Assembly (NCBI GenBank): GCA_001179505.1
Contig: CDMY01000366.1
Location: forward strand, 248,001 to 312,000
Source: Vitrella brassicaformis CCMP3155
Lineage: Eukaryota > Protista > Chromerida
Direction: 5' to 3'
Length of the DNA stretch: 64,000 bases
In this document: positions 1 to 64,000 of the stretch, one piece after another
How the letters are laid out: each line of letters begins with the position of its first letter
Numbering within the stretch: the stretch's first letter is position 1
Program-made: the position numbers and the translations under genes
The notes under the pieces: model-generated
Told to the model about the DNA's origin: nothing
The model's input: the letters and a program-made list of their open reading frames with translations, nothing else
Databases searched by the model: none

Positions 1-3000
1 GACGACTGCACACAGGTATCGCAAAAGATGTGGTGTGGTGTTCAGTGCCCGTCGTCCTTCATGCGTGTGTGTACCTCTGCTGCCGACTCCTCCTCTCCTT
101 GTGGCGGGCTGATGAATATCGGGAGGGCCAGCTGGTAGTGGATGGGTTCTTTGGGGGTGAACCCAGCACGCACAGTCACCGTCTGCACCAGCATCTCATC
201 TCTCGTGTTCACGTCTGTCTGTCTCATCCACTTATGTGCACTGACTGGTTCATCACCTCACCTGGTCGACTTGTATGCTTCGTTCCGACGGCTCCATCTG
301 AAAGACCCCAGGGTACTTCTTCAGCGCCTCCACGTCCACAGCCCAGTTGACAGCCCTCTTGTCCGTATTGGTAAGGTCCAGTTCCAGCACTGACGCCACA
401 GTGGGTGCTGACACCACTGATGTGGTGACCACTTTGGTCTCGAAGTCCAGCAGGGTGGCGGACAGCAGCAGACGGGGACTCACCGCCTCCGCCTTGATCT
501 CGCGCCGCAACTCTGACAGCAACGATTGTGTGTTAGATGGAATGGACATGCGCGTGAGTCGAGTCAGGTGGTTTGTGGCTGCAGCCAGCTGACCTGGTGG
601 GACTGTGCCGCCCACGAAGCGCACCGGGAGGCTGAATGTGTGGGCCTTGATCTCAGTGGGCTGATACTGCACCTCCAGCATGAGTGTGGACCTCTGCGGC
701 ACCGTCACCTTCCATATGTGAGACAAACGCTCCTCTGACGTGAGACACAGGCAGGGGAGCAGAACTCACATACATGACACAACCAACACCGAGAAAGTGA
801 CGTGACATACCTTCGTCTTCGTCTTCATCGACGTCGGCTATCTCGACCATCTTGGTGGAGCTGCGCCGATCGAGCGCCTGTTGCTGCTGCTGGTCGGGTG
901 AGAGCCTCAACAACTCCATGGCCGGAGGCTTGGGGGGCTGCATCGCCTCCTCGTACTGACTCTGCAGATGAGACAAAGAGACACGGATTGCTTGGCCGAG
1001 TCAATCCCGGCGTTTTGTTGTGCTTGTGTCAGCAGACAGATCAGATCACCTTGGTGATTTTCTGCAGCATGTTTTCCATCATCCTCGCCGTTATGCGCTT
1101 GCCGCTTCTGTCTCCCTCCTTCTTGCCACCATCCCCCTCCCCGTTACTCCTGTCGCCCTTGTCGGCCTCCTGGCCCTCAAGCATCGCTTCAGCCACGGCC
1201 AGGGAGAACTCGGGCTTGTCGCTCAAGTCGACGTACAGCACGCAATCCACCGGCGACTCGTTGTGCAGAGTGAGCGGCCGAGACGCGAAACCGCCAAGGG
1301 TGATGGTCTCAAAATTGACCTCCGGCTCGGCGGCGCTGACCTCGGGCACCAACGCCTGATGAATAAATGGACGAGCGAGTGATGGGTGTCGCGTCTCCAG
1401 ACACGTGTGGCTTTGTCTGGCTCACGGTGAGGACGATGGGCAGCCTTGCCGGTTTGCCTCCTCTCGGTCTCACTTGCAGCACACCGTTGACCTCCCTGGG
1501 GTCGGCGAGGAGAGCCGTCACTTGCAGCTCGGTGGTACCGCCGGACGGCAGGCGTGTGCGGGTGGGTGCGACACTCATGGCATCGGGCACATCCTCGACG
1601 AACACGATGGCGTTAGTGGAGCCTGGGTTGGATATCACGGCAGACTGCTCGATGCGCTGGCCGACGGCCACACTGCCCAAGTCCATCCTCTTCGTCACGA
1701 AGTGAACCGTGCCCTCGGGAGTCACGCCCGTGCAATGGAGCCTGACCATACGCGCAACACTGTGTCTCCATCCAACATGTAAGTGAGAACGTTCCATCTT
1801 CTCACTTGACGTCCTCCCCATCCTCGATTTTGAGTGTGAGGAAGGCCTCAACGGTGTCTCCGTGCGGTGGTGGGGTGAATGTCACACTGCACGACTGCCC
1901 GCCTCCTGCCTTGACCTGCCCCTCTGACGGCACCACCCGGAACTGGCCACCCAGGGCATTGGTGGTGTCATCTGGCTCGAGCCACCTGAAGCGGGCGGTG
2001 GCGTTGCCGTGGTTTGCCAGGATGATAGTCTCTGTCAGAGTGGCCTCCAGACTGTCCTCGGCGAATCTGAAGTTCAGCTCCTCTCGCGAGAGCTTGAGAC
2101 GGACAGGGATGACCTGCCCACTCACGGAGAACTTCACCGGATACCTGACATACACAACACAGAACGAAACGGGGAGACACACCCATGATGTACGAGGGTG
2201 TCTAATGGCTTGCCGTGGGTCTCACTTGCCGTTGATGGTGGCGACGCACTGCCGGTGCACGGGACCAGGCTGATCTGAGCATATGACGATGTCAAAACCA
2301 GCCGCCTGCGCGCTGGGGACTACCTATTGACACACATATATGCAATCGGTGTTCACCCAGCACGGCACAACGAGTGACGACTCACCTGCGAGAGCGGAGT
2401 GGATCGTTTCAGCTCTGTCCCGCCATTCTTTGTGTTGGTGTCGGTGCCGTTGGTGACAGTGATGGCCACCAGCACGGACGACGGCAGGTCGTTGAACACC
2501 GACAGACACTTGGTCGAATGGGACTTGACGTAGATCTCACCGAAGTCAAGATTCTAACACCCCAGTCAGTCAAGACACACACATCGACGGAGGCATGTGA
2601 TGTGCGTGGGCTGGGTTGTTTCCTCCCAATCCAATAGCTCACGCACCTTTGGGCCGATGGAGATAAGTTGCAGCTGCCACGCCTCCAACTCAGCAGCGCA
2701 GTCCCGAACCTCTGCTTGCGTGCTCGGGTGAGCCTGACAGACAGATAGACAAGACACCCCAACACGCACATCTACATGTAGCTTAGCTTGTTCTTATATA
2801 TGTCGCTGGTCTACCTTGAACTTCTTCTTGAAGAGCTTGTTCTCGTTGTGGACGTATCTCTTGCCCGTCACCCCCCTGGCCTCCAGCCCCTCGTCCATTG
2901 GCCGCTTCAGCCACAGGGGCTCGCGGGGCACTTCACTCGCCTTAGGCACAGGAGCCTTCAGGCCACTGCCAGGCGTCAGGCCCAGATCCGCTACCTCTGA

Positions 3001-5213
3001 TAGTTTCAGGACATCATTCTCGGCCTGCTCGAGCTGCTTCTTGATAGTGGCTGCCTCGCGCTGCTGCCGGCGATATGCCTGGCCCCCGTGGCGCATGGCC
3101 TACATCCACGCAGACAGACATAGACAGGTGCATCCGACCGATTTCAAGAAATCGTTTATCTGCCTCACCCGAGTGTATTTCTGTCTATTGACGATTTTGT
3201 CCCTGAGTTGTTGTGTGCCGAGGGCGAACGGGTTGGCGTCAACAGTGATGGTGCTCTGGCTCATCTGCATGGTCTGCAGCAGCGAGTCCAAAGCCTTGTT
3301 GTCCTCCTCAGCCCAATGCTCCTTCTTCATCAGTCGAGTCATCGTCGGCGGACCGCCCTTCTGCCTCTTCATCTGCACAGCGTCCTCCTCTCTCACGTAC
3401 TGGTACTGTGGCGCCAGGTCGTCGGCTGTCTTGTCCAGCCCGCCCTTGGTGGTGGTCTTGGGCAGCAGCTTTGGTTTGGCGGCGAACAATGGGGAGGGCA
3501 GCCCCTCGGCCTCCACCTCTAGATGCATCGAGTAGAGCGTGTCTGCATAGCGAATCGTGAGCGGCTTGACATGGGGGCCGGTGTGGTTGGGCAGGAAGGT
3601 CACAACCAGAGGGAGCGACTCCAGGGGACCGAGCGTGCCCTACTCAGTCAGTCAAGATGGAAGATTATGAAGTGTTTCTGTCTGTCTGTTGTCGTGTCTC
3701 TCCCTGTGCTGTGTGACGTGCTTACGTGTGTGACGGAAGAGAAGATGGATGTGACTTTGTCGATTTTGAATGTGAGCGGCAGGTGTGCGTGACGATTGGT
3801 GAGGGTCATGCCCCGGTCCCTCCTCTCCCCCACAGGGCATCCCCCGAACACCAGCCTGTCAGCCGGGCCCACACCCAGCCCCGGCACGCTCGCCACGGCC
3901 CGCACATTGAGGCTGGTCGTCTGCATCAGCTCCTCGCACTCGACGATGCATTTGACGTCGATCGGCTTCTGCATGGCCTCAATAGCCTCCATCTGCTGGC
4001 CGGTGAAGAAGCCCTTCTGCGGCACATACGGGGGTGTCGTGAGAGTCACTGATATCTGCAGCTCGCCATACGCAGGGACGGTCCCGGAGCAGGGCGAGAT
4101 GGACACGAGGGAGGTAGAGGGGGACGACGAGACGGCCGAACGAATGAGGGCGTCGAGGGGGTCCTCGTTGTCGAGTGGAGTGGGGGAGGGGTTCAGATCG
4201 TCTTGGCTTATTGACGGTTGGGGCTGGGCACGGAAATGGGCTGGGAAGGGGCCGTCGTTCAGCAGGGAGATAGTCTTCTTTCGCGACTGGCCGAAGTACA
4301 GCCGGCCCATATCGACGGCGTCGGTCTCCTCTGTGCCAACCAGACAGTGCAGCCGCTCCGTCACCGACACACCACGCAGCTCGATGGCCGGCGGACGGCC
4401 ATCCAGTGCAGACACACCGGTCAGCCTGACCTTCACACGCTCCTCGAACGCCCCGCCTGTTGCCCTCCTCTGCTCATCTTTCTGAGCCATGATCTCCACT
4501 CGCACTTTCAGGCTCTTGCGTGCCTCAATGGTGGCGCTGGGCGGGGCGAAGGCCACCTGCAGGCCGGGTGTCTTGAGGTCGTCGCACGAGAGGCTGAATG
4601 TGCCGCCGATGCTGCCAGCGTTGTGCAGGAGCACCTCCTTGGTCGAGTGGCAGCCGACGAGTATCTTGCCGAAGTCGAGGCGAGTGGGGTAGGAGATGAC
4701 AGCGCATGGCGACCTGGCGCAGAGGGGCACGTCCACCCTCCCAAACTCGGTGACGACCACAAGCACGTCGTCAATGTCCTCCTCGCCCAGCCTGTGACCT
4801 TCAGCTCCTTCCGCATCTTTCCTCCTTGCCTGTCCCTTCGTGCCACCCGCCCCTCCCGCTCTGTCAGTCAAGGCCCCGGAGAACAAGTACTCCACTTCGA
4901 CTTGCAATGGCAGCCCGGGCGCCACAGCGTCGGCCGGCTTGACATGCGGCGCGAGGCGGAAGACGGAGGACTTGGGCGGGAGGAACCGCACGCGGACAGC
5001 TTTGCAGGTGAGGTTGCGGATGACGAAGGCCTGGATGTATCGCGTGTGGCGCTGCACGTCCAGGAACTGCAGCTGCGGCGGCTCCAATGACAGGTAGTGG
5101 CTGAGCTGGGGCATTGATGAGGGAGCCGCCTGGGGTGCATCTGAGGTGGACTTACGGGCTGTGAGGGAGAGGACGGCGGGAGGGCCGGCGGGCGACGGGA
5201 TGGCGGGAGGCAT
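1..5213 (-). CDS. CFAP47: CFAP47-like cilia/flagella-associated protein (tandem ASH/Hydin-type Ig-like domains); multi-exon, runs off the left edge
   Basis: ATG at 5213, first exon about 3756-5213. Repeated ASH-type strands: LQFLDVQ..IRNLT, LDFGKILVG...LHNAG, DMGRLYFG...LLNDGP, LVFGGCPVGE..LTNRH, MDLGSVAVGQ..ISNPG, VNFETITLG..LHNES. The motif DLGLTPGSGLKAP matches the CFAP47 motif as I recall it (DIGLEPGSGLKSP). GT-AG introns join the ORF fragments. Confidence 0.8.
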
Positions 5214-5498
5214 GTTGGTTGGAAGACAGATAGACGCTAAGCAAGGGCTGCGTTTGATGCTCAGTGACGGCTGTGTTCGTAGTGGGGGCTATGTGTGAGA
5301 GAGCGGTTTTTATGTGTGGGCGAGCGAGCTAACAGCAGTCTCGCATTTTCCCGATAATTCGATTGACGTAAGCAGCGTCTGATCTCGAGTCTACCGTCCA
5401 TCAAGACCATCCATTCACGCAGGCAAGAGAGCAAATTGCAGACGGGATCACTACTGCAAGCAACTCCCATTGTTGGCAGCAGGAATACGGCTTACGAA

Positions 5499-8038
5499 AT
5501 GAGGTCGGGCGGGTTGGGATCTCGTCCGCAGCAGGTGTATTGGGAACAGCAGGGCCAAGACAGAATGTGTGCGCTGCACTGCCTCAACTCACTTGTGCAG
5601 GTCAGTGAGCTGAGCACCCGACGAGTGGTTGACGAGGACAGGACGGGCACGCCTGCATCTATCTGTCTTTCTACGCTGCCTGCCTGCCTGCCTGCCGCTG
5701 CGTGTGTCCGTCCATTCAGGGTCCGGTGTTCACAGCAGCTGATCTGTCGAAAATCGCCGTTGGCCTTGACGAGGACGAGAAGAAACTCATGGAAGTGGGA
5801 GATTCGAAGGACCTCAAGGCGTTCCTCGCTGAGGGATCAGCCAAGTAGGAGGGAGGGAGGACAGCGCCGCTTTGCGCACACACGCAAGTTGGTTGATTGA
5901 GTTGCGTGTGTGTGTGTTCAGCGTTGCAGATGACGGGTTCTTTTCTGTGACGGTCATCATCAAGTGTCTGGAGCAGAGGGGCATACAGTGCATACCCTCC
6001 TACCGCCCAGACGTCATCGAGTCCATGCAGAATCCATCGTGAGCTCAATTAACTAAGGAGAGAGAGGATTGGCGTAGACAGAGGAGAACGAAGGCACCCC
6101 CAACGTTGGTTGGTTTGGCACTGTCATGTGTGTTCAGCAAGGAGGAGGCGTTTTTGTTCAACCTGGCGGAGCACTGGTTCGCCGTCCGCAAAGTCAACGG
6201 CACATGGTCAGTGAGTGAGTGCGGGAGGGAGGGAGGGAGGGAGGGACAAGGCAGCACACAACCCTCCACCCACCTCGTGTGTCTGTTTGCGGATGTGTGT
6301 GTGTAGGTACAATCTCGACTCCATGAAGGTGCCGAGCATCATCGGTGAGTTCGGGCTGAGTGCCTTCATCACTGCCGTGGTCGAGAAGGGCTACTCCATA
6401 TTCGTCATTCGGGGGTTCCTGCCGCAGCCAGACCCAGAGGTAGGTAGCTACACAAATGCACCCACCTAACACACATACATCCCGTCCCATGCCGCTCACT
6501 CACTTGGTTGCATCTGTGTGTGCTGCCATCCTTTGTGCTGTGCAGGACGTTCGCCGCTGCAGCCCACATCAGAAGTACCTCACAAACGCCCAGATCGAAA
6601 GTACCCCAGCGGCTCATTGAGGCGTCCAGTCCGCCAGCCCACAACTCTTTCTGTGTCTGTGTGTGCAGAGATGCAGGAAGAGGCCAAGGTGAAGGACGCC
6701 AAGGACATGAAGGCAGCCCAGGACCTCGTCAACTCCAAAGAGGGAGGGGGAGAATCCTCGGGCGCTGCCGATGGCGACGTGAGACCATGAACCACCGAGG
6801 GATACCGTGGGCACTCAGCTTCATTGTCCTTCCCTTGTGTGTATGCTCCATTCATGTGTGATGCAGAGCTCCTCTGGTCCCAATTTCCTGGTCCGCAACC
6901 CCCACGAGGCCCCCAAACACGAATGGCCCGACTCAGGCGGACAGTGAGTCGCGACTACCAAAGTCTGATGCCATATCGATGTGGGCTGATTCCCCTCCCT
7001 CCCTCCCTCCCTGTCTGTCCGTGTGTGTCAATCAATGGTTGTGTGTGTCAGGCGTCTTGGCGGCGGCGCTGCAGCGGAGGCTGTCCCTGCGATTGGCGAG
7101 GAGCACATCGACCTCGGTGACAAGGAAACCACACAAGAACAAATATATCCGGCAGATGGGCTTTGATGGGACGGGTGGTACATGGTACGGTGTGTATGGT
7201 ATGGTATGGTATGGCGTGCAGATGAGGACCCTGAGCTCGCTGAGGCGCTCCGCCTGTCGATGGAAACACACAAACAGGTAGGTACCCATGACAGACATGA
7301 ACGAACGATGACAGACAGGACTTACATCTCACGTGACGTGGTTATGTGTGTGTGCGTCAGGCCCTGCCCAGGCCGCCCGAGGAGCCCACGTCAGGACGCG
7401 CCTATACGGTGCAGGTAAGCTTCATCCAGCCACTCACTGATTGAGTGACACGTCTGTCTGTCCGTCTGTCTGTCTCTCTGTCTGTCTCTCTGTCGTCAGG
7501 TGCGTCTTCCTTCCGGCGGCCGCATGGTGCGCAAGTTTGCGCCTTCACACATCATCAAGGTAAGCACCTACCTTACCTGACACTACTCACTCTACTCTTG
7601 GCGTACGTATTGTGCGTGGTTCGCCCCCCCCGCAGCATTTGTTCCACTGGTTGGAGTATGAGGAGCTGAGCGGCGTCGAGCCCAAACTCAGCATGCGGGG
7701 CACGTGGTCACTGGTCGTCCCATTCCCAAAGTAGCCCACCGACAACAGGCCCAACCGACACACCGTGAACCCTCTCTCCTTTGTCCATGTGTCTGTCTGT
7801 CTGTCTGTCTGTCGTCAGGAAGCGCTATGCCCGCGAGTCGGAGGGGCGTATCGTCCTGTACGAGGGAACGAATGTGCGTGAGGGAACCAGCCGGCATTAC
7901 ACTGAGGGCAGCCATGAAATGAATGAGACAACACGCGTGTGCGTGTGTATGTGTGTGTAGGGTGGTGTGGATGTGTCTGAGGTGACATTGGAGTCGCTGG
8001 GCTTCTCGAACCAGGAGGCATTCAACCTGCAGCTCTGA
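5499..8038 (+). CDS. ATXN3: Ataxin-3-like deubiquitinase: Josephin domain + UIM + C-terminal UBX domain; multi-exon
   Basis: Josephin: VYWEQQGQDRMCALHCLNSL (catalytic Cys), NVADDGFFSV, FLFNLAEHWFAVRK (His), WYNLDS (Asn). UIM: DEDPELAEALRLSM. Spliced tail YTVQ|VRLPSGGRMVRKFAPSHIIK|HLFHWLE..WSLVVPFP..VTLESLGFSNQEAFNLQL* is UBX-like. Confidence 0.88.
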
Positions 8039-8635
8039 CTCAGATGACCAATCAGCTGAGCCAGGCGGGCGGGCCGGGCGGGGGGGCATTCATATATACG
8101 AGGGCTTGTCAGTCAGTGCGGGCCGAATGGCTGTGTGACACAAACGTTACGTACGTGGCGACAAAGACGTAGAGTGCAGCAAAATGGATGGATGCCACAA
8201 CCATTGATTCATTCACTTAATGAATGGGATGGATGAATGGGTGCATGGATGGATTTGATGGGTCCATCCATCCATGCGGCTCATCGAGTCTATCGTGACT
8301 GTCAGCTGCTCGCTTTATTGAATCCATGCAAAGTGAGCGCGGCTCACTGCGCCCTCCCCCCTCCTTTGCCTGAGAGAGAGAGCGACCGTGAACGGACGGA
8401 TGTCCTTGAGAACGGATGGAATTATGCAACGCGTGTGCACGTGCTGGAATTGTTGGTCTATGTATGTGTGTGGGTCTTGACAAGTCTCACGACACACGCA
8501 CCAAACGCCGGAAATAACACAGCGCACGGCATCCATCCATCCATCGATCCATCTTGCCAGACTGCAGCCTGTACAGAGAGTGATGGCGGCATCAGACAAC
8601 GATAGAGCTACCGCACAGCCAGTAAGTACGCTACG

Positions 8636-9990
8636 CTACACGAGCAGCACCGCATTGATGCAGCCATCCAACTCGGGATTGTTGGTCACCTGCGCATACT
8701 TGGCTGCAGTGCACACACACACAAGGAAGAAAATGGCCCAACCCCGTCCATGCTCGCTTCACCTGACTTGACTTACCCCAGACGACTTTGCCGGTTTGCG
8801 TGACGAGGCCCAAGTCGCTCACATTCACCTCGATGATCGCACCTGACCCAATCCGCACACACACACAGGCCCACACACATCAACAGGCACCCTCATGCAC
8901 CTCCCTCCCTCCCTCCGTCTCCCTCTTCCCGACCCGACACACACCCACGCACCCTTTGTGATGACGCCGAGCGATGTGTAGAGGTGGCTCTGTGGGTTTT
9001 TCTTGACGCCCACAATGTCGAGTTGGAAGGTGGTCTTGAGGTCGGGGTGCGTCACGTGGGCCTTTTTGTACCGAAGGCCGCTCGGACGGATGTACCGCTC
9101 GTACTTGGGCGGCTTACGCGTGAACTCCTCGCCGACGTAACACGCCTTGTTGATGACGCGCTTCCACATCTTCTCTGATCGATGGATATATGGACCAAAG
9201 GGATGGATGGCAGCAAGGGATAATGGAAATGACAAAGGGGGTGAGGTGAAGGCATGTTCTCGGTTTGTGTTGGTTTGCGTACTTTTCCTTTTGCCGGATC
9301 TCATGATTTTGAACATTTCGTCTTCGCTGAGTGCCTTGACCTTTGGGATGGGGACCTGCCACTTGCCCGCCTTCTCCTTCCGCTTCTGCTTGATCATGTT
9401 GCTCAACACCTAAATGAACATTGCCACATACGACACCACACACAGAGAGAGAGGGGGCGTGCACGCGTGTGGTACACACAGGTGTGTTCGTCTGCAGCAC
9501 TCCTTCACCTTAGTGCGTGAGATGTTTTCCCTGTCGAGGAGGTAAGCGGGGATGGCGCCCTCGGGGACCTTCTCCTCCTTCTGCTTGGCGTCCTTCTCCT
9601 CGTGCATCTTCAATCTGACCAACCAACCACAGACACACACAACACACATCCAGGTGGTCTAACAGATATGCTGTGTGTGCATCTATCCATTCATCCGTCC
9701 GTGTGGTGTACGTACGTCTTTTTCATTTGGACTTTCTCGGCGTATCGTTTCCTGTTGTAGAGCTTGGCCTTGATGTCGCGCAGCCTCTGCGCTATCTGGG
9801 ACTTCTTGTGCGGCTCCCGACCCTCCTTCTTACGCCTGACACACAGACAGACAACAGACAGCCACACAAACACCACACCCGATTCTCATCTTGCTGCCCG
9901 CAGCTGCTGCACGACTGACTTTTTCTCGAAGTGGTCGAGGCGGTATCCGAACCGCTTCCTGTGCTGCTCGATGTACTCGTTCTGCGGCAT
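8636..9990 (-). CDS. NSA2: Ribosome biogenesis protein NSA2; multi-exon
   Basis: [123 protein letters not shown]. Confidence 0.97.
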
Positions 9991-10053
9991 GGCGGATGGA
10001 TGGATAGACGAACGCGTCAGCCGCTTGCCGACACAGATCAGCTGAGGCGACGC

Positions 10054-10099
10054 GACAAAGATGGCAATCCGTATAGACAAAGATGGCAATCCGTATAGA
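10054..10099. repeat. Perfect 22-bp tandem duplication (GACAAAGATGGCAATCCGTATA x2) in the NSA2/RAB3GAP1 intergenic region
   Basis: Read directly: copies at 10054-10075 and 10076-10097. Confidence 0.95.
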
Positions 10100-10214
10100 T
10101 TCCTCTCGGTTGTGCAGTCACCCAAGCAGCTTCACCGGGAGAGGGAGAGGCACGGCGATCCGTTTGCGAGATGAGCTCGCAGATCAAAAGCTCTCTCTTC
10201 CCTTGCCGCAGACC

Positions 10215-13200
10215 ATGGGGGACAGCACGGAGTCAACTGATGCTTTCGCTGATGCCCTCGAGCACCACGAGGAAGCCCAAGTTACGATGGATGGCCGAGC
10301 TGCCGTCGATGCGCCGCGCCTATCGTGGGTGCTGAAGACGGCCGAAGGACAGGCAGACGACGGCAACGAAGATATGGACGAGGTGGATGAGTTTCTGGCG
10401 CGAGAGGAGACGGCCACTGACACGGCGGTGGACGATGGTGAGTGAGATCTGCAGACCAGATGCAGATCAGGTGCATGCGGCTTATGGATCTACGTAATTG
10501 TGGGCCTGATGGCTGCTGCAGGCACTCCGTCGTCCTGCGGTCGGCGTGACAGCAGCGAGGTGTTTGAGATCCGCGACTTCACCACGGCCACGCCGCTTGA
10601 GAGGCTGTCGAGGCAGATGGAGCTCGTCATCGAGCAGTGGAAACGCAACGGACTCTTCGACAGCCAAAGACCGGCCGCAAACTCGTCAGTCAAGGAGAGC
10701 GCTGTCTTTGTTTTCGACCGATACACATATCGGCTGTCCTTCTACCGCGCCCACACTGCCACCCCCACCACCCCTACCACAAAGGGTGATGATGATGGGG
10801 CTCAGCTTTGTCAGGGGTCGTCGGGTCTCCCCTCCCCCCTCTCCATGCTATCGTCCCTCCACCGCTCGCCCGACTTTCCTGTGAGGTGCCCGCGGCTGCA
10901 GCGATGGTTCGGCGTGACCGAGTACCTCTGTCTGGAGCTCCTCAACGAGTCCAACAAGTGCATCGACCTACACAGAGACGCCGTCCCACCGGTGCTCAGC
11001 GCACTCTCCGTCGCTGCACGCACGTCGGTGCCCTCTCGGCCGCTGGCGTGTTTCCTGGCCTCGTCGGCCACGAGGCACCGGTACAGTGGGCATCTGCTCG
11101 TGCGCGGTGAGGGTATTGGTGAGGGAGAAGGCGTGTGGGTGACTTATGAGACGGACTGTCGGGACATGGCCAATGCTGCCGACGCGAAAAATCCGGTCGG
11201 ACAGATTCTTGGTGAGAGAATAAGTGAAAGACACAAAGGCAGGAGGGCATTATGGGTGACGGGAGACCTTTCTTGTGTTGATTCTTTCTCATCCATCCAT
11301 CCATCCATCAGGCCTTGCTGACTTCCTGGGCGTGCAGCTGTCCCTCTCTTCTCCCTCCCTGCGTGGCCTCACCCTCTCATGCCGGTTCACCTATGTGGTG
11401 GATCACTGGCAGTTCCCACCCCTCCAGCCGCCAACCGTCGGTCCCACAACCAAGGGGGGCATCGGCATCAGGAGGCCCCCGTCCCCCTTCGAAGACGCAT
11501 TCGTCGATGTCAGTGGGCAGCTGGGGGCGACAGGCGGGGTGGAGTCAGGCGGCGAGAGGGTGAGGAAGACCGACAGCGATGCGGCCGAGGAGACCGACAT
11601 CGATATGGTGCACAATGAAGGGTAGGGAGATGGGCAAACACACTCACACCTACAGGCCGTCACGGTGGGTGCTTCCATTCCACCTTGTCCTCTCTTGTTT
11701 GTATTTTGTTTGTATGGTGGTGCGTGATCGTGATCAGCTCCCCCACCCCGGCCAGGAGCGACCAGCCGTCGGCACGGTCGCGGCAGACCACGGCAGCCCG
11801 TCGGATGGGCTCGCCTTCTCAAAGCAAGCCCACCAAGAGTGAGATCACGCCCCGCCCACCCCGACCACCCCAGGGAGCTCACACTTGGGCCGACGATGAC
11901 GCAGCGATGATCCCTGAACCGATTGGCGCGCTGCACCTGTCGTGCACATGGCCTCCCATGACACTGGTTCGTTCCTATACATCCGCACACGGACAACCCC
12001 CATACCAGCGGACTGGACTCACGTGCCTGTCTGTCTGTCTGTCTGTTAGGGCTCCTTTCTCGACTTGTCCCTCCCCTCATCTCTGCCGCCTGACCTCGCC
12101 CCCCGGTGGTCACTCCGTGTGCTGCCGTCATCGACCCTCTCGCCCACAGAGAGGAGGCGGCTGCTGCCCGCCTGCAGACGGGCCCGCATGCTGGCCGAGC
12201 TGCTCAGTGAGGGCCGGGGAGTCAAGAGCGTCTTGGGGCGGCTGAACGTGCCGGTGGCGAGCACTGCGCTAGGGGCTATTGGTGTGAGTCTGATGGAGTC
12301 GCTCGAGAGCGTCCTCATGCCGTCTGCCGAAGAGGTCACCCACATGGTGACGCGGTGCTTCGAGCCACTCCCTCCTTTAGCTACCAGTAACACCAGCAGC
12401 AGCACCAGCAGCAGCAGCGCCAGCAGCTCTCCTCCCCCGCCCCCCTCACCGTATCCGCCAATCACAGCCTCACCATGGACCCAGTGGCACAGCAATGTCG
12501 GCCCACCATCTGCTGCTGCTGCTGCTGCTGCTGGTAATGGACCTGCCAGCGACACTAGTGGTGGTGGTCTGGAGGAGTGCTGTGTTCGGCTGAAGGGGTG
12601 TCCGCCCGGGACCCTGCTGTGGCGTGTGGCTGCCCTAAGCGGCGACCTACGGAGCTTCAAGGGCCTGGCACTGCTGTGGTCAAGAGTCGTCGCAGGTAGC
12701 TAAGAGAGAGAGAGAGAGAGAGAGACATCACCACACCACTAGGTCCTGCTCTGGTTTTGGGCCCTTTGTTATATATCATCCATCCATCAGAGTTGCGAGC
12801 TCGGTGGGAGGCCTGTACGCCGATCCGGTCGCTGGGCCCGCTGCCCGACGGTATGCTCGGCACCCCCACCATCGCCCACTGCCTGCTGCACCAGAAGCTG
12901 CAGCTCCTCAACTGCGCCATCGTCCAGAAGGCCATTATGAAGAGGAGAGGACAGCAGCAGCAGCAGCAGCAGCAGGATGCCAGCCACGCACCGCTGCAGC
13001 TGCAGGTCCACCCGCCGCTCACAGAGGACGGACTCATCCTGTACGAGGCGCGGCTGAGCGCTTTGCCGACGGATGAAGCGAGAAGGGACATGCTGTATGC
13101 CCCGCTGAGGTCTGACGCGCAGGCCTATCGGAGAGCGTATCCCAGTCACGCTGTCACCGACTTTGTGGCGTGGCGGCACGAGTACTATTCGGCAATGGGG

Positions 13201-14441
13201 AGCGAGGCCACCAGGCTGACAGATGAGGCGATGGCAGCTCTCAAGGGGATGTGGGATGAGTGTGGGAGGGCTGCCGCTGGAGGGTCTCACTCGCTGTCGC
13301 TGTTCAACCCTGACTTCGAGGCCGAGATGGCGCTCCACTACTTCGAGAACCTCACAGGTCTGTGAGATGTGGGAACAAACAAGAGGGATCATGATTCTTT
13401 CCCCGTGTGTTGGTCTGTCTGAGAGTGTCTGTGTGTGTGTGTCAGGTGTGGAGCTGACCTCCCAGCTGCTGACGTCTTTCCTCTCAGGCGCCTCGCACGC
13501 CTTGCTCAGCTCGCCTTTGGCCACCCTCCACCTGCCTCTCCACACCCACCTCTGCCAGCTCATCGCCACACGCATCGCCAGCGCATTCACCACCTCCCAA
13601 CACATGCACCCGTCGCCCTCCTCCGGATCCATCGACAAGGAGCAGTCTGGTTGGGGGCAGGAGGGCAGTGTGGGAATGGCGATGCCGCGGAACGATGGGT
13701 CGTTGCAGGAGGCTCTTGACGGTCTGGAGGAGGGGGAAATCATGCTGGCTGTGGCGACGTCGCTGAGCGACAAGCTGCCGGGACAGGGGGCGCTCATCTC
13801 GCGCCTCATGAGTGAAGAGGAGACCATCGTGGCGACTGAGGTGAGCACCCTCTACCACCCTGGACGTACGTATCCTTGACCCAACTTCAATTCTACGGGC
13901 GTGTTTGTTTGTGCCTGTCTGTCTGGTGCACTCACTGCAGGAAGAGCGCAATGCTGTGAGCCAGTTCTTCGCCCGCTGCAACGCCAGCACATCCGCCTTT
14001 CATCAGCACACCGCTGTCGACCAGCCGCACCCCCACCCCACGCCCCCTCCCCCTCCCCCTCCCTCCCAGCAGCACCAGCAGCCCTTCACGCTTCCCCGAT
14101 CTGTATCAGGCCAGCCCGACGCACCCCCACTGCCACAGATACAGGTGCGCGCGCCGCCCGACAACAACACATCCCACCAGCCACAGCCAGCGCCACAAAG
14201 GGCCACACCAGCAGCAGCACGGCGAGATGACCAAGGGGGCTTGTCGGGAGCGGAGGGTCTGTCCCGCATGGCGCCGTTTGCTCGCGAGTATCTGCTGCGG
14301 TTGGAGGGGAGGAAGGGTGCTCATGGTGGTTGTGGGGATGGGGGCGTGGGCGGTGTGGTGTCGCTGCCGCAGCGGCTGTATGCATCCTTCCAGAGCGACG
14401 AGTTCCGCATTGCCACCACTTACTGCGAGAGGCTGGGCTGA
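10215..14441 (+). CDS. RAB3GAP1: Rab3 GTPase-activating protein catalytic subunit (RAB3GAP1-like); multi-exon
   Basis: EVFEIRDFTTATPLERLSRQMELVIEQWK (RAB3GAP1 N-terminal motif), HCLLHQKLQLLNCAI, LRSDAQAY..AYP...TDFVAW, LFNPDFEAEMALHYFENL, and C-terminal PQRLYASFQSDEFRIAT. Confidence 0.85.
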
Positions 14442-15043
14442 CGCACTCATTCACGAAGGGGGCGGGGCGTGTCGACTTGTGTGTGGCGGGCAGTGTGTGG
14501 TGGTTTTGTCCTTTTGACCGTCCGGTGTGTTGTGCCCCACACTTCGACTTGATCTGTCTGGTGGAGGCGTCGCCCGCTTCCCATTGATTGACATGACACC
14601 CTATCGAGCGAAGCCCAGCACACCAGACAGGCATTCAGGCAGATGGACGATCGCCATAGACAAGTCAGTTGGTGATGTGTGTATGAGAGAAATTCAGATG
14701 CTGTGAGCTGCAGGTGCCTTGGGTGGTGTTTGCCTTGCGACGGACGCATCCCACAATACGTTCCCTCTGTCTTCGGAGAGGACGCTGATTGTTTGATGCC
14801 GCCTTTGCATGCAACCGCCCAAGGCAATTGCGTCGCAGAAGAGAGTGACCGTGGCTAGTGTATGTATGGGTGATGTGACCGACCTAATGCGAGATGAATG
14901 TCTGCTTTCATGCTGCACGCATTCTGGAAAGGGGTCCACCCACCCACCCATCCATCCACACACACACGCACCTACTCTAGCCAGCCCCTTTGTCTTGCCC
15001 TGCTCTACTCTACTCTGTGCTATCTGTCTGTCTGTCTGTCTGT

Positions 15044-15658
15044 CTATCCTTCCTTGCCCTCTGAGTCTCCACTGCTGCCCTCCCTCATCCGCTGGGCCCT
15101 CTCCCACACATCCACCACACCACCAAAGAAGTCCGCCTGCGCACGGTGCAGCCGCTGGCCTATCAGCCGACACCCGTCTGCAGAAGCATAGCCCCACCCC
15201 CCGAAGGGACACCCACGATGCGCCTTTTCCCCGCTGCTGCCCTCAGCCCCCCGTTGCCCCTCCCCCTCCATCTCGGCACTGCTCGGATGTGCGTGCCTGC
15301 CCCGGGACCTCTCGTCCTTCTTGTGTGCATGATCTTGGCTAAGCTTCCATTTCTCGATGAGGGCCTCCAGGTCTTCCTCAGATGTCGGCAGGGGGCTGGC
15401 AGATGACGGAAGGGTCTGCAGTGGGATGTCCGTCGAGTCTGTCGGGATCTTCTGCAGCAGGGAGGGCGGGCGATGGATGAGGGGGCGGTGCACCATTGCG
15501 AGGGAGCCGATGGTGCTATCCTCCTCCATGGTGCACCTGACGTCCGGGACCTCTCCCTTGTCGAGAGAGATCTTCTGCGCCATCCTCATGGATAGATGGC
15601 GCAGTTTCGCGAGCAATTCTGTCTGCTGAACACTAGGACTGATCGCTTCGCCGTCCAT
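15044..15658 (-). CDS. Hypothetical protein (about 200 aa, low complexity); 3' end uncertain
   Basis: Open frame from ATG 15658 (MDGEAISPSVQQTELLAKLRHLSMRMAQK...), head-to-head with the transporter gene. No recognisable domain. Confidence 0.4.
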   Translation of the reverse strand: MDGEAISPSVQQTELLAKLRHLSMRMAQKISLDKGEVPDVRCTMEEDSTIGSLAMVHRPLIHRPPSLLQKIPTDSTDIPLQTLPSSASPLPTSEEDLEALIEKWKLSQDHAHKKDERSRGRHAHPSSAEMEGEGQRGAEGSSGEKAHRGCPFGGWGYASADGCRLIGQRLHRAQADFFGGVVDVWERAQRMREGSSGDSEGKEG

Positions 15659-15773
15659 TTGGCCAGATCTCTCGGATCGGGCGGACGAAAGCTCGCAAAA
15701 TTGAAAACTCGCCAAGAAATCCTGGACAGGCCAGGCCCTTCGCCTCAGCGTTCTATCCAGCAACAAAGGCACA

Positions 15774-17243
15774 ATGTTTCGTCGTCCTGATAGTCGTCCC
15801 CGCGCCCCCCTCACTCCTCCCACCCTGTCCACCCGTGCCAGCACCGCAGAAGGCTCCCCTCTGGTCACGCAGGACGTCCGCTACAGCATCAAGGAGGATG
15901 ACCATCCCGAACTGGCCAAGTGGGCCCTCTCCCGGGCCTCCCGCGGCCTCAATGCATCGCAAAAGGCCCTGCTCTTCGCCTTTCTGGCGAATGCCTTCTA
16001 CTTTGCAGTGAGTGTGGGGACGACGATATTCAACAAGGTACACATACCGCTGGGATGGGAGTGACCAACCCGAGAATGCGCACTCCACTGCACTGCCGCA
16101 TCCATCACACAAACCCTGTTCGTTCTCCTCCCTCCGTCGTGGTTGTGTGGTGTGGTGTGGTGTCTTGTATTGTGTGTGCAGGTGGTGTTGACGTCTTACC
16201 ATTTCACCCTGGTCAACGTGATGCTGCTGCTGCAGAACCTGCTGACCCTTGTGGTGCTGGTGCTGCTCAAGCAGATTGGGTGGCTGAGCTTCCCGCCCAT
16301 AACGCTAGACAGAGCCCTGGAGCTCCTGCCCCAGTCGCTATACAACTTCATTCGGATCGTCGCCGGCCTCTGGAGCCTCTCCTATCTCAACATCCCAACC
16401 AACAGCGCCTTTTTACGGGCAGGGAGCGTCGTCACGCTTATCGGAGAGTATCTGTTCCTGCGCTACGTGGCGTCGGGTCTCATCTGGGTGTCGGTGGTGG
16501 TGCAGGCCGTCGGTGCGGCCATCACCACGTGGGCCGACCTGTATCTCACTGCGATGGGCGTCTTGTACGTGTCGGTGTCCATCGTCTTCTGTGCGGCCTT
16601 CCTGGTGCAGATGAAGCGGGACCTGCAGCAGCTCGACAGACGGCGGGAGGAGACGTCCATCTCCTTCCTGCTATACCAGTCCCTCTGCTTCATCCCGCTC
16701 CTGCTGGCCTGGGGCGCCCTCTGCGGCGAGTTCACGGCCCTCCGCTCCTCAACGCTCTTCCACAGCCCCGGGTTCGTCGCCTCCTTCAGCCTTTCCCTCG
16801 TGCTGGGGGCGCTGCTGGCCTACTCAACGATCCTGGCGAACCAATTCGCCTCGCCCGTGACGGTGACGGTGACGGGCAACCTCAAGGCCCTCACCACAGA
16901 CGTGCTGGGCATCATCCTATTCCCCGACGTGGACCTGTCTTTCGGCTACCTCAGTGGGCTGGCGGTGTCCTTCTCGGGGGCATTCCTGTTTAGCTACGCC
17001 AAGATAGAGGAGAATCGGCGGAGGGACAGCTGCGGCAGCAAGCGTCGTGCAGACATAGAGGAGGGGCGCGGGAGCGCGCCCGCCACTGGCAATGGCATGA
17101 TAGATACAAACAAGGACAGAGAGAGACATGGCTCCTACTATAGCACGGGCTCCATGTGCCCCGGTAGTACCACTGTGGGGGATGAGAGCGAGGAGAGCAA
17201 CTCATCCGACGGGCTGGAGGGAGGCTGCCCCGTCCGCCCATGA
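15774..17243 (+). CDS. Nucleotide-sugar transporter (SLC35/TPT-DMT family); 2 exons
   Basis: Exons about 15774-16037 and 16182-17243, with roughly 9-10 hydrophobic helices. Motifs TTIFNKVVLTSYHF, LSYLNIPTNSAFLR, SPVTVTVTGNLK, FSGAFLFSYAK. Confidence 0.85.
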
Positions 17244-18148
17244 GCACGGAGGACAGACAGAGAGCTAGAGAGGGGGGAGGGAGGAGGGGCTTCTGATTGT
17301 ACAGCTTGCTTGCATTGGACGGTTGTGGGTGGATCCATGAGTGAGTGCATGAGTGCGGGAGAGTGAGTGCGTGTGGGTGTCTGGTCTGCCTGCGGTGGAT
17401 TGGATGGATGGATGGATGGTTGGATTGTGGATGGTTTGGACCTATCGAAGTATGCGTTCAGTCTTCCCCCTGCTGATGGCCTCCAGCAGGCCATCCATCC
17501 ATCGTATCGATCCCGAAGTTAAAACAGTTACAGGGACCAGATCATGCCACGAGTTTGTCCGTCCGTCCGGCCGTCCGTCCAACGCACCTTTTACTAACCA
17601 AAGGCACGCCACACGCCAGCATGGCATGCATCAGACAGACAGGAGAGAGAGACACACGCACCCCACCACCCCTCCCCTCACTTTCACCTCCCTCTAAGCA
17701 ACAAGAATCACCTGCCTGCACGTACAACGGGTGCGTGTGCGCCTCCCTTCCTCCCTCCCTGTGTGTGTGATGTGAAATGAAACGACCGACTGATCGATCC
17801 GACCCCCACAGCCGTGCCGTGCCGTGCTGGCCTTCTCAATCCATTTCCCGGACAGCTGAACACATGTGAAATGCGCACTGCACTGCACTCGTCAGTCAGA
17901 AAAGGGCAGCGCAGGTCAGCACAGCATAGCACGGCCAGATGGGTGTCTGTGATGTCTGTGTGTGTGTCGTCTCCACTTGTTGGCGGCTCAATACACTACA
18001 CGCTGGTCCTCTCTCCACAGCAGGCAGGCACACAAATTCAACCCTCCCTCCCACCCGCCCACACACAGGGGGATGGGATACACACACGGATGTGTTGAGG
18101 GTGAGCTCACCGCACACGGATGGCATGGATGGCCAGGCCACCCACTGA

Positions 18149-20570
18149 CTAGAGTTTTGCTTGCCAGTACTCGTCCACCGAGTCCGGACAGTTGGCGCAG
18201 TTGCTCTCGGGCTCCCACGTCGACGGCCACACTGATGGATGACACCACACCACAACCGTCCGATGGATCGATGCAACACAGCACAAAGCGTGTGATGTGA
18301 TGTGATGTGATGCATGTCGTGTGTAGTGACTCACTCACTGACCTTCTCCCTTTTTGCCTGGTTTCCACATGACGTTGAACTCGAGGTTGCCGCGGCGGTC
18401 GTACCTGTGGCCCACGATCTTGAGCACCTCCCACTCCTCGTCACCATCGCTATCCTCATCTGTGTCATGGTCCAAATCCACCACCTCCTCCTCGAGCTTG
18501 ACCTTCTTGGCCTTCTTGCGGGCTGGCGACCCCTTCCTCTTGAACCCCCCATGCTTCACCTGGGCCCGCCCACGACCACCACCACCCCTGCCGGTCTCTC
18601 GGCCCCTCTTGGTGCCCTTTTTGCTGAGCTCGAGGCTGCTGTCGCGTGAGGGCCGCTTGGCCATGCTCTTGGCTGCACCGTGCACGCCCATCTCTTGGCA
18701 TTCAGCCAGTGTCAGGTTGGTCGGGCCCAGACCACCACCACCACCACCTCTACCTTTCGACACGCGGGGGGTCCTGCCCCTGCCCCTGCCCCTGCCAAGC
18801 ACCTTGGCCCTCGACTTCGGGGTCGGGCCGGTCTTCATTCGAACCATCCGCACGATGCCCCCATCGCCGGATGAGTCGTCGTGGCCATCGTCCGCAGCCG
18901 CCTCTTCTTCTTCTGGCGCTGCCGCTGCCGCTGCTGCTGCTGCGGCGGCGGCGGCAGCGGCGTGCACGTGACGAGATGTCGCCTGTGTGGGGGTCTTGGA
19001 TGTGATGTGGAGTGTGGCGATGATGGCGTTGCCGCCGCCGGTGACGATTCTGCCGTAGGTGCGGGTGGTCTGCCGGGCCTTCTTCTCGAGCTCTCTGCGT
19101 GCTGCGGCCTGGATGGCGTCTGCCTCGTCCTGAGACTCGATGAAGGCACCCACGGGGAGGGGGGCGGCTGCACGCGGGGAGGGGGAGGGAAGGTCGTCAC
19201 GCCACACCATGCGAAGCGGGCGGTTCCGACCCTGACCAACACAGACAGCACATCATGAGCATCAATCAAGTCAGCGGATCCGTGCGCATCGCATCCCTCT
19301 CTCTGGCCTGGCTGGCTGCTCACTCACCTCGCGCATTTGGTTCTCAGCCTGGAGGAACGGCGGCCCCGTGAACAGCTCCCCGTCAATCATCCCACATATC
19401 GAAGTCCCCGCCCTGATCGACTCAGCGACCTTCTGCGCGTCCCGCTGTCCGCCCCCCAGCGCATTGCCGATGACACGCAGCCGCCCCGACTCGGTCATGC
19501 AGATGGTGGCCCCCTCGCACAGCCACACACGGCTGATGCGGTCGGGGTCGCGCCGCACGCGGACACTGACAGGCTGGAATTGTGGGTCGGGCATGTTGGA
19601 CTGCTCGGGTGGGTGTGAGGCGACGTTGTTGCTGCCGCTGCTGTCTTGGGTGTTGGGGGGGCTGGGCTGAAGGGGCAGAGGGTACAGAGAGACGCCGTAG
19701 AGCTGCTCGACCTCGCGCCGGCGGGCCTCTTCCAGCTGACGCTCGGCCGAGAATGGTGGTCTTCCTGCAGCAGAGGATTCCATCCTGCAGGCAGGCAGAC
19801 AGACAGACAGACAGATGGGCCGGGCACATTGGCAAATGATGCGTGAGCGTGGATACCCTACCCTACCCGAATCGGTCTGTGGTGGGGTTGGCGATGTGTG
19901 CGTGTTTCCACCACTCGGGGTTGGCGAGGCCATTCAGCTCATAGGACGCAGACATGTTGCCCAAGGAAAACTGCGACAGACAGACAGACAGACAGACAGA
20001 CAAAGTGCAGTCCATGGAGAAAGGGCCGGTCGGTCGATGAGGCACACGTGTGGCGCACCGTACCTCGCTGGTGAAGTGTGGTGTCCATTCGATGGGCTCG
20101 GGGATGTACTGCCGCCAAAGCTGCCGCGCCTGATGGTCGCCTGCATCAACAGACAGACAGGCCGGACGGATGGCAGGGCCGGGGCAATGGTGTTTGTTGT
20201 GTTTGTGTTGCTCACCGTACCGTTCCACTCGTATATGATGCCGTCCTTGGTGACGGCAATGCACTCGCTGCCGACAGCCGCTATGTCACGCACGAGCCGG
20301 CCAAGCCCCTCAACGAACAGCGGACCCTTCACCTGCACCGCACCCAGCAGACAGACAGACAGACAGAGCGACCAACACACACAAGCGACGTGACGTCATT
20401 GAGCTCACCCACCCCACCTGGATCATCTTGGCTTTGATCTTGCCGCTGGGGTAATGGCTGGGTGTCTTGGAGCCGCCGTCCATGTCAGGCCGCCACTGCC
20501 ACACGTGGCCATTGGCCAAGAGCACCACACCTGTGTGCGCCTTGGGGCCACACACCAACTGACACACACA

Positions 20571-20611
<41 letters not shown>

Positions 20612-22724
20612 CGAGAGCGAGAGAGAGAGAGAGAGAGACTCTAAATGCCGCCCGCCCCAAGCTTGTGTTGGTCGGTCCTTCCTCTTACCACCCCTCCCCC
20701 CACCCCGCCGACCTTCTCCGGAGGTGATGGGAACCTGCGGAAACGAATGTAGACATCTGGCCCCTTGACGAACAGCGCCATGTTGGAGTCAATCTTCTTG
20801 GGGTCCGCCTCGCTCATCCTGAGGCCCGTCCTGGGCTTGGCCAGCACCGCCATGCTCGGCTCGGTGCGGGGCGGCTCCTCGGTGATGTCGGGCATGGACA
20901 GGGAGAGGGCGAACGCCGGGACGTGCACCTCTGCGCCGCTGTCCGGTGGGCGGTGAGCGAAGGGGTTGGCGGCCATCTTGAACTCCAGGTCGGTCTTGGT
21001 GACGTGTGGCTCCGTCACGGGCTGGTCCAGGTGGCCCGAGGTGTAATGGACATCACCTGTATGGGGGAAGGACAGACAGGGGCAGAGAGTTAGAGATAGA
21101 AATAGAGAGTTGGGTCCATTCCCCGTGTGTGTGATTGTGACATTGCATACCCTTGCGTGAGATGCCGGCTATGAAGAACCTGTCGGGCATTCCTGGGGGG
21201 GCGTCGAGTGCGCTGCCTGCGATGGTTATGGTGGTGAGATCCAGCTCGCGGAAGCCCTCAATCTCCTCCCAGCAGTTGCAGCCATCGATAACGTCGTCAT
21301 GACTGTGAAGGAAAGGACAAACAGACACATCAGCATACATAGCACCCACACTTGTGTGTGAGTGGCTAAGTGGCGTCGCCTGGTGTATGCTGCGTACCTC
21401 TGGCGCCACAAGAAGACCTGGCTGGTGGACATGAGCACGGCGACGTGCCAGCGCGCCACAGCGATGTCCCGGATGCCCACTCCAGGCTGGCAGGGCAGGG
21501 AGTCAAACATGACCGTGTCTTCCAGATACACACAACCGCCCGACAGGCTCTCGTCACCCTGAAGGACAACAAACAGTACATGAGTCACACACAGGTCTGC
21601 TGTGTGTGGCCCATCTGTCTGTCTGTCTACCTGCCCCGTCTGAAGCGCAGAATGAAGCGCGTGGGTCCGAAACAGCGGGCCGCAGGCCAGGTAACGCTCA
21701 GTGACCTCTGAAGCAAGGAGCAACACACACACACACACACACACACACACCGATCCATCCATCCATCCATGTGTCCTTGTCGTACCGTCCTCCTGTTTGC
21801 GTGGCCGTCCCCGCTTCTTCTGAGGAACAGCGGCCCTCTTAGACCCCCCGGCGGGCACCAGCCGCCGCGCCTGGAGCCCACCCCCACCGCCATTCCCACC
21901 CAGCCTCATCATTCCGACGCCCATTCCCAAACCGCCCATGCCCTCGTCGAAGCCGTCGAACATCTTGAGACCCTCACGGTCGTGGGTCCCCTCATGCGTC
22001 ATGCCACCCTCCTCACTGTCACCACGACCCTCACCCCCTCCCTCTCCCTCTCGGTCTTCCTTGTCACCGCCGATGAGATCCTGCAGCCCATTGCCCCGCA
22101 CCACCTGTTGGTGTCCGTTGGCGGCGATGTTGGTCTCGTTGCCGATCGACGACGGCAGACCTTCATCGTCCACGGCCATGCCGCTGTCCTCCTCCTCCTC
22201 CTCTTCCCCTCCCCCCTGATGAATCTCATCGTCCTCCTCGTGAGTCACAGGTGGGGTGGGGAGCTGCGGTGGGCCAGCAGCGACCGCTGCTGCTGGTGGG
22301 ATGGCTGCCGCTGCAGCAGCTGCTGCTGCAGCGTTGTGAGGTGGGACTGCGTCGACGAAGGGAGGTGAGACCTCGGTGGGTGGCGACTGCTGGTCACCGC
22401 CGGAAGGGCCGATGATGCCGGGGGATGGTGCGGCAGCACCCATGCCGCTGTCACCCACGCCGTTCGCCGCCTGCAGCGACCAAAAGGCACAAAGAGCAAG
22501 TCAGTCACGTGTCTGGTGCGCACGTGTCTGTCATCATCTCTCCCCACCTGCATGCCATTGGCTGCATTGCCATCGCCTTGGTCGTCTGTGTCGTGGCCTG
22601 CCGCATCGCCATTCATCTGGGGTGCGTCGTCGTCCATGCCGGCCGCCGCAGCTGCCACGGCATCGGACTCGTCGTGTGGCTTGTTGCCGGCTGCAGATCT
22701 CGTCGGATGGGCGTCGCTATCCAT
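18149..22724 (-). CDS. RCC1-like repeat + chromodomain protein with AT-hook, paralogue A; multi-exon, 5' end uncertain
   Basis: RCC1-like blades IRDIAVARWHVAVLMSTSQVFLW, LVCGPKAHTGVVLLANGHVWQW, VRDIAAVGSECIAVTKDGIIYEW. AT-hook KKRGRPRK. Spliced chromodomain EEWEVLKIVGHRYDRRGNLEFNVMWK...TWEPESNCANCPDSVDEYW. Confidence 0.7.
20562..20638. repeat. Compound (CA)n(GA)n intronic microsatellite, representative of many in the window
   Basis: Read directly. Similar (GT)n, (CAGA)n and (CATC)n tracts lie in most introns. Confidence 0.95.
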
Positions 22725-23024
22725 CTCGGTCAGATCAACCTGGTACAACGAGCAGACGGGACGATGCGCATGCTACAGAAGGGCGACTGAAGGACGCTAC
22801 TCTTCCTGCCCCCTCGATAGATGCGAGCTTGTGGACGGATCGCGAGCAGAATGCGAGGAAACCTGGTTGCAGCCGCCGTACCCTGACGCGCCGTGCTGGT
22901 CACTCATTAGCCGGTTCCGCGAGTTGACTCTTGCAGCTGTGGTGTGGGAGATCCCTCTCGTCTATATCATTCGGGTGCTGAGGGTGCCCCCCCAGCGTCG
23001 ACGCCCATCGCATGCTAAGCAGCC

Positions 23025-26000
23025 ATGAATCCCTCGGACGAGGACAGGCCGTTGCCGCCGCCACCGCCACCGCGTCCGGTGGTAACTCTGAGGATGCCTC
23101 CTCGGTCTTCCATACTGCTGCGTCAGTCCACACAGCGCCCGCCGCCGCCGCATCTGCCGCTATCGGGAGCAGCAGCAGCTCCTGGCGCACCTGTGGTCAT
23201 CCCTCCAGTGCCCGTGCGGCCCCCATTGGCAACAGGATCACCACCCCGTGACTTCGGGCCGGCCGGGAGGGTAACTATCGTGCAGCAGGGCAGGCCGACC
23301 ATCGCCACCAGTGCACCTGCCGGTGGGGGTGGTGTGTATTGTGCACCGGCACCCCCTCCCCCACCCCCACCACCGCGTGTGACGCCCGGGATGCGACCTG
23401 GTGGGACACTTAGGTCGGCGGGAGGGTACGGCGGGCGGCCACGGGGTCGCCCACCATCGGTTGTGGCCTGGGTGAGGCCGCCGACGACCCCTCACCCACC
23501 GACACCACCAGTCATCTCGCTGGTGGCAAGACCGTCCCCACCGCCCAAGAGCCGTGCCGGCCCGCAGGCTGCTGCTGGTGCTGGCGTGGAGTTTATGGAT
23601 CGGATGGATACTGTGGATCTGACCCAGGAGGAGAAGGAGGATGAGGAGACGCAGGAGGCTCCACCAGGTGGGTATCTGTCTATCTGTCTGTGTCCATGGC
23701 ATAGGGACGGAAGGAGGGGGAACGGGTGGATGGTGGTGTGCGTTGACGGACGTCTTGTGTTGTGTTGGTTTGGTGTGTCGGTCAGAGGTGGGGGAGGAGT
23801 ATTTGGGTTACGGGCCGTTGTTCCAGGCCGCCAAGAAGGGCGCCGCCACGGGCAACCTCCGGCTGCTAGACGATGACTTAGAGGAGGCGGGCAGCACCGA
23901 GGCCACGAGCGCAAAGTTGGGACAGGTGGGCGGGGCGGGCTGACCCAACCAACACAAACACACCTCTGCACTCATGTTATCGTTGGTGGTCTCTCTTCTT
24001 TGTAAGGGTTTGTTGCTTCACGATTCGCCAATATCGTCGCTGCCGTCCAACGGTGGTCTGGTGCAGGACGTGGCGGTGGCGAGATGGCACATAGCCGTCC
24101 TGCTGGCCGACGGCCGGGTGCTGTTGTGGAGGCAGAGGTAATCACAGCACAGCAACTCCAACGCACTCATTGCTCGGCCGCTGTGCCATGAATGCAGCCA
24201 CCATGGTGTGTCAACGGGTTGCGACACGTGGGAGGAGATCCCGGCCTTCCGCAAGCTCGACATCGCATCGCTGCACCTCGCCGGCTCGTGCATGCGCGAC
24301 GACTGGCGACAGGCCGACCCTGCTGCCATCGCTGATCGGCAAAAGGACACCCTGCTCATCCAGCCCCGCCCCCCCGACAGGTTCTTCCTGGCGGCGCTGA
24401 CCAAGGACGGGCAGCTTCATTGGGTCAGGGGCGACGAGCAGCGGTGTCGGCTGCCTGCGTGGGAGCTGCACCAGACCTACTTCACCTTCAAGCACGACGG
24501 CCATGTGGTGCAGAACGGCGCCACCACCGCCAGCATGGGGGAGATCTGCCACGAGCCGCCTCCCGCCGAGCCGTCCATGGCGGTCATTGCCGTCCCGCGG
24601 GTGGCGGCGCTGCCTGCGCGCATCCAGGGGGAGGTGGAGGTCACGCCCTGCTTGTTCATCAAGGGCCCACACACATTCATCAGATTCAAAAAGTTCCCTG
24701 CAAAGCCGACCAAGGTCTGGTGGACACGCCGGGAGACAGGGAGGGAGGGAGGGAGGGGCTGTATGTGTGTTCCTTTCTGTCTGTGTGATGTCAGGTTGTG
24801 TGTGGCCCTGCGGCCGGGGGCGGGGCGGTGCTGCTGGAGAACGGCTCTCTCTGGCGGTGGACCATTAACGCCGAAACCCGCAAGGCAACGATAGACCAGG
24901 TAGGTAAACCAGGCAATGACCCCTCCACTGTGTCTGCAAGGCTTATGTCTCTGTGTGTGTTGTGCTGTGTGCGCCCTGGTGTGGTGACTGCTGGCCTGGC
25001 AGTTGCTCGGCTCGCTAAGGGGGAAGAAGGTGCTGGATGTGGCCGAGTGCTGCGGCGACTACGTGGCCGTGACTGACGACGGCATAGTGCACGAGTGGAA
25101 CACGCGGGTCGACGGCGTCCCCTTGTCGTCGAGGCTGCGGCCACACATTCCCCTTCCAGTCGAGTGGACACCCACCTTCCAACTCAAGGTACCTCAGCCT
25201 CAGCCCAGCCCCACACACACGCAAGAACACATCGGCATAGATAGGAAAGATAGATGGGCGGGCAGGCGATGGGCCCTTCGCACTCTCCTTGTTCGTTCCG
25301 TCTGTCATGTCAGGTGATGAGCGAGTCCCTCAGGCACCCCGACACGCCAAGCACGCTCGCATGGTGGCAGCAGGACCAGCAGCCCGCCCCCCCACCACCA
25401 CTCCCTCACCCAGAAGCATCAGCGGCGTCAGCCTCACCCGAGCAGGCACACCCCACCGTGCCGCCGCCGCCAACCGACGAGGAGCTGGAGGCCATGAGGC
25501 GGGCGGAGATCGAGGCCCAGTACGACGTCCGCCTGGCCAACCCACTCAAACCGGCCGGGAGCAATGGCGATGGTGACGGCGATGGCGATGAGGAGCTGGA
25601 GATCATCATGGAGACGCCGGGGCTGCCTGCGGGGCCTGTGCGTGTGGAGGCGGCCGCAGAGGACCCCGTGACGTCCATCTGGCTCATGGAGGGGGCCACC
25701 ATCGGCGTGCATAAGAGCGGCCGGTTCGCGGCCTGGGCAAACGCAGTGGCCTGGTGGCGATCCGGCGTCTGGGCGCCCGCTGCACCCGACACAAGCTTCG
25801 GCTTCAGCCTGGCCAGCGAGATTGCGACTCATCCCAACTACATGGTGAGTGCAGGGCGGGAGACAACCGAGAAGACAGAGTCTCTCCTGTTTGTTCGTCT
25901 GACTGCAATACGCCTGTGTGTCTGTGTGTCGTTGTGGTTGTTGGGTTCATCTCATCGCTCAGACGTGGTCAGAGGTGCTGCGGTCGTCCCCCTGGCTGCA

Positions 26001-27268
26001 TTACGAGGCCAAGGCGCGCGAGGCGCACAAGCTGCCGTCCATGGCCGAGCAGGAGGCGTCGGGCGCCCTGCCGTCGTCATGGGACAAAAAGGCCCTCGAG
26101 CGCAAGATAGGCCACCTCATGCACACGGCCGCCCAGTCCCCTTTCCCCGTCGGCCGCATCATCGCATCGCCCACCAACCTCATCATTGCACGAGTCGTCA
26201 TCGGCCCCATCCAGCCTGGCAGAAGGGTGGTCCCCGACCCAGAGGGCCCCAGTAGTAGCAGGCCCCCCTACTACCCCAGCCCCCTGAAGCGCGCCGAGGC
26301 CAGCGTGTTCCAGCTGCCGGTCGCGGCCAAGGCAAGGGCGGAGGCCGGCAACCCGCGTATGAGGAAGTTTCGCGGCAAGCAGCACTCCCCCATGCTGACG
26401 AGGAAACGAGAAGAGCTTCCCAACTCATTTACTTGTCCTGACGTGGGCACGGGGATGGGCACCATCGAGCTGGGCGACGTCGAGGAGGCCGAGGGGGCGG
26501 CTGGCGTGTGGGGGCTGGACGGTGGGGTCCACGATAGGCAGCGGCGTGCTGCAGGTGGTGGAGGTCTTGTGGAGGTTGAGATGGGCGACGAGCTGGAGGG
26601 AGGAGATTCGCACGCGACACTGACTGGCGGGGAGAGGGACGAGAGCAGCGACGTGAAGCGCAGGAGGGTGCAGGGCGGCAAGGGCGGGGAGGGGGGAGGG
26701 AACGAAGAGCAGGAGGAGGCCGAGGAAGACGATGACAAACACGACGGACGTAAGTGAGTGAGTGAGAGGAGTGGGTGGTCAGTCGCATCAACGAACACTC
26801 CCACCCATACCGCACCACCTACCTGTTTTGGTGTTCATCCTTCATCCATTCATCCATCCATTCATCCATCCATCGATCCATGCATCAGGTGAGTACGAGG
26901 TGTCTCGGATCCTGGCGCACCGCCAGCCGACGCCACAGAAACGCGAGTACCTCATCCAGTGGAAAGGTCAGTCTGCCACCGCACCAGACAGACCCCTGAA
27001 GCGCGACGACAGACAATACTCCCTGGTTGCCTTGCTGTGGTGTGTGTGTGTGTGTGTGTGCGCAGATTACCGCGAGACTTGGGAGCCTGAGTCGTCTCTG
27101 ACCAACTGCCACGGGAAGCTGGAGGAGTACTGGCGGGCCACCCCCCCGGAGCTGCTGCAGTACCGGAGCCGTCCGCCGTCCCTGGCCCAGGTCACTCCCA
27201 CAGCGGCGGCGGCCATAATGCAGCAGAGGCGGGTCAAAGGCAGCGGACCTTCCTTCTTGCGCCAATAG
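23025..27268 (+). CDS. RCC1-like repeat + chromodomain protein, paralogue B; multi-exon
   Basis: Blades VQDVAVARWHIAVLLADGRVLLW, VVCGPAAGGGAVLLENGSLWRW, VLDVAECCGDYVAVTDDGIVHEW, VTSIWLMEGATIGVHKSGRF. N-terminal RPRGRPP. Spliced chromodomain GEYEVSRILAHRQPTPQKREYLIQWK|DYRETWEPESSLTNCHGKLEEYW. Confidence 0.75.
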
Positions 27269-28692
27269 CTAGCTAGCATGGGTGGATAGCATACCATTGA
27301 TTGCCCCGACTGACTGACTGTATGGCCGATGGATGGATGGATGGATGTACAGTGACTGTTTACTGGGCAAGTGTTGGCCTGGTTGTTACTTTTTCTGCTG
27401 GCTGGTTGCACGTCACGATCATCAATCGTTCCTGTCAGGGTGCCTCTCTCCTCTCGTCTCTCTCACCGCGTATGTATGCTATGGTATGTATGGATGCATC
27501 GCCGTGTCGGTCGGCAGGGGCGGGCAGCGTGCGTGAGAGAGCGTAGAAGGCAGCGTGCGTGAGCGGCTTATACGCTCTCTCACGAGCGCTGCACGTCCAT
27601 GTTGAGACACATGTTGATGCATCACACCATGATGATCTGTAGGTGTCGCGTGGTCAGTCCACCCCTCACTGCATGTAAGCCGAGGGATGGATGGTAGCAT
27701 AGCTTGATGACGTGCTTTGCGAAGGGATGGCTCAATCGGTGGATTGAGTGGATGCATGGCTGGCTGCTCGCGTGGCTCGATCCATGCACTGACTGCACAG
27801 GACACGAACGAGTGCAGCTAGTGCGATGCCTGCCTGATTGACGACCGACGACACAGACCCGTCTCATCCATCCATATGTGTGTATGTTAAGGATTATTGG
27901 TTTGAGGTGAGGTGAAAGCCAAACCTTCAGGTGTCCGTCCGTATGTCGCACAAATGCACTCACTCACTTACACACATAGAGACGACACATACAACCACAC
28001 AACATACACTACGGTGCGACCTGAAAGGGCCATTAAATGTTGCTGCTCATTTCACAGACCACGGACGGTGCCCCCATGAGATGCATGTGACTGATGCTCG
28101 ATCAGCATTCCCCACCGATCCCTCCCTCCCTCCCTCACACACACACACACACACACACATACACACACCACCCCCACCACGAGGCCCCCGCCCGCTGCAC
28201 GTGTGTTGCTCCTGATGCAAACGAAGAGCTGTGTGTGATGAATGCAGCCAGTGCTTTGATGAAATGTGATTGATGGTGGATCGAATCGATGGATCGATCA
28301 TATACACACACACACATGGCACATGCCCTGCCCGCCAGGGTACACAACACACCAGGCAGACAGACAGACATGCACACACCCACACAGACAGACAGACAGA
28401 CGGACAACAAACTCACGCCGACAGGACGATGGATGGGGTGAGGTGAGACGAGAAGATGAGAAGACGAGAAGGTGACAAGGTGAGAAGATGAGAATATGGG
28501 CAGGCAGGCAATGAGGCCAAGAACGAACGAACGAGCAAGCAGGAATGCGACAAAGGACCAAACTGGTCAGCGGTCCGTCCATCCGTCCTTCCTTATACAC
28601 AGGACCAAAAACGACCTGGCGTTAAGCAATAAACAATCCGATATATCCGCACTCACTCTTCTATCCCCCTCCCTCCCCCCCCCCCCCCCCCC

Positions 28693-28992
28693 NNNNNNNN
28701 NNNNNNNNNNNNNNNNNNNNNNNNNNNNNNNNNNNNNNNNNNNNNNNNNNNNNNNNNNNNNNNNNNNNNNNNNNNNNNNNNNNNNNNNNNNNNNNNNNNN
28801 NNNNNNNNNNNNNNNNNNNNNNNNNNNNNNNNNNNNNNNNNNNNNNNNNNNNNNNNNNNNNNNNNNNNNNNNNNNNNNNNNNNNNNNNNNNNNNNNNNNN
28901 NNNNNNNNNNNNNNNNNNNNNNNNNNNNNNNNNNNNNNNNNNNNNNNNNNNNNNNNNNNNNNNNNNNNNNNNNNNNNNNNNNNNNNNNNNNN
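28693..28992. other. Assembly gap (300 N) flanked by poly-C on both sides
   Basis: Run of N between homopolymeric C tracts. Confidence 0.99.
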
Positions 28993-29049
28993 CCCCCCCC
29001 CCCCCCCCTGTCCTGTCCCCTCCCGCTCCGCCACTCCCTATGATGTCCG

Positions 29050-32000
29050 TCACGTAGTTGGGCATTTCAGCCGGATGACAAAAGGCCAGCCATCCTCCTC
29101 ACTGTCGAGTGTCTCGGTGGTCTGCTTCATCGGCATCCGGAACCCTTCTCCACAGCTGAGCACCGTGTCAGCCCCATCCTCAGGAGTGAAAACATAGCCG
29201 TCGAATCCCTCCTCGATGGCGTAGTAGTAGATCCAGGGGCTGGGGGTCGGCGAGGCATCCATCTCCTCCCGTGTTTGTGGGTTGGTGAGGTAATAGCACC
29301 TGTCAGGCAGGAAGCTCATCGCCGGGATGTCGCACCACTTCTCCCAGCCCCCGTGGGTGAGCGGGGACTGGAAGTAGACGGCGATGCGCTTCTTGACGCC
29401 CGGCGAGCACTCGTCCAGGATGCAGATCTGCTTGCAGGGCTTCATGTCCTTGCTCTCCTTCCCAATGAGATCGGGGCACTCTTTGCCACCGTGTAGCGGC
29501 TTCACCTGGTGAGAAAGGAGATGGGGATCCAGGCAGGGGGAAAGAAGTGAAGTGCGTGTGGGCGTCCGTGCTGTGTGTGTGAGGGTGACCTTGATGGTTC
29601 TGTGTCTGGATCGCTCTGATGGGCCGCATCTGTGGCTCCAGTCGCCCCATTCACTCCAGCTCGACACCTCACAATCGACAGCTGACGGACGGACCAATAC
29701 GCAACACGCAGACGCGGACAGATAAATGACTGACGATGGGAATGAACGGCCTTGAGTTGATCTTACGGCAAGGCACTTCGTGGCATGGTTTGATCTCTAT
29801 GAGCTCCTCAGCCTTACAGTCCTTCCCGCCGCCACTGGCCTTCCACTGCACACACGCACACACACACGTATATATACATATATACACTTGCAAAACGTGA
29901 TAGCCCACACCCACCCTCCCCTCCGTCCCTGACCTTGACAGGTCTCGTTCTGTTTCTGCTGCCGCCCTCGCACGGCTTGGAGCAGTTCCAGTCCTCCCAC
30001 TCGCCTGGCAGGCAGTCCCCCTTGCAGACGGGGGGCCATGGGTCGCCCCTCTTGGCCCCCACCTGCCGCCACTTGCCGTCTGGCAGGCAGACGGCCTCGG
30101 TCGCACCCGTGAAGGTGTAGTGGTCGGAGGGGCAGGACAAGAGGTGGTGGCGGAAGGTGCCGAAGAAATACGGCGACAGGTCAGACTTGTTGCTGGTGGC
30201 GAGCTGCAGCACCGAGGGGTTGGGGTCTTTCGGGAAGGCGCACACATCTGGCAAGACATCACACCACACACCGAAGGACGTAAAGATGAGGGTTGCTTGC
30301 ATGGGGGATATGCTCTGTCTGTCTCCCTGTCTCTCTCTCTCTTGGTCTCTCACTTTTGCGTATCTCGTAGCAGTCTATCTTCAGCTGTTCCGCGCCGATG
30401 ACGGCCATGCTGTTGGGCTCGCTGAGGTTCTTGGCCCTCCATCCGCCCCCCAGCAGCCCCCACTCCTCCAGCCCGCCCTCGCCATCGGCCACCATCTCAG
30501 GTGCATCTCTGTAGGCCTTGAAAGGGACGCCGCACCGCACAGCAGACGAGAGACGTGACGATGAGAGCCGCCACTGCCGCGTGAGGGCGCAGTATGAGAG
30601 GTAGAGGCGGCGAGAGGGGCTGCGGACGGTCATGAGGCGGTTGCGATGGAACCCCAGGTTGATCTGCACCCACACCTGGTGGGCCACGCCATTGACAGAC
30701 ACCAACCAGGAAACAAAGAAAGAGTAGTGATTGATGCGATGCATGTAGGGTCTCACACACGCACACAATCGGCCGGGTAGGGCACGTGTCAGTCATGTCT
30801 GCGTACCGGCCGTTGCCCGGCGAAGACGACAGTAGTGGGATCTGCAGATGATGCGTTTCTTCTTGCCGCCTCACTGGCCCCCCAGTGGCCGTCCATGGCC
30901 TCCACCGCCCTGGCTGCAGACTCATCCAGCATGGCGTACCAGCCAGACACGTCCAGTCGGCCAATGTACGGCAGCGCACCCGACACGGCGCCATGCACGT
31001 GGAGGTAGTGGCACTCGCTGAGTTTGTCGTCTGGGAGGGGGGCCGGGATGGGGTCTATCGAGGCCGCCTTCAACGTCGTGGGATCGGGGACGCCGTCTGA
31101 TTGATGTGAGAACAAGATGACAACAATGGATTGCATGTACGGCTGGCTATCGTGCGTCCGTATGTGGTTCGGCTCGTGTGTGCAACGTACTGCAATCTCC
31201 TGCGTCCTTGTTGCACGCCTTGGCTTCATAGCACGCCGGGTCGCAGACTCCGTCCCCGACCCAGGCACGCATACAACCAGGCGCACACTCTGAGGGAGGG
31301 AAGGGCAACAAACACAACGGAGGAATGCATCGCACCAAAGTGTCACCGATGGATGGATGGATGCATCACAGCGTGCCGTGCCGTGCCGTACCGCTGAGGC
31401 AGCTCTCGGCGGCCTTGCAAGGTTCTGGTTCCTTCTGGATGACGCACACGTCGTTGTCGGCACGCTGATTGATTGACATCGATCCGATCAACAGATTGCC
31501 AGCCACGTGAGCGAGAGATGTTATGTTGCGTGGGGGTTGGGTTCTTGCTTTCCTCTTGGCTTACTGACTAGCTGACCTTTCTGATAGTTGCAGTTGTGCG
31601 CCATCTCGTGCCATCCCCACAGAAGGCGTCGCACTGCGTCACGTTGTCCTTCTTGGTCTCGCAGATCTCGGGCACCGAAGTACTCCCGTCCACTGCAGAC
31701 AGAGGTGACGGATATGTGACACACGACAGACACCGAGACAGCCAGCCTCATTGGATTGGATTGGCTCCATCCACCCTGTGACCCACACACCCATGTGCTT
31801 ACGTAGCTCCCATCTTGGTCTGGCGGCTCTGCCTGCAACACAGGAAGTAAGTCACAGTTGTTGACATCAAGAATCAAGCACAGTGAGTGAAGGGCCAGTA
31901 CAGTACAGCAGATGAGTTGAGTGAGGGCACAGCACAGCACACGTACCGCAGTCGCCATCGTCGTTGTCACATTGGTCTGAGACGAAGCACTCCGGGTCGC

Positions 32001-32463
32001 ATATGCCGTCGCCGACGAACGAACTCGGACACCCTGGCGCGCACTCAGATGCAGGAGAAGAAGCCCCTACGCCAATAGTTTAAACACAAGACGACAACAC
32101 ACAGCAGCTGAGACGAACACTTAACGTGCGTGAAGCCCTCCCTCTCTGTGTGTAGGTACCTGGTGCTCTGAGTGCTCGTGATGGCCGCCGTCTGCCTGTC
32201 CCCCCCGAGGCGATGCCCGTGAGCATTAGGATCAGGAAGATCAGTTGGACAAGCAGCCGTCCCCACGGCCCGCCGCACCATCGCCACCTCCAGCTCCCCC
32301 CCTCCGCCCCTCTCCCGTAGGTCACATGGTCCTTCAACCCTCCCGCGGCCGTCAGCGGCATGCACAGCGAAGAAAATCGGCTCTCAGATGGTCTGATGGT
32401 ACACCCGAGCACAGACACGACGAGAAATACGATAGCCGGAGCAGAGATGAAGCGGAAAACCAT
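29050..32463 (-). CDS. Secreted or surface multidomain protein: 2 LNR (Lin-12/Notch) repeats, TSP1-type repeats and a sushi/CCP-like module; multi-exon, 3' end may continue into the gap
   Basis: Hydrophobic N-terminus (LLVQLIFLILMLTGIASG). LNR: CAPGCPSSFVGDGICDPECFVSDQCDNDGDC and CAPGCMRAWVGDGVCDPACYEAKACNKDAGDC. Sushi-like: CPSDHYTFTGATEAVCLPDGKW...PVC. TSP1: CLPGEWEDWNCSKPCEGGSRNRTR and DCEVSSWSEWGDWSHRCGPSERSRHR..GGKECP. Confidence 0.75.
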
Positions 32464-32822
32464 CAATCAGGGCATCTCGCCGGAAACCTCAGTAGACAGA
32501 GCCTCCCGGCCTTCAAAAAACAGATCGACTCGCCAAGAGGAAGATCTGCGATGCGGTGCCCTGACGTTGGGGATCCTTGCTTTCTTCGTCACAAAAACGC
32601 TGCGAGCTAAGATTGAGAGAGCGGTTTTACGGAATGTCCTCGGGAGGCGACCGCTTCGTCAACCAACCATGTCTTAGATCAGTGGGCGCTCGACGTCGAG
32701 CTCTCTGACTAGCCTCTGGGTGTCGTGCCTATGTCTGGCTGTCATTCTCGTATATCTGCAACCGGTGTCGACAGCGATTTTTCTGACCATCATAGGGTGG
32801 CACGTGCGTGTCGAGTGGGTGG

Positions 32823-33122
32823 NNNNNNNNNNNNNNNNNNNNNNNNNNNNNNNNNNNNNNNNNNNNNNNNNNNNNNNNNNNNNNNNNNNNNNNNNNNNNN
32901 NNNNNNNNNNNNNNNNNNNNNNNNNNNNNNNNNNNNNNNNNNNNNNNNNNNNNNNNNNNNNNNNNNNNNNNNNNNNNNNNNNNNNNNNNNNNNNNNNNNN
33001 NNNNNNNNNNNNNNNNNNNNNNNNNNNNNNNNNNNNNNNNNNNNNNNNNNNNNNNNNNNNNNNNNNNNNNNNNNNNNNNNNNNNNNNNNNNNNNNNNNNN
33101 NNNNNNNNNNNNNNNNNNNNNN
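32823..33122. other. Assembly gap (300 N) with G-rich flanks
   Basis: Run of N between GTGGGTGG and GTGGGATGGGG. Confidence 0.99.
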
Positions 33123-33311
33123 GTGGGATGGGGAGACAGGCCGTGTGCATGCTTCTGTGCATGTGCATGCTGCTAGTTTAGTGCGTGACCTGGACAGGAT
33201 CCCCTCGGGGTTACAGACACGAGTCTCGTTAAACACAATAACCAACCAACCAACCAACCTGGGTAGGTTGACTGACGAACCCTGCTGGTTGGGCTACTCC
33301 AACCATTGAAT

Positions 33312-34227
33312 ATGCTGTCAAGGTGAGCCGGGCAGCTAACTACACTAACCTGCTTACATCATCAACTCCACCTTTTGTTCTATGCAGCCGTTCATCGTCG
33401 GCCCTTGCATCAGAAGAGAGGCCAGACCGTCGTCAGAGAGACCATCATGACGGCCGCGGGCGGCACAAACGGCGCCATAGAGCCCCTTCTCGACAGGCAA
33501 GCACAGCACAGAACGGAGAAATGCCACCCACGGAAGAGGCGGCTGCACACTCGCTCGCCCATCTCATGACATTAATTGCCTCTGTGTGGCCTGTCTGCCT
33601 GTGCAGTCATCTTCGTCTGAGTCTTCTTCTTATCCTTCGAGCAGTAGCAGCAGTGAGTCGTTGTCCAGTGAGTCGTCGGAGGACAGGCGGAAACGGAAAA
33701 GAGAGCGGGGACGGTCCCATCGCAGCGCAAAAGGTAGGTAGGTATTTCGGCAGGCACAAAGGCGGCGCTGCGTGGCTGCCTGTGCGGACGGATCTGATAT
33801 GTGTGTATCCCTCTTTCTGTCTGTCTGTGTGTGTGTGTGTGTGTCATGTGATTGATGTGTGTGTTGTGTTGTGCAGGTGGTCGCAGGCGCGTTTATGATG
33901 CTGTGAGTCCGAGCAGCTCGGATGAGCACCGCCATCGCATGAAGAAACACCGTTCACGCTCACGAAGTAAGCAGCCAATCGGTGGAAGGAAACACACCCA
34001 CAGGACACATCACATTGCTAAACACACACATGGATGGATGGACACATATGTGTGTGTGTGTGTGGATGTGCCCGTGTGTCACACAGTCAAGAGCCGCCGC
34101 AAGGCCGAGAGTTCTCCGAGTAGCAGCAGTAGCGACCAACACGAGCGGCACCGACGAAAGAAATCACGCCATCACAGTAAGACAGAGGGACAACACACGT
34201 GTCCCGGCCTCTGCCACTGAGCTCTCC

Positions 34228-34260
<33 letters not shown>

Positions 34261-36656
34261 GGTTCAGAGAAGCGTTCGTCCCACCATGGTTCGTCTGACA
34301 GACGGCATGTGTCGCCAATCAGTGAGCCCACCCCTGAGGCCTCTGACAGCGGCCCAGGGCACCTGACGCACCACCCACACGAGAAGCGAGGTGCGTGTGG
34401 TGGCACAACAGACTCACAAGGCCACTCACAGGTCGATTCTGGTTATGTGTGTGTGTGTAGGCGGCTGTGGTGGTGCTAGTGCTAGTGTCGACGGTATGAG
34501 CGTGGCTGCGCATCGGCACCACGGCAGAGGGCCACCAAGTGAGTTGTGAGTTTCGCCAGCGATGAATGCATTATTTGGTGCATTCTCTGTCTCTCTCTCT
34601 GTGTGTGTGTGTGTGTGTGCAGGTAGTGCTGCCTCTACTGACGGTCGCCATGTGCACCACGGCGCCGCCGCACCCATCTTGCCACAGAAGGCCCTGCATG
34701 CGCCTGACGATGGGACGTACCCCGGCGGCTACGCGCGGCTCAAGGGCGACGCCGTCTCTATCATGGTCAGGGAAGGCAAATCGCTCGACGTCAGCTATGG
34801 TAAGCAGGTGCACCGACGGACGGCAGCAGTGCAGTGCATATATACGCGTACACCTCTCTGTCGCCTCGCCCCCCTCTTTGTGTTGTGTGCAGCTCAGTTT
34901 CTGGCCGGCAGGAAGGCTGGCAAGGCTGCTGGTGCCACCCATCAGCCCGTTGCGCATGAGACCGTTGCTCACCCGCAGTCATTGTGGCCTCCCCAACCCC
35001 TCCCCCACCAGCCCCCGGCAGCGAAAGTGAGAGTGCGGCCCTTCCACATGTCGCGGGACCCACCCAAAAGATTCGAATTCTCCAAGCGCCCCGGAAGGTT
35101 CCTAGCCATCGGTCGTGTGTCCTATCTCTCCCCGCCCGGCGGCTGCCCCTCGTCCGGCAGCGGCACGCCACAGACACCCCAGACACCGTCGTCGACCCCC
35201 AAATCAGGCAGCCCAGGCCCACCGCCCACCCGCTCGCCCCTCGACTATCGACCAAATCCGATGGTCCGCAAGAAGGACAGGGGCATCCTCTCGCTCGCCC
35301 CGCACCCGAACGGGACGAAGCAGAGGCCCTCACGGTCGAGGTCGAGGTCGAGGTCGCCGCTGGATCGTTCGAGGGAGAGGTCTCCCTCACCGATCTCACC
35401 TTCAGACGGGGGGCAACGTCATGCGAATCGGCCTGTCACGGAGGAGGAGAGACGAGAGGGGGAGAGGGAGGGGGAGAGGGAGAATGAGAGAGCGGCTTCC
35501 CGCTTCACCATTGTCCGACAGGAGGAGGACATGGAAGTGGTGGAGGAGGGGGGCAAGAGGGGTGATGACGGTGCTCAGCAGCAGCAGCAGGGCGGGACGC
35601 CAGTGGCGGTGCCCGATGAGGTGACCCCGTCCACCAACACGCAGCCGTCGGCCAGTGAGAGGCAGCTCCCTCCAGCAAACGTCACCGCCATCGTCATCGA
35701 CGACAACAGCGACCAAGACCAAGACCCACACAAGACGGAGGAGCAGCCTCCGCTCCCTCCCCCTATCCCTGCAGCACCGCCACCTGCCCTGTCCTCCTCA
35801 CAGGCCCCCTCTGATGATCCCACACCCTCCACACAGCCACAGCCGCCTACAGTCGTTCGGCTGTCGCCCCTGACCAAGCGGCAGCTGTCACCAATAACAG
35901 CCAAGCCGTCATTCGGCGACAGCGTCCCCGCGGTCGATGCGGCAGGTGACGGCATGATCAAAGAGGAGCCGCAGAAGACCGAAAGTGACGTCAAGGAGAA
36001 GGCTGTAGAGCAGCAGACTGGGGAAGATAGAGCGGCTTCGGGTGGCGAGATGGAGGTCGTGGAGATTGAGGAGCCGGCAACGGATGCGCGCGGGGCGACC
36101 GGACCCCCGGCCCGAGAGGAGCCGACAGCGCCCATTGACCTTCAAAACCCCACCGAGAACATTGAGGTTGCAGTGAGCGCCCATGACCCCTCAGTTGCCT
36201 ACCAGCCCACTGCCCCAGCGCCACCAGCACCACCACCACTTGTCGAGACCGCTGCTGCTGTTACAGAGGATCCCGCTATCGAATCCCTGGAGCCCCTCGT
36301 GTGTCTCGATACATGGAAAGGCTCCCCTGTGCTGCCAGAGTACGCAGGGGGCTTCGGTGAGTTCGCAGTGCTGGAGGGTCAGGGCATCGGCCGCCAGACG
36401 CTGCAGGTGCTGGGCAAGGGCAAGGGGGATGAGTGGGAGGGGGCGCTGCAGAGGCGGGAGGCCAGATATAAACGGGAGATAGCCGCTGCGCAGAGGTACG
36501 CTCGCACACAGACACGCAGACACGCAGCAAGGAGAAAGGGGCGGCCAAATGATGCAGGCCGACAGGCCAGCAGGCAGGCAGGCCTCTGTCTGTGTGTTTG
36601 CTCTTGTCAGGCGTGCAATGTGGGTGACCCTTGTCGCTCGGAATTGGCTCACGTGA
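33312..36656 (+). CDS. Hypothetical Ser/Arg/Pro-rich, largely disordered nuclear-type protein; multi-exon
   Basis: Frame-consistent short exons from ATG 33312 (S-rich and RKRKRER segments, RSRSRS), then a long exon of about 34894-36494 (RSRSRSRSRSPLDRSRERSPSP). No recognisable folded domain. Confidence 0.55.
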
Positions 36657-37289
36657 CCATCCCTTTGGGGAGCTGTTGGGCTCGGTGCTGCATCTCGGCG
36701 AGATGTCGCACGGAGTTGGACAATTCGCTTACTGGATGGATGGCAAACGGCACATGAATTCCAAATACCTCCCGGCTTGTGTACATATGCTGCTTCCTTC
36801 CTTGGTCGAATGGTGCGTGAGTGCCGTGCGACCGACCGATCGATCATTGTCTAGTGCAGATCCTGACTGACCAGTGAGTGAAGCAACCGATGGATGCTGC
36901 GTGCTCTCTCTGTGTGTGTGCCGGACGGGCAAGTGGTTGGACCTTACGTCTTATGTCCTTTCGCAAGTCCTACGTGTGTGCGCGCATTGACTGTGGCATA
37001 CACACATGCATCCATCGATTGTCGCCATAAATAAGCAAGCAGGCAGCGTCATCACAGAACCACACAACTGACAGGCTGACGCGGGCGGTCGCCAAGCAAG
37101 CTCCAGGTACCGTGGACTCTGCTCGTCGGGGAGAACACATCGCCATCCCTTGTGGGGCCGGGGGAGAGGCCGGGGGAGAGGCGGAGTTCTCACACTTCCA
37201 CCAGAGACCACCATACCCCATCGAGCAAGCTTGGCGTTGACAAAAGGCCGACATACGACGCATCTCTCTCTCCCCCCCACCCAATTCAC

Positions 37290-38063
37290 TCACTGCCTCT
37301 TCCTTCTCTTTTTTCTTTCCTTGAAGTCGCTCTTGCTCCCCTCCTGGGCTCTCTGCTGCAGCTCCCCATACTTGCGCTTACTCCACTTGTCAACCTCAGC
37401 ACTCTTAAGCAGGTCGCTTAGCAGACTCTCGCCGCCCCGCCTGTTCCGCCGCCTGCTCAGCGCCCCCCTGGCGATGCTCTCCCTCCCCCCGCCCACCCCA
37501 GGCATCCCCCCCTCCACCACCTTGGCAATGTGGAAGTGAGTCGGCAGCTTCTTAGAGTCCTGGCCCTTGTAGAACCGCTTCGGGTCAGCCACACCCCGCA
37601 GACGCAAAGCCAGCAGCTCGTTCTTCACCTCGGGGGTCAGTTCCTGCTTGGGCAGGCCGAACCACTGGTCCAGCTTGTCGGCCTGCTCCTTCTTGCGCTG
37701 CTTCTGCCGCTCCTTGGTGCTGTCGAGAGGAGCGGCCTGCAGGGGGGAGGACAACGACTGCATCTGGACCACTTGAGGGGGGAGCTTGGCCTTAAGCTGC
37801 TCGATGGTTCGCTGACGCGCCGAGAGAGCCGACTGCGTGTTTGTGGCGGATGCGGGGAGGGGGTCGTCTTTGGCCGTGGTTCGTTTCTTCTTGCCGTGAT
37901 AGTGCTGCAGGAGCCTGACGTTGCTGCGTAGGTCGACTGTGGTGTCATGCTGGCTGTCGTCGAGTGCTGAGATGTCGATGGCCTCAAGCTCTGGGACGCT
38001 GGTGGGGATGAGGGGACGCGCAGAAGCCGCCTTGACCTTGCCCAGATCAGATGACGCTGACAT
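37290..38063 (-). CDS. FCF2: Fcf2-domain pre-rRNA processing protein (DNTTIP2/Tdif2-like); single exon
   Basis: WFGLPKQELTPEVKNELLALRLRGVADPKRFYK...PTHFHIAKVVEG...SLLSDLLKSAEVDKWSKRKYGELQ. Confidence 0.88.
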   Translation of the reverse strand: MSASSDLGKVKAASARPLIPTSVPELEAIDISALDDSQHDTTVDLRSNVRLLQHYHGKKKRTTAKDDPLPASATNTQSALSARQRTIEQLKAKLPPQVVQMQSLSSPLQAAPLDSTKERQKQRKKEQADKLDQWFGLPKQELTPEVKNELLALRLRGVADPKRFYKGQDSKKLPTHFHIAKVVEGGMPGVGGGRESIARGALSRRRNRRGGESLLSDLLKSAEVDKWSKRKYGELQQRAQEGSKSDFKERKKRRKRQ

Positions 38064-38149
38064 CGGGATGAAAAAGATGCTCGAAGAGATCCACAGCGCG
38101 GGAAGAAGGGGAAAGAACGAGGAAAGTGGGAAGAATGGCGACAAGTGCC

Positions 38150-38614
38150 AAGCTCGCATGAAGCGACTAGAGGATTGAACGAATGGCTCGGGTGCACTGG
38201 CAGCGCTGGACGGTCCCGAGTAGGTGCTGTGAGGTGAAATCGATGGGTTGGTGCATTGCGCCGCACAACGCTGTTTCATCTCAGTGACACGTGATCATTA
38301 AGTAAGACTGGCATTACAGTGTCACCAGACAAGAGCCGGTTGCGAAAGCGTCCCTGTCATGGGGGAAGGAACGGTTGCGAAAAGGAGGCAGATCGTCGGA
38401 TCGTCCAGACGAGAGATAAGCTCGCAAGCGACGAGAGGATTGAACGAATGGCTCGGGTGCACTGGCAGCGCTGGACGGTCCCAAGTAGGTGCTGTGAGGT
38501 GAAATCGATGGCTTCGTGCGTTGCGCCCCGCAATGCTGTTCATCTCAGTGACACGTACTGCAAGCACACTGAGCTCGTGTGATCATTAACGAGACTGGCA
38601 TTGTGTCGCCAGAC
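38150..38614. repeat. Imperfect direct repeat of about 180 bp (copies ~38150-38330 and ~38418-38614) upstream of FCF2
   Basis: Core GAGGATTGAACGAATGGCTCGGGTGCACTGGCAGCGCTGGACGGTCCC(G/A)AGTAGGTGCTGTGAGGTGAAATCGATGG is present twice with one mismatch. The flanks align with indels. Confidence 0.95.
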
Positions 38615-39326
38615 TCCATACACTCACGCACCTCTCCCTCTAGCCGTATGTGGGATGCATAGAGATGACAGTCTGCGTGCAAATGCGGCGGGGAGGATGC
38701 ATGCACTCACACAGACATCACATGCCGTCCCCCTGTCAAAGCCGCTCTTGCTCGTGTCAGAATCGTTCGCAGATCAATCACCAGGAAGCCGCCCCGCAGG
38801 TGTAGACAAATACAGGAATAGAGAAGCCATGCGATCAGACAACAGGTATGCACAACTTGGAGAGATAGAGCATATTATGCAGTTGCAACACAGGGACTGG
38901 ACTGGACATCTAGGCGACTCGGCAATCATACAGTCATACTACACCTCTCCCCCCTCCGGGCTCTGTGCACCCACGTTGACCAGCAGCCCCTTTCACTGGG
39001 CTGACAGGCTGCGTAAGGAGGACGGAGCCTAGAGGAAGGGGACGCGCAGACATGACATCACTAACCAAGCTGCTGGTCATCCATCAACACGGACACACAA
39101 AAAGGCCATGCCCTCGTGTGCATCTATACCTATCCATGCAGACAGAAAGCTCGATCCAGTCAGTTGAGCCCATTTCCGGCAACCCCGCAGCTAGGTGAGG
39201 TGACGCACAGACATTCCTCACCCCACACCAGCTGCCAGTCAGTCATGGGCAGCACCAGAGGCCATACTGCACGTATGCTCACAAAAGAGAATGGACGACA
39301 CAAAAAGTTGTGCACAGCGGTCTGCG

Positions 39327-40804
39327 TCAGTTGGCCTCGAGGAGCTGTCGGATGCATGGGTCCTCACTGGTGGGTGCGGGGCAGGTCTTGATGGCGTCGT
39401 TGGCCATGGCGTCGGCCATGTCGTTGCCGGGCACTCCCGTGTGACTGTACACGTGGACGAACCGCAGCATCACCGGACCCATGCTCTGACGCTCCCACGA
39501 CACACACACACACACGCACACACACAAACCGATGGGTGTGGTGTAAGCCTTGGGTCGACTGATGGTACGGATTGATGATTCGAACACACCTGCACGAGCT
39601 TGTCGAGTGCCTTGATCAGGTCCTGGTTCTCGACAGCCAGCACAACACAACACATGGGAGGGGGGCATCGGTCTGGCTCGTCTCGTTGCGTCTGCATGAC
39701 CTGGTTGTTGGCGTTGCGCCATCCGTTCTGCTTCCACTTGGGCGTCCACTCCCAGACACACTTGATGGCATACTCCGAGTCAGAATACAAGACAATCGGG
39801 CAAGACGCCAGAGGCCCTTGACTGCAAACACACACACACACGTGTCGATGAAGTGTCCGCTCCATCCTTCCCTTCCGTGGGCACCTACCGGTATGCGTGC
39901 AGCGCCTTAATGATGGCGAACAGCTCCGCCCGCTGGTTGGTCTGGCGGCCGTACAGCCGACCTCTACAAACACATAATGAATGCACACAGAGAGAGAGCC
40001 AAGTGAGCAGCCGCATGGCAGGAACAGGCCTTGCTTCGTATGCGCTCGAAGGCACCGTACCTGCCCTCGACCCCCTCGCCCGGCGCCACAAACGACCAGC
40101 CAGCCTGTGCGTTCGGTTGGCCGTTGTTGATGCACGCACCGTCCGTGAAGACGTAAGCGAAGTGAGGGAGGGGCTTGACGTGAAGAGTCATTGCAGGGCC
40201 CCGGCCGCCGAAGGTGATGTTCCCGCCTGCCGCCATGATCCATCCACCACCAATGATGGCCTGCAGCAATGGCATCCATACGTCGAAAGAAGCTTCCTTC
40301 GTGCGTGCGGTGACTGAATCGACTCCCTCCCTGCCCACCTGCACTCGCTCGTCGCCGAAGAAGTGTCGGTCCTCGACGACAATGGCCGTGAGGGGGATGC
40401 CATTGCCATTGGCTGCATTCGACACACGAGCCGTCACAGTGGCTATCGGACACATGAGCCCGCCTCCGTGACACTGAATAGGGAAGGAAAGACAGAAACC
40501 GGTCGCTGGCTGCGCGAGCGGTCATCACAGCACCACGTACTGCACCACCCACCTGCACGTTGACACGGTCCATGTCTTTGCGCAGCGGGTGGAGGTGCTT
40601 TGTGTTGAGCCATGTGGGAAGCGCCTCCCTCGAGAAGACAGTGCAGCCGCCGCCGGTGCTGACGAGACAGCGGATCTTGGAACCGCCCGAGAAGATGACC
40701 TCGCCGAGCATATCATCAGGAAAGTTCTCTCCGGCGACCAGCAAGCCGCCAACAGTGGAGCTCATAGAGTACGGAGCCGGGCCGTAATCGGTGGTCCCTG
40801 ACAT
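39327..40804 (-). CDS. RNASEH1: RNase H1 (eukaryote-type RNase HI) with an N-terminal degenerate retropepsin-like domain; about 5 introns
   Basis: VFTDGACINNG..AQAG, QTNQRAELFAI, YSDSEYAIKCV.EW..KWKQNGW, ENQDLIKALD, FVHVYSHTGVPGNDMADAMA: all four acidic catalytic residues plus the His are present. N-terminus KIRCLVSTGGGCTVFSREAL...VQVGRE resembles the retropepsin consensus. Confidence 0.85.
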
Positions 40805-41302
40805 GGCGCAGGAAAGCCCAGACAAAAAGAGCCGCAAGGAACGGTTGGGAAGAGGAATCGTCGAGACGACGAATGAAATAATGGAACAGAGTCAAAATCG
40901 GTCCCGTATTGGCCACCGTGCAGTGAAGTGGTGTTCATCATCAAGGGCAGCAAGCGGTTCACCTACTGCGCCGAGTAAGGCAATGGAGTGAATGCACAAC
41001 CGCCGGTGATGAAGAGCCGCACATCAAACACGATGACCATCCATCCATCGATTCATCCATCGGTTGAGAGGGACAGCCAACAAAACCAAGCCAAAACCTC
41101 GCTCACAGACACACCCACGTACGGCAGACAGGCAAGCATCGCAAGTCACACAAGGAAAGGGGCGGCCAGCCACTCCTCACTTCCAGATCCATCCATCCAT
41201 CCACGCACCATCAGGAAGCGCATGCATCACGCAGCAAACAGGCGTTGTTCAGCTACAGTGGCTAGGTAGTGAGGGTATGGCTGGCTGGTCCTGGCTAAGC
41301 GG

Positions 41303-44300
41303 CTAGAGAGGTCGGTCACTGCCTCCTGTGCGTGACGTGGTTCTTAATGTGTGGTTGTTGTGCTGAGGCGTGCCGATGGGAAACAGTTCCGGCCCGACCA
41401 CGGGGTGGGCCGCCTCTTCGGCAGCCCGCTCCTCCTTCTCGGCCTCACCAGCGTCATACATACGGTCCTACACACACGCACACATATGGATGGATGGATG
41501 GGCACACAGCCAGATAGATGGGCATGGTCGGCTAGTGGTGTGTACCAGAGGTTTGATTTTGATGTCTGCGTATGGCTGTTCTTGTTTGACGTCGATGAAG
41601 CCCTTGGTTCTGAGCACCAGCAGCTCGAAGAACCCTCGGGCCACCTGATCGACCGATGCAACAGCACAGGTGTGCAGCAAGTGTGCTGCTGTGTGCTGGG
41701 GTGCTCGCTGCCCGACTGACCGTTTCGCGATTCATGCCCTTGCAGACTTTCTTGAATGAGAGGTCGCCGTCCTTAGCCTTGCTCTTGTCGGCCATCTCCT
41801 TCAGATACATCATCATCTGACCCACCACACACAGCACAGAGCAAAATCGACCACATGTTTGCATTCTCATTACGCGTGCGTGTGTCGGTTTCTTACACAC
41901 CTTGGTGGTGTTTCTGGAGTATCCGATGAAGTTCTGCTGCTGGCTGTTTTGCTGCTCCGACTCGCGGCGCTCCAACACACCCTCCGGCCCCTGACGCAAC
42001 ACATCAGCTAATCCACCACCATCACCTACTGCAAAAGCACCAACAAGCAACAACAAGCACATGAAAGGACGGGCGGACGGACGTCTGCTTGGTGGCATTT
42101 ATAACACACTCACCGTGGTCCTCCGGGTCTGATGGCTGTCCGTCCATCTCCTCCTCGTTGCGGCCAGGAGGGGCGGGAGGGGCCGCCGCGGCAGCAGCAG
42201 CGTCACCATCAGCTTCAGGCTCAACACCTGGACACATACATGACAGACAGACAAGGGGAGAAGAATGCAACCTAAAGCTGCTTGGCTTGCTGTGCGGATA
42301 ATGCTGCCGCTATGTTATTTACCGTTCTGCATCGGCTCCTCCTGGTCCTCATGCTCACTGCAGACAGCAGAGAGGACCACAACCACGAGAGCACCTTTCG
42401 GTCTGCGTGCGTGTGTGTTGCATGTTGTGTGTTGTGTTTTGTGCCTACCGCAGGTCCTCCAGTCCGGCGGGCATGAAGTCGCCCAGGTCTATGTCCTCCG
42501 CGCCCTTCATGTCCATCTCGTCGTCCAGCGGCTCCTCCTTGGCCGCACCGCCTGACGGGATGTAGCCCTCCAAACGACGCCTACATGAAACACACACACG
42601 CACAACAAAGACACACGGATACAGGGGGTGTGTAGGTGTGTGAGGTGATGTGATGTGATGTGGTCTGGTGGCCTGTGTGTACTTCTGTCCTGCGTTGATG
42701 CGTTTCAGGAGCCTCGTCAAACGCTTGCCCAAACCTGAACGGCAGGCACAGACGGACCGAAATATGAGCATGCGGGCAGTCGTGTCCATCGCCCCCCTGT
42801 GTGTCTCACTGATCTCCATCATGTGACGTGCTGACCGTGTATGTGTACGGGTATGGGTGGCATGAGGTCGGGGTCGATGGGGTAGGGCGGGTAGCTCCGG
42901 TCCAGGATGTCGTCACGGTTCTGTATCCAGTCCTCCGTCACGCTGCCCACGCACAGACGGACATCACACACACGAGGGGTGCAGAGCGAGCGTGTGCATG
43001 TGTGTGTGTGGTTTGCGCACGTACGCTTGGGTCAGCATCGTGGTGGAGTCGACTTTGGTGGGCTTGTGGCGGTCGACTTTGGTGGGCTTGTCGCGGCCGC
43101 CTCCCTTCTGCTTCTGCTTAGCCGCGCCGCCCTCAGCCACAACATCGCCGTCACTACACACACCACACACAGCACCAAGTGTTCTCTTCTCCCTCTCTCT
43201 CCCTCTGCCCATGATAGGGTGTGCTGTGCTGTGCGTACACTTCTTCATCCTGGTCTAGTCCCAGATCCTTCCAGAACTCGGGCTCGTTCTCGAGGGGCGG
43301 AGGCGAGTCGTCCAGACCACCATACATGTCCGCACCGTCGAGGTCGGGCGGCGCCATGTCCTGGAAGCCATCCTGGTTGGCCGACATGGGAGGCAGCTCG
43401 CCATCGCCTTCGCCGCGACCAGCAGGAGACTGAACACATGGGAAGCACACATGGGTTGACCGTGTGGTGTTCTTCGTGTGTGGTGTGGTGTGGTGTGGTG
43501 TGGTGTACCCTGCGATGTGCGGTGGATCCGGGAGGGGCCTCTGAGGGCGCGCCTTCCCCTACGTCGCCAAACACATCCGCATCCTGACACCGACACACAC
43601 AAGAGAACACGGATCAGAGGATGGCCCATCGTTCTGGGTGAAGTCTTTGGCTGGCGTCACGTCACCTGCAGGTCCTGCGCGGCCGCAGCTGCAGCAGCCG
43701 CCTCGCCACGAGGACGCTCTATGTCTATGTCCATCTGTATGTACATATTGATAGACACACATGACCAATACGCAGTTCATTTGGTCTTCTCATCTGGCTT
43801 ACGGCGTTGTCACCCTCCCCTCCGATGCCCTCCTGCCCTCCGCCTTCGCCGCTACCGCCACCACCACTCGCACCGTCGAGCACCTGACCAAAGCACCGAA
43901 GGGATCCATGCATGCTGCGTGTTGTGTTGCATTGTCCCATCTTGCCCACCCACCCACCGGTCCTGCATCGGGTGCTGGGGGTGATTCGCCCCCCTCTGGC
44001 TCTCCAGCAGGGGCGGCATCTGCGTCTGCATCCGCATGTGCGGCAGGCGCGGGCGAAGGTGTGCGGGGGGCGGGAGCAGCGTCCAGGTCTCCCAGTCCAT
44101 CCAAGTCACCACCCATTCCGAACTCGAAACCACCAATGTCGTCAACACCCATACCACCATCCTCAAACTCATCTGAGCACCGCAAGGTAGGTAAAGCGGG
44201 GGGTCAGGTGCGTCCATGTCTGTGTGTGTGTGTGTGTGTGTGGTCCGGTCCTCACTCCTGGGCAGCATGTTCATGTCGTCTAGGCCGCCCAGCAAGTTGT

Positions 44301-45178
44301 CGTTGGCCTGGTCCGCCAGAGCGATGTTCGCACGCTGACCACCACTGAACCATCACCAACCACACAGACGAGAACACCGCATAACCACCACAGAACACAC
44401 AGCGGGGGCATTGTGCGTGGTGGTGGTGTTGTGACTACCGTGTGGCCGGTGTGGGTAGATTGGGCTGGTCGGGCACGTCCTCGAACACGTCCTCGCCGTC
44501 GAAGGGCTGCGTAGGGCCACCCAAATCCGGACCACCAATCGCACTGACACGCACACCAGACAGACACAAGACATCCATCCATCAATCTTCCGCAGCGATG
44601 GTGTGTGCTCTGTCTGTTGCTGGCTGTGCGCACTCACCGCATCTCATCGTCTTGCTCTTGCTGTCGCGACGTGGCATCCTTACGGCCGCGCTTCTCGCCA
44701 TCCTTGTCGCCGCGAGACTCGTATTGCTGACACACACCAAACACACACGATGGCCAAGAAACACCATGTGATGAGTGGAGAGGGCGGGTCAGATGACGCA
44801 GTCAGTCACCTACCTGGTTGAGCTTGTGGAGCATGTCGATGCACTCCTGAGAGGAGAGGAGGCAAATGCATAGATCCGCACAGACGCAGTCATCCTCCGC
44901 CTGTTTCCTCTCCCCCCTTCATTCGATTTGCCATTGTGAATGCGTACCGCTTCGTGGTAGACCGTTTTTGCGAGGAAGAGCCTGGATACGCCGATGAGTG
45001 CGCTGCTGGTGAGTCTGAGGCTGCTGGACACGCCGGAGGGGTCGCTGAGGAGCTCCTCGATGGCGAGTCCGATGTCGACATCCTGCACCTCGCGCTTCTT
45101 GAGCTTCTTGTCCGACTGGAACGCCGCCACCCACACCGGCGTCAGCGACTTGTTGCTCGTGAAGTTCAACGAGTTCAT
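41303..45178 (-). CDS. RAD21: Rad21/Rec8-family alpha-kleisin cohesin subunit; multi-exon
   Basis: N-terminal KSLTPVWVAAF..KKLKKREVQDVDI...SLRLTSSALIGVSRLFLAKTVY. C-terminal winged helix RETVSRGFFELLVLRTKGFIDVKQEQPYADIKI. Acidic/Pro-rich centre. RAD21 versus REC8 is not resolved. Confidence 0.85.
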
Positions 45179-45420
45179 GACGGTCACTGACGCTGATGCG
45201 ATGGCTGGCTATCAAAGAGGGGTGCAACCAACAAAGTGATGGAAAATGTCTGGCGCCCCTCGCTCAGCCCATCCTTTCGTGCGCGTCAGACGCGAGGGGA
45301 AAAGCGATCGTTTTGGCTCGGTTTGACGTTTCTGGCTCGCATTCTCCTCGCAAACGCCTCCATCCTTCCTCCTCGTGCCGTCAGCGCACGCCTGCCTTCC
45401 CTGTCATCTCATTTGTTGCA

Positions 45421-47733
45421 ATGGATGCCAAGTTGATGGATGCTCCCATGGACGGCAGCAGCGCTGAGCCAACGTCAAGCCTCACCGCAGAGGACGCCCC
45501 ATCGCTGTTCGCCAAGTTCAACGTGGAGGGCAAGCTTGGCGAAGGTTCGTACGGCTACGTCGTCAAGTGCTCGACCAAGGCCAGCACCAAGAAGAGCACC
45601 AAGAAGAAGAGCACCAACAAGCGGCTGGGAGATTGGCAGGGCAAGCAGGATTCCAAGGCGGTCAAGGTGCAGATCTTCCACCAAGACATCAGCAAGTACC
45701 AGGTGGGTGGGTGCAAGAACAAGCAAACAACGGATCCGACGACTCATTCATTCCATCGATCATCATGCTTTGTCTTTCGTCCTCAACAGCTGCGTGACGC
45801 TGCCATCTGTCGCTACCTGAGCGGCCATCCCAACCTCGTCAGCTTCGACAGCGTGTGGACGGGGGAGGGCATCTGTCGCGTGCAGTCGGAAATGTCAAGT
45901 GGGGTGGACTCGCATCTGTCGTGCGAAGGGCTGTGGCGTGCCGAACACTGCAAACACCTATACATGGCAATGGAGTGAGTAAGAACGCAGCCAGCCAGCC
46001 AGACAGACAAAGAACACAGGGACGCAAGAATGCGACTGGGACAGGCAGGGGGCTGTCTGTTGTTTGTATCTTTGTTTGTTTGTTTGTGTGCACAGGTTGG
46101 CTGAGACAGATCTGTACAAGCATCTGCACACAAAGAAGCTCAAGCGTATCGGTCGTCACGTGGTCACGGTCCCCGACAGACGCATCTGCCTCTCGCCCAA
46201 GGAAGTCAAGAGAATCATGTACCAGGTACGGAAGGACAGACCGGAAGGAGCCCGCCTTGTCCGTCTTGCGGAGTCTGTGTGTTGTCTGTCCTTCCTTCGT
46301 CGCTTGTGTCAGTTGCTGTTGGGTTTGGCGTACATGCAGACCAAGGGCATCATCCATCGGTCGCTCGTACACACAGGATGTGTGGGGAGCGACCATGACC
46401 TGTCTGTGTCTGGTTTGTGCAGCGACCTCAAGCCCGGCAACATTTTGATGTCGGGCAAACGTGTGATGATCACGGACTTCGGCCACTCTCGCCTCGTGAC
46501 CGGCACACACGACCCCATCAGCCACTCGGTAGGCACATGAATGAGGAAAGACATGCACAACGAACACACACAGACGGACAAACGCGTGATTGATGCCCTT
46601 GTGTGCATGTGTGATGGGCAGAATCCATACTTCCTAGGCACGCCAGGCTATCGCTGCCCTGAGCTCATCCTCGGCGCCAAGAACTGTGAGCCAAATATGA
46701 GAGCAGGACACAACACAGTTCTTCGCCTGTGGACACGTCTCTTCTGTGTGTGTTGGGTATCAGACGGCACCAAGGTGGACATGTTCTCTGCTGGCACCAT
46801 TTTGATGGAGATGGCTACAGCCCGGAAGCCATTCAGCCACCTGGGCAGCGACTACGGCTCCCTCATCATGATGTTTCAGCTGCTGGGCATGCCACCCCAG
46901 GACAGGGTCAAACAAATGGACTTCGTCGGGAAGGTGCGCACATACTCCCTCCCTGAGGTTCCCTCCCTCCCTCCCTCCCTCCCTAAATGACACACCACAC
47001 CCGACCTCCCCTCTCCCCATACACCCTTTCTCTTTCTCCCTTTGCAGAGCCACGCGTTCCCGCGTCTGCTGCCCAAGACGAAGTCGCAGGTGCGCCAGGC
47101 CCTCGACGCACTATGTGACGGCAAGAACAAACTCACCGACGGCCAATTCAGTCTGCTCTACGAGTAAGCCAAGCCACCAGCACAAGGAGGGAAGGGGCAG
47201 GCGGAACACGCAAGTGTGGTCTCTTCTGTGTGCTGTGTGTCAGCCTGTGGCGCGTTGATCCAGCCGAGCGCATCTCTGCCATTGAGGCCATCAACCACCC
47301 CTACTTCGACGACCTCGACAAGACGGTGAGATGGATGAAGGGTCGGCATTTGATGCACTCACTGACTGACTCGTCGCCCATTTCCATATGTGCACACAAG
47401 AAGAGTGCCTTCTGCACCGCATCCTCATCCTGTCTCTCTGTCCCCCCGTCCCGTTTCCTTCATGTGCAGCGATACGCCCACTGGGCCCACGACCTCGGCG
47501 CCGCGTTCGATGAAGACGGCCACACCGCCTTCTCTGCAGCAGACGCAGACGACAGCACCAACCCCTCCACCGCCGCCCCGGGCCAGCAGCAGAATCAGTA
47601 CAACCTGCGAGAGCGGCTGAAGCGGCCATCGCCGTACGACGGCACCGTCAAGTCCATGTTCAAGACACCACCAGCCAAGAAGAGGCGCACCACGCATTAC
47701 GCCAACGCTCCCAGCCGCCCCAAGAGAGAATGA
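45421..47733 (+). CDS. CMGC/CDK-like Ser/Thr protein kinase (divergent); multi-exon
   Basis: LGEGSYGYV, AVK, HPNLV, LYMAME, spliced HR|DLKPGNIL, ITDFG, GTPGYRCPELILG, KVDMFSAGTIL, DPAERISAIEAINHPYF. Confidence 0.85.
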
Positions 47734-47866
47734 GAGGAGCAATGTGTCTGCATGTGATGACTTGCCCGTTAATACATGCAATTCATCGCACGTGAATGGA
47801 TTCAGCCCCCCGTGAACTCAAATCTCTTGAGCTCGCTTCTCGATCGCAGCCAAGGAGCGCAATGCC

Positions 47867-49962
47867 ATGTCTAAGGGCAGACCAGCGCCGTCCCGTTCAT
47901 TCTCACGAAGAACGACGACATTCGTCGAACCTCATGCGCCAGCCGCAGAGGAGGGCCCTGTTCGTTCGTTCATCGCGCTGCCGACTGTCACACGAGAGCT
48001 CTCGCCTCTTCCCTCTTCGTCTGAGTCAGACGATATTTTCCTCTCGCCGCCAGGGAAGCGTACAAGACAGCGGAGAGGCCGCCCACAGCTGCTGACCCAG
48101 GAGAGGAGGTCAAGGAGGGATCATCGGACAGTGTTTCGCAGCCTGCGCGACGCCCGCATTTATGAGGGTGCGGCATGGCGTCTGGCGTTCGCCCTGTTGC
48201 CGCATTTCCATCGCTCGGCACGGTGTGCGTGGAGTGCACTGCCCTTTTGTAGCCCTCGCAAGAAGACAAGCCGGCACTGCAGGGAGCCCGACAGGGAGTC
48301 GCTGCCCTTCGTGCTGCTCGGTTTGGCGTTCAAGACTCTGCAGACGGCATGGGCTGACCTGAAGAGGGCTGGCGTTGCAGTGAGACCACATCTGGATAGG
48401 CGGCTGGAGGGTGGGATGGCAAAGGCGCCGCTGGTGCGGACACTTCGGCGGTTGGTGGAACGGACGGAGGGAGAGGTTTTTTGGGTGCTCGATGGCTGCG
48501 AGAAGACGCGATTGAAAGATCAGGTGAGGCGGCGGAGAGGGAAAGGTGCAGCACCTTGATCCATGGACACGTGCCTTGCCATTGTCTGCATGCAGGTATC
48601 TGTGCGTGACACACTTCTGAGTGAGGCTGCCGGTCGCTTTGCCGAGTGGACAGGGCGCTTTGGGCGGGTGGCTGGCTGTCTTCTCCTTCGCTCTGTGCTG
48701 CTCAAGGCCACTCTCAAGCTGCGCACTGGGGCCCTGACTATATTGATGAGGCACACGTGGGCTCAGCGTGGGAGCATCATTACGACGGCGCGGACGGACG
48801 AGCCCAAGAGCAGCAGGAGCCGGGGGCAGGGGCTGAGGGATCGCGCATTGCCCCTGGTTGAGGGGAGGGTGCCCATCCCTCAGTCGCCCGGTGATCTGCA
48901 CCCGCGGCTTGCTAGCAGGATACTCTCTCAGCTCGGTCCTCGCAGGCAGACGGACACCGACGGGTAAGGACAACAGAGCAACACACTGGCGGGTGGTCGT
49001 ACATGGTCCGCCTGCCCCATGTTGCTGCAGGTCTCCGGTGCACATCCGCCCCGTCCCTGGCCTCGACCCTGCCCCGTCATCTCCCCCAGATGTCCACACC
49101 GTGCCCAAGGTCCGCCCGTCATCCTCTTCGCCCCTCTCGCCACTTCCCGTCCCACCTGACGTGGGCATGCGGCTGAAGGTCTCTCCCCGCCTGACAACGC
49201 CCCCGCTGACCCTCGGCCCTCCCATGATGGAGGCGGAGAGGGAGTCGGCCAGGAGGGCGCTGAGGAGTGGCACATCGGGGTGGCCCAGCTGGGTGGCCAC
49301 ATCGGTCGGCAGGAAGGAGGAGGCTGTGGCGGTGAGTGGAAAAAGGGATAGAGGGGCTTGCTTGCTCACCACGACTGGAGCCACGAACGACGTGCAGACA
49401 GGTGGGACAGTGGACAACAGATTCGTCCGTCTGTGCAGCACGAAATTACTACCCCTTCTGTGTGCCTCTATCTTCAGGTTGTCATCAGCGACTTGGCCCA
49501 TCGACGCAACGGTACGGCGACGATGTGCAGCAGCCTGTTGCCGGCGTGTCCATCGAGCCTCACCCAGCACGGTTTCTCCCAGAGCGTCTCTTGCAGAAAG
49601 GCCTCATCTACACCGACTCTCGGCCCCCATCACCATCACCACTGGTGTCCTCGCGCCTCCCAACGGCCCGCAAACCGCTCACAACATCTGTCCCCTTCTC
49701 CCCCAACCTGAGCGAGCCGCCATTGACTCTCAGGATGGTCAACAGACCGCTTGCCGCCAGTCCCGCCCCCAGTGAGCCTATGCGGCCGCTGTTCACATCG
49801 CTTCCCTTGTCTGTTGGCCGGCGACGTGTCGACGGTGCGTCGCCTAGGCGACTGGAGGACAAGGGTGTGTGGGGTGAGGGGTCGCCGTCGAGGGCTGGGC
49901 GGAGAGACGAGAGGGCAGAGCAGAGCTTGCGGATGAGCTGCTCGGTGAGGAGCGAGTTGTAG
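47867..49962 (+). CDS. Hypothetical protein; multi-exon, boundaries uncertain
   Basis: ATG 47867 with AGCTCGC just upstream. Frame-consistent GT-AG joins at about 48525/48597 and 48964/49031. Arg/Pro/Ser-rich; no recognisable domain. Confidence 0.4.
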
Positions 49963-50448
49963 ACATGATGATGATGATGTCAACTCATGAATGCATGTGT
50001 GCGTGCGCAGATGGTGAGTGAGGGTGGGAGTGGGGCTGGGTGACTCGATTGGATTGCACTGACTGGGACGGACGGATGACAGACACTATTGATTCAATCA
50101 TTCCCTATCAGGCATCGAATCAGTGTGTAGTGTCGCCACCTAGTACGAGTCAGCTCTGATGCGAAAAATCCCTCTGTGTAAATCTCTCTCTCACTGGACG
50201 CCAATGGCACCGCTGCGTTTGCAGACTCAGAAGCGCATACATGCAATGCAATGTTGCATTGCATTGCAGGCATCACACCACCATCCATCCATCCATCCAA
50301 TCAGTAAACAAGCAACAACTACTTTTATCTGACCACCACAAGGCAGCAACAACGACTCCGGGAGACAATATGAGAATTTTATCCCCCCGAAGTCCTCTCC
50401 AGCCCCGCCGCAGCGAGATAAAAGTGAATGTCACTCGAAAGCCGTTCC

Positions 50449-52350
50449 TTAGGGGTTGAAGTGGTGTCCGCAGGCAAGAGCTGTGGTGAGTATGCCGAAC
50501 ACGAAGAAGGGCTGCGCCGCTGCCTGGTACTGCACGTCAAACTTGACAGGATCCTTCAGCAGATACCTGACACCACACCACACCACACACACTTGTCCAA
50601 AACATCTCACGGCTGGCTGCCACGTCAGGTCAGCTCACTTGGCCTGGAGGAATATCTGCGGGATGGTGAGCCCCGCGAGAATGGCGGCGTACAGAGGCTC
50701 GTCTAGCGAGTAGACGTATGCGGCCACGCCGAGTTGCGTGAGATCGATGGAGAGGGCGGCGATCCACTTGGCCCTGTCGATGCCGAACTGAACGGGCAGC
50801 GACTTGAGGCCCAGCTCCCTGTCGCCCTCGACCGACTTGAAGTCGTTGACCGTCGCTATACCCACACCGCCGATGCTGATACATACGTATGGGACAGACA
50901 GACATGGTTAAGTGTGTTTGTGTTGGCTCGTGCTGTGTCTTGTCCACCCCACCTGTACAGGAGTGTGAGGATAATGACGGTCGGGTTGAGCTCACCAAAC
51001 ATGGCCTGTCCGCACCACCATGGAAGCGATATGTAGCTGGACCCCAGGGCGTAGTTGCCGATCCAACCACTCTGCTTCAACCTGATCCAGATCAACACAA
51101 CACAACACAACCACACGGATATCGGTGGATTGATGCACATGCAACCAGCCGTCACGTCATGTGGAGGAGTGGAGTGCCTCAAGTACTTGAGTGGTGGTGC
51201 CGAGTAGATGTACGACACGACCGAGCCGAAGATGGCCAGCAGGAGGATGTTGGGCGTGTCGTGGCCCGCCCACAGGTCAAGGCCGTACGCCACCGCCAGG
51301 CCGGCGATCAGCAGACCCCATATCTGACCCTTCACCTGCACACACACAAGATCCCCACACAACCTGCCATCGGGCCTCTTCGTTCTGTTGTCCGCCTGAA
51401 CGCACCTACCTGTCCCTCTGAGATGGCTCCTGATGGAATTGGCCGGTAGGGCTCGTTGATGGCGTCAATCTCGCGGTCATACCAATCGTTCATCGTCTGC
51501 GTGAAACCTGCATCGCATCCACCAAATCACATCAAGTCAAGAAGGAGCGAATGAGAATAGCACTTGGCTCATGTGTTTGAGCGCACCGACCGGTGAGGAG
51601 TGGTCCTGCGAGGACCATGCAGGCGAGTGACTTGAGGAGGTCCTCGCCAGCCTCGGACAGACTCACAGCCTCGGGATTCAACGGATTCCACCTGACAGAC
51701 AGACAGACACACGGAGGCGCCTGCCTGCCTGCCAGGATGTACGTCCTGTTGTGCTGTAGGTGTGTGCATGCGTACGTGTGGTAGTTGCCTGATGCGGCCG
51801 CGCCACAGATGACTCCCCATATGAGAGGGATCCATGTCACTGGCTTCATCAGCTGCAGCCTGGCAGTGTGTGTAGTACCATCCGCCACCAGACAGACAAG
51901 CCATCTTGCTGATGCGACGCGAGCACACGTGCTGTGCTGTGCTGTCCGTTCCTTCCTACCTACCTGATCTTCCATATGTCGGTGGTCTCGGCAGCACCAC
52001 GCACCCCGAGCAGCTGACGCACCGATTTCTGAACGGCGTTGAAAGCAACGGACAGACACACAAAACGAATGCATCACACATATTCGCCCATCGTGTGTGT
52101 TATTGCTCACATCATTGCTCTTGACTTCATCCTTGGCTTCCTTCATCGCCACTCCACCGCCTCCCGGAGATCTCTGCAAAGATGGTGCTCCATGAGATGG
52201 TGCCGGCCTCAGCACGCTGCTCAGCGGAACAACTCTGGGCGGCACAAAGGCGCCCTCCCTCGGCCTCGCATTTGCTGCAGTGGCTTCCAAAGCCGAGATC
52301 AGAAAGGAAAGGCCGGCAAGGGCGAGGAACGATGGAAGAGCCGCCCACAT
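50449..52350 (-). CDS. chlG: Chlorophyll synthase (UbiA family) with bipartite plastid-targeting presequence; multi-exon
   Basis: MKPVTWIPLIWGV.CGAAASG, FTQTMNDWYDREIDAINEPYRPIPSG, SYIYSAPPLK|LKQSGWIGNYALGSSYISLPWW, NDFKSVEGDRELGLKSLPV.FG, DVQYQAAAQPF. N-terminal signal peptide followed by ...GAFVP. Confidence 0.97.
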
Positions 52351-52610
52351 GGTATGGTGCAGCGTAGCAAGGAGGGGGAGGGGAATGCAGCGCCTTTGAG
52401 GGAGATCCGGTCCAGATTCGCATCAAAGCTCGCGGATCGCCAACTCGAGCTAAGAAAAATGGCGACAAAAGCTGCATAGCCGCTCACGCTGGCCTGATTC
52501 GGCTGTCCTGAGTGTGAGTTCTGATGGCCGCGATAATCGGTCATCCATTTCGGTGACTGGCGTTCGACCTGCTGCGCTGCTTGCTTCTGAGTAGCTGAGG
52601 AGAGGAGACG

Positions 52611-55600
52611 ATGAGCGGCGCCACACACCAGCACCCGGCGGCAGGGGCCACGACTGAGAAGGAGTGCCAGACGGGCAAGAAGGACCCCGTGCTGGGCGCG
52701 TACTTGCAGAAGGCCAACTTCCTGACCTCGCGGCACCGGCTGACGGAGGCCCTGGAGGTGTACGAGCAGGCCATCCGCAAGTTCCCGCACAACTCGGACC
52801 TCTGGAACTGTAAGGGAGTCTGCCTCAAGTCACTCGCCAAGAACGATGGTATGTATACATGTGTGGATGGATGGGCACTGCACACACGGGCAAGGCAAGA
52901 GGGACTGCGGTTGGTTATGTTTATTGGTGTGTGTATTTATTGGCTGGCGTGTGTGTTGTGTGTGCACTGCAGAGGCCTTCACGTGTTACGAGAAGGCCCT
53001 CGAGCTGGACCCGTACAATGCGGGGGCGTGCAATAACAAAGGTGGGTGAGGCAGGCAAGGAAGGACGGACGCTTGGACGACTGACTGACTGCCACTTGAT
53101 GGGTTCGTTGGCGTCAGGTGTCATTCACAAGGAGAAGGAAGACTACGAGAAGGCGGTGAGTAGCGAGAGAGACGGAAACAAACACGCCGAAGACAAGACG
53201 TCCCTCGAACATACATAGCGTGTCTGTCTGTCATTGGGACACCATGTGTATATATCCCTCAGATCCAGTGCTACATTGTGGCCCTGCAGCTGGAGCCCAA
53301 CTACACAAGTGAGTTAAAAGAGTGACCGACCGACCGTAGGGAGGGAGGGAACAGTAGCTAGCGCACAGCAGGCATGGCGACAGACATCTCATGCTATCTA
53401 TCGCTGCCTACCTATGCCGATACGTGCATCACGTGTGGTGTGCAGCTGCTGTGCACAACTTGGCGATAGCGCTGACTGACCTGGGCACCAAGCGGAAAGG
53501 GGAGGGCCGGACAGAAGAAGGTCAGCCGAGCCGACCTACTCACTCACCTCACCCACGAAACCCCACTAGTCTGTATGTCTGTCTGTCTGTTCTGATTTTA
53601 CTATGCCATCCGCTCGTCGGTCCCCCAGCGCTGGAGCGTTACCATCAGGCGATTCGCACGGGTGCGTCGTACTCTCCGGCGTACTACAACTTGGGAGTCA
53701 TGTACAGCGAGTTGGGCGACTACCAGAGGGGGATGGAGATGTACCAGGAGGCCGTGAGGCTCAACCCCAGATACGTCGAGGCCTACAACAACATGGGCGC
53801 CATCTGCAAGAACCAGGGACATGTACGTGACGTGATACGCACACACACGGGGAGGGACGTCTCTGTGTGTGTGTGTGTGTGTGGATCAGTTGTACCAGGC
53901 GATAGCCTTTTACGAGAAGGCGCTGAGCATCAACCCCAACTTCCAGATGTCTAAAGGTCAGTCAGGAGGCCTGCAGTGGGGAGGAAACGCCAAGCTTGCA
54001 GAGACCCTCCCCATTCATTTGCTTCCTCGCTGCCTGCGCGTGTGTTTCACTTGACAGGGAACTTGGCGGTAGCGTTGACGGATTTGGGAACGCACGTCAA
54101 GATGCAGGGCGACCTAAAGGTGCCGTGCGTGTCTGTCTGTCGCCTCGCCACACACACGTGACGTGTGTGGCCTTGAACTGCACTGCCTGCCTGATGTTTC
54201 TATATCTCTCTCTGTGTTGTATGTGTGTGTGGCTCTGCTCTGCTCTGTGTGTGTCTGTCTGCTTGCTTGGTTGTGTCAGGGCGGCATCAAGCTGTACAAG
54301 CGGGCTTTGGTGTTCAACCCCCACTATGCTGACGCCTACTACAACCTGGGTAGGCCATTCAGGACACTACATGTAGCAGTAGCAGCGGCAAACGACAGGA
54401 CCGTCACACATGGATGTGTGTGGTGTGTTGGCTGCTCTGTTTAGGTGTTGCGTATGGTGAGCAGTGCAAGTATGACAAGGCCATAGTGCACTACGAGTTG
54501 GCCGTGCACTTCAACCCCCGATGCGCTGAGGCCTTCAACAACCTGGGGGTCATCTACAAGGTCAGCCAGCAACAAACACACGTGCAGACGGACAGCCACC
54601 GTCTGTGTGTTGTGTGTGATGTGCACTGCAGGACAAGGAGAACCTTGACAAGGCCATCTACTACTACAACAAGGTCCTGGAGATCAACCCCAGCTTCGCG
54701 CAGACACTCAACAACATCGGCGTCATCTACACCGTCATCGGAAAGGCAAGCCAAGCCCCCCTCAAGCCCCCCGCCACACACACACACACACACACCCATG
54801 GCTGTGTCATGTCATCTATCTAACCCAGATGACCGAGGCATACGAGTACACGCGTCGAGCGATCGACGTGAATCCCAACTACGCCGAGGCCTACAACAAC
54901 CTGGGTGTGCTCTACCGGGACCAGGGCGACGTCGAGCTCGCCGTGCAGGCCTACGAGAAGTGCATCTCTATCGACCCCAACTCCAAGAACGCACTGCAGA
55001 ATAGGTGCGTGCGCTACGTCGGTCGGTGTGTCGGATGGATGTGATTGATACAGGCGTGGACGGTGGACGGGGTGTGTGTTGTGTTGTGTTGTGTGCTTGG
55101 CTTGGCTCGTGTCGGTCGGTCAGGTTGCTGGCGTTGAACTATTTGGCGTCGGTGAGTGTCCAGGACATCTTTGAGGCGCACAGGCAGTGGGGCATGCAGT
55201 TCACCAGCATGAACGTCAACATCGGTAGGCACCCCACCCCTCCCACCCCTCCCAACACACACACACACACACCCCACACACAGCCTTCCATGTGGGCGTG
55301 TGCACACACACACACTTACACGTTAGGTGGTTCGTTGCAAGTGCGCCGGCCGTTCACGTCGTGGAAGGTGTCGTCGTCTGCCGACCGCGTGTTGCGTGTG
55401 GGGTACATCAGCCCCGACTTGTTCACCCACAGCGTCAGCTACTTCATCCACGCACCCCTCAAGCACCACGACCCCGCCAAAGTTCAGGTGTACGTCTACG
55501 CCAACGTCGTCAAGGAGGACGACAAGACACAGGTGAGTCAGGAACGAGCGGATGGGCAGACAGAGAGGGGGACAGAGACGGAGAGGGTGGTTGATGGAAT

Positions 55601-55641
55601 GGATACGACGATTGGTTCCGTGTCTTATGTGTGTGTCATGA

Positions 55642-55672
<31 letters not shown>

Positions 55673-56797
55673 GTTCAAGCAGCTGGTGCCTGTGTGGCGG
55701 ACGATCATGGGTATGGGCGAGTATGACGTGGCGAAGCTCATTTACGAGGACCAGATTGACATCCTGGTCGAGCTCACGGGACACACGGCCAACAACCGCC
55801 TCGACGTCATGGCATGGAAGCCCGCGCCAGTGCAGGTGGGCACACCCACCACTCAGCCAGCCACATGGTCTCTCTCTCTCTCCCTCTGTGTGGGTGTGGG
55901 TCTGTGTGGATCGATCGTTCGATGGGTCAGATCACCTGGATAGGCTACCCCAACACCACTGGTCTGCCCAGCATCGACTATCGCATCACCGACTCCATCG
56001 TCGACCCCCCCTCCACCAACCAGCCCTACGTCGAGCAGCTGCTGCGGCTACCCAAGTGCTTCCTCTGCTACACCCCCGCGCACGACGCGCCAGAGGTCTC
56101 GCCGTCGCCCTGCCTGCAGAATGGATTCATCACCTTCGGCAGCTTCAATAACCTCGCCAAGATCGGCCCACAGGTAAGGAATATACGAGCCAGTTCATTC
56201 ATCAAGACAGCGGCATGGAAAGGCCTTTCGTTGCGTGTCATTTAATGGTTTCATTGTGGCAGGTTGTGCGTCTGTGGAGTCGCGTGTTGAAGGCTGTGCC
56301 GAGCAGCCGTTTGTTTGTCAAGGCCAAGCCATTCGCCAACAGCCATATCCAGAAGAAGTTCATGGCGCTCTTCGAGGCGGAGGGCATCAGCGCCGATCGC
56401 ATCGACCTCATGTGTCTCCTGCCCATGTGTGCCGAACACCTAAGGGTCAGTCACAGTGAATGACACCTATACCTACCTACACCACGCACACAGAAAGAAA
56501 GGGAGACACCCGTGTTGTGTTTGTCTCCACCCACCAGGCGTATTCGTTGATGGACATAGCGCTAGACACCTTCCCCTACGCCGGCACGACCACCACGTGC
56601 GAGTCGCTGTTTATGGGCGTCCCGGTGGTGACTTTGCGGGGCCAGTCCAACCACGCGCACAACGTCGGCGTCACACTGCTGACCAACATCGGCCTCTCGG
56701 ACCTCGTCTGTGAGAGCGAGGAGGACTTTGTGAGGGTGGCCGTGCAGGTAAACTGCTGGACGGGCAATGCATGCATACCTCCATCACTCAAAGGAAC

Positions 56798-56832
<35 letters not shown>

Positions 56833-59060
56833 TGTGTAGATGGCGTCCGACGTGGGTCGTCTGTGCAGCTTGCGCGAATCGATGCGCAATCGCATGCTCA
56901 GCTCGACGCTGTGCCACGGGGTGTCGTTTACCAAGAACCTTGAGCATCTCTACAGACAAGTCTTTACGCGCTACACAAGACACGGCCCCATCTCACGCCC
57001 AACGCCCTCAATCGCTTCCACGTCGACAAACAACGACCAGTCGTCGGTGTCGGGGTTCGCCAACTCACAACAGCAGAACGGAGGAAACGGATCGCAGCCG
57101 CAGCACAACGCACCGTAAGCCAAGCCGATGGGAGGGAGGAGTGGACAGATAGCGCATGGAGACAGAGCTCTAAAGCACTGCATCTATTCTCTGTCCACTG
57201 TTTGTGTGTGGTTCTTGTGTCAGCAACCCGCTGCTGCCGCCACTGCCCCCGTTTGGCGGTGTCAAGCAGCAGCAGCCTGTCCCGGTGGCCATCCCGTTGC
57301 TCATGCCCAACGGTAGCCCACCACCAGCACCCGCCCCCGTGCCCACGCCCTTCCCGCCGCTGCACCCACCGCTGCCGCCCGGCCTCGGCGTCCCCATGCC
57401 GTCACATCCACCACTGCCAATGGTGAGAGAGAGAGAGAGGGACAGACAGACAGAAAGGTCGCTCGCACAGGCAACAAGCCGTCATTTCATTCTGGTGCAG
57501 AGTTTCCACTCTCCTCCTACGGCGGAGGCCCCGGCGGACTCGACCATGATGATGTTTGACGATCATCACAATCCTGTCAGCGGAACAGCAGGGGGAGGAG
57601 GTGGCACCATGGACGGTGTGGGCGGCAGCAAGCCGGCGCCCTCGAGCCCCGGCAGCCCCATCAAGAAGGTGCCCAAGACGAGCAGAAGGTCGCCGCCGGG
57701 GAGCAAGACGAGCGGTGGCCATCCACGGCCCAACGTGCCGTCGCCGGCCGGGCAGCGGGTCGTCTGGAGGAGCAGCGGTGGCATCGCCGCCGGATCCCCA
57801 CCAGGGCCTGCGGTGGCTCTCAGACCGGGGGTACGTGACTGACGTGGATGGATGGATGGATGGATCACAACTCTCTCTTGTCTTGTCTTGTCTGGCTGTT
57901 GTTGTCCAGGCCGTTCCCCCCGTGCTGCCACCGCAGCCAGGCGTCCCCGCATCCCCAGGGCTAGGTGTGCCCGTCCCCTTCCCGCCGCCATTAGCGCCGT
58001 CTCTCGCTCTCGCCTCACCGCCGCTGCAGGACCCCCTCGCACCACCAGACATCTCAGAGTCGCCAGGGGACCACCCAGACCTCCCGAACGGCACAGCACA
58101 TGATGCGAGATACCTCTGTGCGAATGGTGTGGTGCCGGGCTTCCAGCCAGGGGGACGGCCGAATGGTCTCAATGGTTTGCACCCCCACAATGGGGCGCCC
58201 GTCCCTCCGCTGCCGAGCAACCCTTTTGCAGCAGCGTTGCCGGTGGCACTGCTGCCAGGAGGGGCGGCTCCACCCCTGATGGGCTTCGCTGCCCAGGCTG
58301 CGCCACCACTGACCTATGGCCAGCAGAACGCACCACAAAACGGTGAGGAGGGAGGGGGGAGGGACTCAGTGGGTGGGAGGGTATCGACATGTGGTGCTTT
58401 GTGTGTGTGTGTGTGGATGGGATGAATGCGATGCGTTTAGGTCCGATTGTTGTCGATTTGACGGATGGTGCTGAGGGCGAGGCGGCAGAAGCGGATGTCC
58501 CCGCGAGGCGCAACAAGGCCTCTAGGAGGGAACAAGCACATCAGCAGCATCAACAGCAGCACCCATCGCCCCGCAGGCACACGAACGACAACCCCACCGG
58601 TGGCCCCGGACCGGTCGATCGCAGGAAAGACGATCCCACTGCTGCCGCAGCAGTACCATCATCCGACCAACCAAGACACCAGCAGCAGCAGCAGCAGCCG
58701 CCAGCTGAGAGCGATGCCCCAGCAGCTGCAGCTGCATCGGCGGCGGCGGCGGCTGCCAATGAGGATGACCACCACGCTTCGTCATCATCAGGCCATCGGT
58801 CGCCTCACCAGCGCGGCAACAGCCAAGAGGGCGTGGACTCCTCAGAGGGCGGGAGATCGTCAGAGGCGAGTGAGCAGGCCGACGACGATGCGACAGAGGA
58901 ATCAAGGGGTGAGGACAAGGGGCCGCAGGTCCCACATGACAAGAGGGATGGGGCTGGGGCTGCTGAGGTGAGGCGAGACGGGGGCGGGGGATGCCACGAG
59001 GAAGGGCTGAATAGAAACCCACAGGACGCCAACCAGAACATGAGGCTGCTCGCCGTGTAG
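52611..59060 (+). CDS. SPY: SPINDLY-type TPR glycosyltransferase (GT41, protein O-fucosyltransferase) with a long disordered C-terminal tail; many exons
   Basis: More than 10 TPRs (e.g. [34 protein letters not shown]). Catalytic region [39 protein letters not shown]|[48 protein letters not shown]. Exons after about 57120 are joined by inferred splicing. Confidence 0.92.
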
Positions 59061-60513
59061 GCAGGCAGGCAGGCAGGCACCATTGTGTGGGTCATTGCAC
59101 TCATTGGGTAGTTAGCCGCGCTCACTTGATGAATGGATGGATGGATGGATGGATGGACGGACGAATGGATGGATGGAAGGACGGTTGGGTGAGGGGAACA
59201 CACGCGTTGGGGGAAAGGTAGGGAGGCGGGTAGGGAGGGGGTGAGGGGACCCTGACTGACTTCATTGTTTGGTGAGTCAGTCAGTCGATGTGACCACATG
59301 ATGTACGTATGTATGTTGGCTCGCTATCTGGCTGCTGTTTTGCCAGGCGAGGCCAGGCGAGGGGGGGTGGGACAGATGGGATGGGTCGATGATGAATGAA
59401 TGAATGGATGGATACATGGATTCATGGATCCATTCGTTCATTATCACACGCTGTTCTTCTCTTGCAGCAGACAGCGTATTTTTATCCTCACCTACACACC
59501 GTACACGTGTCGTGTCCGTCCCATCCATGGCTGCCCTTTTGCCCGCACAGCCTGTGTCTGCCTGCCTGCCTGCCTGTTTGCATGCCATGTGCTGCGTGTG
59601 TTGTTTCTCCTCCTTCTCTGGTGTGGTGTACATGTAGACTACCGTACCGTCCCCTAGTCTCCTTCGTCTCATCCGTTGGGTTGGTTAACACACACTGTGA
59701 CACACAGACAGACAGACGGACAGACCGACGGACGGGGCGAGGGTGGGGTGGGTGAGTGGTGAGTGAGTTTCCTAACATCGACCTACCTACTGCAGCACAT
59801 GGGTGGATGGATGGACAATGCTGAATGTGGTTCATGTGTGAGAGATCCGATCCGCACACCGTCAGGTCAGTCAGACTCCTGATGGTCCACACTGACTGAC
59901 TGACCCACGTGTTGTGTAACACTCATGTCAATGTTCCAAACACCGATCTGACAACCCTCTGCCGTAATCATTGACATTTGCACAGCATTCGCTCGCGCGT
60001 CCAACGAGCCAAGGAGACATCCAATCGTGTGCGGCCCGATGTCCTCGCATGGATGGACGCATGCGTCAACGCATCTCATTTAATTATGGATGTAATTGTG
60101 TGAGGGCGTCTCTAAGAAAGCATCAAATGGCCAGCAGGAGGTTCATTCAGCCATCCATCCATCCATCCATCCAAACAGACCACGCAACCACGAGTCTGTC
60201 TTTGAATCAACCAGTCTGAACCTACTCTAACCAGCAAACAACGGTTCAGCCACCCACCGTCGGTGCACAGGGCCTCAACGACTGTTGGGGGAGGGCCTCC
60301 TAGTGGATGCCCACTGGGTCCCCGAATGACCAAAGAATTCGCCCGCCCTCCCGCCACCTTGAAGACCTGCCTGCCCTGCCTGTGCTACTGTGTACCTTAA
60401 ACTGCCGACCTACTACTAACTACTTAAATCCCTCCCTAATACGAAAAAACCTTTGCTACAGGACCTTCTCTCTGAGTCACATCCATCCACCCGTCCATCC
60501 ATCCATCCATCAA

Positions 60514-61453
60514 TCAATCGTCATATGCGACCTGCTTCCACCAGAAGCGGACGAACGGCAGTGCGATCAACGTGGGCAAGGCGAATTGGACGAATACCGT
60601 GAGTCCGTCCACCTCACCACCCCCCATACTCGAATTCGCTACTTCAAAAAGAGTCTCGAAGTAGCCGCACAGCAGAGAGCCGACGATGATGCCCAGATTG
60701 ATGCAAGTGCTATCCCGCACACTCAGATCCCGCAGCCTAAGCGGTTTCTGTTCTTCTCCTGCCGCCGGTTTCGTCCAGCTGTTCTCGAGCACTCGTACAT
60801 CCGACGGCAGGTCACCTGATTGATCAATGAATGACACACACATGTCCCAAAAAACCGACCAACATTTATGTGTGCATCCGCCCATCGCTTACGATCTCTG
60901 GGTATGGTGGTGGCTTCTGGGATCTTGTTCCACCAGTACACGATGATGGGCCCCAGCACCACTGTGGCCAGGGCAAGCTGAGAGAGCACGGCAACCTGGG
61001 CGCTGAACAACTTGGACGCGATCTCAGGGCCGCCCAGACTGCACACACACATACACACAGATGCAGATAAGGCGATTGATGTACCATCCGTTCTCGTCTG
61101 ATACCTGGTGTCAACGTAGAGGTACTCGTGCACTTTGTCCTTCGTGACGACGTACAACCAAGCGATGAGGATGCCGAGCATCGAGCCAATGTTGGCACAG
61201 GCGATGTCCCGTTGGCTGAGATGCCTGAAGAGATTGAATCTTCCAGCGCTCAGGGCGGTCAGCGACCTCCCTCCGGCTGATCTCGGTGTGGGCTGCGGGT
61301 GGTGTGCCACTCGGATGGGCCCTGTGTCAGCCGGATGGGCCGGACGAAGGCCGCAGAGGACGGCAGCGGCGACAGGGCGACGGACAGAAGAATCAGCACA
61401 ATGGGCAGCCTGCAGACAAGGCAGACAGTGCGGCCAATCCCGTCTGTATCCAT
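60514..61453 (-). CDS. Hypothetical signal-peptide-bearing membrane protein with an internally duplicated two-helix unit; putatively plastid-targeted; 4 exons
   Basis: N-terminus ...LPIVLILLSVALSPLPSSAAFVRP. Frame-consistent splicing yields LSQRDIACANIGSMLG...WWNK and LSVRDSTCINLGIIVG...WWKQ. Confidence 0.65.
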
Positions 61454-61610
61454 TTGTGTGTGTGACAGTCGATCTGTCCAGCTCCTTGATCAGCGGGCCT
61501 CTGAGAAAAGGCACACAGGTGCTCAGGGGTCGTAGAAGCCAAGGGATGCTACACTACCAACTTCCACTCGCGAAGATGAAATTTACGCATCTCCGTCCCC
61601 TCCCGCTGCC

Positions 61611-62917
61611 ATGAGCCGTTCGCGGGGCCGTCCAGTAGAGTTTGATGAGGAGGAGAACATCCTCTTTGGCGACGGTGAAGATGACCCGCCTGCAGAGGAT
61701 GACCAATTCATGGAGGACCAGGACGTGCCCATGGACCAGGGCGACGATGTATATGCTGCCGACCATCAGATGGGCGATGCTGAGGCGGCGGCGGCGGCGG
61801 CCGAGACCGCCGACGAGCGGCTCATCCGTGAGGAGAAGGAGGAGCGGGAGAGGGAGGAGCAGCTCGCCAAGATGCAGAGGGAGGCCGACCTCGCCCGCAT
61901 CAAGAAACGCCCCGACCTGGTGGATCTGCTGCGGAGCGAGAGGGGCTTCAAGTCCCTCTACGATCACGCCAAATCGCCGGCCTTCCAATCGCAGCTGCGG
62001 CACGAGAAGCCCCGGTCGGGGCAGCCAAAGGGCCTCAACGAGCAGCACAACCTGGACGTGTTCCTCTCGACCGTGCAGACGTGGATGCAGCAGCTATACC
62101 CCTTCCCCCTCCACCCAGACGACCTCGCCAAGAAGCTCGAGCGCCTGTCACGCGGCAGCTTCAAAGGCAACCCCCTCCGCGACCACATCATGCACCTCAG
62201 GGCGCACCACAAGTTCCCCGACTGCCCCATCCCATTCACCAAGACACACCTGACCCTCCAGCAGGCCATCGAGCGCCTCAACCTCGGCGATGGCGGCGCC
62301 AAGAGGGAGGCGGAGGACACCAAGATGCATGATGCCGCTGCTGACTACCCGGACCCCCATGACGACGGGGTGTTCGGAGGTCATCATGACGATGACGACG
62401 ACCATTTCGTCCCTGACGAGCTCCTCTTCGGCAGTGGTGGTGGTGACGCCGGCCCCTCTCGGCATTCCCCGCCGCCCCCTGCAGCAGCTGGAGCAGCAAC
62501 AGCACCGATGGACGAGGCGACCAAGGCCCGCATCGCAGCTGCCAAGGAGCGTGCCCTGGAGAAGAAGCGCAAGAAAGAGGAGGAGCGCAAGAGGCAGGAA
62601 CAGGCGGACCATCAGGGAAGGCAGGAGGGGGGCGGGGGTGAGGGGGCCGGCGATAGAGACGTAGCCATGGAAAGGGATGGTGGGGGTGAGGATAGGGGTG
62701 GTGTGCCTCAGTTGTCGCCTGAAGAGCTGGCTGCCAGATTGGAGCGGAATAGGAAGGCTGCAGAGGAGAGGAAACGGTACGTCTGACGCATGAATCCACG
62801 GATACAATGAGTACAATGCAGGCGTTCAGTTGCGTGTTTCTGTACCTGTGTGTGTATTGCAGGTTGAAGCAGCTGCAACGGCAGCAGGAACAAGCCGACA
62901 AGGCGAATCCCAACTGA
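61611..62917 (+). CDS. TIPIN: TIPIN/Swi3/Csm3-like replication fork protection protein; 2 exons
   Basis: DLLRSERGFKSLY...KG..EQHNLDVFLSTVQTWMQQLYP...DDLAKKLERL matches the Swi3 domain pattern. Acidic N-terminus; C-terminal RIAAAKERAL and RLERNRKAAEERK. Confidence 0.8.
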
Positions 62918-63203
62918 TGGCTCCATACCTACCTAGACAGACGTGCCCAGATAGAGCCAGAGGAGACATCCGTAGATGGGCAGACAGACAGACACATTCA
63001 CGCGGAAGTAAGTGGTTTGGTTTGAATTAATCAATGAATGAACATGCTGCATTCATTCGTACAAATGTCGATCAACGTGTGTACGCATCCGACAACAGCC
63101 ATCGGCCTTTGCGAATGTTCGGAGGCAAAAAACGATACAGACACACGACCCGCTCCCCCGCACGCACAACGGCCCCGCCCGACGAGTGGCCAGCTCAGCT
63201 CCA

Positions 63204-64000
63204 CTACGTGTTCCTGTCGGTAGTCCTGTGTACGAAACAGCACCCACACGTTACCTCCCTCACTGTCATATCCCCATTCCCTCCAGCCCTCCTGCCGCTC
63301 TCCTGGACATCACAGCCCCGCGGGCACCCTCCACGCGGCCCTGTGTCGATATGTATGTCTGGCGGCCGCTCGGGCCCCCCATGACCGGCCCTGCCCTGCG
63401 GCAGTGGAGATGCACTTGTGTCTCTGCTGCTGCAGTGTGTCTCGAACACCGGCACACTCCTCCTGTGCGGCTGGTCGCTGACGGGAGAGTCGCTGGGTAT
63501 CGACCGCTGGTGCGTTGGCATGGACCTGACCATTCTTGTCACTGCCGGTCTTCCGGTCATCTGGTCCCTCTCAGCAAACTCCTGTGTCGAATCCGCACTC
63601 ATCTGGAGGTCGTCATCCGTATCTCCCCTGCTGGCTGGCGGATGGGGGTGTTGGCCGGAGTAGCCCCTCGGTGAAGTGATTGGGGTTTGTTCCGCCATGT
63701 CGATGTAGTTGTCGATGCCCTCCCTCACAAAGGCGGGCGATGCCAACACGTCGACGGCCTTGTGTTCAGGGGAGGAAGGGGAAGCCGCGCGCAGGGCGGG
63801 GATGTCTCCCACGGCCTTCTCGCCATTTGCGCGATTGTAATTCTCGAGCGCTCTTTTTTGCGCCATGGCCAGTTCGATCAGCTTCCGAAACTTCTTTCGT
63901 TTCCGCGCACCCTGTCCCGAACGGAAAGATACAGAGACACAAGTCGGTTTCTCTTGTGATCGGTTCGTGTGCGTGCAGGTGTACCTTCCAGAGAGCCTGA
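63204..64000 (-). CDS. 3' part of an unidentified gene entering from the right edge
   Basis: Splice acceptor near 63915 leads into GARKRKKFRKLIELAMAQKRALENYNR, then a low-complexity tail. An upstream donor lies near 63983. Confidence 0.45.
   Translation of the reverse strand, partial: RLSGRYTCTHTNRSQEKPTCVSVSFRSGQGARKRKKFRKLIELAMAQKRALENYNRANGEKAVGDIPALRAASPSSPEHKAVDVLASPAFVREGIDNYIDMAEQTPITSPRGYSGQHPHPPASRGDTDDDLQMSADSTQEFAERDQMTGRPAVTRMVRSMPTHQRSIPSDSPVSDQPHRRSVPVFETHCSSRDTSASPLPQGRAGHGGPERPPDIHIDTGPRGGCPRGCDVQESGRRAGGNGDMTVREVTCGCCFVHRTTDRNT

What the first reader, a model, noticed from the sequence alone, without database searches (positions are those of the whole stretch)
18149..27268. 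Inverted head-to-head paralogue pair encoding AT-hook/SIM + RCC1-like repeats + chromodomain
Seen: two divergently transcribed genes share collinear blocks. Examples (A / B): EVTERYLACGPLF / EVGEEYLGYGPLF; DIAVARWHVAVL..FLWRQ / DVAVARWHIAVL..LLWRQ, with an intron at the same phase-2 position; GCNCWEEIEGFRELD / GCDTWEEIPAFRKLD; PDRFFIAG / PDRFFLAA; LFVKGPDVYIRFRRFP / LFIKGPHTFIRFKKFP; IPEPIEWTPHF / IPLPVEWTPTF; RRREVEQLY / RRAEIEAQY; VWLCEGAT / IWLMEGAT. Both end in a chromodomain. Both also carry RGRP cores (KKRGRPRK; RPRGRPP) and VDLT motifs next to acidic residues. Established: RCC1 propellers, chromodomains, AT-hooks and V/I-D-L-T SUMO-interacting motifs are all chromatin-associated modules. 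Inference: this is an old inverted duplication of a lineage-specific chromatin reader or scaffold family, with a domain combination I do not recognise.
Basis: partly seen in the sequence, partly recalled or inferred. Interest (0 to 1): 0.75.

Follow-up and report, generated by a model that had tools for sequence, protein, structure and literature searches.

The report
Chromerid propeller-plus-chromodomain gene pair
Two neighbouring, oppositely oriented genes of the alga Vitrella brassicaformis belong to a small family, found so far only in chromerid algae, whose proteins join a very divergent RCC1-like beta-propeller to a histone-mark-reading chromodomain; this is an undescribed combination of known chromatin modules, not a new kind of system.

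Summary
The window is Vitrella brassicaformis CCMP3155.

- **Gene B** (+, 23025-27268) has 10 exons and matches the deposited protein CEM06427.1 (1106 aa).
- **Gene A** (-, 22724-18149) is my hand model: 13 GT-AG exons, open frame, 1152 aa.
- **Shared features:** about ten collinear blocks (tblastn E down to 9e-14), six clearly shared intron positions and phases, and a C-terminal chromodomain. B's domain is CDY/HP1-like with an intact aromatic cage.

1. The pair is not isolated. Vitrella has at least two more unlinked copies (contigs C938 and C403), and Chromera velia has two (Cvel_21445, Cvel_586). B is at least as similar to the C938 copy as to A.
2. A's VDLT lies upstream of its first ATG. 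A SIM is not a family feature, whereas RGRP (AT-hook) cores recur in five of six genes.
3. The RCC1-like propeller is only moderately supported.
   - **For:** a better AF2 model has core pLDDT 70-96. All 50 top structural matches are beta-propellers, with RCC1-like domains first. HERC2 RLD1 matches by sequence at E 4.6e-5.
   - **Against:** no Pfam threshold is met and hhalign is not significant.

No relatives were found outside chromerids, but the searches had limited sensitivity. The likely role is a multivalent chromatin scaffold; this is inferred, not shown.

The parts
18149..22724 (-). Gene A, hand-built model: 13 exons, 3459 nt CDS, 1152 aa. Exons: 22724-22548, 22470-21786, 21707-21631, 21558-21398, 21302-21151, 21056-20713, 20558-20418, 20332-20221, 20140-20064, 19970-19867, 19784-19328, 19231-18343, 18231-18149 (stop included).
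   Evidence: All junctions are GT-AG, the frame stays open across every junction, and there are no internal stops. Exon order is collinear with B and with the Chromera proteins. The 5' end is uncertain. The joined protein was never handed to a tool.
23025..27268 (+). Gene B = CEM06427.1 / A0A0G4F3C7 (P0001, 1106 aa), 10 exons: 23025-23667, 23786-23925, 24007-24137, 24198-24714, 24795-24899, 25003-25188, 25314-25844, 25963-26749, 26889-26966, 27066-27268.
   Evidence: Each exon's in-frame translation is an exact substring of P0001 and the total is 1106 codons plus stop.
22725..23024 (.). 300-bp spacer between the two start codons; presumed shared bidirectional promoter.
   Evidence: Coordinates; GC 0.61. 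An 11-nt perfect inverted repeat sits at 22706-22716 and 22999-23009. Promoter function is inferred only.
18989..21707 (-). Gene A propeller-like core (exons 3-12): N-terminal Y-L-x-x-G-P-L-F motif plus seven blade-like beta units with insertions.
   Evidence: Blocks are homologous to P0001 215-835 and to P0002 and P0003. The fold is inferred by homology to the modelled B and Chromera proteins.
23786..26217 (+). Gene B propeller-like core (P0001 about 215-835).
   Evidence: AF2 model 2 has pLDDT 70-96 over about residues 270-550. Foldseek's top hits are RCC1-like domains, E 1e-7. VIA gives Z 8.9-9.4 with RCC1-like domains first. phmmer finds HERC2 RLD1 at E 4.6e-5.
18343..18436 (-). Gene A chromodomain, N-terminal half (end of exon 12, same exon as the last blade).
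   Evidence: Pfam Chromo positions 1-24, 16.4 bits. The continuous ORF links blade 7 to the chromodomain.
18152..18231 (-). Gene A chromodomain, C-terminal half (exon 13); the protein ends 3 residues later.
   Evidence: Pfam Chromo positions 31-52, 23.4 bits, E 5.6e-5. Matches B 27074-27139 at E 2e-6.
26889..26966 (+). Gene B chromodomain, N-terminal half (exon 9).
   Evidence: Pfam Chromo 37.5 bits against a cut-off of 25.1 on P0001 1016-1063. Aligned to CDYL and CDYL2.
27066..27139 (+). Gene B chromodomain, C-terminal half (start of exon 10). The phase-1 intron is at the same position as in A, 4 residues before TWEPE.
21796..21819 (-). Gene A AT-hook-like motif KKRGRPRK (end of exon 2).
   Evidence: Pfam AT_hook E 0.046, 14 bits, below the 17.4 cut-off. 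Motif seen.
23436..23456 (+). Gene B RGRP core (RPRGRPP) in the proline-rich N-terminal region.
   Evidence: P0001 residues 138-144. No Pfam hit, and it could arise by chance in this composition.
23613..23657 (+). Gene B VDLT followed by an acidic run (P0001 197-211); SIM-like motif at the end of exon 1.
   Evidence: Motif-level only.
22728..22739 (-). VDLT codons upstream of gene A's first ATG (in frame, after a stop 17 codons up).
   Evidence: Not coding in my model unless there is an unseen upstream exon or non-AUG initiation.

Best explanation
The region holds two intact, intron-rich, divergently oriented nuclear genes of Vitrella brassicaformis. They are members of a small gene family known so far only from chromerids: at least four copies in Vitrella and at least two in Chromera velia.

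Each protein has four parts:
1. A disordered N-terminal region, often with an RGRP (AT-hook-type) core.
2. A very divergent beta-propeller of about seven blades, best matched by RCC1-like domains. It is opened by a conserved Y-L-G-Y-G-P-L-F type motif and interrupted by long disordered or helical inserts.
3. A charged linker.
4. A C-terminal CDY/HP1-type chromodomain with its three aromatic cage positions occupied.

The most likely mode of action is a multivalent chromatin-bound scaffold. The chromodomain docks on a methylated lysine of a histone tail. The AT-hook and RG stretches add low-specificity DNA contact. The propeller offers a surface for a partner protein or for the nucleosome face, as in RCC1.

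Shown: the gene structures, the paralogy, the shared introns, the chromodomain and the family distribution.
Inferred: the propeller subtype, the binding specificities, nuclear localisation and co-regulation from the 300-bp spacer.
For: - **Organism and gene B identity:**
- **Gene A model:** open, GT-AG.
- **Collinear homology:**; one exon alone reaches E 1.3e-10 in the whole genome.
- **Shared introns:** phase 1 before E-V-x-E, phase 0 after G-Q, phase 2 after LWRQ, phase 0 before x-VCGP, phase 0 before blade 5, phase 0 after EWTP-x5, phase 1 inside the chromodomain.
- **Chromodomain:** above the Pfam cut-off in B and in Cvel_21445. The family profile hits CDY, HP1 and Rhino chains down to E 1e-8. 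B aligns to CDYL with Y, W and Y at the cage positions.
- **Same architecture elsewhere:** Cvel_21445 and Cvel_586 and two further Vitrella loci.
- **Propeller:** AF2 of B has core pLDDT 70-96. RCC1-like domains fill nearly all top ranks of Foldseek for both models. A Foldseek-independent search returns only beta-propellers in the top 50, with RCC1L first at Z 8.9. VIA gives Z 12.5 on the Chromera model. ESM Atlas nearest clusters are all RCC1_2/RCC1, score 0.95. HERC2 RLD1 matches by sequence at E 4.6e-5. RCC1_2 scores 21.5 bits against a cut-off of 22.
- **RGRP cores:** in 5 of 6 genes.
- **One transcript:** in A, the last blade and the first half of the chromodomain lie in one continuous 889-nt exon, so the two modules are on one transcript.
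Against: - No RCC1-type Pfam model reaches its gathering score in any member.
- The WD40_RLD model finds 70 exons in this genome at E 1e-5 but none in the four family loci.
- hhalign of the family profile against a canonical Vitrella RCC1-like domain gives only one 24-column blade match, E 0.12.
- Both AF2 models have low overall confidence (mean pLDDT 32 and 47). Blades 6 and 7 are poorly modelled, TM-scores to solved RCC1-like domains are about 0.25-0.38, and WD40 propellers are within 1 Z unit.
- No expression, localisation or binding data were available.
- Gene A's annotated protein was not retrieved from any database. Its model, especially the 5' end, is mine alone.
Confidence: 0.6

Rival explanations
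1. The repeat core is a beta-propeller of another or a new subtype (WD40-like or an orphan propeller), not an RCC1-like domain. The RCC1 resemblance would be only the generic 'hydrophobic strand, G, x, x, H, strand, D-G, strand, W' blade pattern.
For: WD40, YWTD and designed propellers lie within 1 Z unit of the RCC1-like domains. hhalign against a canonical RCC1-like domain is not significant. No Pfam RCC1 threshold is met.
Against: In Foldseek, RCC1-like domains take almost all top ranks in two separate models, although WD40 chains are far more numerous in the PDB. All sub-threshold sequence hits point to RCC1-type families and none to WD40. The ESM Atlas neighbours are all RCC1.
Confidence: 0.2
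2. A and B are not products of a local inverted duplication. The family diversified earlier, and the head-to-head adjacency either is ancestral with later dispersal of copies, or arose by rearrangement.
For: B against the unlinked C938 copy scores 303 bits at 44% identity. B against A scores 220 bits at 34%. Block identities among all six genes lie between 42 and 61%, with no clear A-B sister signal. DNA similarity between A and B is nearly gone.
Against: Adjacency of two members of a four-member family in a 72.7 Mb genome is unlikely by chance. Per exon, A is closer to B than to either Chromera protein.
Confidence: 0.4
3. Gene A is a decaying or non-functional duplicate, and only B is a working gene.
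For: No database protein for A was returned by any search. Its VDLT is stranded upstream of the first ATG. Its chromodomain has a 6-residue insertion between cage positions 2 and 3.
Against: There are 13 exons with canonical splice sites and an uninterrupted 1152-codon frame. The blade motifs and aromatic cage positions are conserved despite an old divergence. Records from the window's own genome may simply be withheld by the tools (notes).
Confidence: 0.07

Closest known systems
CDY / CDYL and HP1-type chromodomain readers (Pfam PF00385)
   Same: The C-terminal domain matches Chromo above threshold. It aligns with CDYL, CDYL2, HP1, Rhino and MPP8 chains (E down to 1e-8 with the family profile) and keeps aromatic residues at the three cage positions.
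   Different: It is a single chromodomain at the extreme C-terminus of a protein of about 1100 aa. There is no chromoshadow, enoyl-CoA hydratase-like or SET domain. The loop before TWEPE is shorter than in HP1, and copy A has an insertion between cage positions 2 and 3.
RCC1-like domain (RLD) proteins: RCC1/Prp20, UVR8, HERC1/2 RLDs, RPGR, RCC1L (WBSCR16)
   Same: These are the best fold matches for both AF2 models. The proteins have about seven blades carrying the RCC1-style blade motif. HERC2 RLD1 matches by sequence at E 4.6e-5. RCC1 itself is a nucleosome-binding propeller, so a chromatin role is plausible.
   Different: No Pfam RCC1 model passes its threshold and the G-Q-L-G type signature is missing. 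Blades are separated by inserts of 50-110 residues. hhalign is not significant. There is no evidence for Ran binding or GEF activity. None of the RLD partner-domain combinations I recall (HECT, BTB, FYVE/PH; from memory, not checked in InterPro) includes a chromodomain, and the paper searches returned none that do.
AT-hook proteins (HMGA type, PF02178)
   Same: Copy A (KKRGRPRK), Cvel_21445 (GRGRPRK) and the C403 copy (a cluster of RGRP cores) have textbook core-plus-basic-flank motifs in disordered regions.
   Different: All are below the Pfam cut-off. The position is not conserved between family members. B's core lacks basic flanks, and Cvel_586 has none.

Membership tests
Chromodomain (PF00385) | Pfam Chromo model at or above the gathering score (25.1 bits) | tested here: met
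   B scores 37.5 bits on P0001 and 40.7 bits on the read-through ORF 26762-27268. Cvel_21445 scores 27.8 bits.
Chromodomain (PF00385) | Three-residue aromatic cage (HP1 Y24/W45/Y48 equivalents; numbering from memory) | tested here: met
   In the HMMER alignment of B to CDYL, Y1016, W1038 and Y1041 align with the Y, W and Y of CDYL. For A (W, W, W), Cvel_21445 (W, W, F) and Cvel_586 (W, W, W) the positions were read by eye from alignments A3, which is inference.
Chromodomain (PF00385) | Binding of methyl-lysine histone peptides | not testable with these tools
   Needs peptide arrays or ITC.
RCC1-like domain (PF00415 / PF13540 / PF25390) | A Pfam RCC1-type model at or above the gathering score | tested here: not met
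   The best hit is RCC1_2 at 21.5 bits against a cut-off of 22 in Cvel_21445. WD40_RLD reaches E 0.25 (B exon 3) and E 0.024 (C403 blade). A genome scan with PF25390 at 1e-5 misses all four family loci.
RCC1-like domain (PF00415 / PF13540 / PF25390) | Significant sequence or profile similarity to solved or canonical RCC1-like domains | tested here: inconclusive
   P0001 against the PDB finds HERC2 RLD1 at full-sequence E 4.6e-5, but no single stretch passes. The family profile gives E 0.13. hhalign against a Vitrella RCC1-like domain gives E 0.12 over 24 columns only.
RCC1-like domain (PF00415 / PF13540 / PF25390) | Seven-bladed beta-propeller fold with RCC1 topology | tested here: inconclusive
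   Propeller-class matches are consistent and RCC1-like domains rank first. However, Z is only 8.9-12.5 with WD40 propellers tied, TM is about 0.25-0.38, and blades 6-7 have low confidence.
RCC1-like domain (PF00415 / PF13540 / PF25390) | Ran binding or nucleotide-exchange activity, or nucleosome binding | not testable with these tools
   Biochemical assay needed.
AT-hook (PF02178) | Pfam AT_hook at or above 17.4 bits, meaning an R-G-R-P core with basic flanks | tested here: not met
   A scores 14 bits, E 0.046. No hit was reported for B, Cvel_21445 or Cvel_586. The core motif is nevertheless present in 5 of 6 genes.
SUMO-interacting motif (V/I-D-L-T type) | Hydrophobic core flanked by acidic residues, within the translated protein and conserved among relatives | tested here: not met
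   Present and coding only in B (residues 197-200 plus an acidic run). In A it lies before the first ATG. It is absent from Cvel_21445. Only loosely similar motifs occur elsewhere. SUMO binding itself is not testable here.

The most novel reading that the evidence does not exclude
Chromerids evolved their own class of chromatin factor: a nucleosome-docking RCC1-type propeller tethered to methylated histone tails by a chromodomain and to DNA by AT-hooks. It diversified into paralogues, two of which are co-expressed from a 300-bp bidirectional promoter and may act as a heteromer. Such a family could mark or organise heterochromatin, or locally control a Ran-like GTPase on chromatin, in the photosynthetic relatives of apicomplexan parasites. 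It would have been lost, or diverged beyond recognition, in the parasites.
Probability: 0.2. Interest if true: 0.6.

Novelty: new variant of a known kind. Interest (0 to 1): 0.4.

Why it matters
Chromerids are the closest photosynthetic relatives of apicomplexan parasites, and their chromatin machinery is almost unstudied. A lineage-restricted family that fuses a methyl-lysine reader to an RCC1-like propeller would be a new reader architecture. RCC1 is the one propeller class known to sit on the nucleosome face. The family offers a handle on how heterochromatin or nuclear organisation works in this group, and on what was lost on the way to parasitism. The proteins are already in public databases, but only as uncharacterised 'Chromo domain-containing protein'. 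The gain here is therefore annotation and a hypothesis, not a new principle.

Tried and rejected
1. **Exhaustive phmmer search.** B's 173-aa exon 4 against 1.84 billion representatives gave only B and Cvel_21445. This query also missed the in-genome paralogues C938 and C403, so its silence outside chromerids is weak evidence.
2. **Three word-index searches.** The family profile, Cvel_21445 core and B core gave only Chromera proteins or self.
3. **JGI metagenome scan.** Two conserved peptide patterns gave 93 pattern hits, none confirmed.
4. **The look-up of encoding contigs** for B, Cvel_21445 and Cvel_586 found nothing on record. Chromera synteny could not be checked. The gene numbers 586 and 21445 merely suggest different scaffolds.
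5. **MAFFT with exon fragments.** Several fragments were scattered onto the wrong blades. Only well-placed fragments were kept for the second AF2 run.
6. **hhalign against a canonical RCC1-like domain** was not significant.
7. **Block-wise identity matrix** for the six genes was too noisy for a phylogeny.
8. **Rfam** found nothing in the window. Earlier scan notes nearby concern other genes.
9. I redid it with coordinates only.
10. The spliced protein of gene A was never assembled or handed to any tool. A was searched exon by exon by reference. No full-length Pfam scan, fold or tree exists for A.
Full report
**Where we are.** The window is contig C366:248001-312000 of a 72.7 Mb, 1064-contig assembly. 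The protein encoded on the plus strand at 23025-27268 is letter for letter CEM06427.1 / A0A0G4F3C7 of Vitrella brassicaformis CCMP3155. Its sources name it only 'Chromo domain-containing protein'. The sequence is GC-rich (about 0.6) and full of short GT-AG introns. Rfam finds nothing in the window. Earlier notes of this scan near the region concern unrelated genes.

**The observation.** I translated stop-to-stop pieces of the minus strand of 17501-22900 and compared them with the plus strand of 22901-28000.
- About ten blocks match in strictly collinear order, with E-values from 9e-14 to 0.003.
- One B exon searched in six frames over the whole genome finds only itself and gene A (E 1.3e-10).
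- At DNA level, only short codon blocks of 73-84% identity remain. The two copies are therefore old, and there has been no recent gene conversion.

**Gene models.** For B, each of ten exons translates to an exact substring of the deposited 1106-aa protein. For A, I built a model by hand from the homology blocks and the splice signals.
- It has thirteen exons, all GT-AG.
- The frame is open across every junction.
- The CDS is 3459 nt, giving 1152 aa, with the stop at 18149-18151.

A was searched exon by exon by reference, so there is no full-length Pfam scan, fold or tree for A. No database protein for A was returned by any search.

**Shared introns.** Six of B's nine introns clearly have a counterpart in A at the same place and phase:

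| Position | Phase |
|---|---|
| Before the E-V-x-E-x-Y-L motif | 1 |
| After G-Q | 0 |
| Before x-V-C-G-P | 0 |
| Before the fifth blade | 0 |
| Inside the chromodomain, four residues before TWEPE | 1 |

Two further phase-0 introns probably correspond: the one after the E-W-T-P segment, and the one after the sixth blade, which lies in a weakly aligned region. A has four extra introns and B has one extra. The copying was therefore at DNA level, followed by intron gain or loss.

**The 5' end of A and the SIM claim.** The first ATG of A is at 22724. A stop lies 17 codons further up, with no ATG in between. Unless there is an unseen upstream exon or non-AUG initiation, that motif is leader, not protein. 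An AG directly precedes the V codon, so an acceptor there is conceivable.

B's V-D-L-T plus acidic run is coding (residues 197-211). A scan of all six family genes shows no conserved SIM, only loosely similar motifs. I treat the SIM as unsupported.

**AT-hooks.** RGRP cores occur in five of the six genes:
- A has K-K-R-G-R-P-R-K.
- Cvel_21445 has G-R-G-R-P-R-K near its C-terminus.
- The C403 copy has a cluster of them.
- B and the C938 copy have weaker ones.

They sit at different positions in different members. Pfam's AT_hook reaches only 14 bits in A, against a cut-off of 17.4. This looks like a recurrent but positionally free feature of the disordered regions.

**The chromodomain.** It is above the Pfam threshold in B and in Cvel_21445. 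In A it is split into two sub-threshold halves by the intron. A three-sequence family profile hits CDY, CDYL, HP1, Rhino, Swi6 and MPP8 chains down to E 1e-8.

In the HMMER alignment of B to CDYL, the three aromatic cage positions are Y, W and Y. By eye, the other members keep W/W/W or W/W/F. A has a six-residue insertion between positions 2 and 3. A methyl-lysine reader is the natural inference, but it is untested.

**The family.**
- The exhaustive search with B's exon 4 returned, besides B, only Chromera velia Cvel_21445. This is a 1039-aa protein that aligns with B over 600 residues (E 4e-53) and has the same architecture.
- A profile word search added a second Chromera paralogue, Cvel_586, 1136 aa.
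- A profile search of the Vitrella genome found two further loci with the same collinear blocks, including the chromodomain: C938 at about 145.2-149.2 kb and C403 at about 42.3-45.4 kb.

The 'pair' is therefore two of at least four Vitrella genes.

Crude pairwise tallies give B against C938 303 bits at 44% identity, and B against A 220 bits at 34%. A is roughly equidistant from everything. The two Chromera genes are each other's best match. I cannot say that A and B are sister copies. Adjacency argues for a local origin, while the similarity scores do not.

Nothing was found outside chromerids. However, the exhaustive query also failed to report the in-genome paralogues, so sensitivity was limited.

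**The propeller question.**

Against an RCC1-like domain:
- No RCC1-type Pfam model passes its threshold. The best is RCC1_2 at 21.5 against 22 bits in Cvel_21445; WD40_RLD reaches E 0.25 and 0.024 on single blades.
- The WD40_RLD model finds 70 canonical exons in this genome but none in the family loci.
- hhalign of the family profile against a canonical Vitrella RCC1-like domain matches one blade only, E 0.12.

For it:
- phmmer of B against PDB sequences gives HERC2 RLD1 at full-sequence E 4.6e-5.
- The ESM Atlas neighbours of the Chromera core are all RCC1_2/RCC1 clusters, score 0.95 with 184 of 256 features shared.
- The first AF2 model (Cvel_21445, three sequences) was poor, with mean pLDDT 32. 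Foldseek nevertheless ranked UVR8, HERC2, HERC1, RPGR, RCC1L and RCC1 first at E about 1e-7. VIA gave Z up to 12.5 over about 230-250 residues, tied with WD40 propellers.
- The second model (B, with well-placed exon fragments of A, C938 and C403 added to the alignment) has pLDDT 70-96 over residues 270-550.
- For that model, Foldseek again puts RCC1-like domains in nearly all top 30 places, including the RCC1-nucleosome complex. VIA ranks RCC1-like domains first at Z 8.9-9.4.
- A Foldseek-independent scan of 48,161 chains returns only beta-propellers in its top 50, with RCC1L first.

TM-scores are low (about 0.25-0.38) and blades 6 and 7 are weakly modelled. My reading:

| Claim | Probability |
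|---|---|
| The core is a beta-propeller | about 0.8 |
| The propeller is RCC1-like | about 0.6 |

It would be a very divergent member, with 50-110-residue inserts between blades.

**One protein or two?** In A, the last blade-like hairpin and the first half of the chromodomain lie in one uninterrupted 889-nt exon. In B, exon 8 runs open from the last blade to just before the chromodomain. The fusion recurs in both Chromera gene models and in all four Vitrella loci.

**How it most likely works.** The parts are a methyl-lysine-reading chromodomain, AT-hook and RG stretches, basic clusters that look like nuclear targeting signals, and a propeller of the class whose founding member binds the nucleosome face. 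Together they add up to a multivalent chromatin-bound scaffold. Only the domain identities rest on tool results here. Every binding step is inference.

The 300-bp spacer between the two start codons suggests a shared bidirectional promoter and co-expression. It carries an 11-nt perfect inverted repeat at its two edges, which I did not follow up.

**Novelty.** Three full-text paper searches turned up no description of a propeller-plus-chromodomain family in chromerids or other alveolates. The modules are all known, and the proteins are already deposited, though uncharacterised. I rate this a new variant of a known kind, of moderate interest.

Noticed in passing
window 22706-22716 and 22999-23009: An 11-nt perfect inverted repeat brackets the A/B spacer. 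One arm lies inside A's first codons and the other 16-26 nt upstream of B's ATG. About 0.07 such pairs are expected by chance in the 751 nt scanned. It could be a promoter element or a relic of the duplication.
   Followed up: no
G000:C938:~145200-149200 (L003:4200-8170) and G000:C403:~42250-45400 (L004:4250-7400): Two further unlinked members of the same propeller-plus-chromodomain family in the Vitrella genome. The C403 copy has a cluster of four to five RGRP (AT-hook) cores in one open piece.
   Followed up: partly
G000:C366:400716-402468 (same contig, outside the window): A canonical RCC1-like-domain gene (WD40_RLD exon hits, E 5e-24 to 2e-12) lies about 90 kb beyond the end of the window, some 125 kb downstream of the A/B pair. 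It is unrelated to the family at sequence level.
   Followed up: no
window 22728-22739 (-): An in-frame V-D-L-T-E directly precedes gene A's first ATG, and an AG dinucleotide sits just before the V codon. This hints that A's true 5' end may include an upstream exon, or that the start codon shifted after duplication.
   Followed up: partly
window ~28650-29100: A run of N (600 in the window) marks an assembly gap just downstream of gene B.
   Followed up: no
window 16143-17243 (+): A 366-codon open frame with a multi-pass hydrophobic, transporter-like look lies upstream of gene A's 3' end. It has no Pfam match at E 0.001 when read as one piece, and probably contains introns.
   Followed up: partly
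window, many introns (e.g. 20560-20640, 21720-21760, 27040-27065): Introns of both genes are rich in (GT)n, (CT)n and CAGA-type microsatellites. Read in frame, these give the C-V-C-V and Q-T-D-R strings that produce spurious similarity between ORFs.
   Followed up: no

What the first reader, a model, noticed from the sequence alone, without database searches (positions are those of the whole stretch)
39327..40804. Retropepsin-like domain lacking its catalytic Asp, fused to an intact RNase H1 in an intron-containing gene
Seen in sequence: the spliced protein begins EVIFSGGSKIRCLVSTGGGCTVFSREAL...DRVNVQ|CHGGGLMCPIATVTARV...IPLTAIVV...DERVQVGREGV. It then runs into an RNase HI with DGAC, RAEL, SDSEY, SHTG and ADAMA intact. 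Established: retroviral, LTR-retrotransposon and Ddi1-type aspartic proteases have x-[AC]-L-[VI]-D-[TS]-G-A, a Gly-rich flap and a late IL-G-x-D strand. Eukaryotic RNase H1 normally carries an N-terminal hybrid-binding domain instead. Inference: the N-terminus is a retropepsin fold with the catalytic Asp replaced by Ser (codon 40658-40660). No reverse transcriptase, integrase or LTR is visible and the gene has about 5 introns. It therefore looks like a domesticated or shuffled PR-RNase H gene in which a dead protease could act as a dimerisation or substrate-binding module. I do not know this architecture from other organisms.
Basis: partly seen in the sequence, partly recalled or inferred. Interest (0 to 1): 0.82.

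Follow-up and report, generated by a model that had tools for sequence, protein, structure and literature searches.

The report
Dead protease fold caps RNase H1
An alga related to malaria parasites has a second, spliced copy of its RNase H1 gene (the enzyme that removes RNA from RNA:DNA hybrids) in which the usual hybrid-binding domain is replaced by a domain predicted to have a retroviral-protease fold but lacking the catalytic aspartate, which likely serves as a non-cutting tether rather than as a protease.

Summary
Largely confirmed, with corrections. Spliced contigs join all exons into one 324-aa product (P0001, listed as Vitrella brassicaformis). The gene has six introns, not five. The N-domain has no sequence relative among 1.84 billion representatives. 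Its MSA-free Atlas model matches retropepsin clusters at TM 0.64-0.71 (9 of 10 rows). Sequence-profile support is weak. Ser49 sits at the catalytic Asp, and the late Asp is Gly. The RNase H keeps D169/E209/D235/H287/D297. It is sister to the species' separate canonical HBD-RNase H1 (96/87), so it is a host duplicate, not shown to be a retroelement RNase H. It keeps 23 of 26 conserved columns, but evolves faster, and an apparently recent splice-acceptor shift deletes five loop residues. Best reading (0.45): a lineage-specific RNase H1 paralogue with a pseudo-protease tether replacing the HBD. Main rival (0.3): a decaying chimera with a vestigial fold. Dimerisation is untested. Not found earlier in this scan or in 10 literature searches.

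The parts
40553..40804 (-). Exon 1 (aa 1-84): low-complexity N-tail (1-31), first strands of the retropepsin-like domain, S-T-G motif, helix, start of the flap strand
   Evidence: Spliced contigs; translation; an in-frame stop lies upstream and 40804 is the first ATG of the frame
40658..40660 (-). Ser49 (AGC), at the position of the catalytic Asp of D-[TS]-G
   Evidence: aligns with the D column of bacterial retropepsins
40474..40552 (-). Intron 1 (79 nt, GT-AG, phase 0), inside the protease-like domain
   Evidence: Joint in X1, X2, X6, X7
40339..40473 (-). Exon 2 (aa 85-129): Gly-rich flap turn CHGGG and following strands
40261..40338 (-).
   Evidence: Joint 40259/40338 in X1, X2, X6, X7
40061..40260 (-). 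Exon 3 (aa 130-196): late strand IIGGGWI, terminal strands, 4-residue linker KPLP and start of the RNase H. The domain junction lies inside this exon, with no intron at it
40237..40257 (-). I131-I137 IIGGGWI: hydrophobic-hydrophobic-Gly strand of retropepsins; Gly133 kept, Gly135 in place of the Asp often found two residues after the Gly
   Evidence: Gly column conserved in 90% or more of rows; IIGAD/LLGYD/LIGLD in relatives
40141..40143 (-). RNase H Asp169 (first D of DEDD)
39964..40060 (-). Intron 3 (97 nt)
39889..39963 (-). Exon 4 (aa 196-221) with QTNQRAEL, Glu209 at 39926-39924
39822..39888 (-). Intron 4 (67 nt)
39701..39821 (-). Exon 5 (aa 221-261) with SDSEY (Asp235 at 39781-39779) and WKQNGWR
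39623..39700 (-). Intron 5 (78 nt, in frame, no stop). Its last 15 nt still read AVENQ, matching PVSNQ of the paralogue; CTG stands at 39640-39638 where an acceptor would restore them
   Evidence: Joint in X1, X2, X6, X7; CTG read unchanged in unspliced contigs of X3, X5, X8; retained form P0003
39590..39622 (-). Exon 6 (aa 262-272)
   Evidence: table 8
39486..39589 (-). Intron 6 (104 nt, TG repeats)
   Evidence: Adjacent record positions 955/956 (X1) and 3674/3675 (X6), table 8
39327..39485 (-). Exon 7 (aa 273-324, stop): His287 (39443-39441), Asp297 (39413-39411) and a P-x-P-T-x-E-D-P-x-I tail shared with the canonical paralogue

Best explanation
This is a spliced duplicate of the alga's own RNase H1 gene whose hybrid-binding domain is replaced by a predicted retropepsin-fold domain without its catalytic Asp, and that domain likely acts as a non-cutting tether that pairs or positions the nuclease. 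Shown: one mRNA, all RNase H catalytic residues, sister relation to the canonical paralogue, no HBD, Ser at the Asp position. Predicted: the retropepsin fold. Inferred: (1) the nuclease still cuts the RNA of RNA:DNA hybrids; (2) the N-domain cannot cut peptides; (3) retropepsins work as homodimers (established knowledge), so the dead domain would most likely self-associate and hold two RNase H domains close together through the 4-residue linker, giving avidity in place of the lost HBD; its open cleft could instead or also bind a partner peptide; (4) it arose by recombination of a protease-coding segment (from a gypsy/copia element or a Ddi1 copy) into an RNase H1 duplicate, long enough ago for two introns to lie in the protease part.
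For: Single spliced contigs in X1, X6, X7. Atlas model: 9 of 10 nearest structures carry a retropepsin name or family, TM by query 0.64-0.71 over 114-121 residues. End-to-end colinear alignment with bacterial retropepsins puts S49 on D and G133 on G. An alignment-guided AF2 model (pLDDT 69, pTM 0.67) finds Ddi1 and retroviral proteases first. The RNase H is 48-50% identical to P0004 (149 bits against 103 for the next unrelated row), sister to it at 96/87, and shares its C-terminal tail. It keeps 23 of 26 conserved columns against 57 of 131 elsewhere (Fisher p 2e-5). GC3 is 0.74 in the N-domain, 0.82 in the RNase H and 0.80 in the neighbouring Fcf2 gene. The HBD has been suggested to promote dimerisation and processivity (PMC7657459, passage). 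The species holds gypsy and copia DNA as possible donors (PMC4501334 supplement).
Against: No orthologue was found, so no conservation test of the N-domain is possible. Local sequence-profile scores are not significant and Pfam finds no protease family even at E 10. Atlas feature scores (0.86-0.88) are below the 0.9 lead bar, and the structure rows are under the bar for naming a family. The AF2 model was guided by retropepsin rows, had no control, and gave only TM 0.35-0.45 and Z up to 7.0. Both retropepsin Asp positions have become small residues, which can mean decay. The RNase H branch is 0.93 against 0.34 for the paralogue, and five residues of the substrate-binding loop are spliced out.
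Confidence: 0.45

Rival explanations
1. A relaxing chimeric duplicate: the RNase H half was kept by selection for a time, the retropepsin-like domain is a vestigial passenger with no current role, and the gene is now drifting.
For: Branch 2.7 times longer than the paralogue's. The acceptor of intron 5 appears recently shifted: AVENQ still reads in frame inside the intron, and an intron-retained form exists. Three conserved columns are lost (G185S, V deleted, G286S). Single species, with a canonical RNase H1 as backup.
Against: Open frame across 7 exons with correct splicing in 4 runs; all five catalytic residues kept and 23 of 26 conserved columns; the N-domain still folds as a compact retropepsin in prediction although no sequence relative is detectable, which suggests long retention of the fold.
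Confidence: 0.3
2. Remnant of an LTR retroelement that had captured the host RNase H1 directly behind its protease (protease-aRH-RT order, like Tat structure 2), later lost RT and integrase and was domesticated. This concerns origin; the present function could still be as in the best explanation.
For: Protease and RNase H are fused with a 4-residue linker and no intron at the junction. Tat elements with an additional RNase H upstream of RT in pol are described (PMC10508981, parts 1-2 read). The species has about 113 kb gypsy and 213 kb copia DNA.
Against: No RT, integrase, gag or LTR nearby. No protein of 568-2000 aa carrying this RNase H was found (0 of 85 candidates, weak evidence). Described additional RNase H domains of Tat, Chronos and Archon are of the archaeal clade, whereas this one is of the HBD-bearing host type. 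Four introns lie in the RNase H part.
Confidence: 0.12
3. The N-domain is a dead copy of the Ddi1 retroviral-protease-like domain and works as a protein-protein adaptor (peptide or ubiquitinated-substrate binding) that brings the RNase H to stalled forks or DNA-protein complexes.
For: The first Foldseek hits are Ddi1 domains of Leishmania and Toxoplasma (E 4e-4 to 7e-4). The M-L start lies 17 residues before the catalytic position in both P0001 and the two Ddi1 chains printed. Introns inside the domain suit a host-gene origin.
Against: Ddi1 is well conserved, yet phmmer finds no Ddi1 at E<=0.001 among representatives or at E<=10 in the PDB. VIA-align ranks lentiviral proteases level with or above Ddi1. 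The model was biased by bacterial rows. A Trp at 136 resembles LTR proteases more than Ddi1 (recalled, not tested).
Confidence: 0.08
4. The N-domain is not a retropepsin: the motifs are chance and the language-model fold is a hallucination.
For: Non-significant local scores; single-sequence AF2 failed (pLDDT 31); Atlas feature scores under 0.9.
Against: TM 0.64-0.71 over nearly the whole domain to many independent retropepsin clusters; motifs occur in the right order and spacing, and the late motif appears only after correct splicing.
Confidence: 0.05

Closest known systems
Eukaryotic RNase H1 (HBD PF01693 + RNase H PF00075), e.g. human RNase H1 (2QK9) and the species' own P0004
   Same: Catalytic domain with DEDD and His, QTNQRAEL and WxxNGW motifs (E 2.5e-22 to 2QK9; 48% to P0004).
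   Different: No HBD; retropepsin-like domain instead; linker of about 4 aa against about 65 aa in P0004; five residues of the loop after NGW missing in the spliced form.
Retropepsins (clan AA): Ddi1 RVP domain, retroviral and LTR-element proteases, bacterial TIGR02281/APRc
   Same: Predicted fold; x-L-V-[D]-T-G strand, Gly-rich flap, hydrophobic-hydrophobic-Gly late strand followed by a helix.
   Different: Catalytic Asp is Ser; late Asp is Gly; no detectable sequence similarity; fused to a nuclease with no RT, UBL or UBA.
Tat LTR retrotransposons, structure 2 (additional RNase H upstream of RT in pol; PMC10508981)
   Same: A captured cellular-type RNase H placed upstream of RT, that is, on the protease side of pol.
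   Different: Those are mobile polyproteins with RT, native RH and integrase, and their added RNase H is archaeal-type; here a single-copy six-intron host gene with a host eukaryote-type RNase H.
Domesticated retroelement proteases such as ASPRV1 and PEG10 protease (search listing only)
   Same: Retropepsin domain in a host gene.
   Different: Those are described as proteases; none is listed as fused to a stand-alone RNase H.

Membership tests
RNase H type I catalytic domain (PF00075) | Profile match over the curated cut-off | tested here: met
   E 9.4e-30, 104 bits against cut-off 25.8
RNase H type I catalytic domain (PF00075) | DEDD carboxylates and catalytic His | tested here: met
   D169, E209, D235, D297, H287
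RNase H type I catalytic domain (PF00075) | Cleaves RNA in RNA:DNA hybrids | not testable with these tools
   Needs an assay; the five-residue loop loss could lower activity
Canonical eukaryotic RNase H1 | N-terminal hybrid-binding domain (PF01693) | tested here: not met
   Absent in P0001 at E<=10; present in P0004 at E 1.4e-10
Canonical eukaryotic RNase H1 | Catalytic domain groups with host RNase H1 | tested here: met
   Sister to P0004, 96/87, in a 36-row tree without retroelement or Chromera rows
Retropepsin fold (clan AA) | Single-lobe aspartic-protease fold | tested here: met
   By prediction only: TM 0.64-0.71, 9 of 10 rows; biased AF2 model agrees
Retropepsin fold (clan AA) | Significant sequence match to a clan AA family | tested here: inconclusive
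   Pfam none; local tests not significant; end-to-end 21, 6 and 1 of 200 shuffles
Active retropepsin protease | Catalytic Asp in D-[TS]-G | tested here: not met
   Ser49, read unchanged in the runs laid
Active retropepsin protease | Obligate homodimer | tested here: inconclusive
   See Tried and rejected
LTR retroelement pol | RT and integrase in the same unit, LTRs | tested here: not met
   0 of 286 ORFs with such a family; no flanking LTR-like repeat; neighbours are Rad21/Rec8 and Fcf2
Ddi1 | UBL/UBA domains with an RVP domain | tested here: not met
   No such Pfam domain in P0001; only the fold resembles Ddi1 RVP

The most novel reading that the evidence does not exclude
A working RNase H1 paralogue that uses a catalytically dead retroviral-type protease as an obligate dimerisation or peptide-docking module: a two-headed RNase H built from a pseudo-protease, a third way (besides the HBD and fusion to RT) of giving an RNase H avidity for hybrids, in the free-living sister lineage of apicomplexans.
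Probability: 0.3. Interest if true: 0.72.

Novelty: new variant of a known kind. Interest (0 to 1): 0.5.

Why it matters
RNase H1 enzymes are known to gain grip on hybrids through an HBD or through fusion to reverse transcriptase. A host RNase H1 carrying a dead retropepsin would be a new architecture and a natural test of whether forced pairing can replace the HBD. It is also a clean case of gene birth by shuffling a protease fold into a housekeeping duplicate. The limits are plain: one species, no orthologue, a predicted fold, and signs that the gene may be relaxing.

Tried and rejected
Whole genome: none held, so no genome-wide search for DTG-bearing paralogues, intron comparison with P0004, or the species' Ddi1 and LTR proteases. 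Homodimer prediction of residues 22-162 without alignment: no verdict, score 0.01, neither for nor against. Single-sequence AF2 of P0002: pLDDT 31, unusable. No run is on record as RNA; splicing is read from contig joints, and contig depth was not used as a measure of expression. N-domain relatives: none (2 hits of 24 candidates, both containing this same N-domain; 1 hit, itself; 0 in PDB; 3 loci, RNase H part only; 4 plasmid records at E 2-9, chance level; 0 of 5). Longer proteins with this RNase H: 0 of 85. Local HMM and hhalign against bacterial retropepsins: not significant; one search printed a score of -1.1 bits and then failed before its shuffle count. P0002 (329 aa) was considered as a second isoform or strain allele and rejected: it is P0001 up to the QTNQRAELFA stretch and P0004 after it, the crossover lies mid-exon in a 29-nt stretch identical in both genes, which fits an assembly chimera. 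A non-canonical TG acceptor for intron 5 was considered; no contig showed it. An upstream in-frame extension or fusion with Rad21 was rejected (in-frame stop before 40891). A serine-type active site was considered unlikely on chemical grounds and not tested. Supplement of PMC6668581: no RNase H entry. Earlier findings of this scan: none by sequence or place; one unrelated bacterial note by words, not used.

Full report
Gene structure. The locus is a minus-strand gene from 40804 to 39327. Four (X1, X2, X6, X7; three study codes) show GT-AG joints; three (X3, X5, X8) are unspliced. The joints give six introns: 40552-40474, 40338-40261, 40060-39964, 39888-39822, 39700-39623 and 39589-39486 (the last read from adjacent record positions). 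X1, X6 and X7 each hold all exons in one contig, so the N-terminal and RNase H exons are joined. The spliced frame is 324 aa and equals P0001, listed as a Vitrella brassicaformis protein annotated only as ribonuclease H. No other letter was read within the gene in any run laid, which covers the Ser49 codon. The runs may all be one strain, and none is on record as RNA.

The stretch VGREGV, cited as the late IL-G-x-D strand, opens the in-frame 78-nt intron 2. After splicing the protein reads DERVQ|AIIGGGWIMAAGGNITF, which aligns with IIGAD/LLGMSF strands of real retropepsins. Intron 5 is cut at a CAG that removes AVENQ, the match of PVSNQ in the paralogue; CTG stands where an acceptor would keep them. 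An intron-5-retained product exists in the collection (P0003, 350 aa), and X2 has an 82-nt contig across that intron end, which may be retention or DNA.

Is the N-domain a retropepsin? By sequence it is an orphan: 1 hit (itself) among 1.84 billion representatives, none in PDB at E 10, no protease family in Pfam at E 10 or NCBIfam. I gathered 60 bacterial retropepsin domains (of 61 loci tried). Local scores were not significant: 65 of 2000 shuffles reached the HMM score and 14 of 150 the hhalign score, though both put Ser49 on the catalytic Asp. An end-to-end profile alignment was colinear, with 21, 6 and 1 of 200 shuffles reaching the score for three profiles (30, 38 and 60 rows; z 1.5, 2.1, 2.6); this scoring was my own, tried after the local tests failed. 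The strongest evidence is the Atlas's own model of the protein (whole-protein pTM 0.54, pLDDT 0.67): for residues 25-160, 9 of the 10 nearest structures carry a retropepsin name or family, the tenth has none, at TM by query 0.64-0.71 over 114-121 residues. Its feature scores (0.86-0.88) are lead-level only. An AF2 model guided by 30 bacterial rows (A3, chosen after A2 misaligned the middle) reached pLDDT 69 with Ser49 ending a strand and the late Gly strand followed by a helix; its first hits are Ddi1 and retroviral proteases (Foldseek E 4e-4, TM about 0.43; Z 7.0, rmsd 4.4, 94 aligned). That model is biased by its alignment and had no control. I put the fold at about 0.9. With Ser for the catalytic Asp it cannot work as an aspartic protease (established mechanism).

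The RNase H half. It passes PF00075 and keeps D169, E209, D235, H287, D297. The same species has a separate canonical RNase H1 with an HBD (P0004). P0001's domain is 48-50% identical to it, shares a C-terminal P-x-P-T-x-E-D-P-x-I tail not seen in the five other proteins printed beside them, and is its sister at 96/87 in a 36-row tree (P0002 and P0003 left out; no retroelement or Chromera rows; the protein rows were found with the chimera P0002). In PDB it scores E 2.5e-22 to human RNase H1 and 0.003 or weaker to native foamy-virus and gammaretroviral domains. So the nuclease is a host duplicate. It keeps 23 of 26 columns conserved in 85% or more of 20 other proteins, against 57 of 131 identities to P0004 elsewhere (p 2e-5; P0002, P0003, P0019 and the locus rows left out), which shows selection after the duplication. 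Against this, its branch is 0.93 versus 0.34, and the loop deletion looks recent.

Context. Neighbours are a Rad21/Rec8 gene upstream and Fcf2 downstream; 0 of 286 ORFs of 110 aa or more matched RT, integrase or gag families, and no LTR-like repeat flanks the gene. In X1, X6 and X7 the contig runs on into the upstream gene; in X2 it breaks between 40850 and 41018, a weak hint of a separate start. The domain junction lies inside exon 3 with a linker of about four residues, and two phase-0 introns lie inside the protease-like part. GC3 is host-like.

Mechanism. Most likely (0.45) an RNase H1 duplicate whose HBD was replaced by a dead retropepsin that tethers or pairs the nuclease. Pairing is inferred from the family's homodimeric nature and from the suggestion that the HBD itself promotes dimerisation and processivity (PMC7657459, passages). 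Rivals: decaying chimera (0.3); remnant of an element with protease next to a captured RNase H (0.12), with a precedent in Tat structure 2 (PMC10508981, parts 1 and 2 of 3 read) and donors in the genome (PMC4501334, passages and supplement file 11; files 13-16 not searched); dead Ddi1 adaptor (0.08); not a retropepsin (0.05). The donor of the protease domain is unresolved.

Novelty. Ten literature searches (listings and abstract starts only, except the papers named above, passages of PMC5603734 and the supplement search of PMC6668581) showed no description of this gene or architecture; the library lacks most subscription papers. The whole-protein Atlas search listed 7 rows, all RNase H families with none naming a protease domain (small clusters are not searched). 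Verdict: a real, apparently species-restricted new domain architecture; new variant of a known kind; interest 0.5.

Noticed in passing
window 39916-39944 and 39745-39781: A 29-nt stretch coding QTNQRAELFA is identical in the canonical RNase H1 paralogue, also in unspliced contigs, although the proteins are only about 50% alike; codon bias or local gene conversion. It explains the chimeric transcript P0002.
   Followed up: partly
window 39640-39623: Apparent loss of a splice acceptor (CTG where CAG is expected) turned 15 coding bases into intron; a small, recent-looking case of intron boundary sliding.
   Followed up: partly
window 38161-38275 and 38426-38540: 115-nt direct repeat at 93% identity over the 5' part of Fcf2; contigs of X5, X7 and X8 show a joint going back 257 bases and four other letters, suggesting a further tandem copy or a local misassembly.
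   Followed up: no
window 41300-45208 (-): Rad21/Rec8-family cohesin gene directly upstream; its spliced 3' exons share a contig with the RNase H gene in X7, and X1 and X6 contigs also run on past 41200.
   Followed up: partly
window 37293-38294 (-): Fcf2 pre-rRNA processing gene in one long open frame directly downstream.
   Followed up: no
window 52599-57149 (+): TPR repeats followed by glycosyl transferase family 41 pieces: an O-GlcNAc transferase or SPINDLY-like gene.
   Followed up: no
window 61536-62783 (+): Swi3 (replication fork protection) match at E 4e-5, just under the curated cut-off.
   Followed up: no
window 1044-5288 (-), 8828-9409 (-), 12700-13362 (+), 26762-27265 (+), 29053-30374 (-), 45983-46987 (+): Hydin/ASH-domain ciliary gene, S8e-family gene, Rab3-GAP catalytic subunit, a chromodomain exon, spondin-like TSP1 repeats and a protein kinase.
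   Followed up: no
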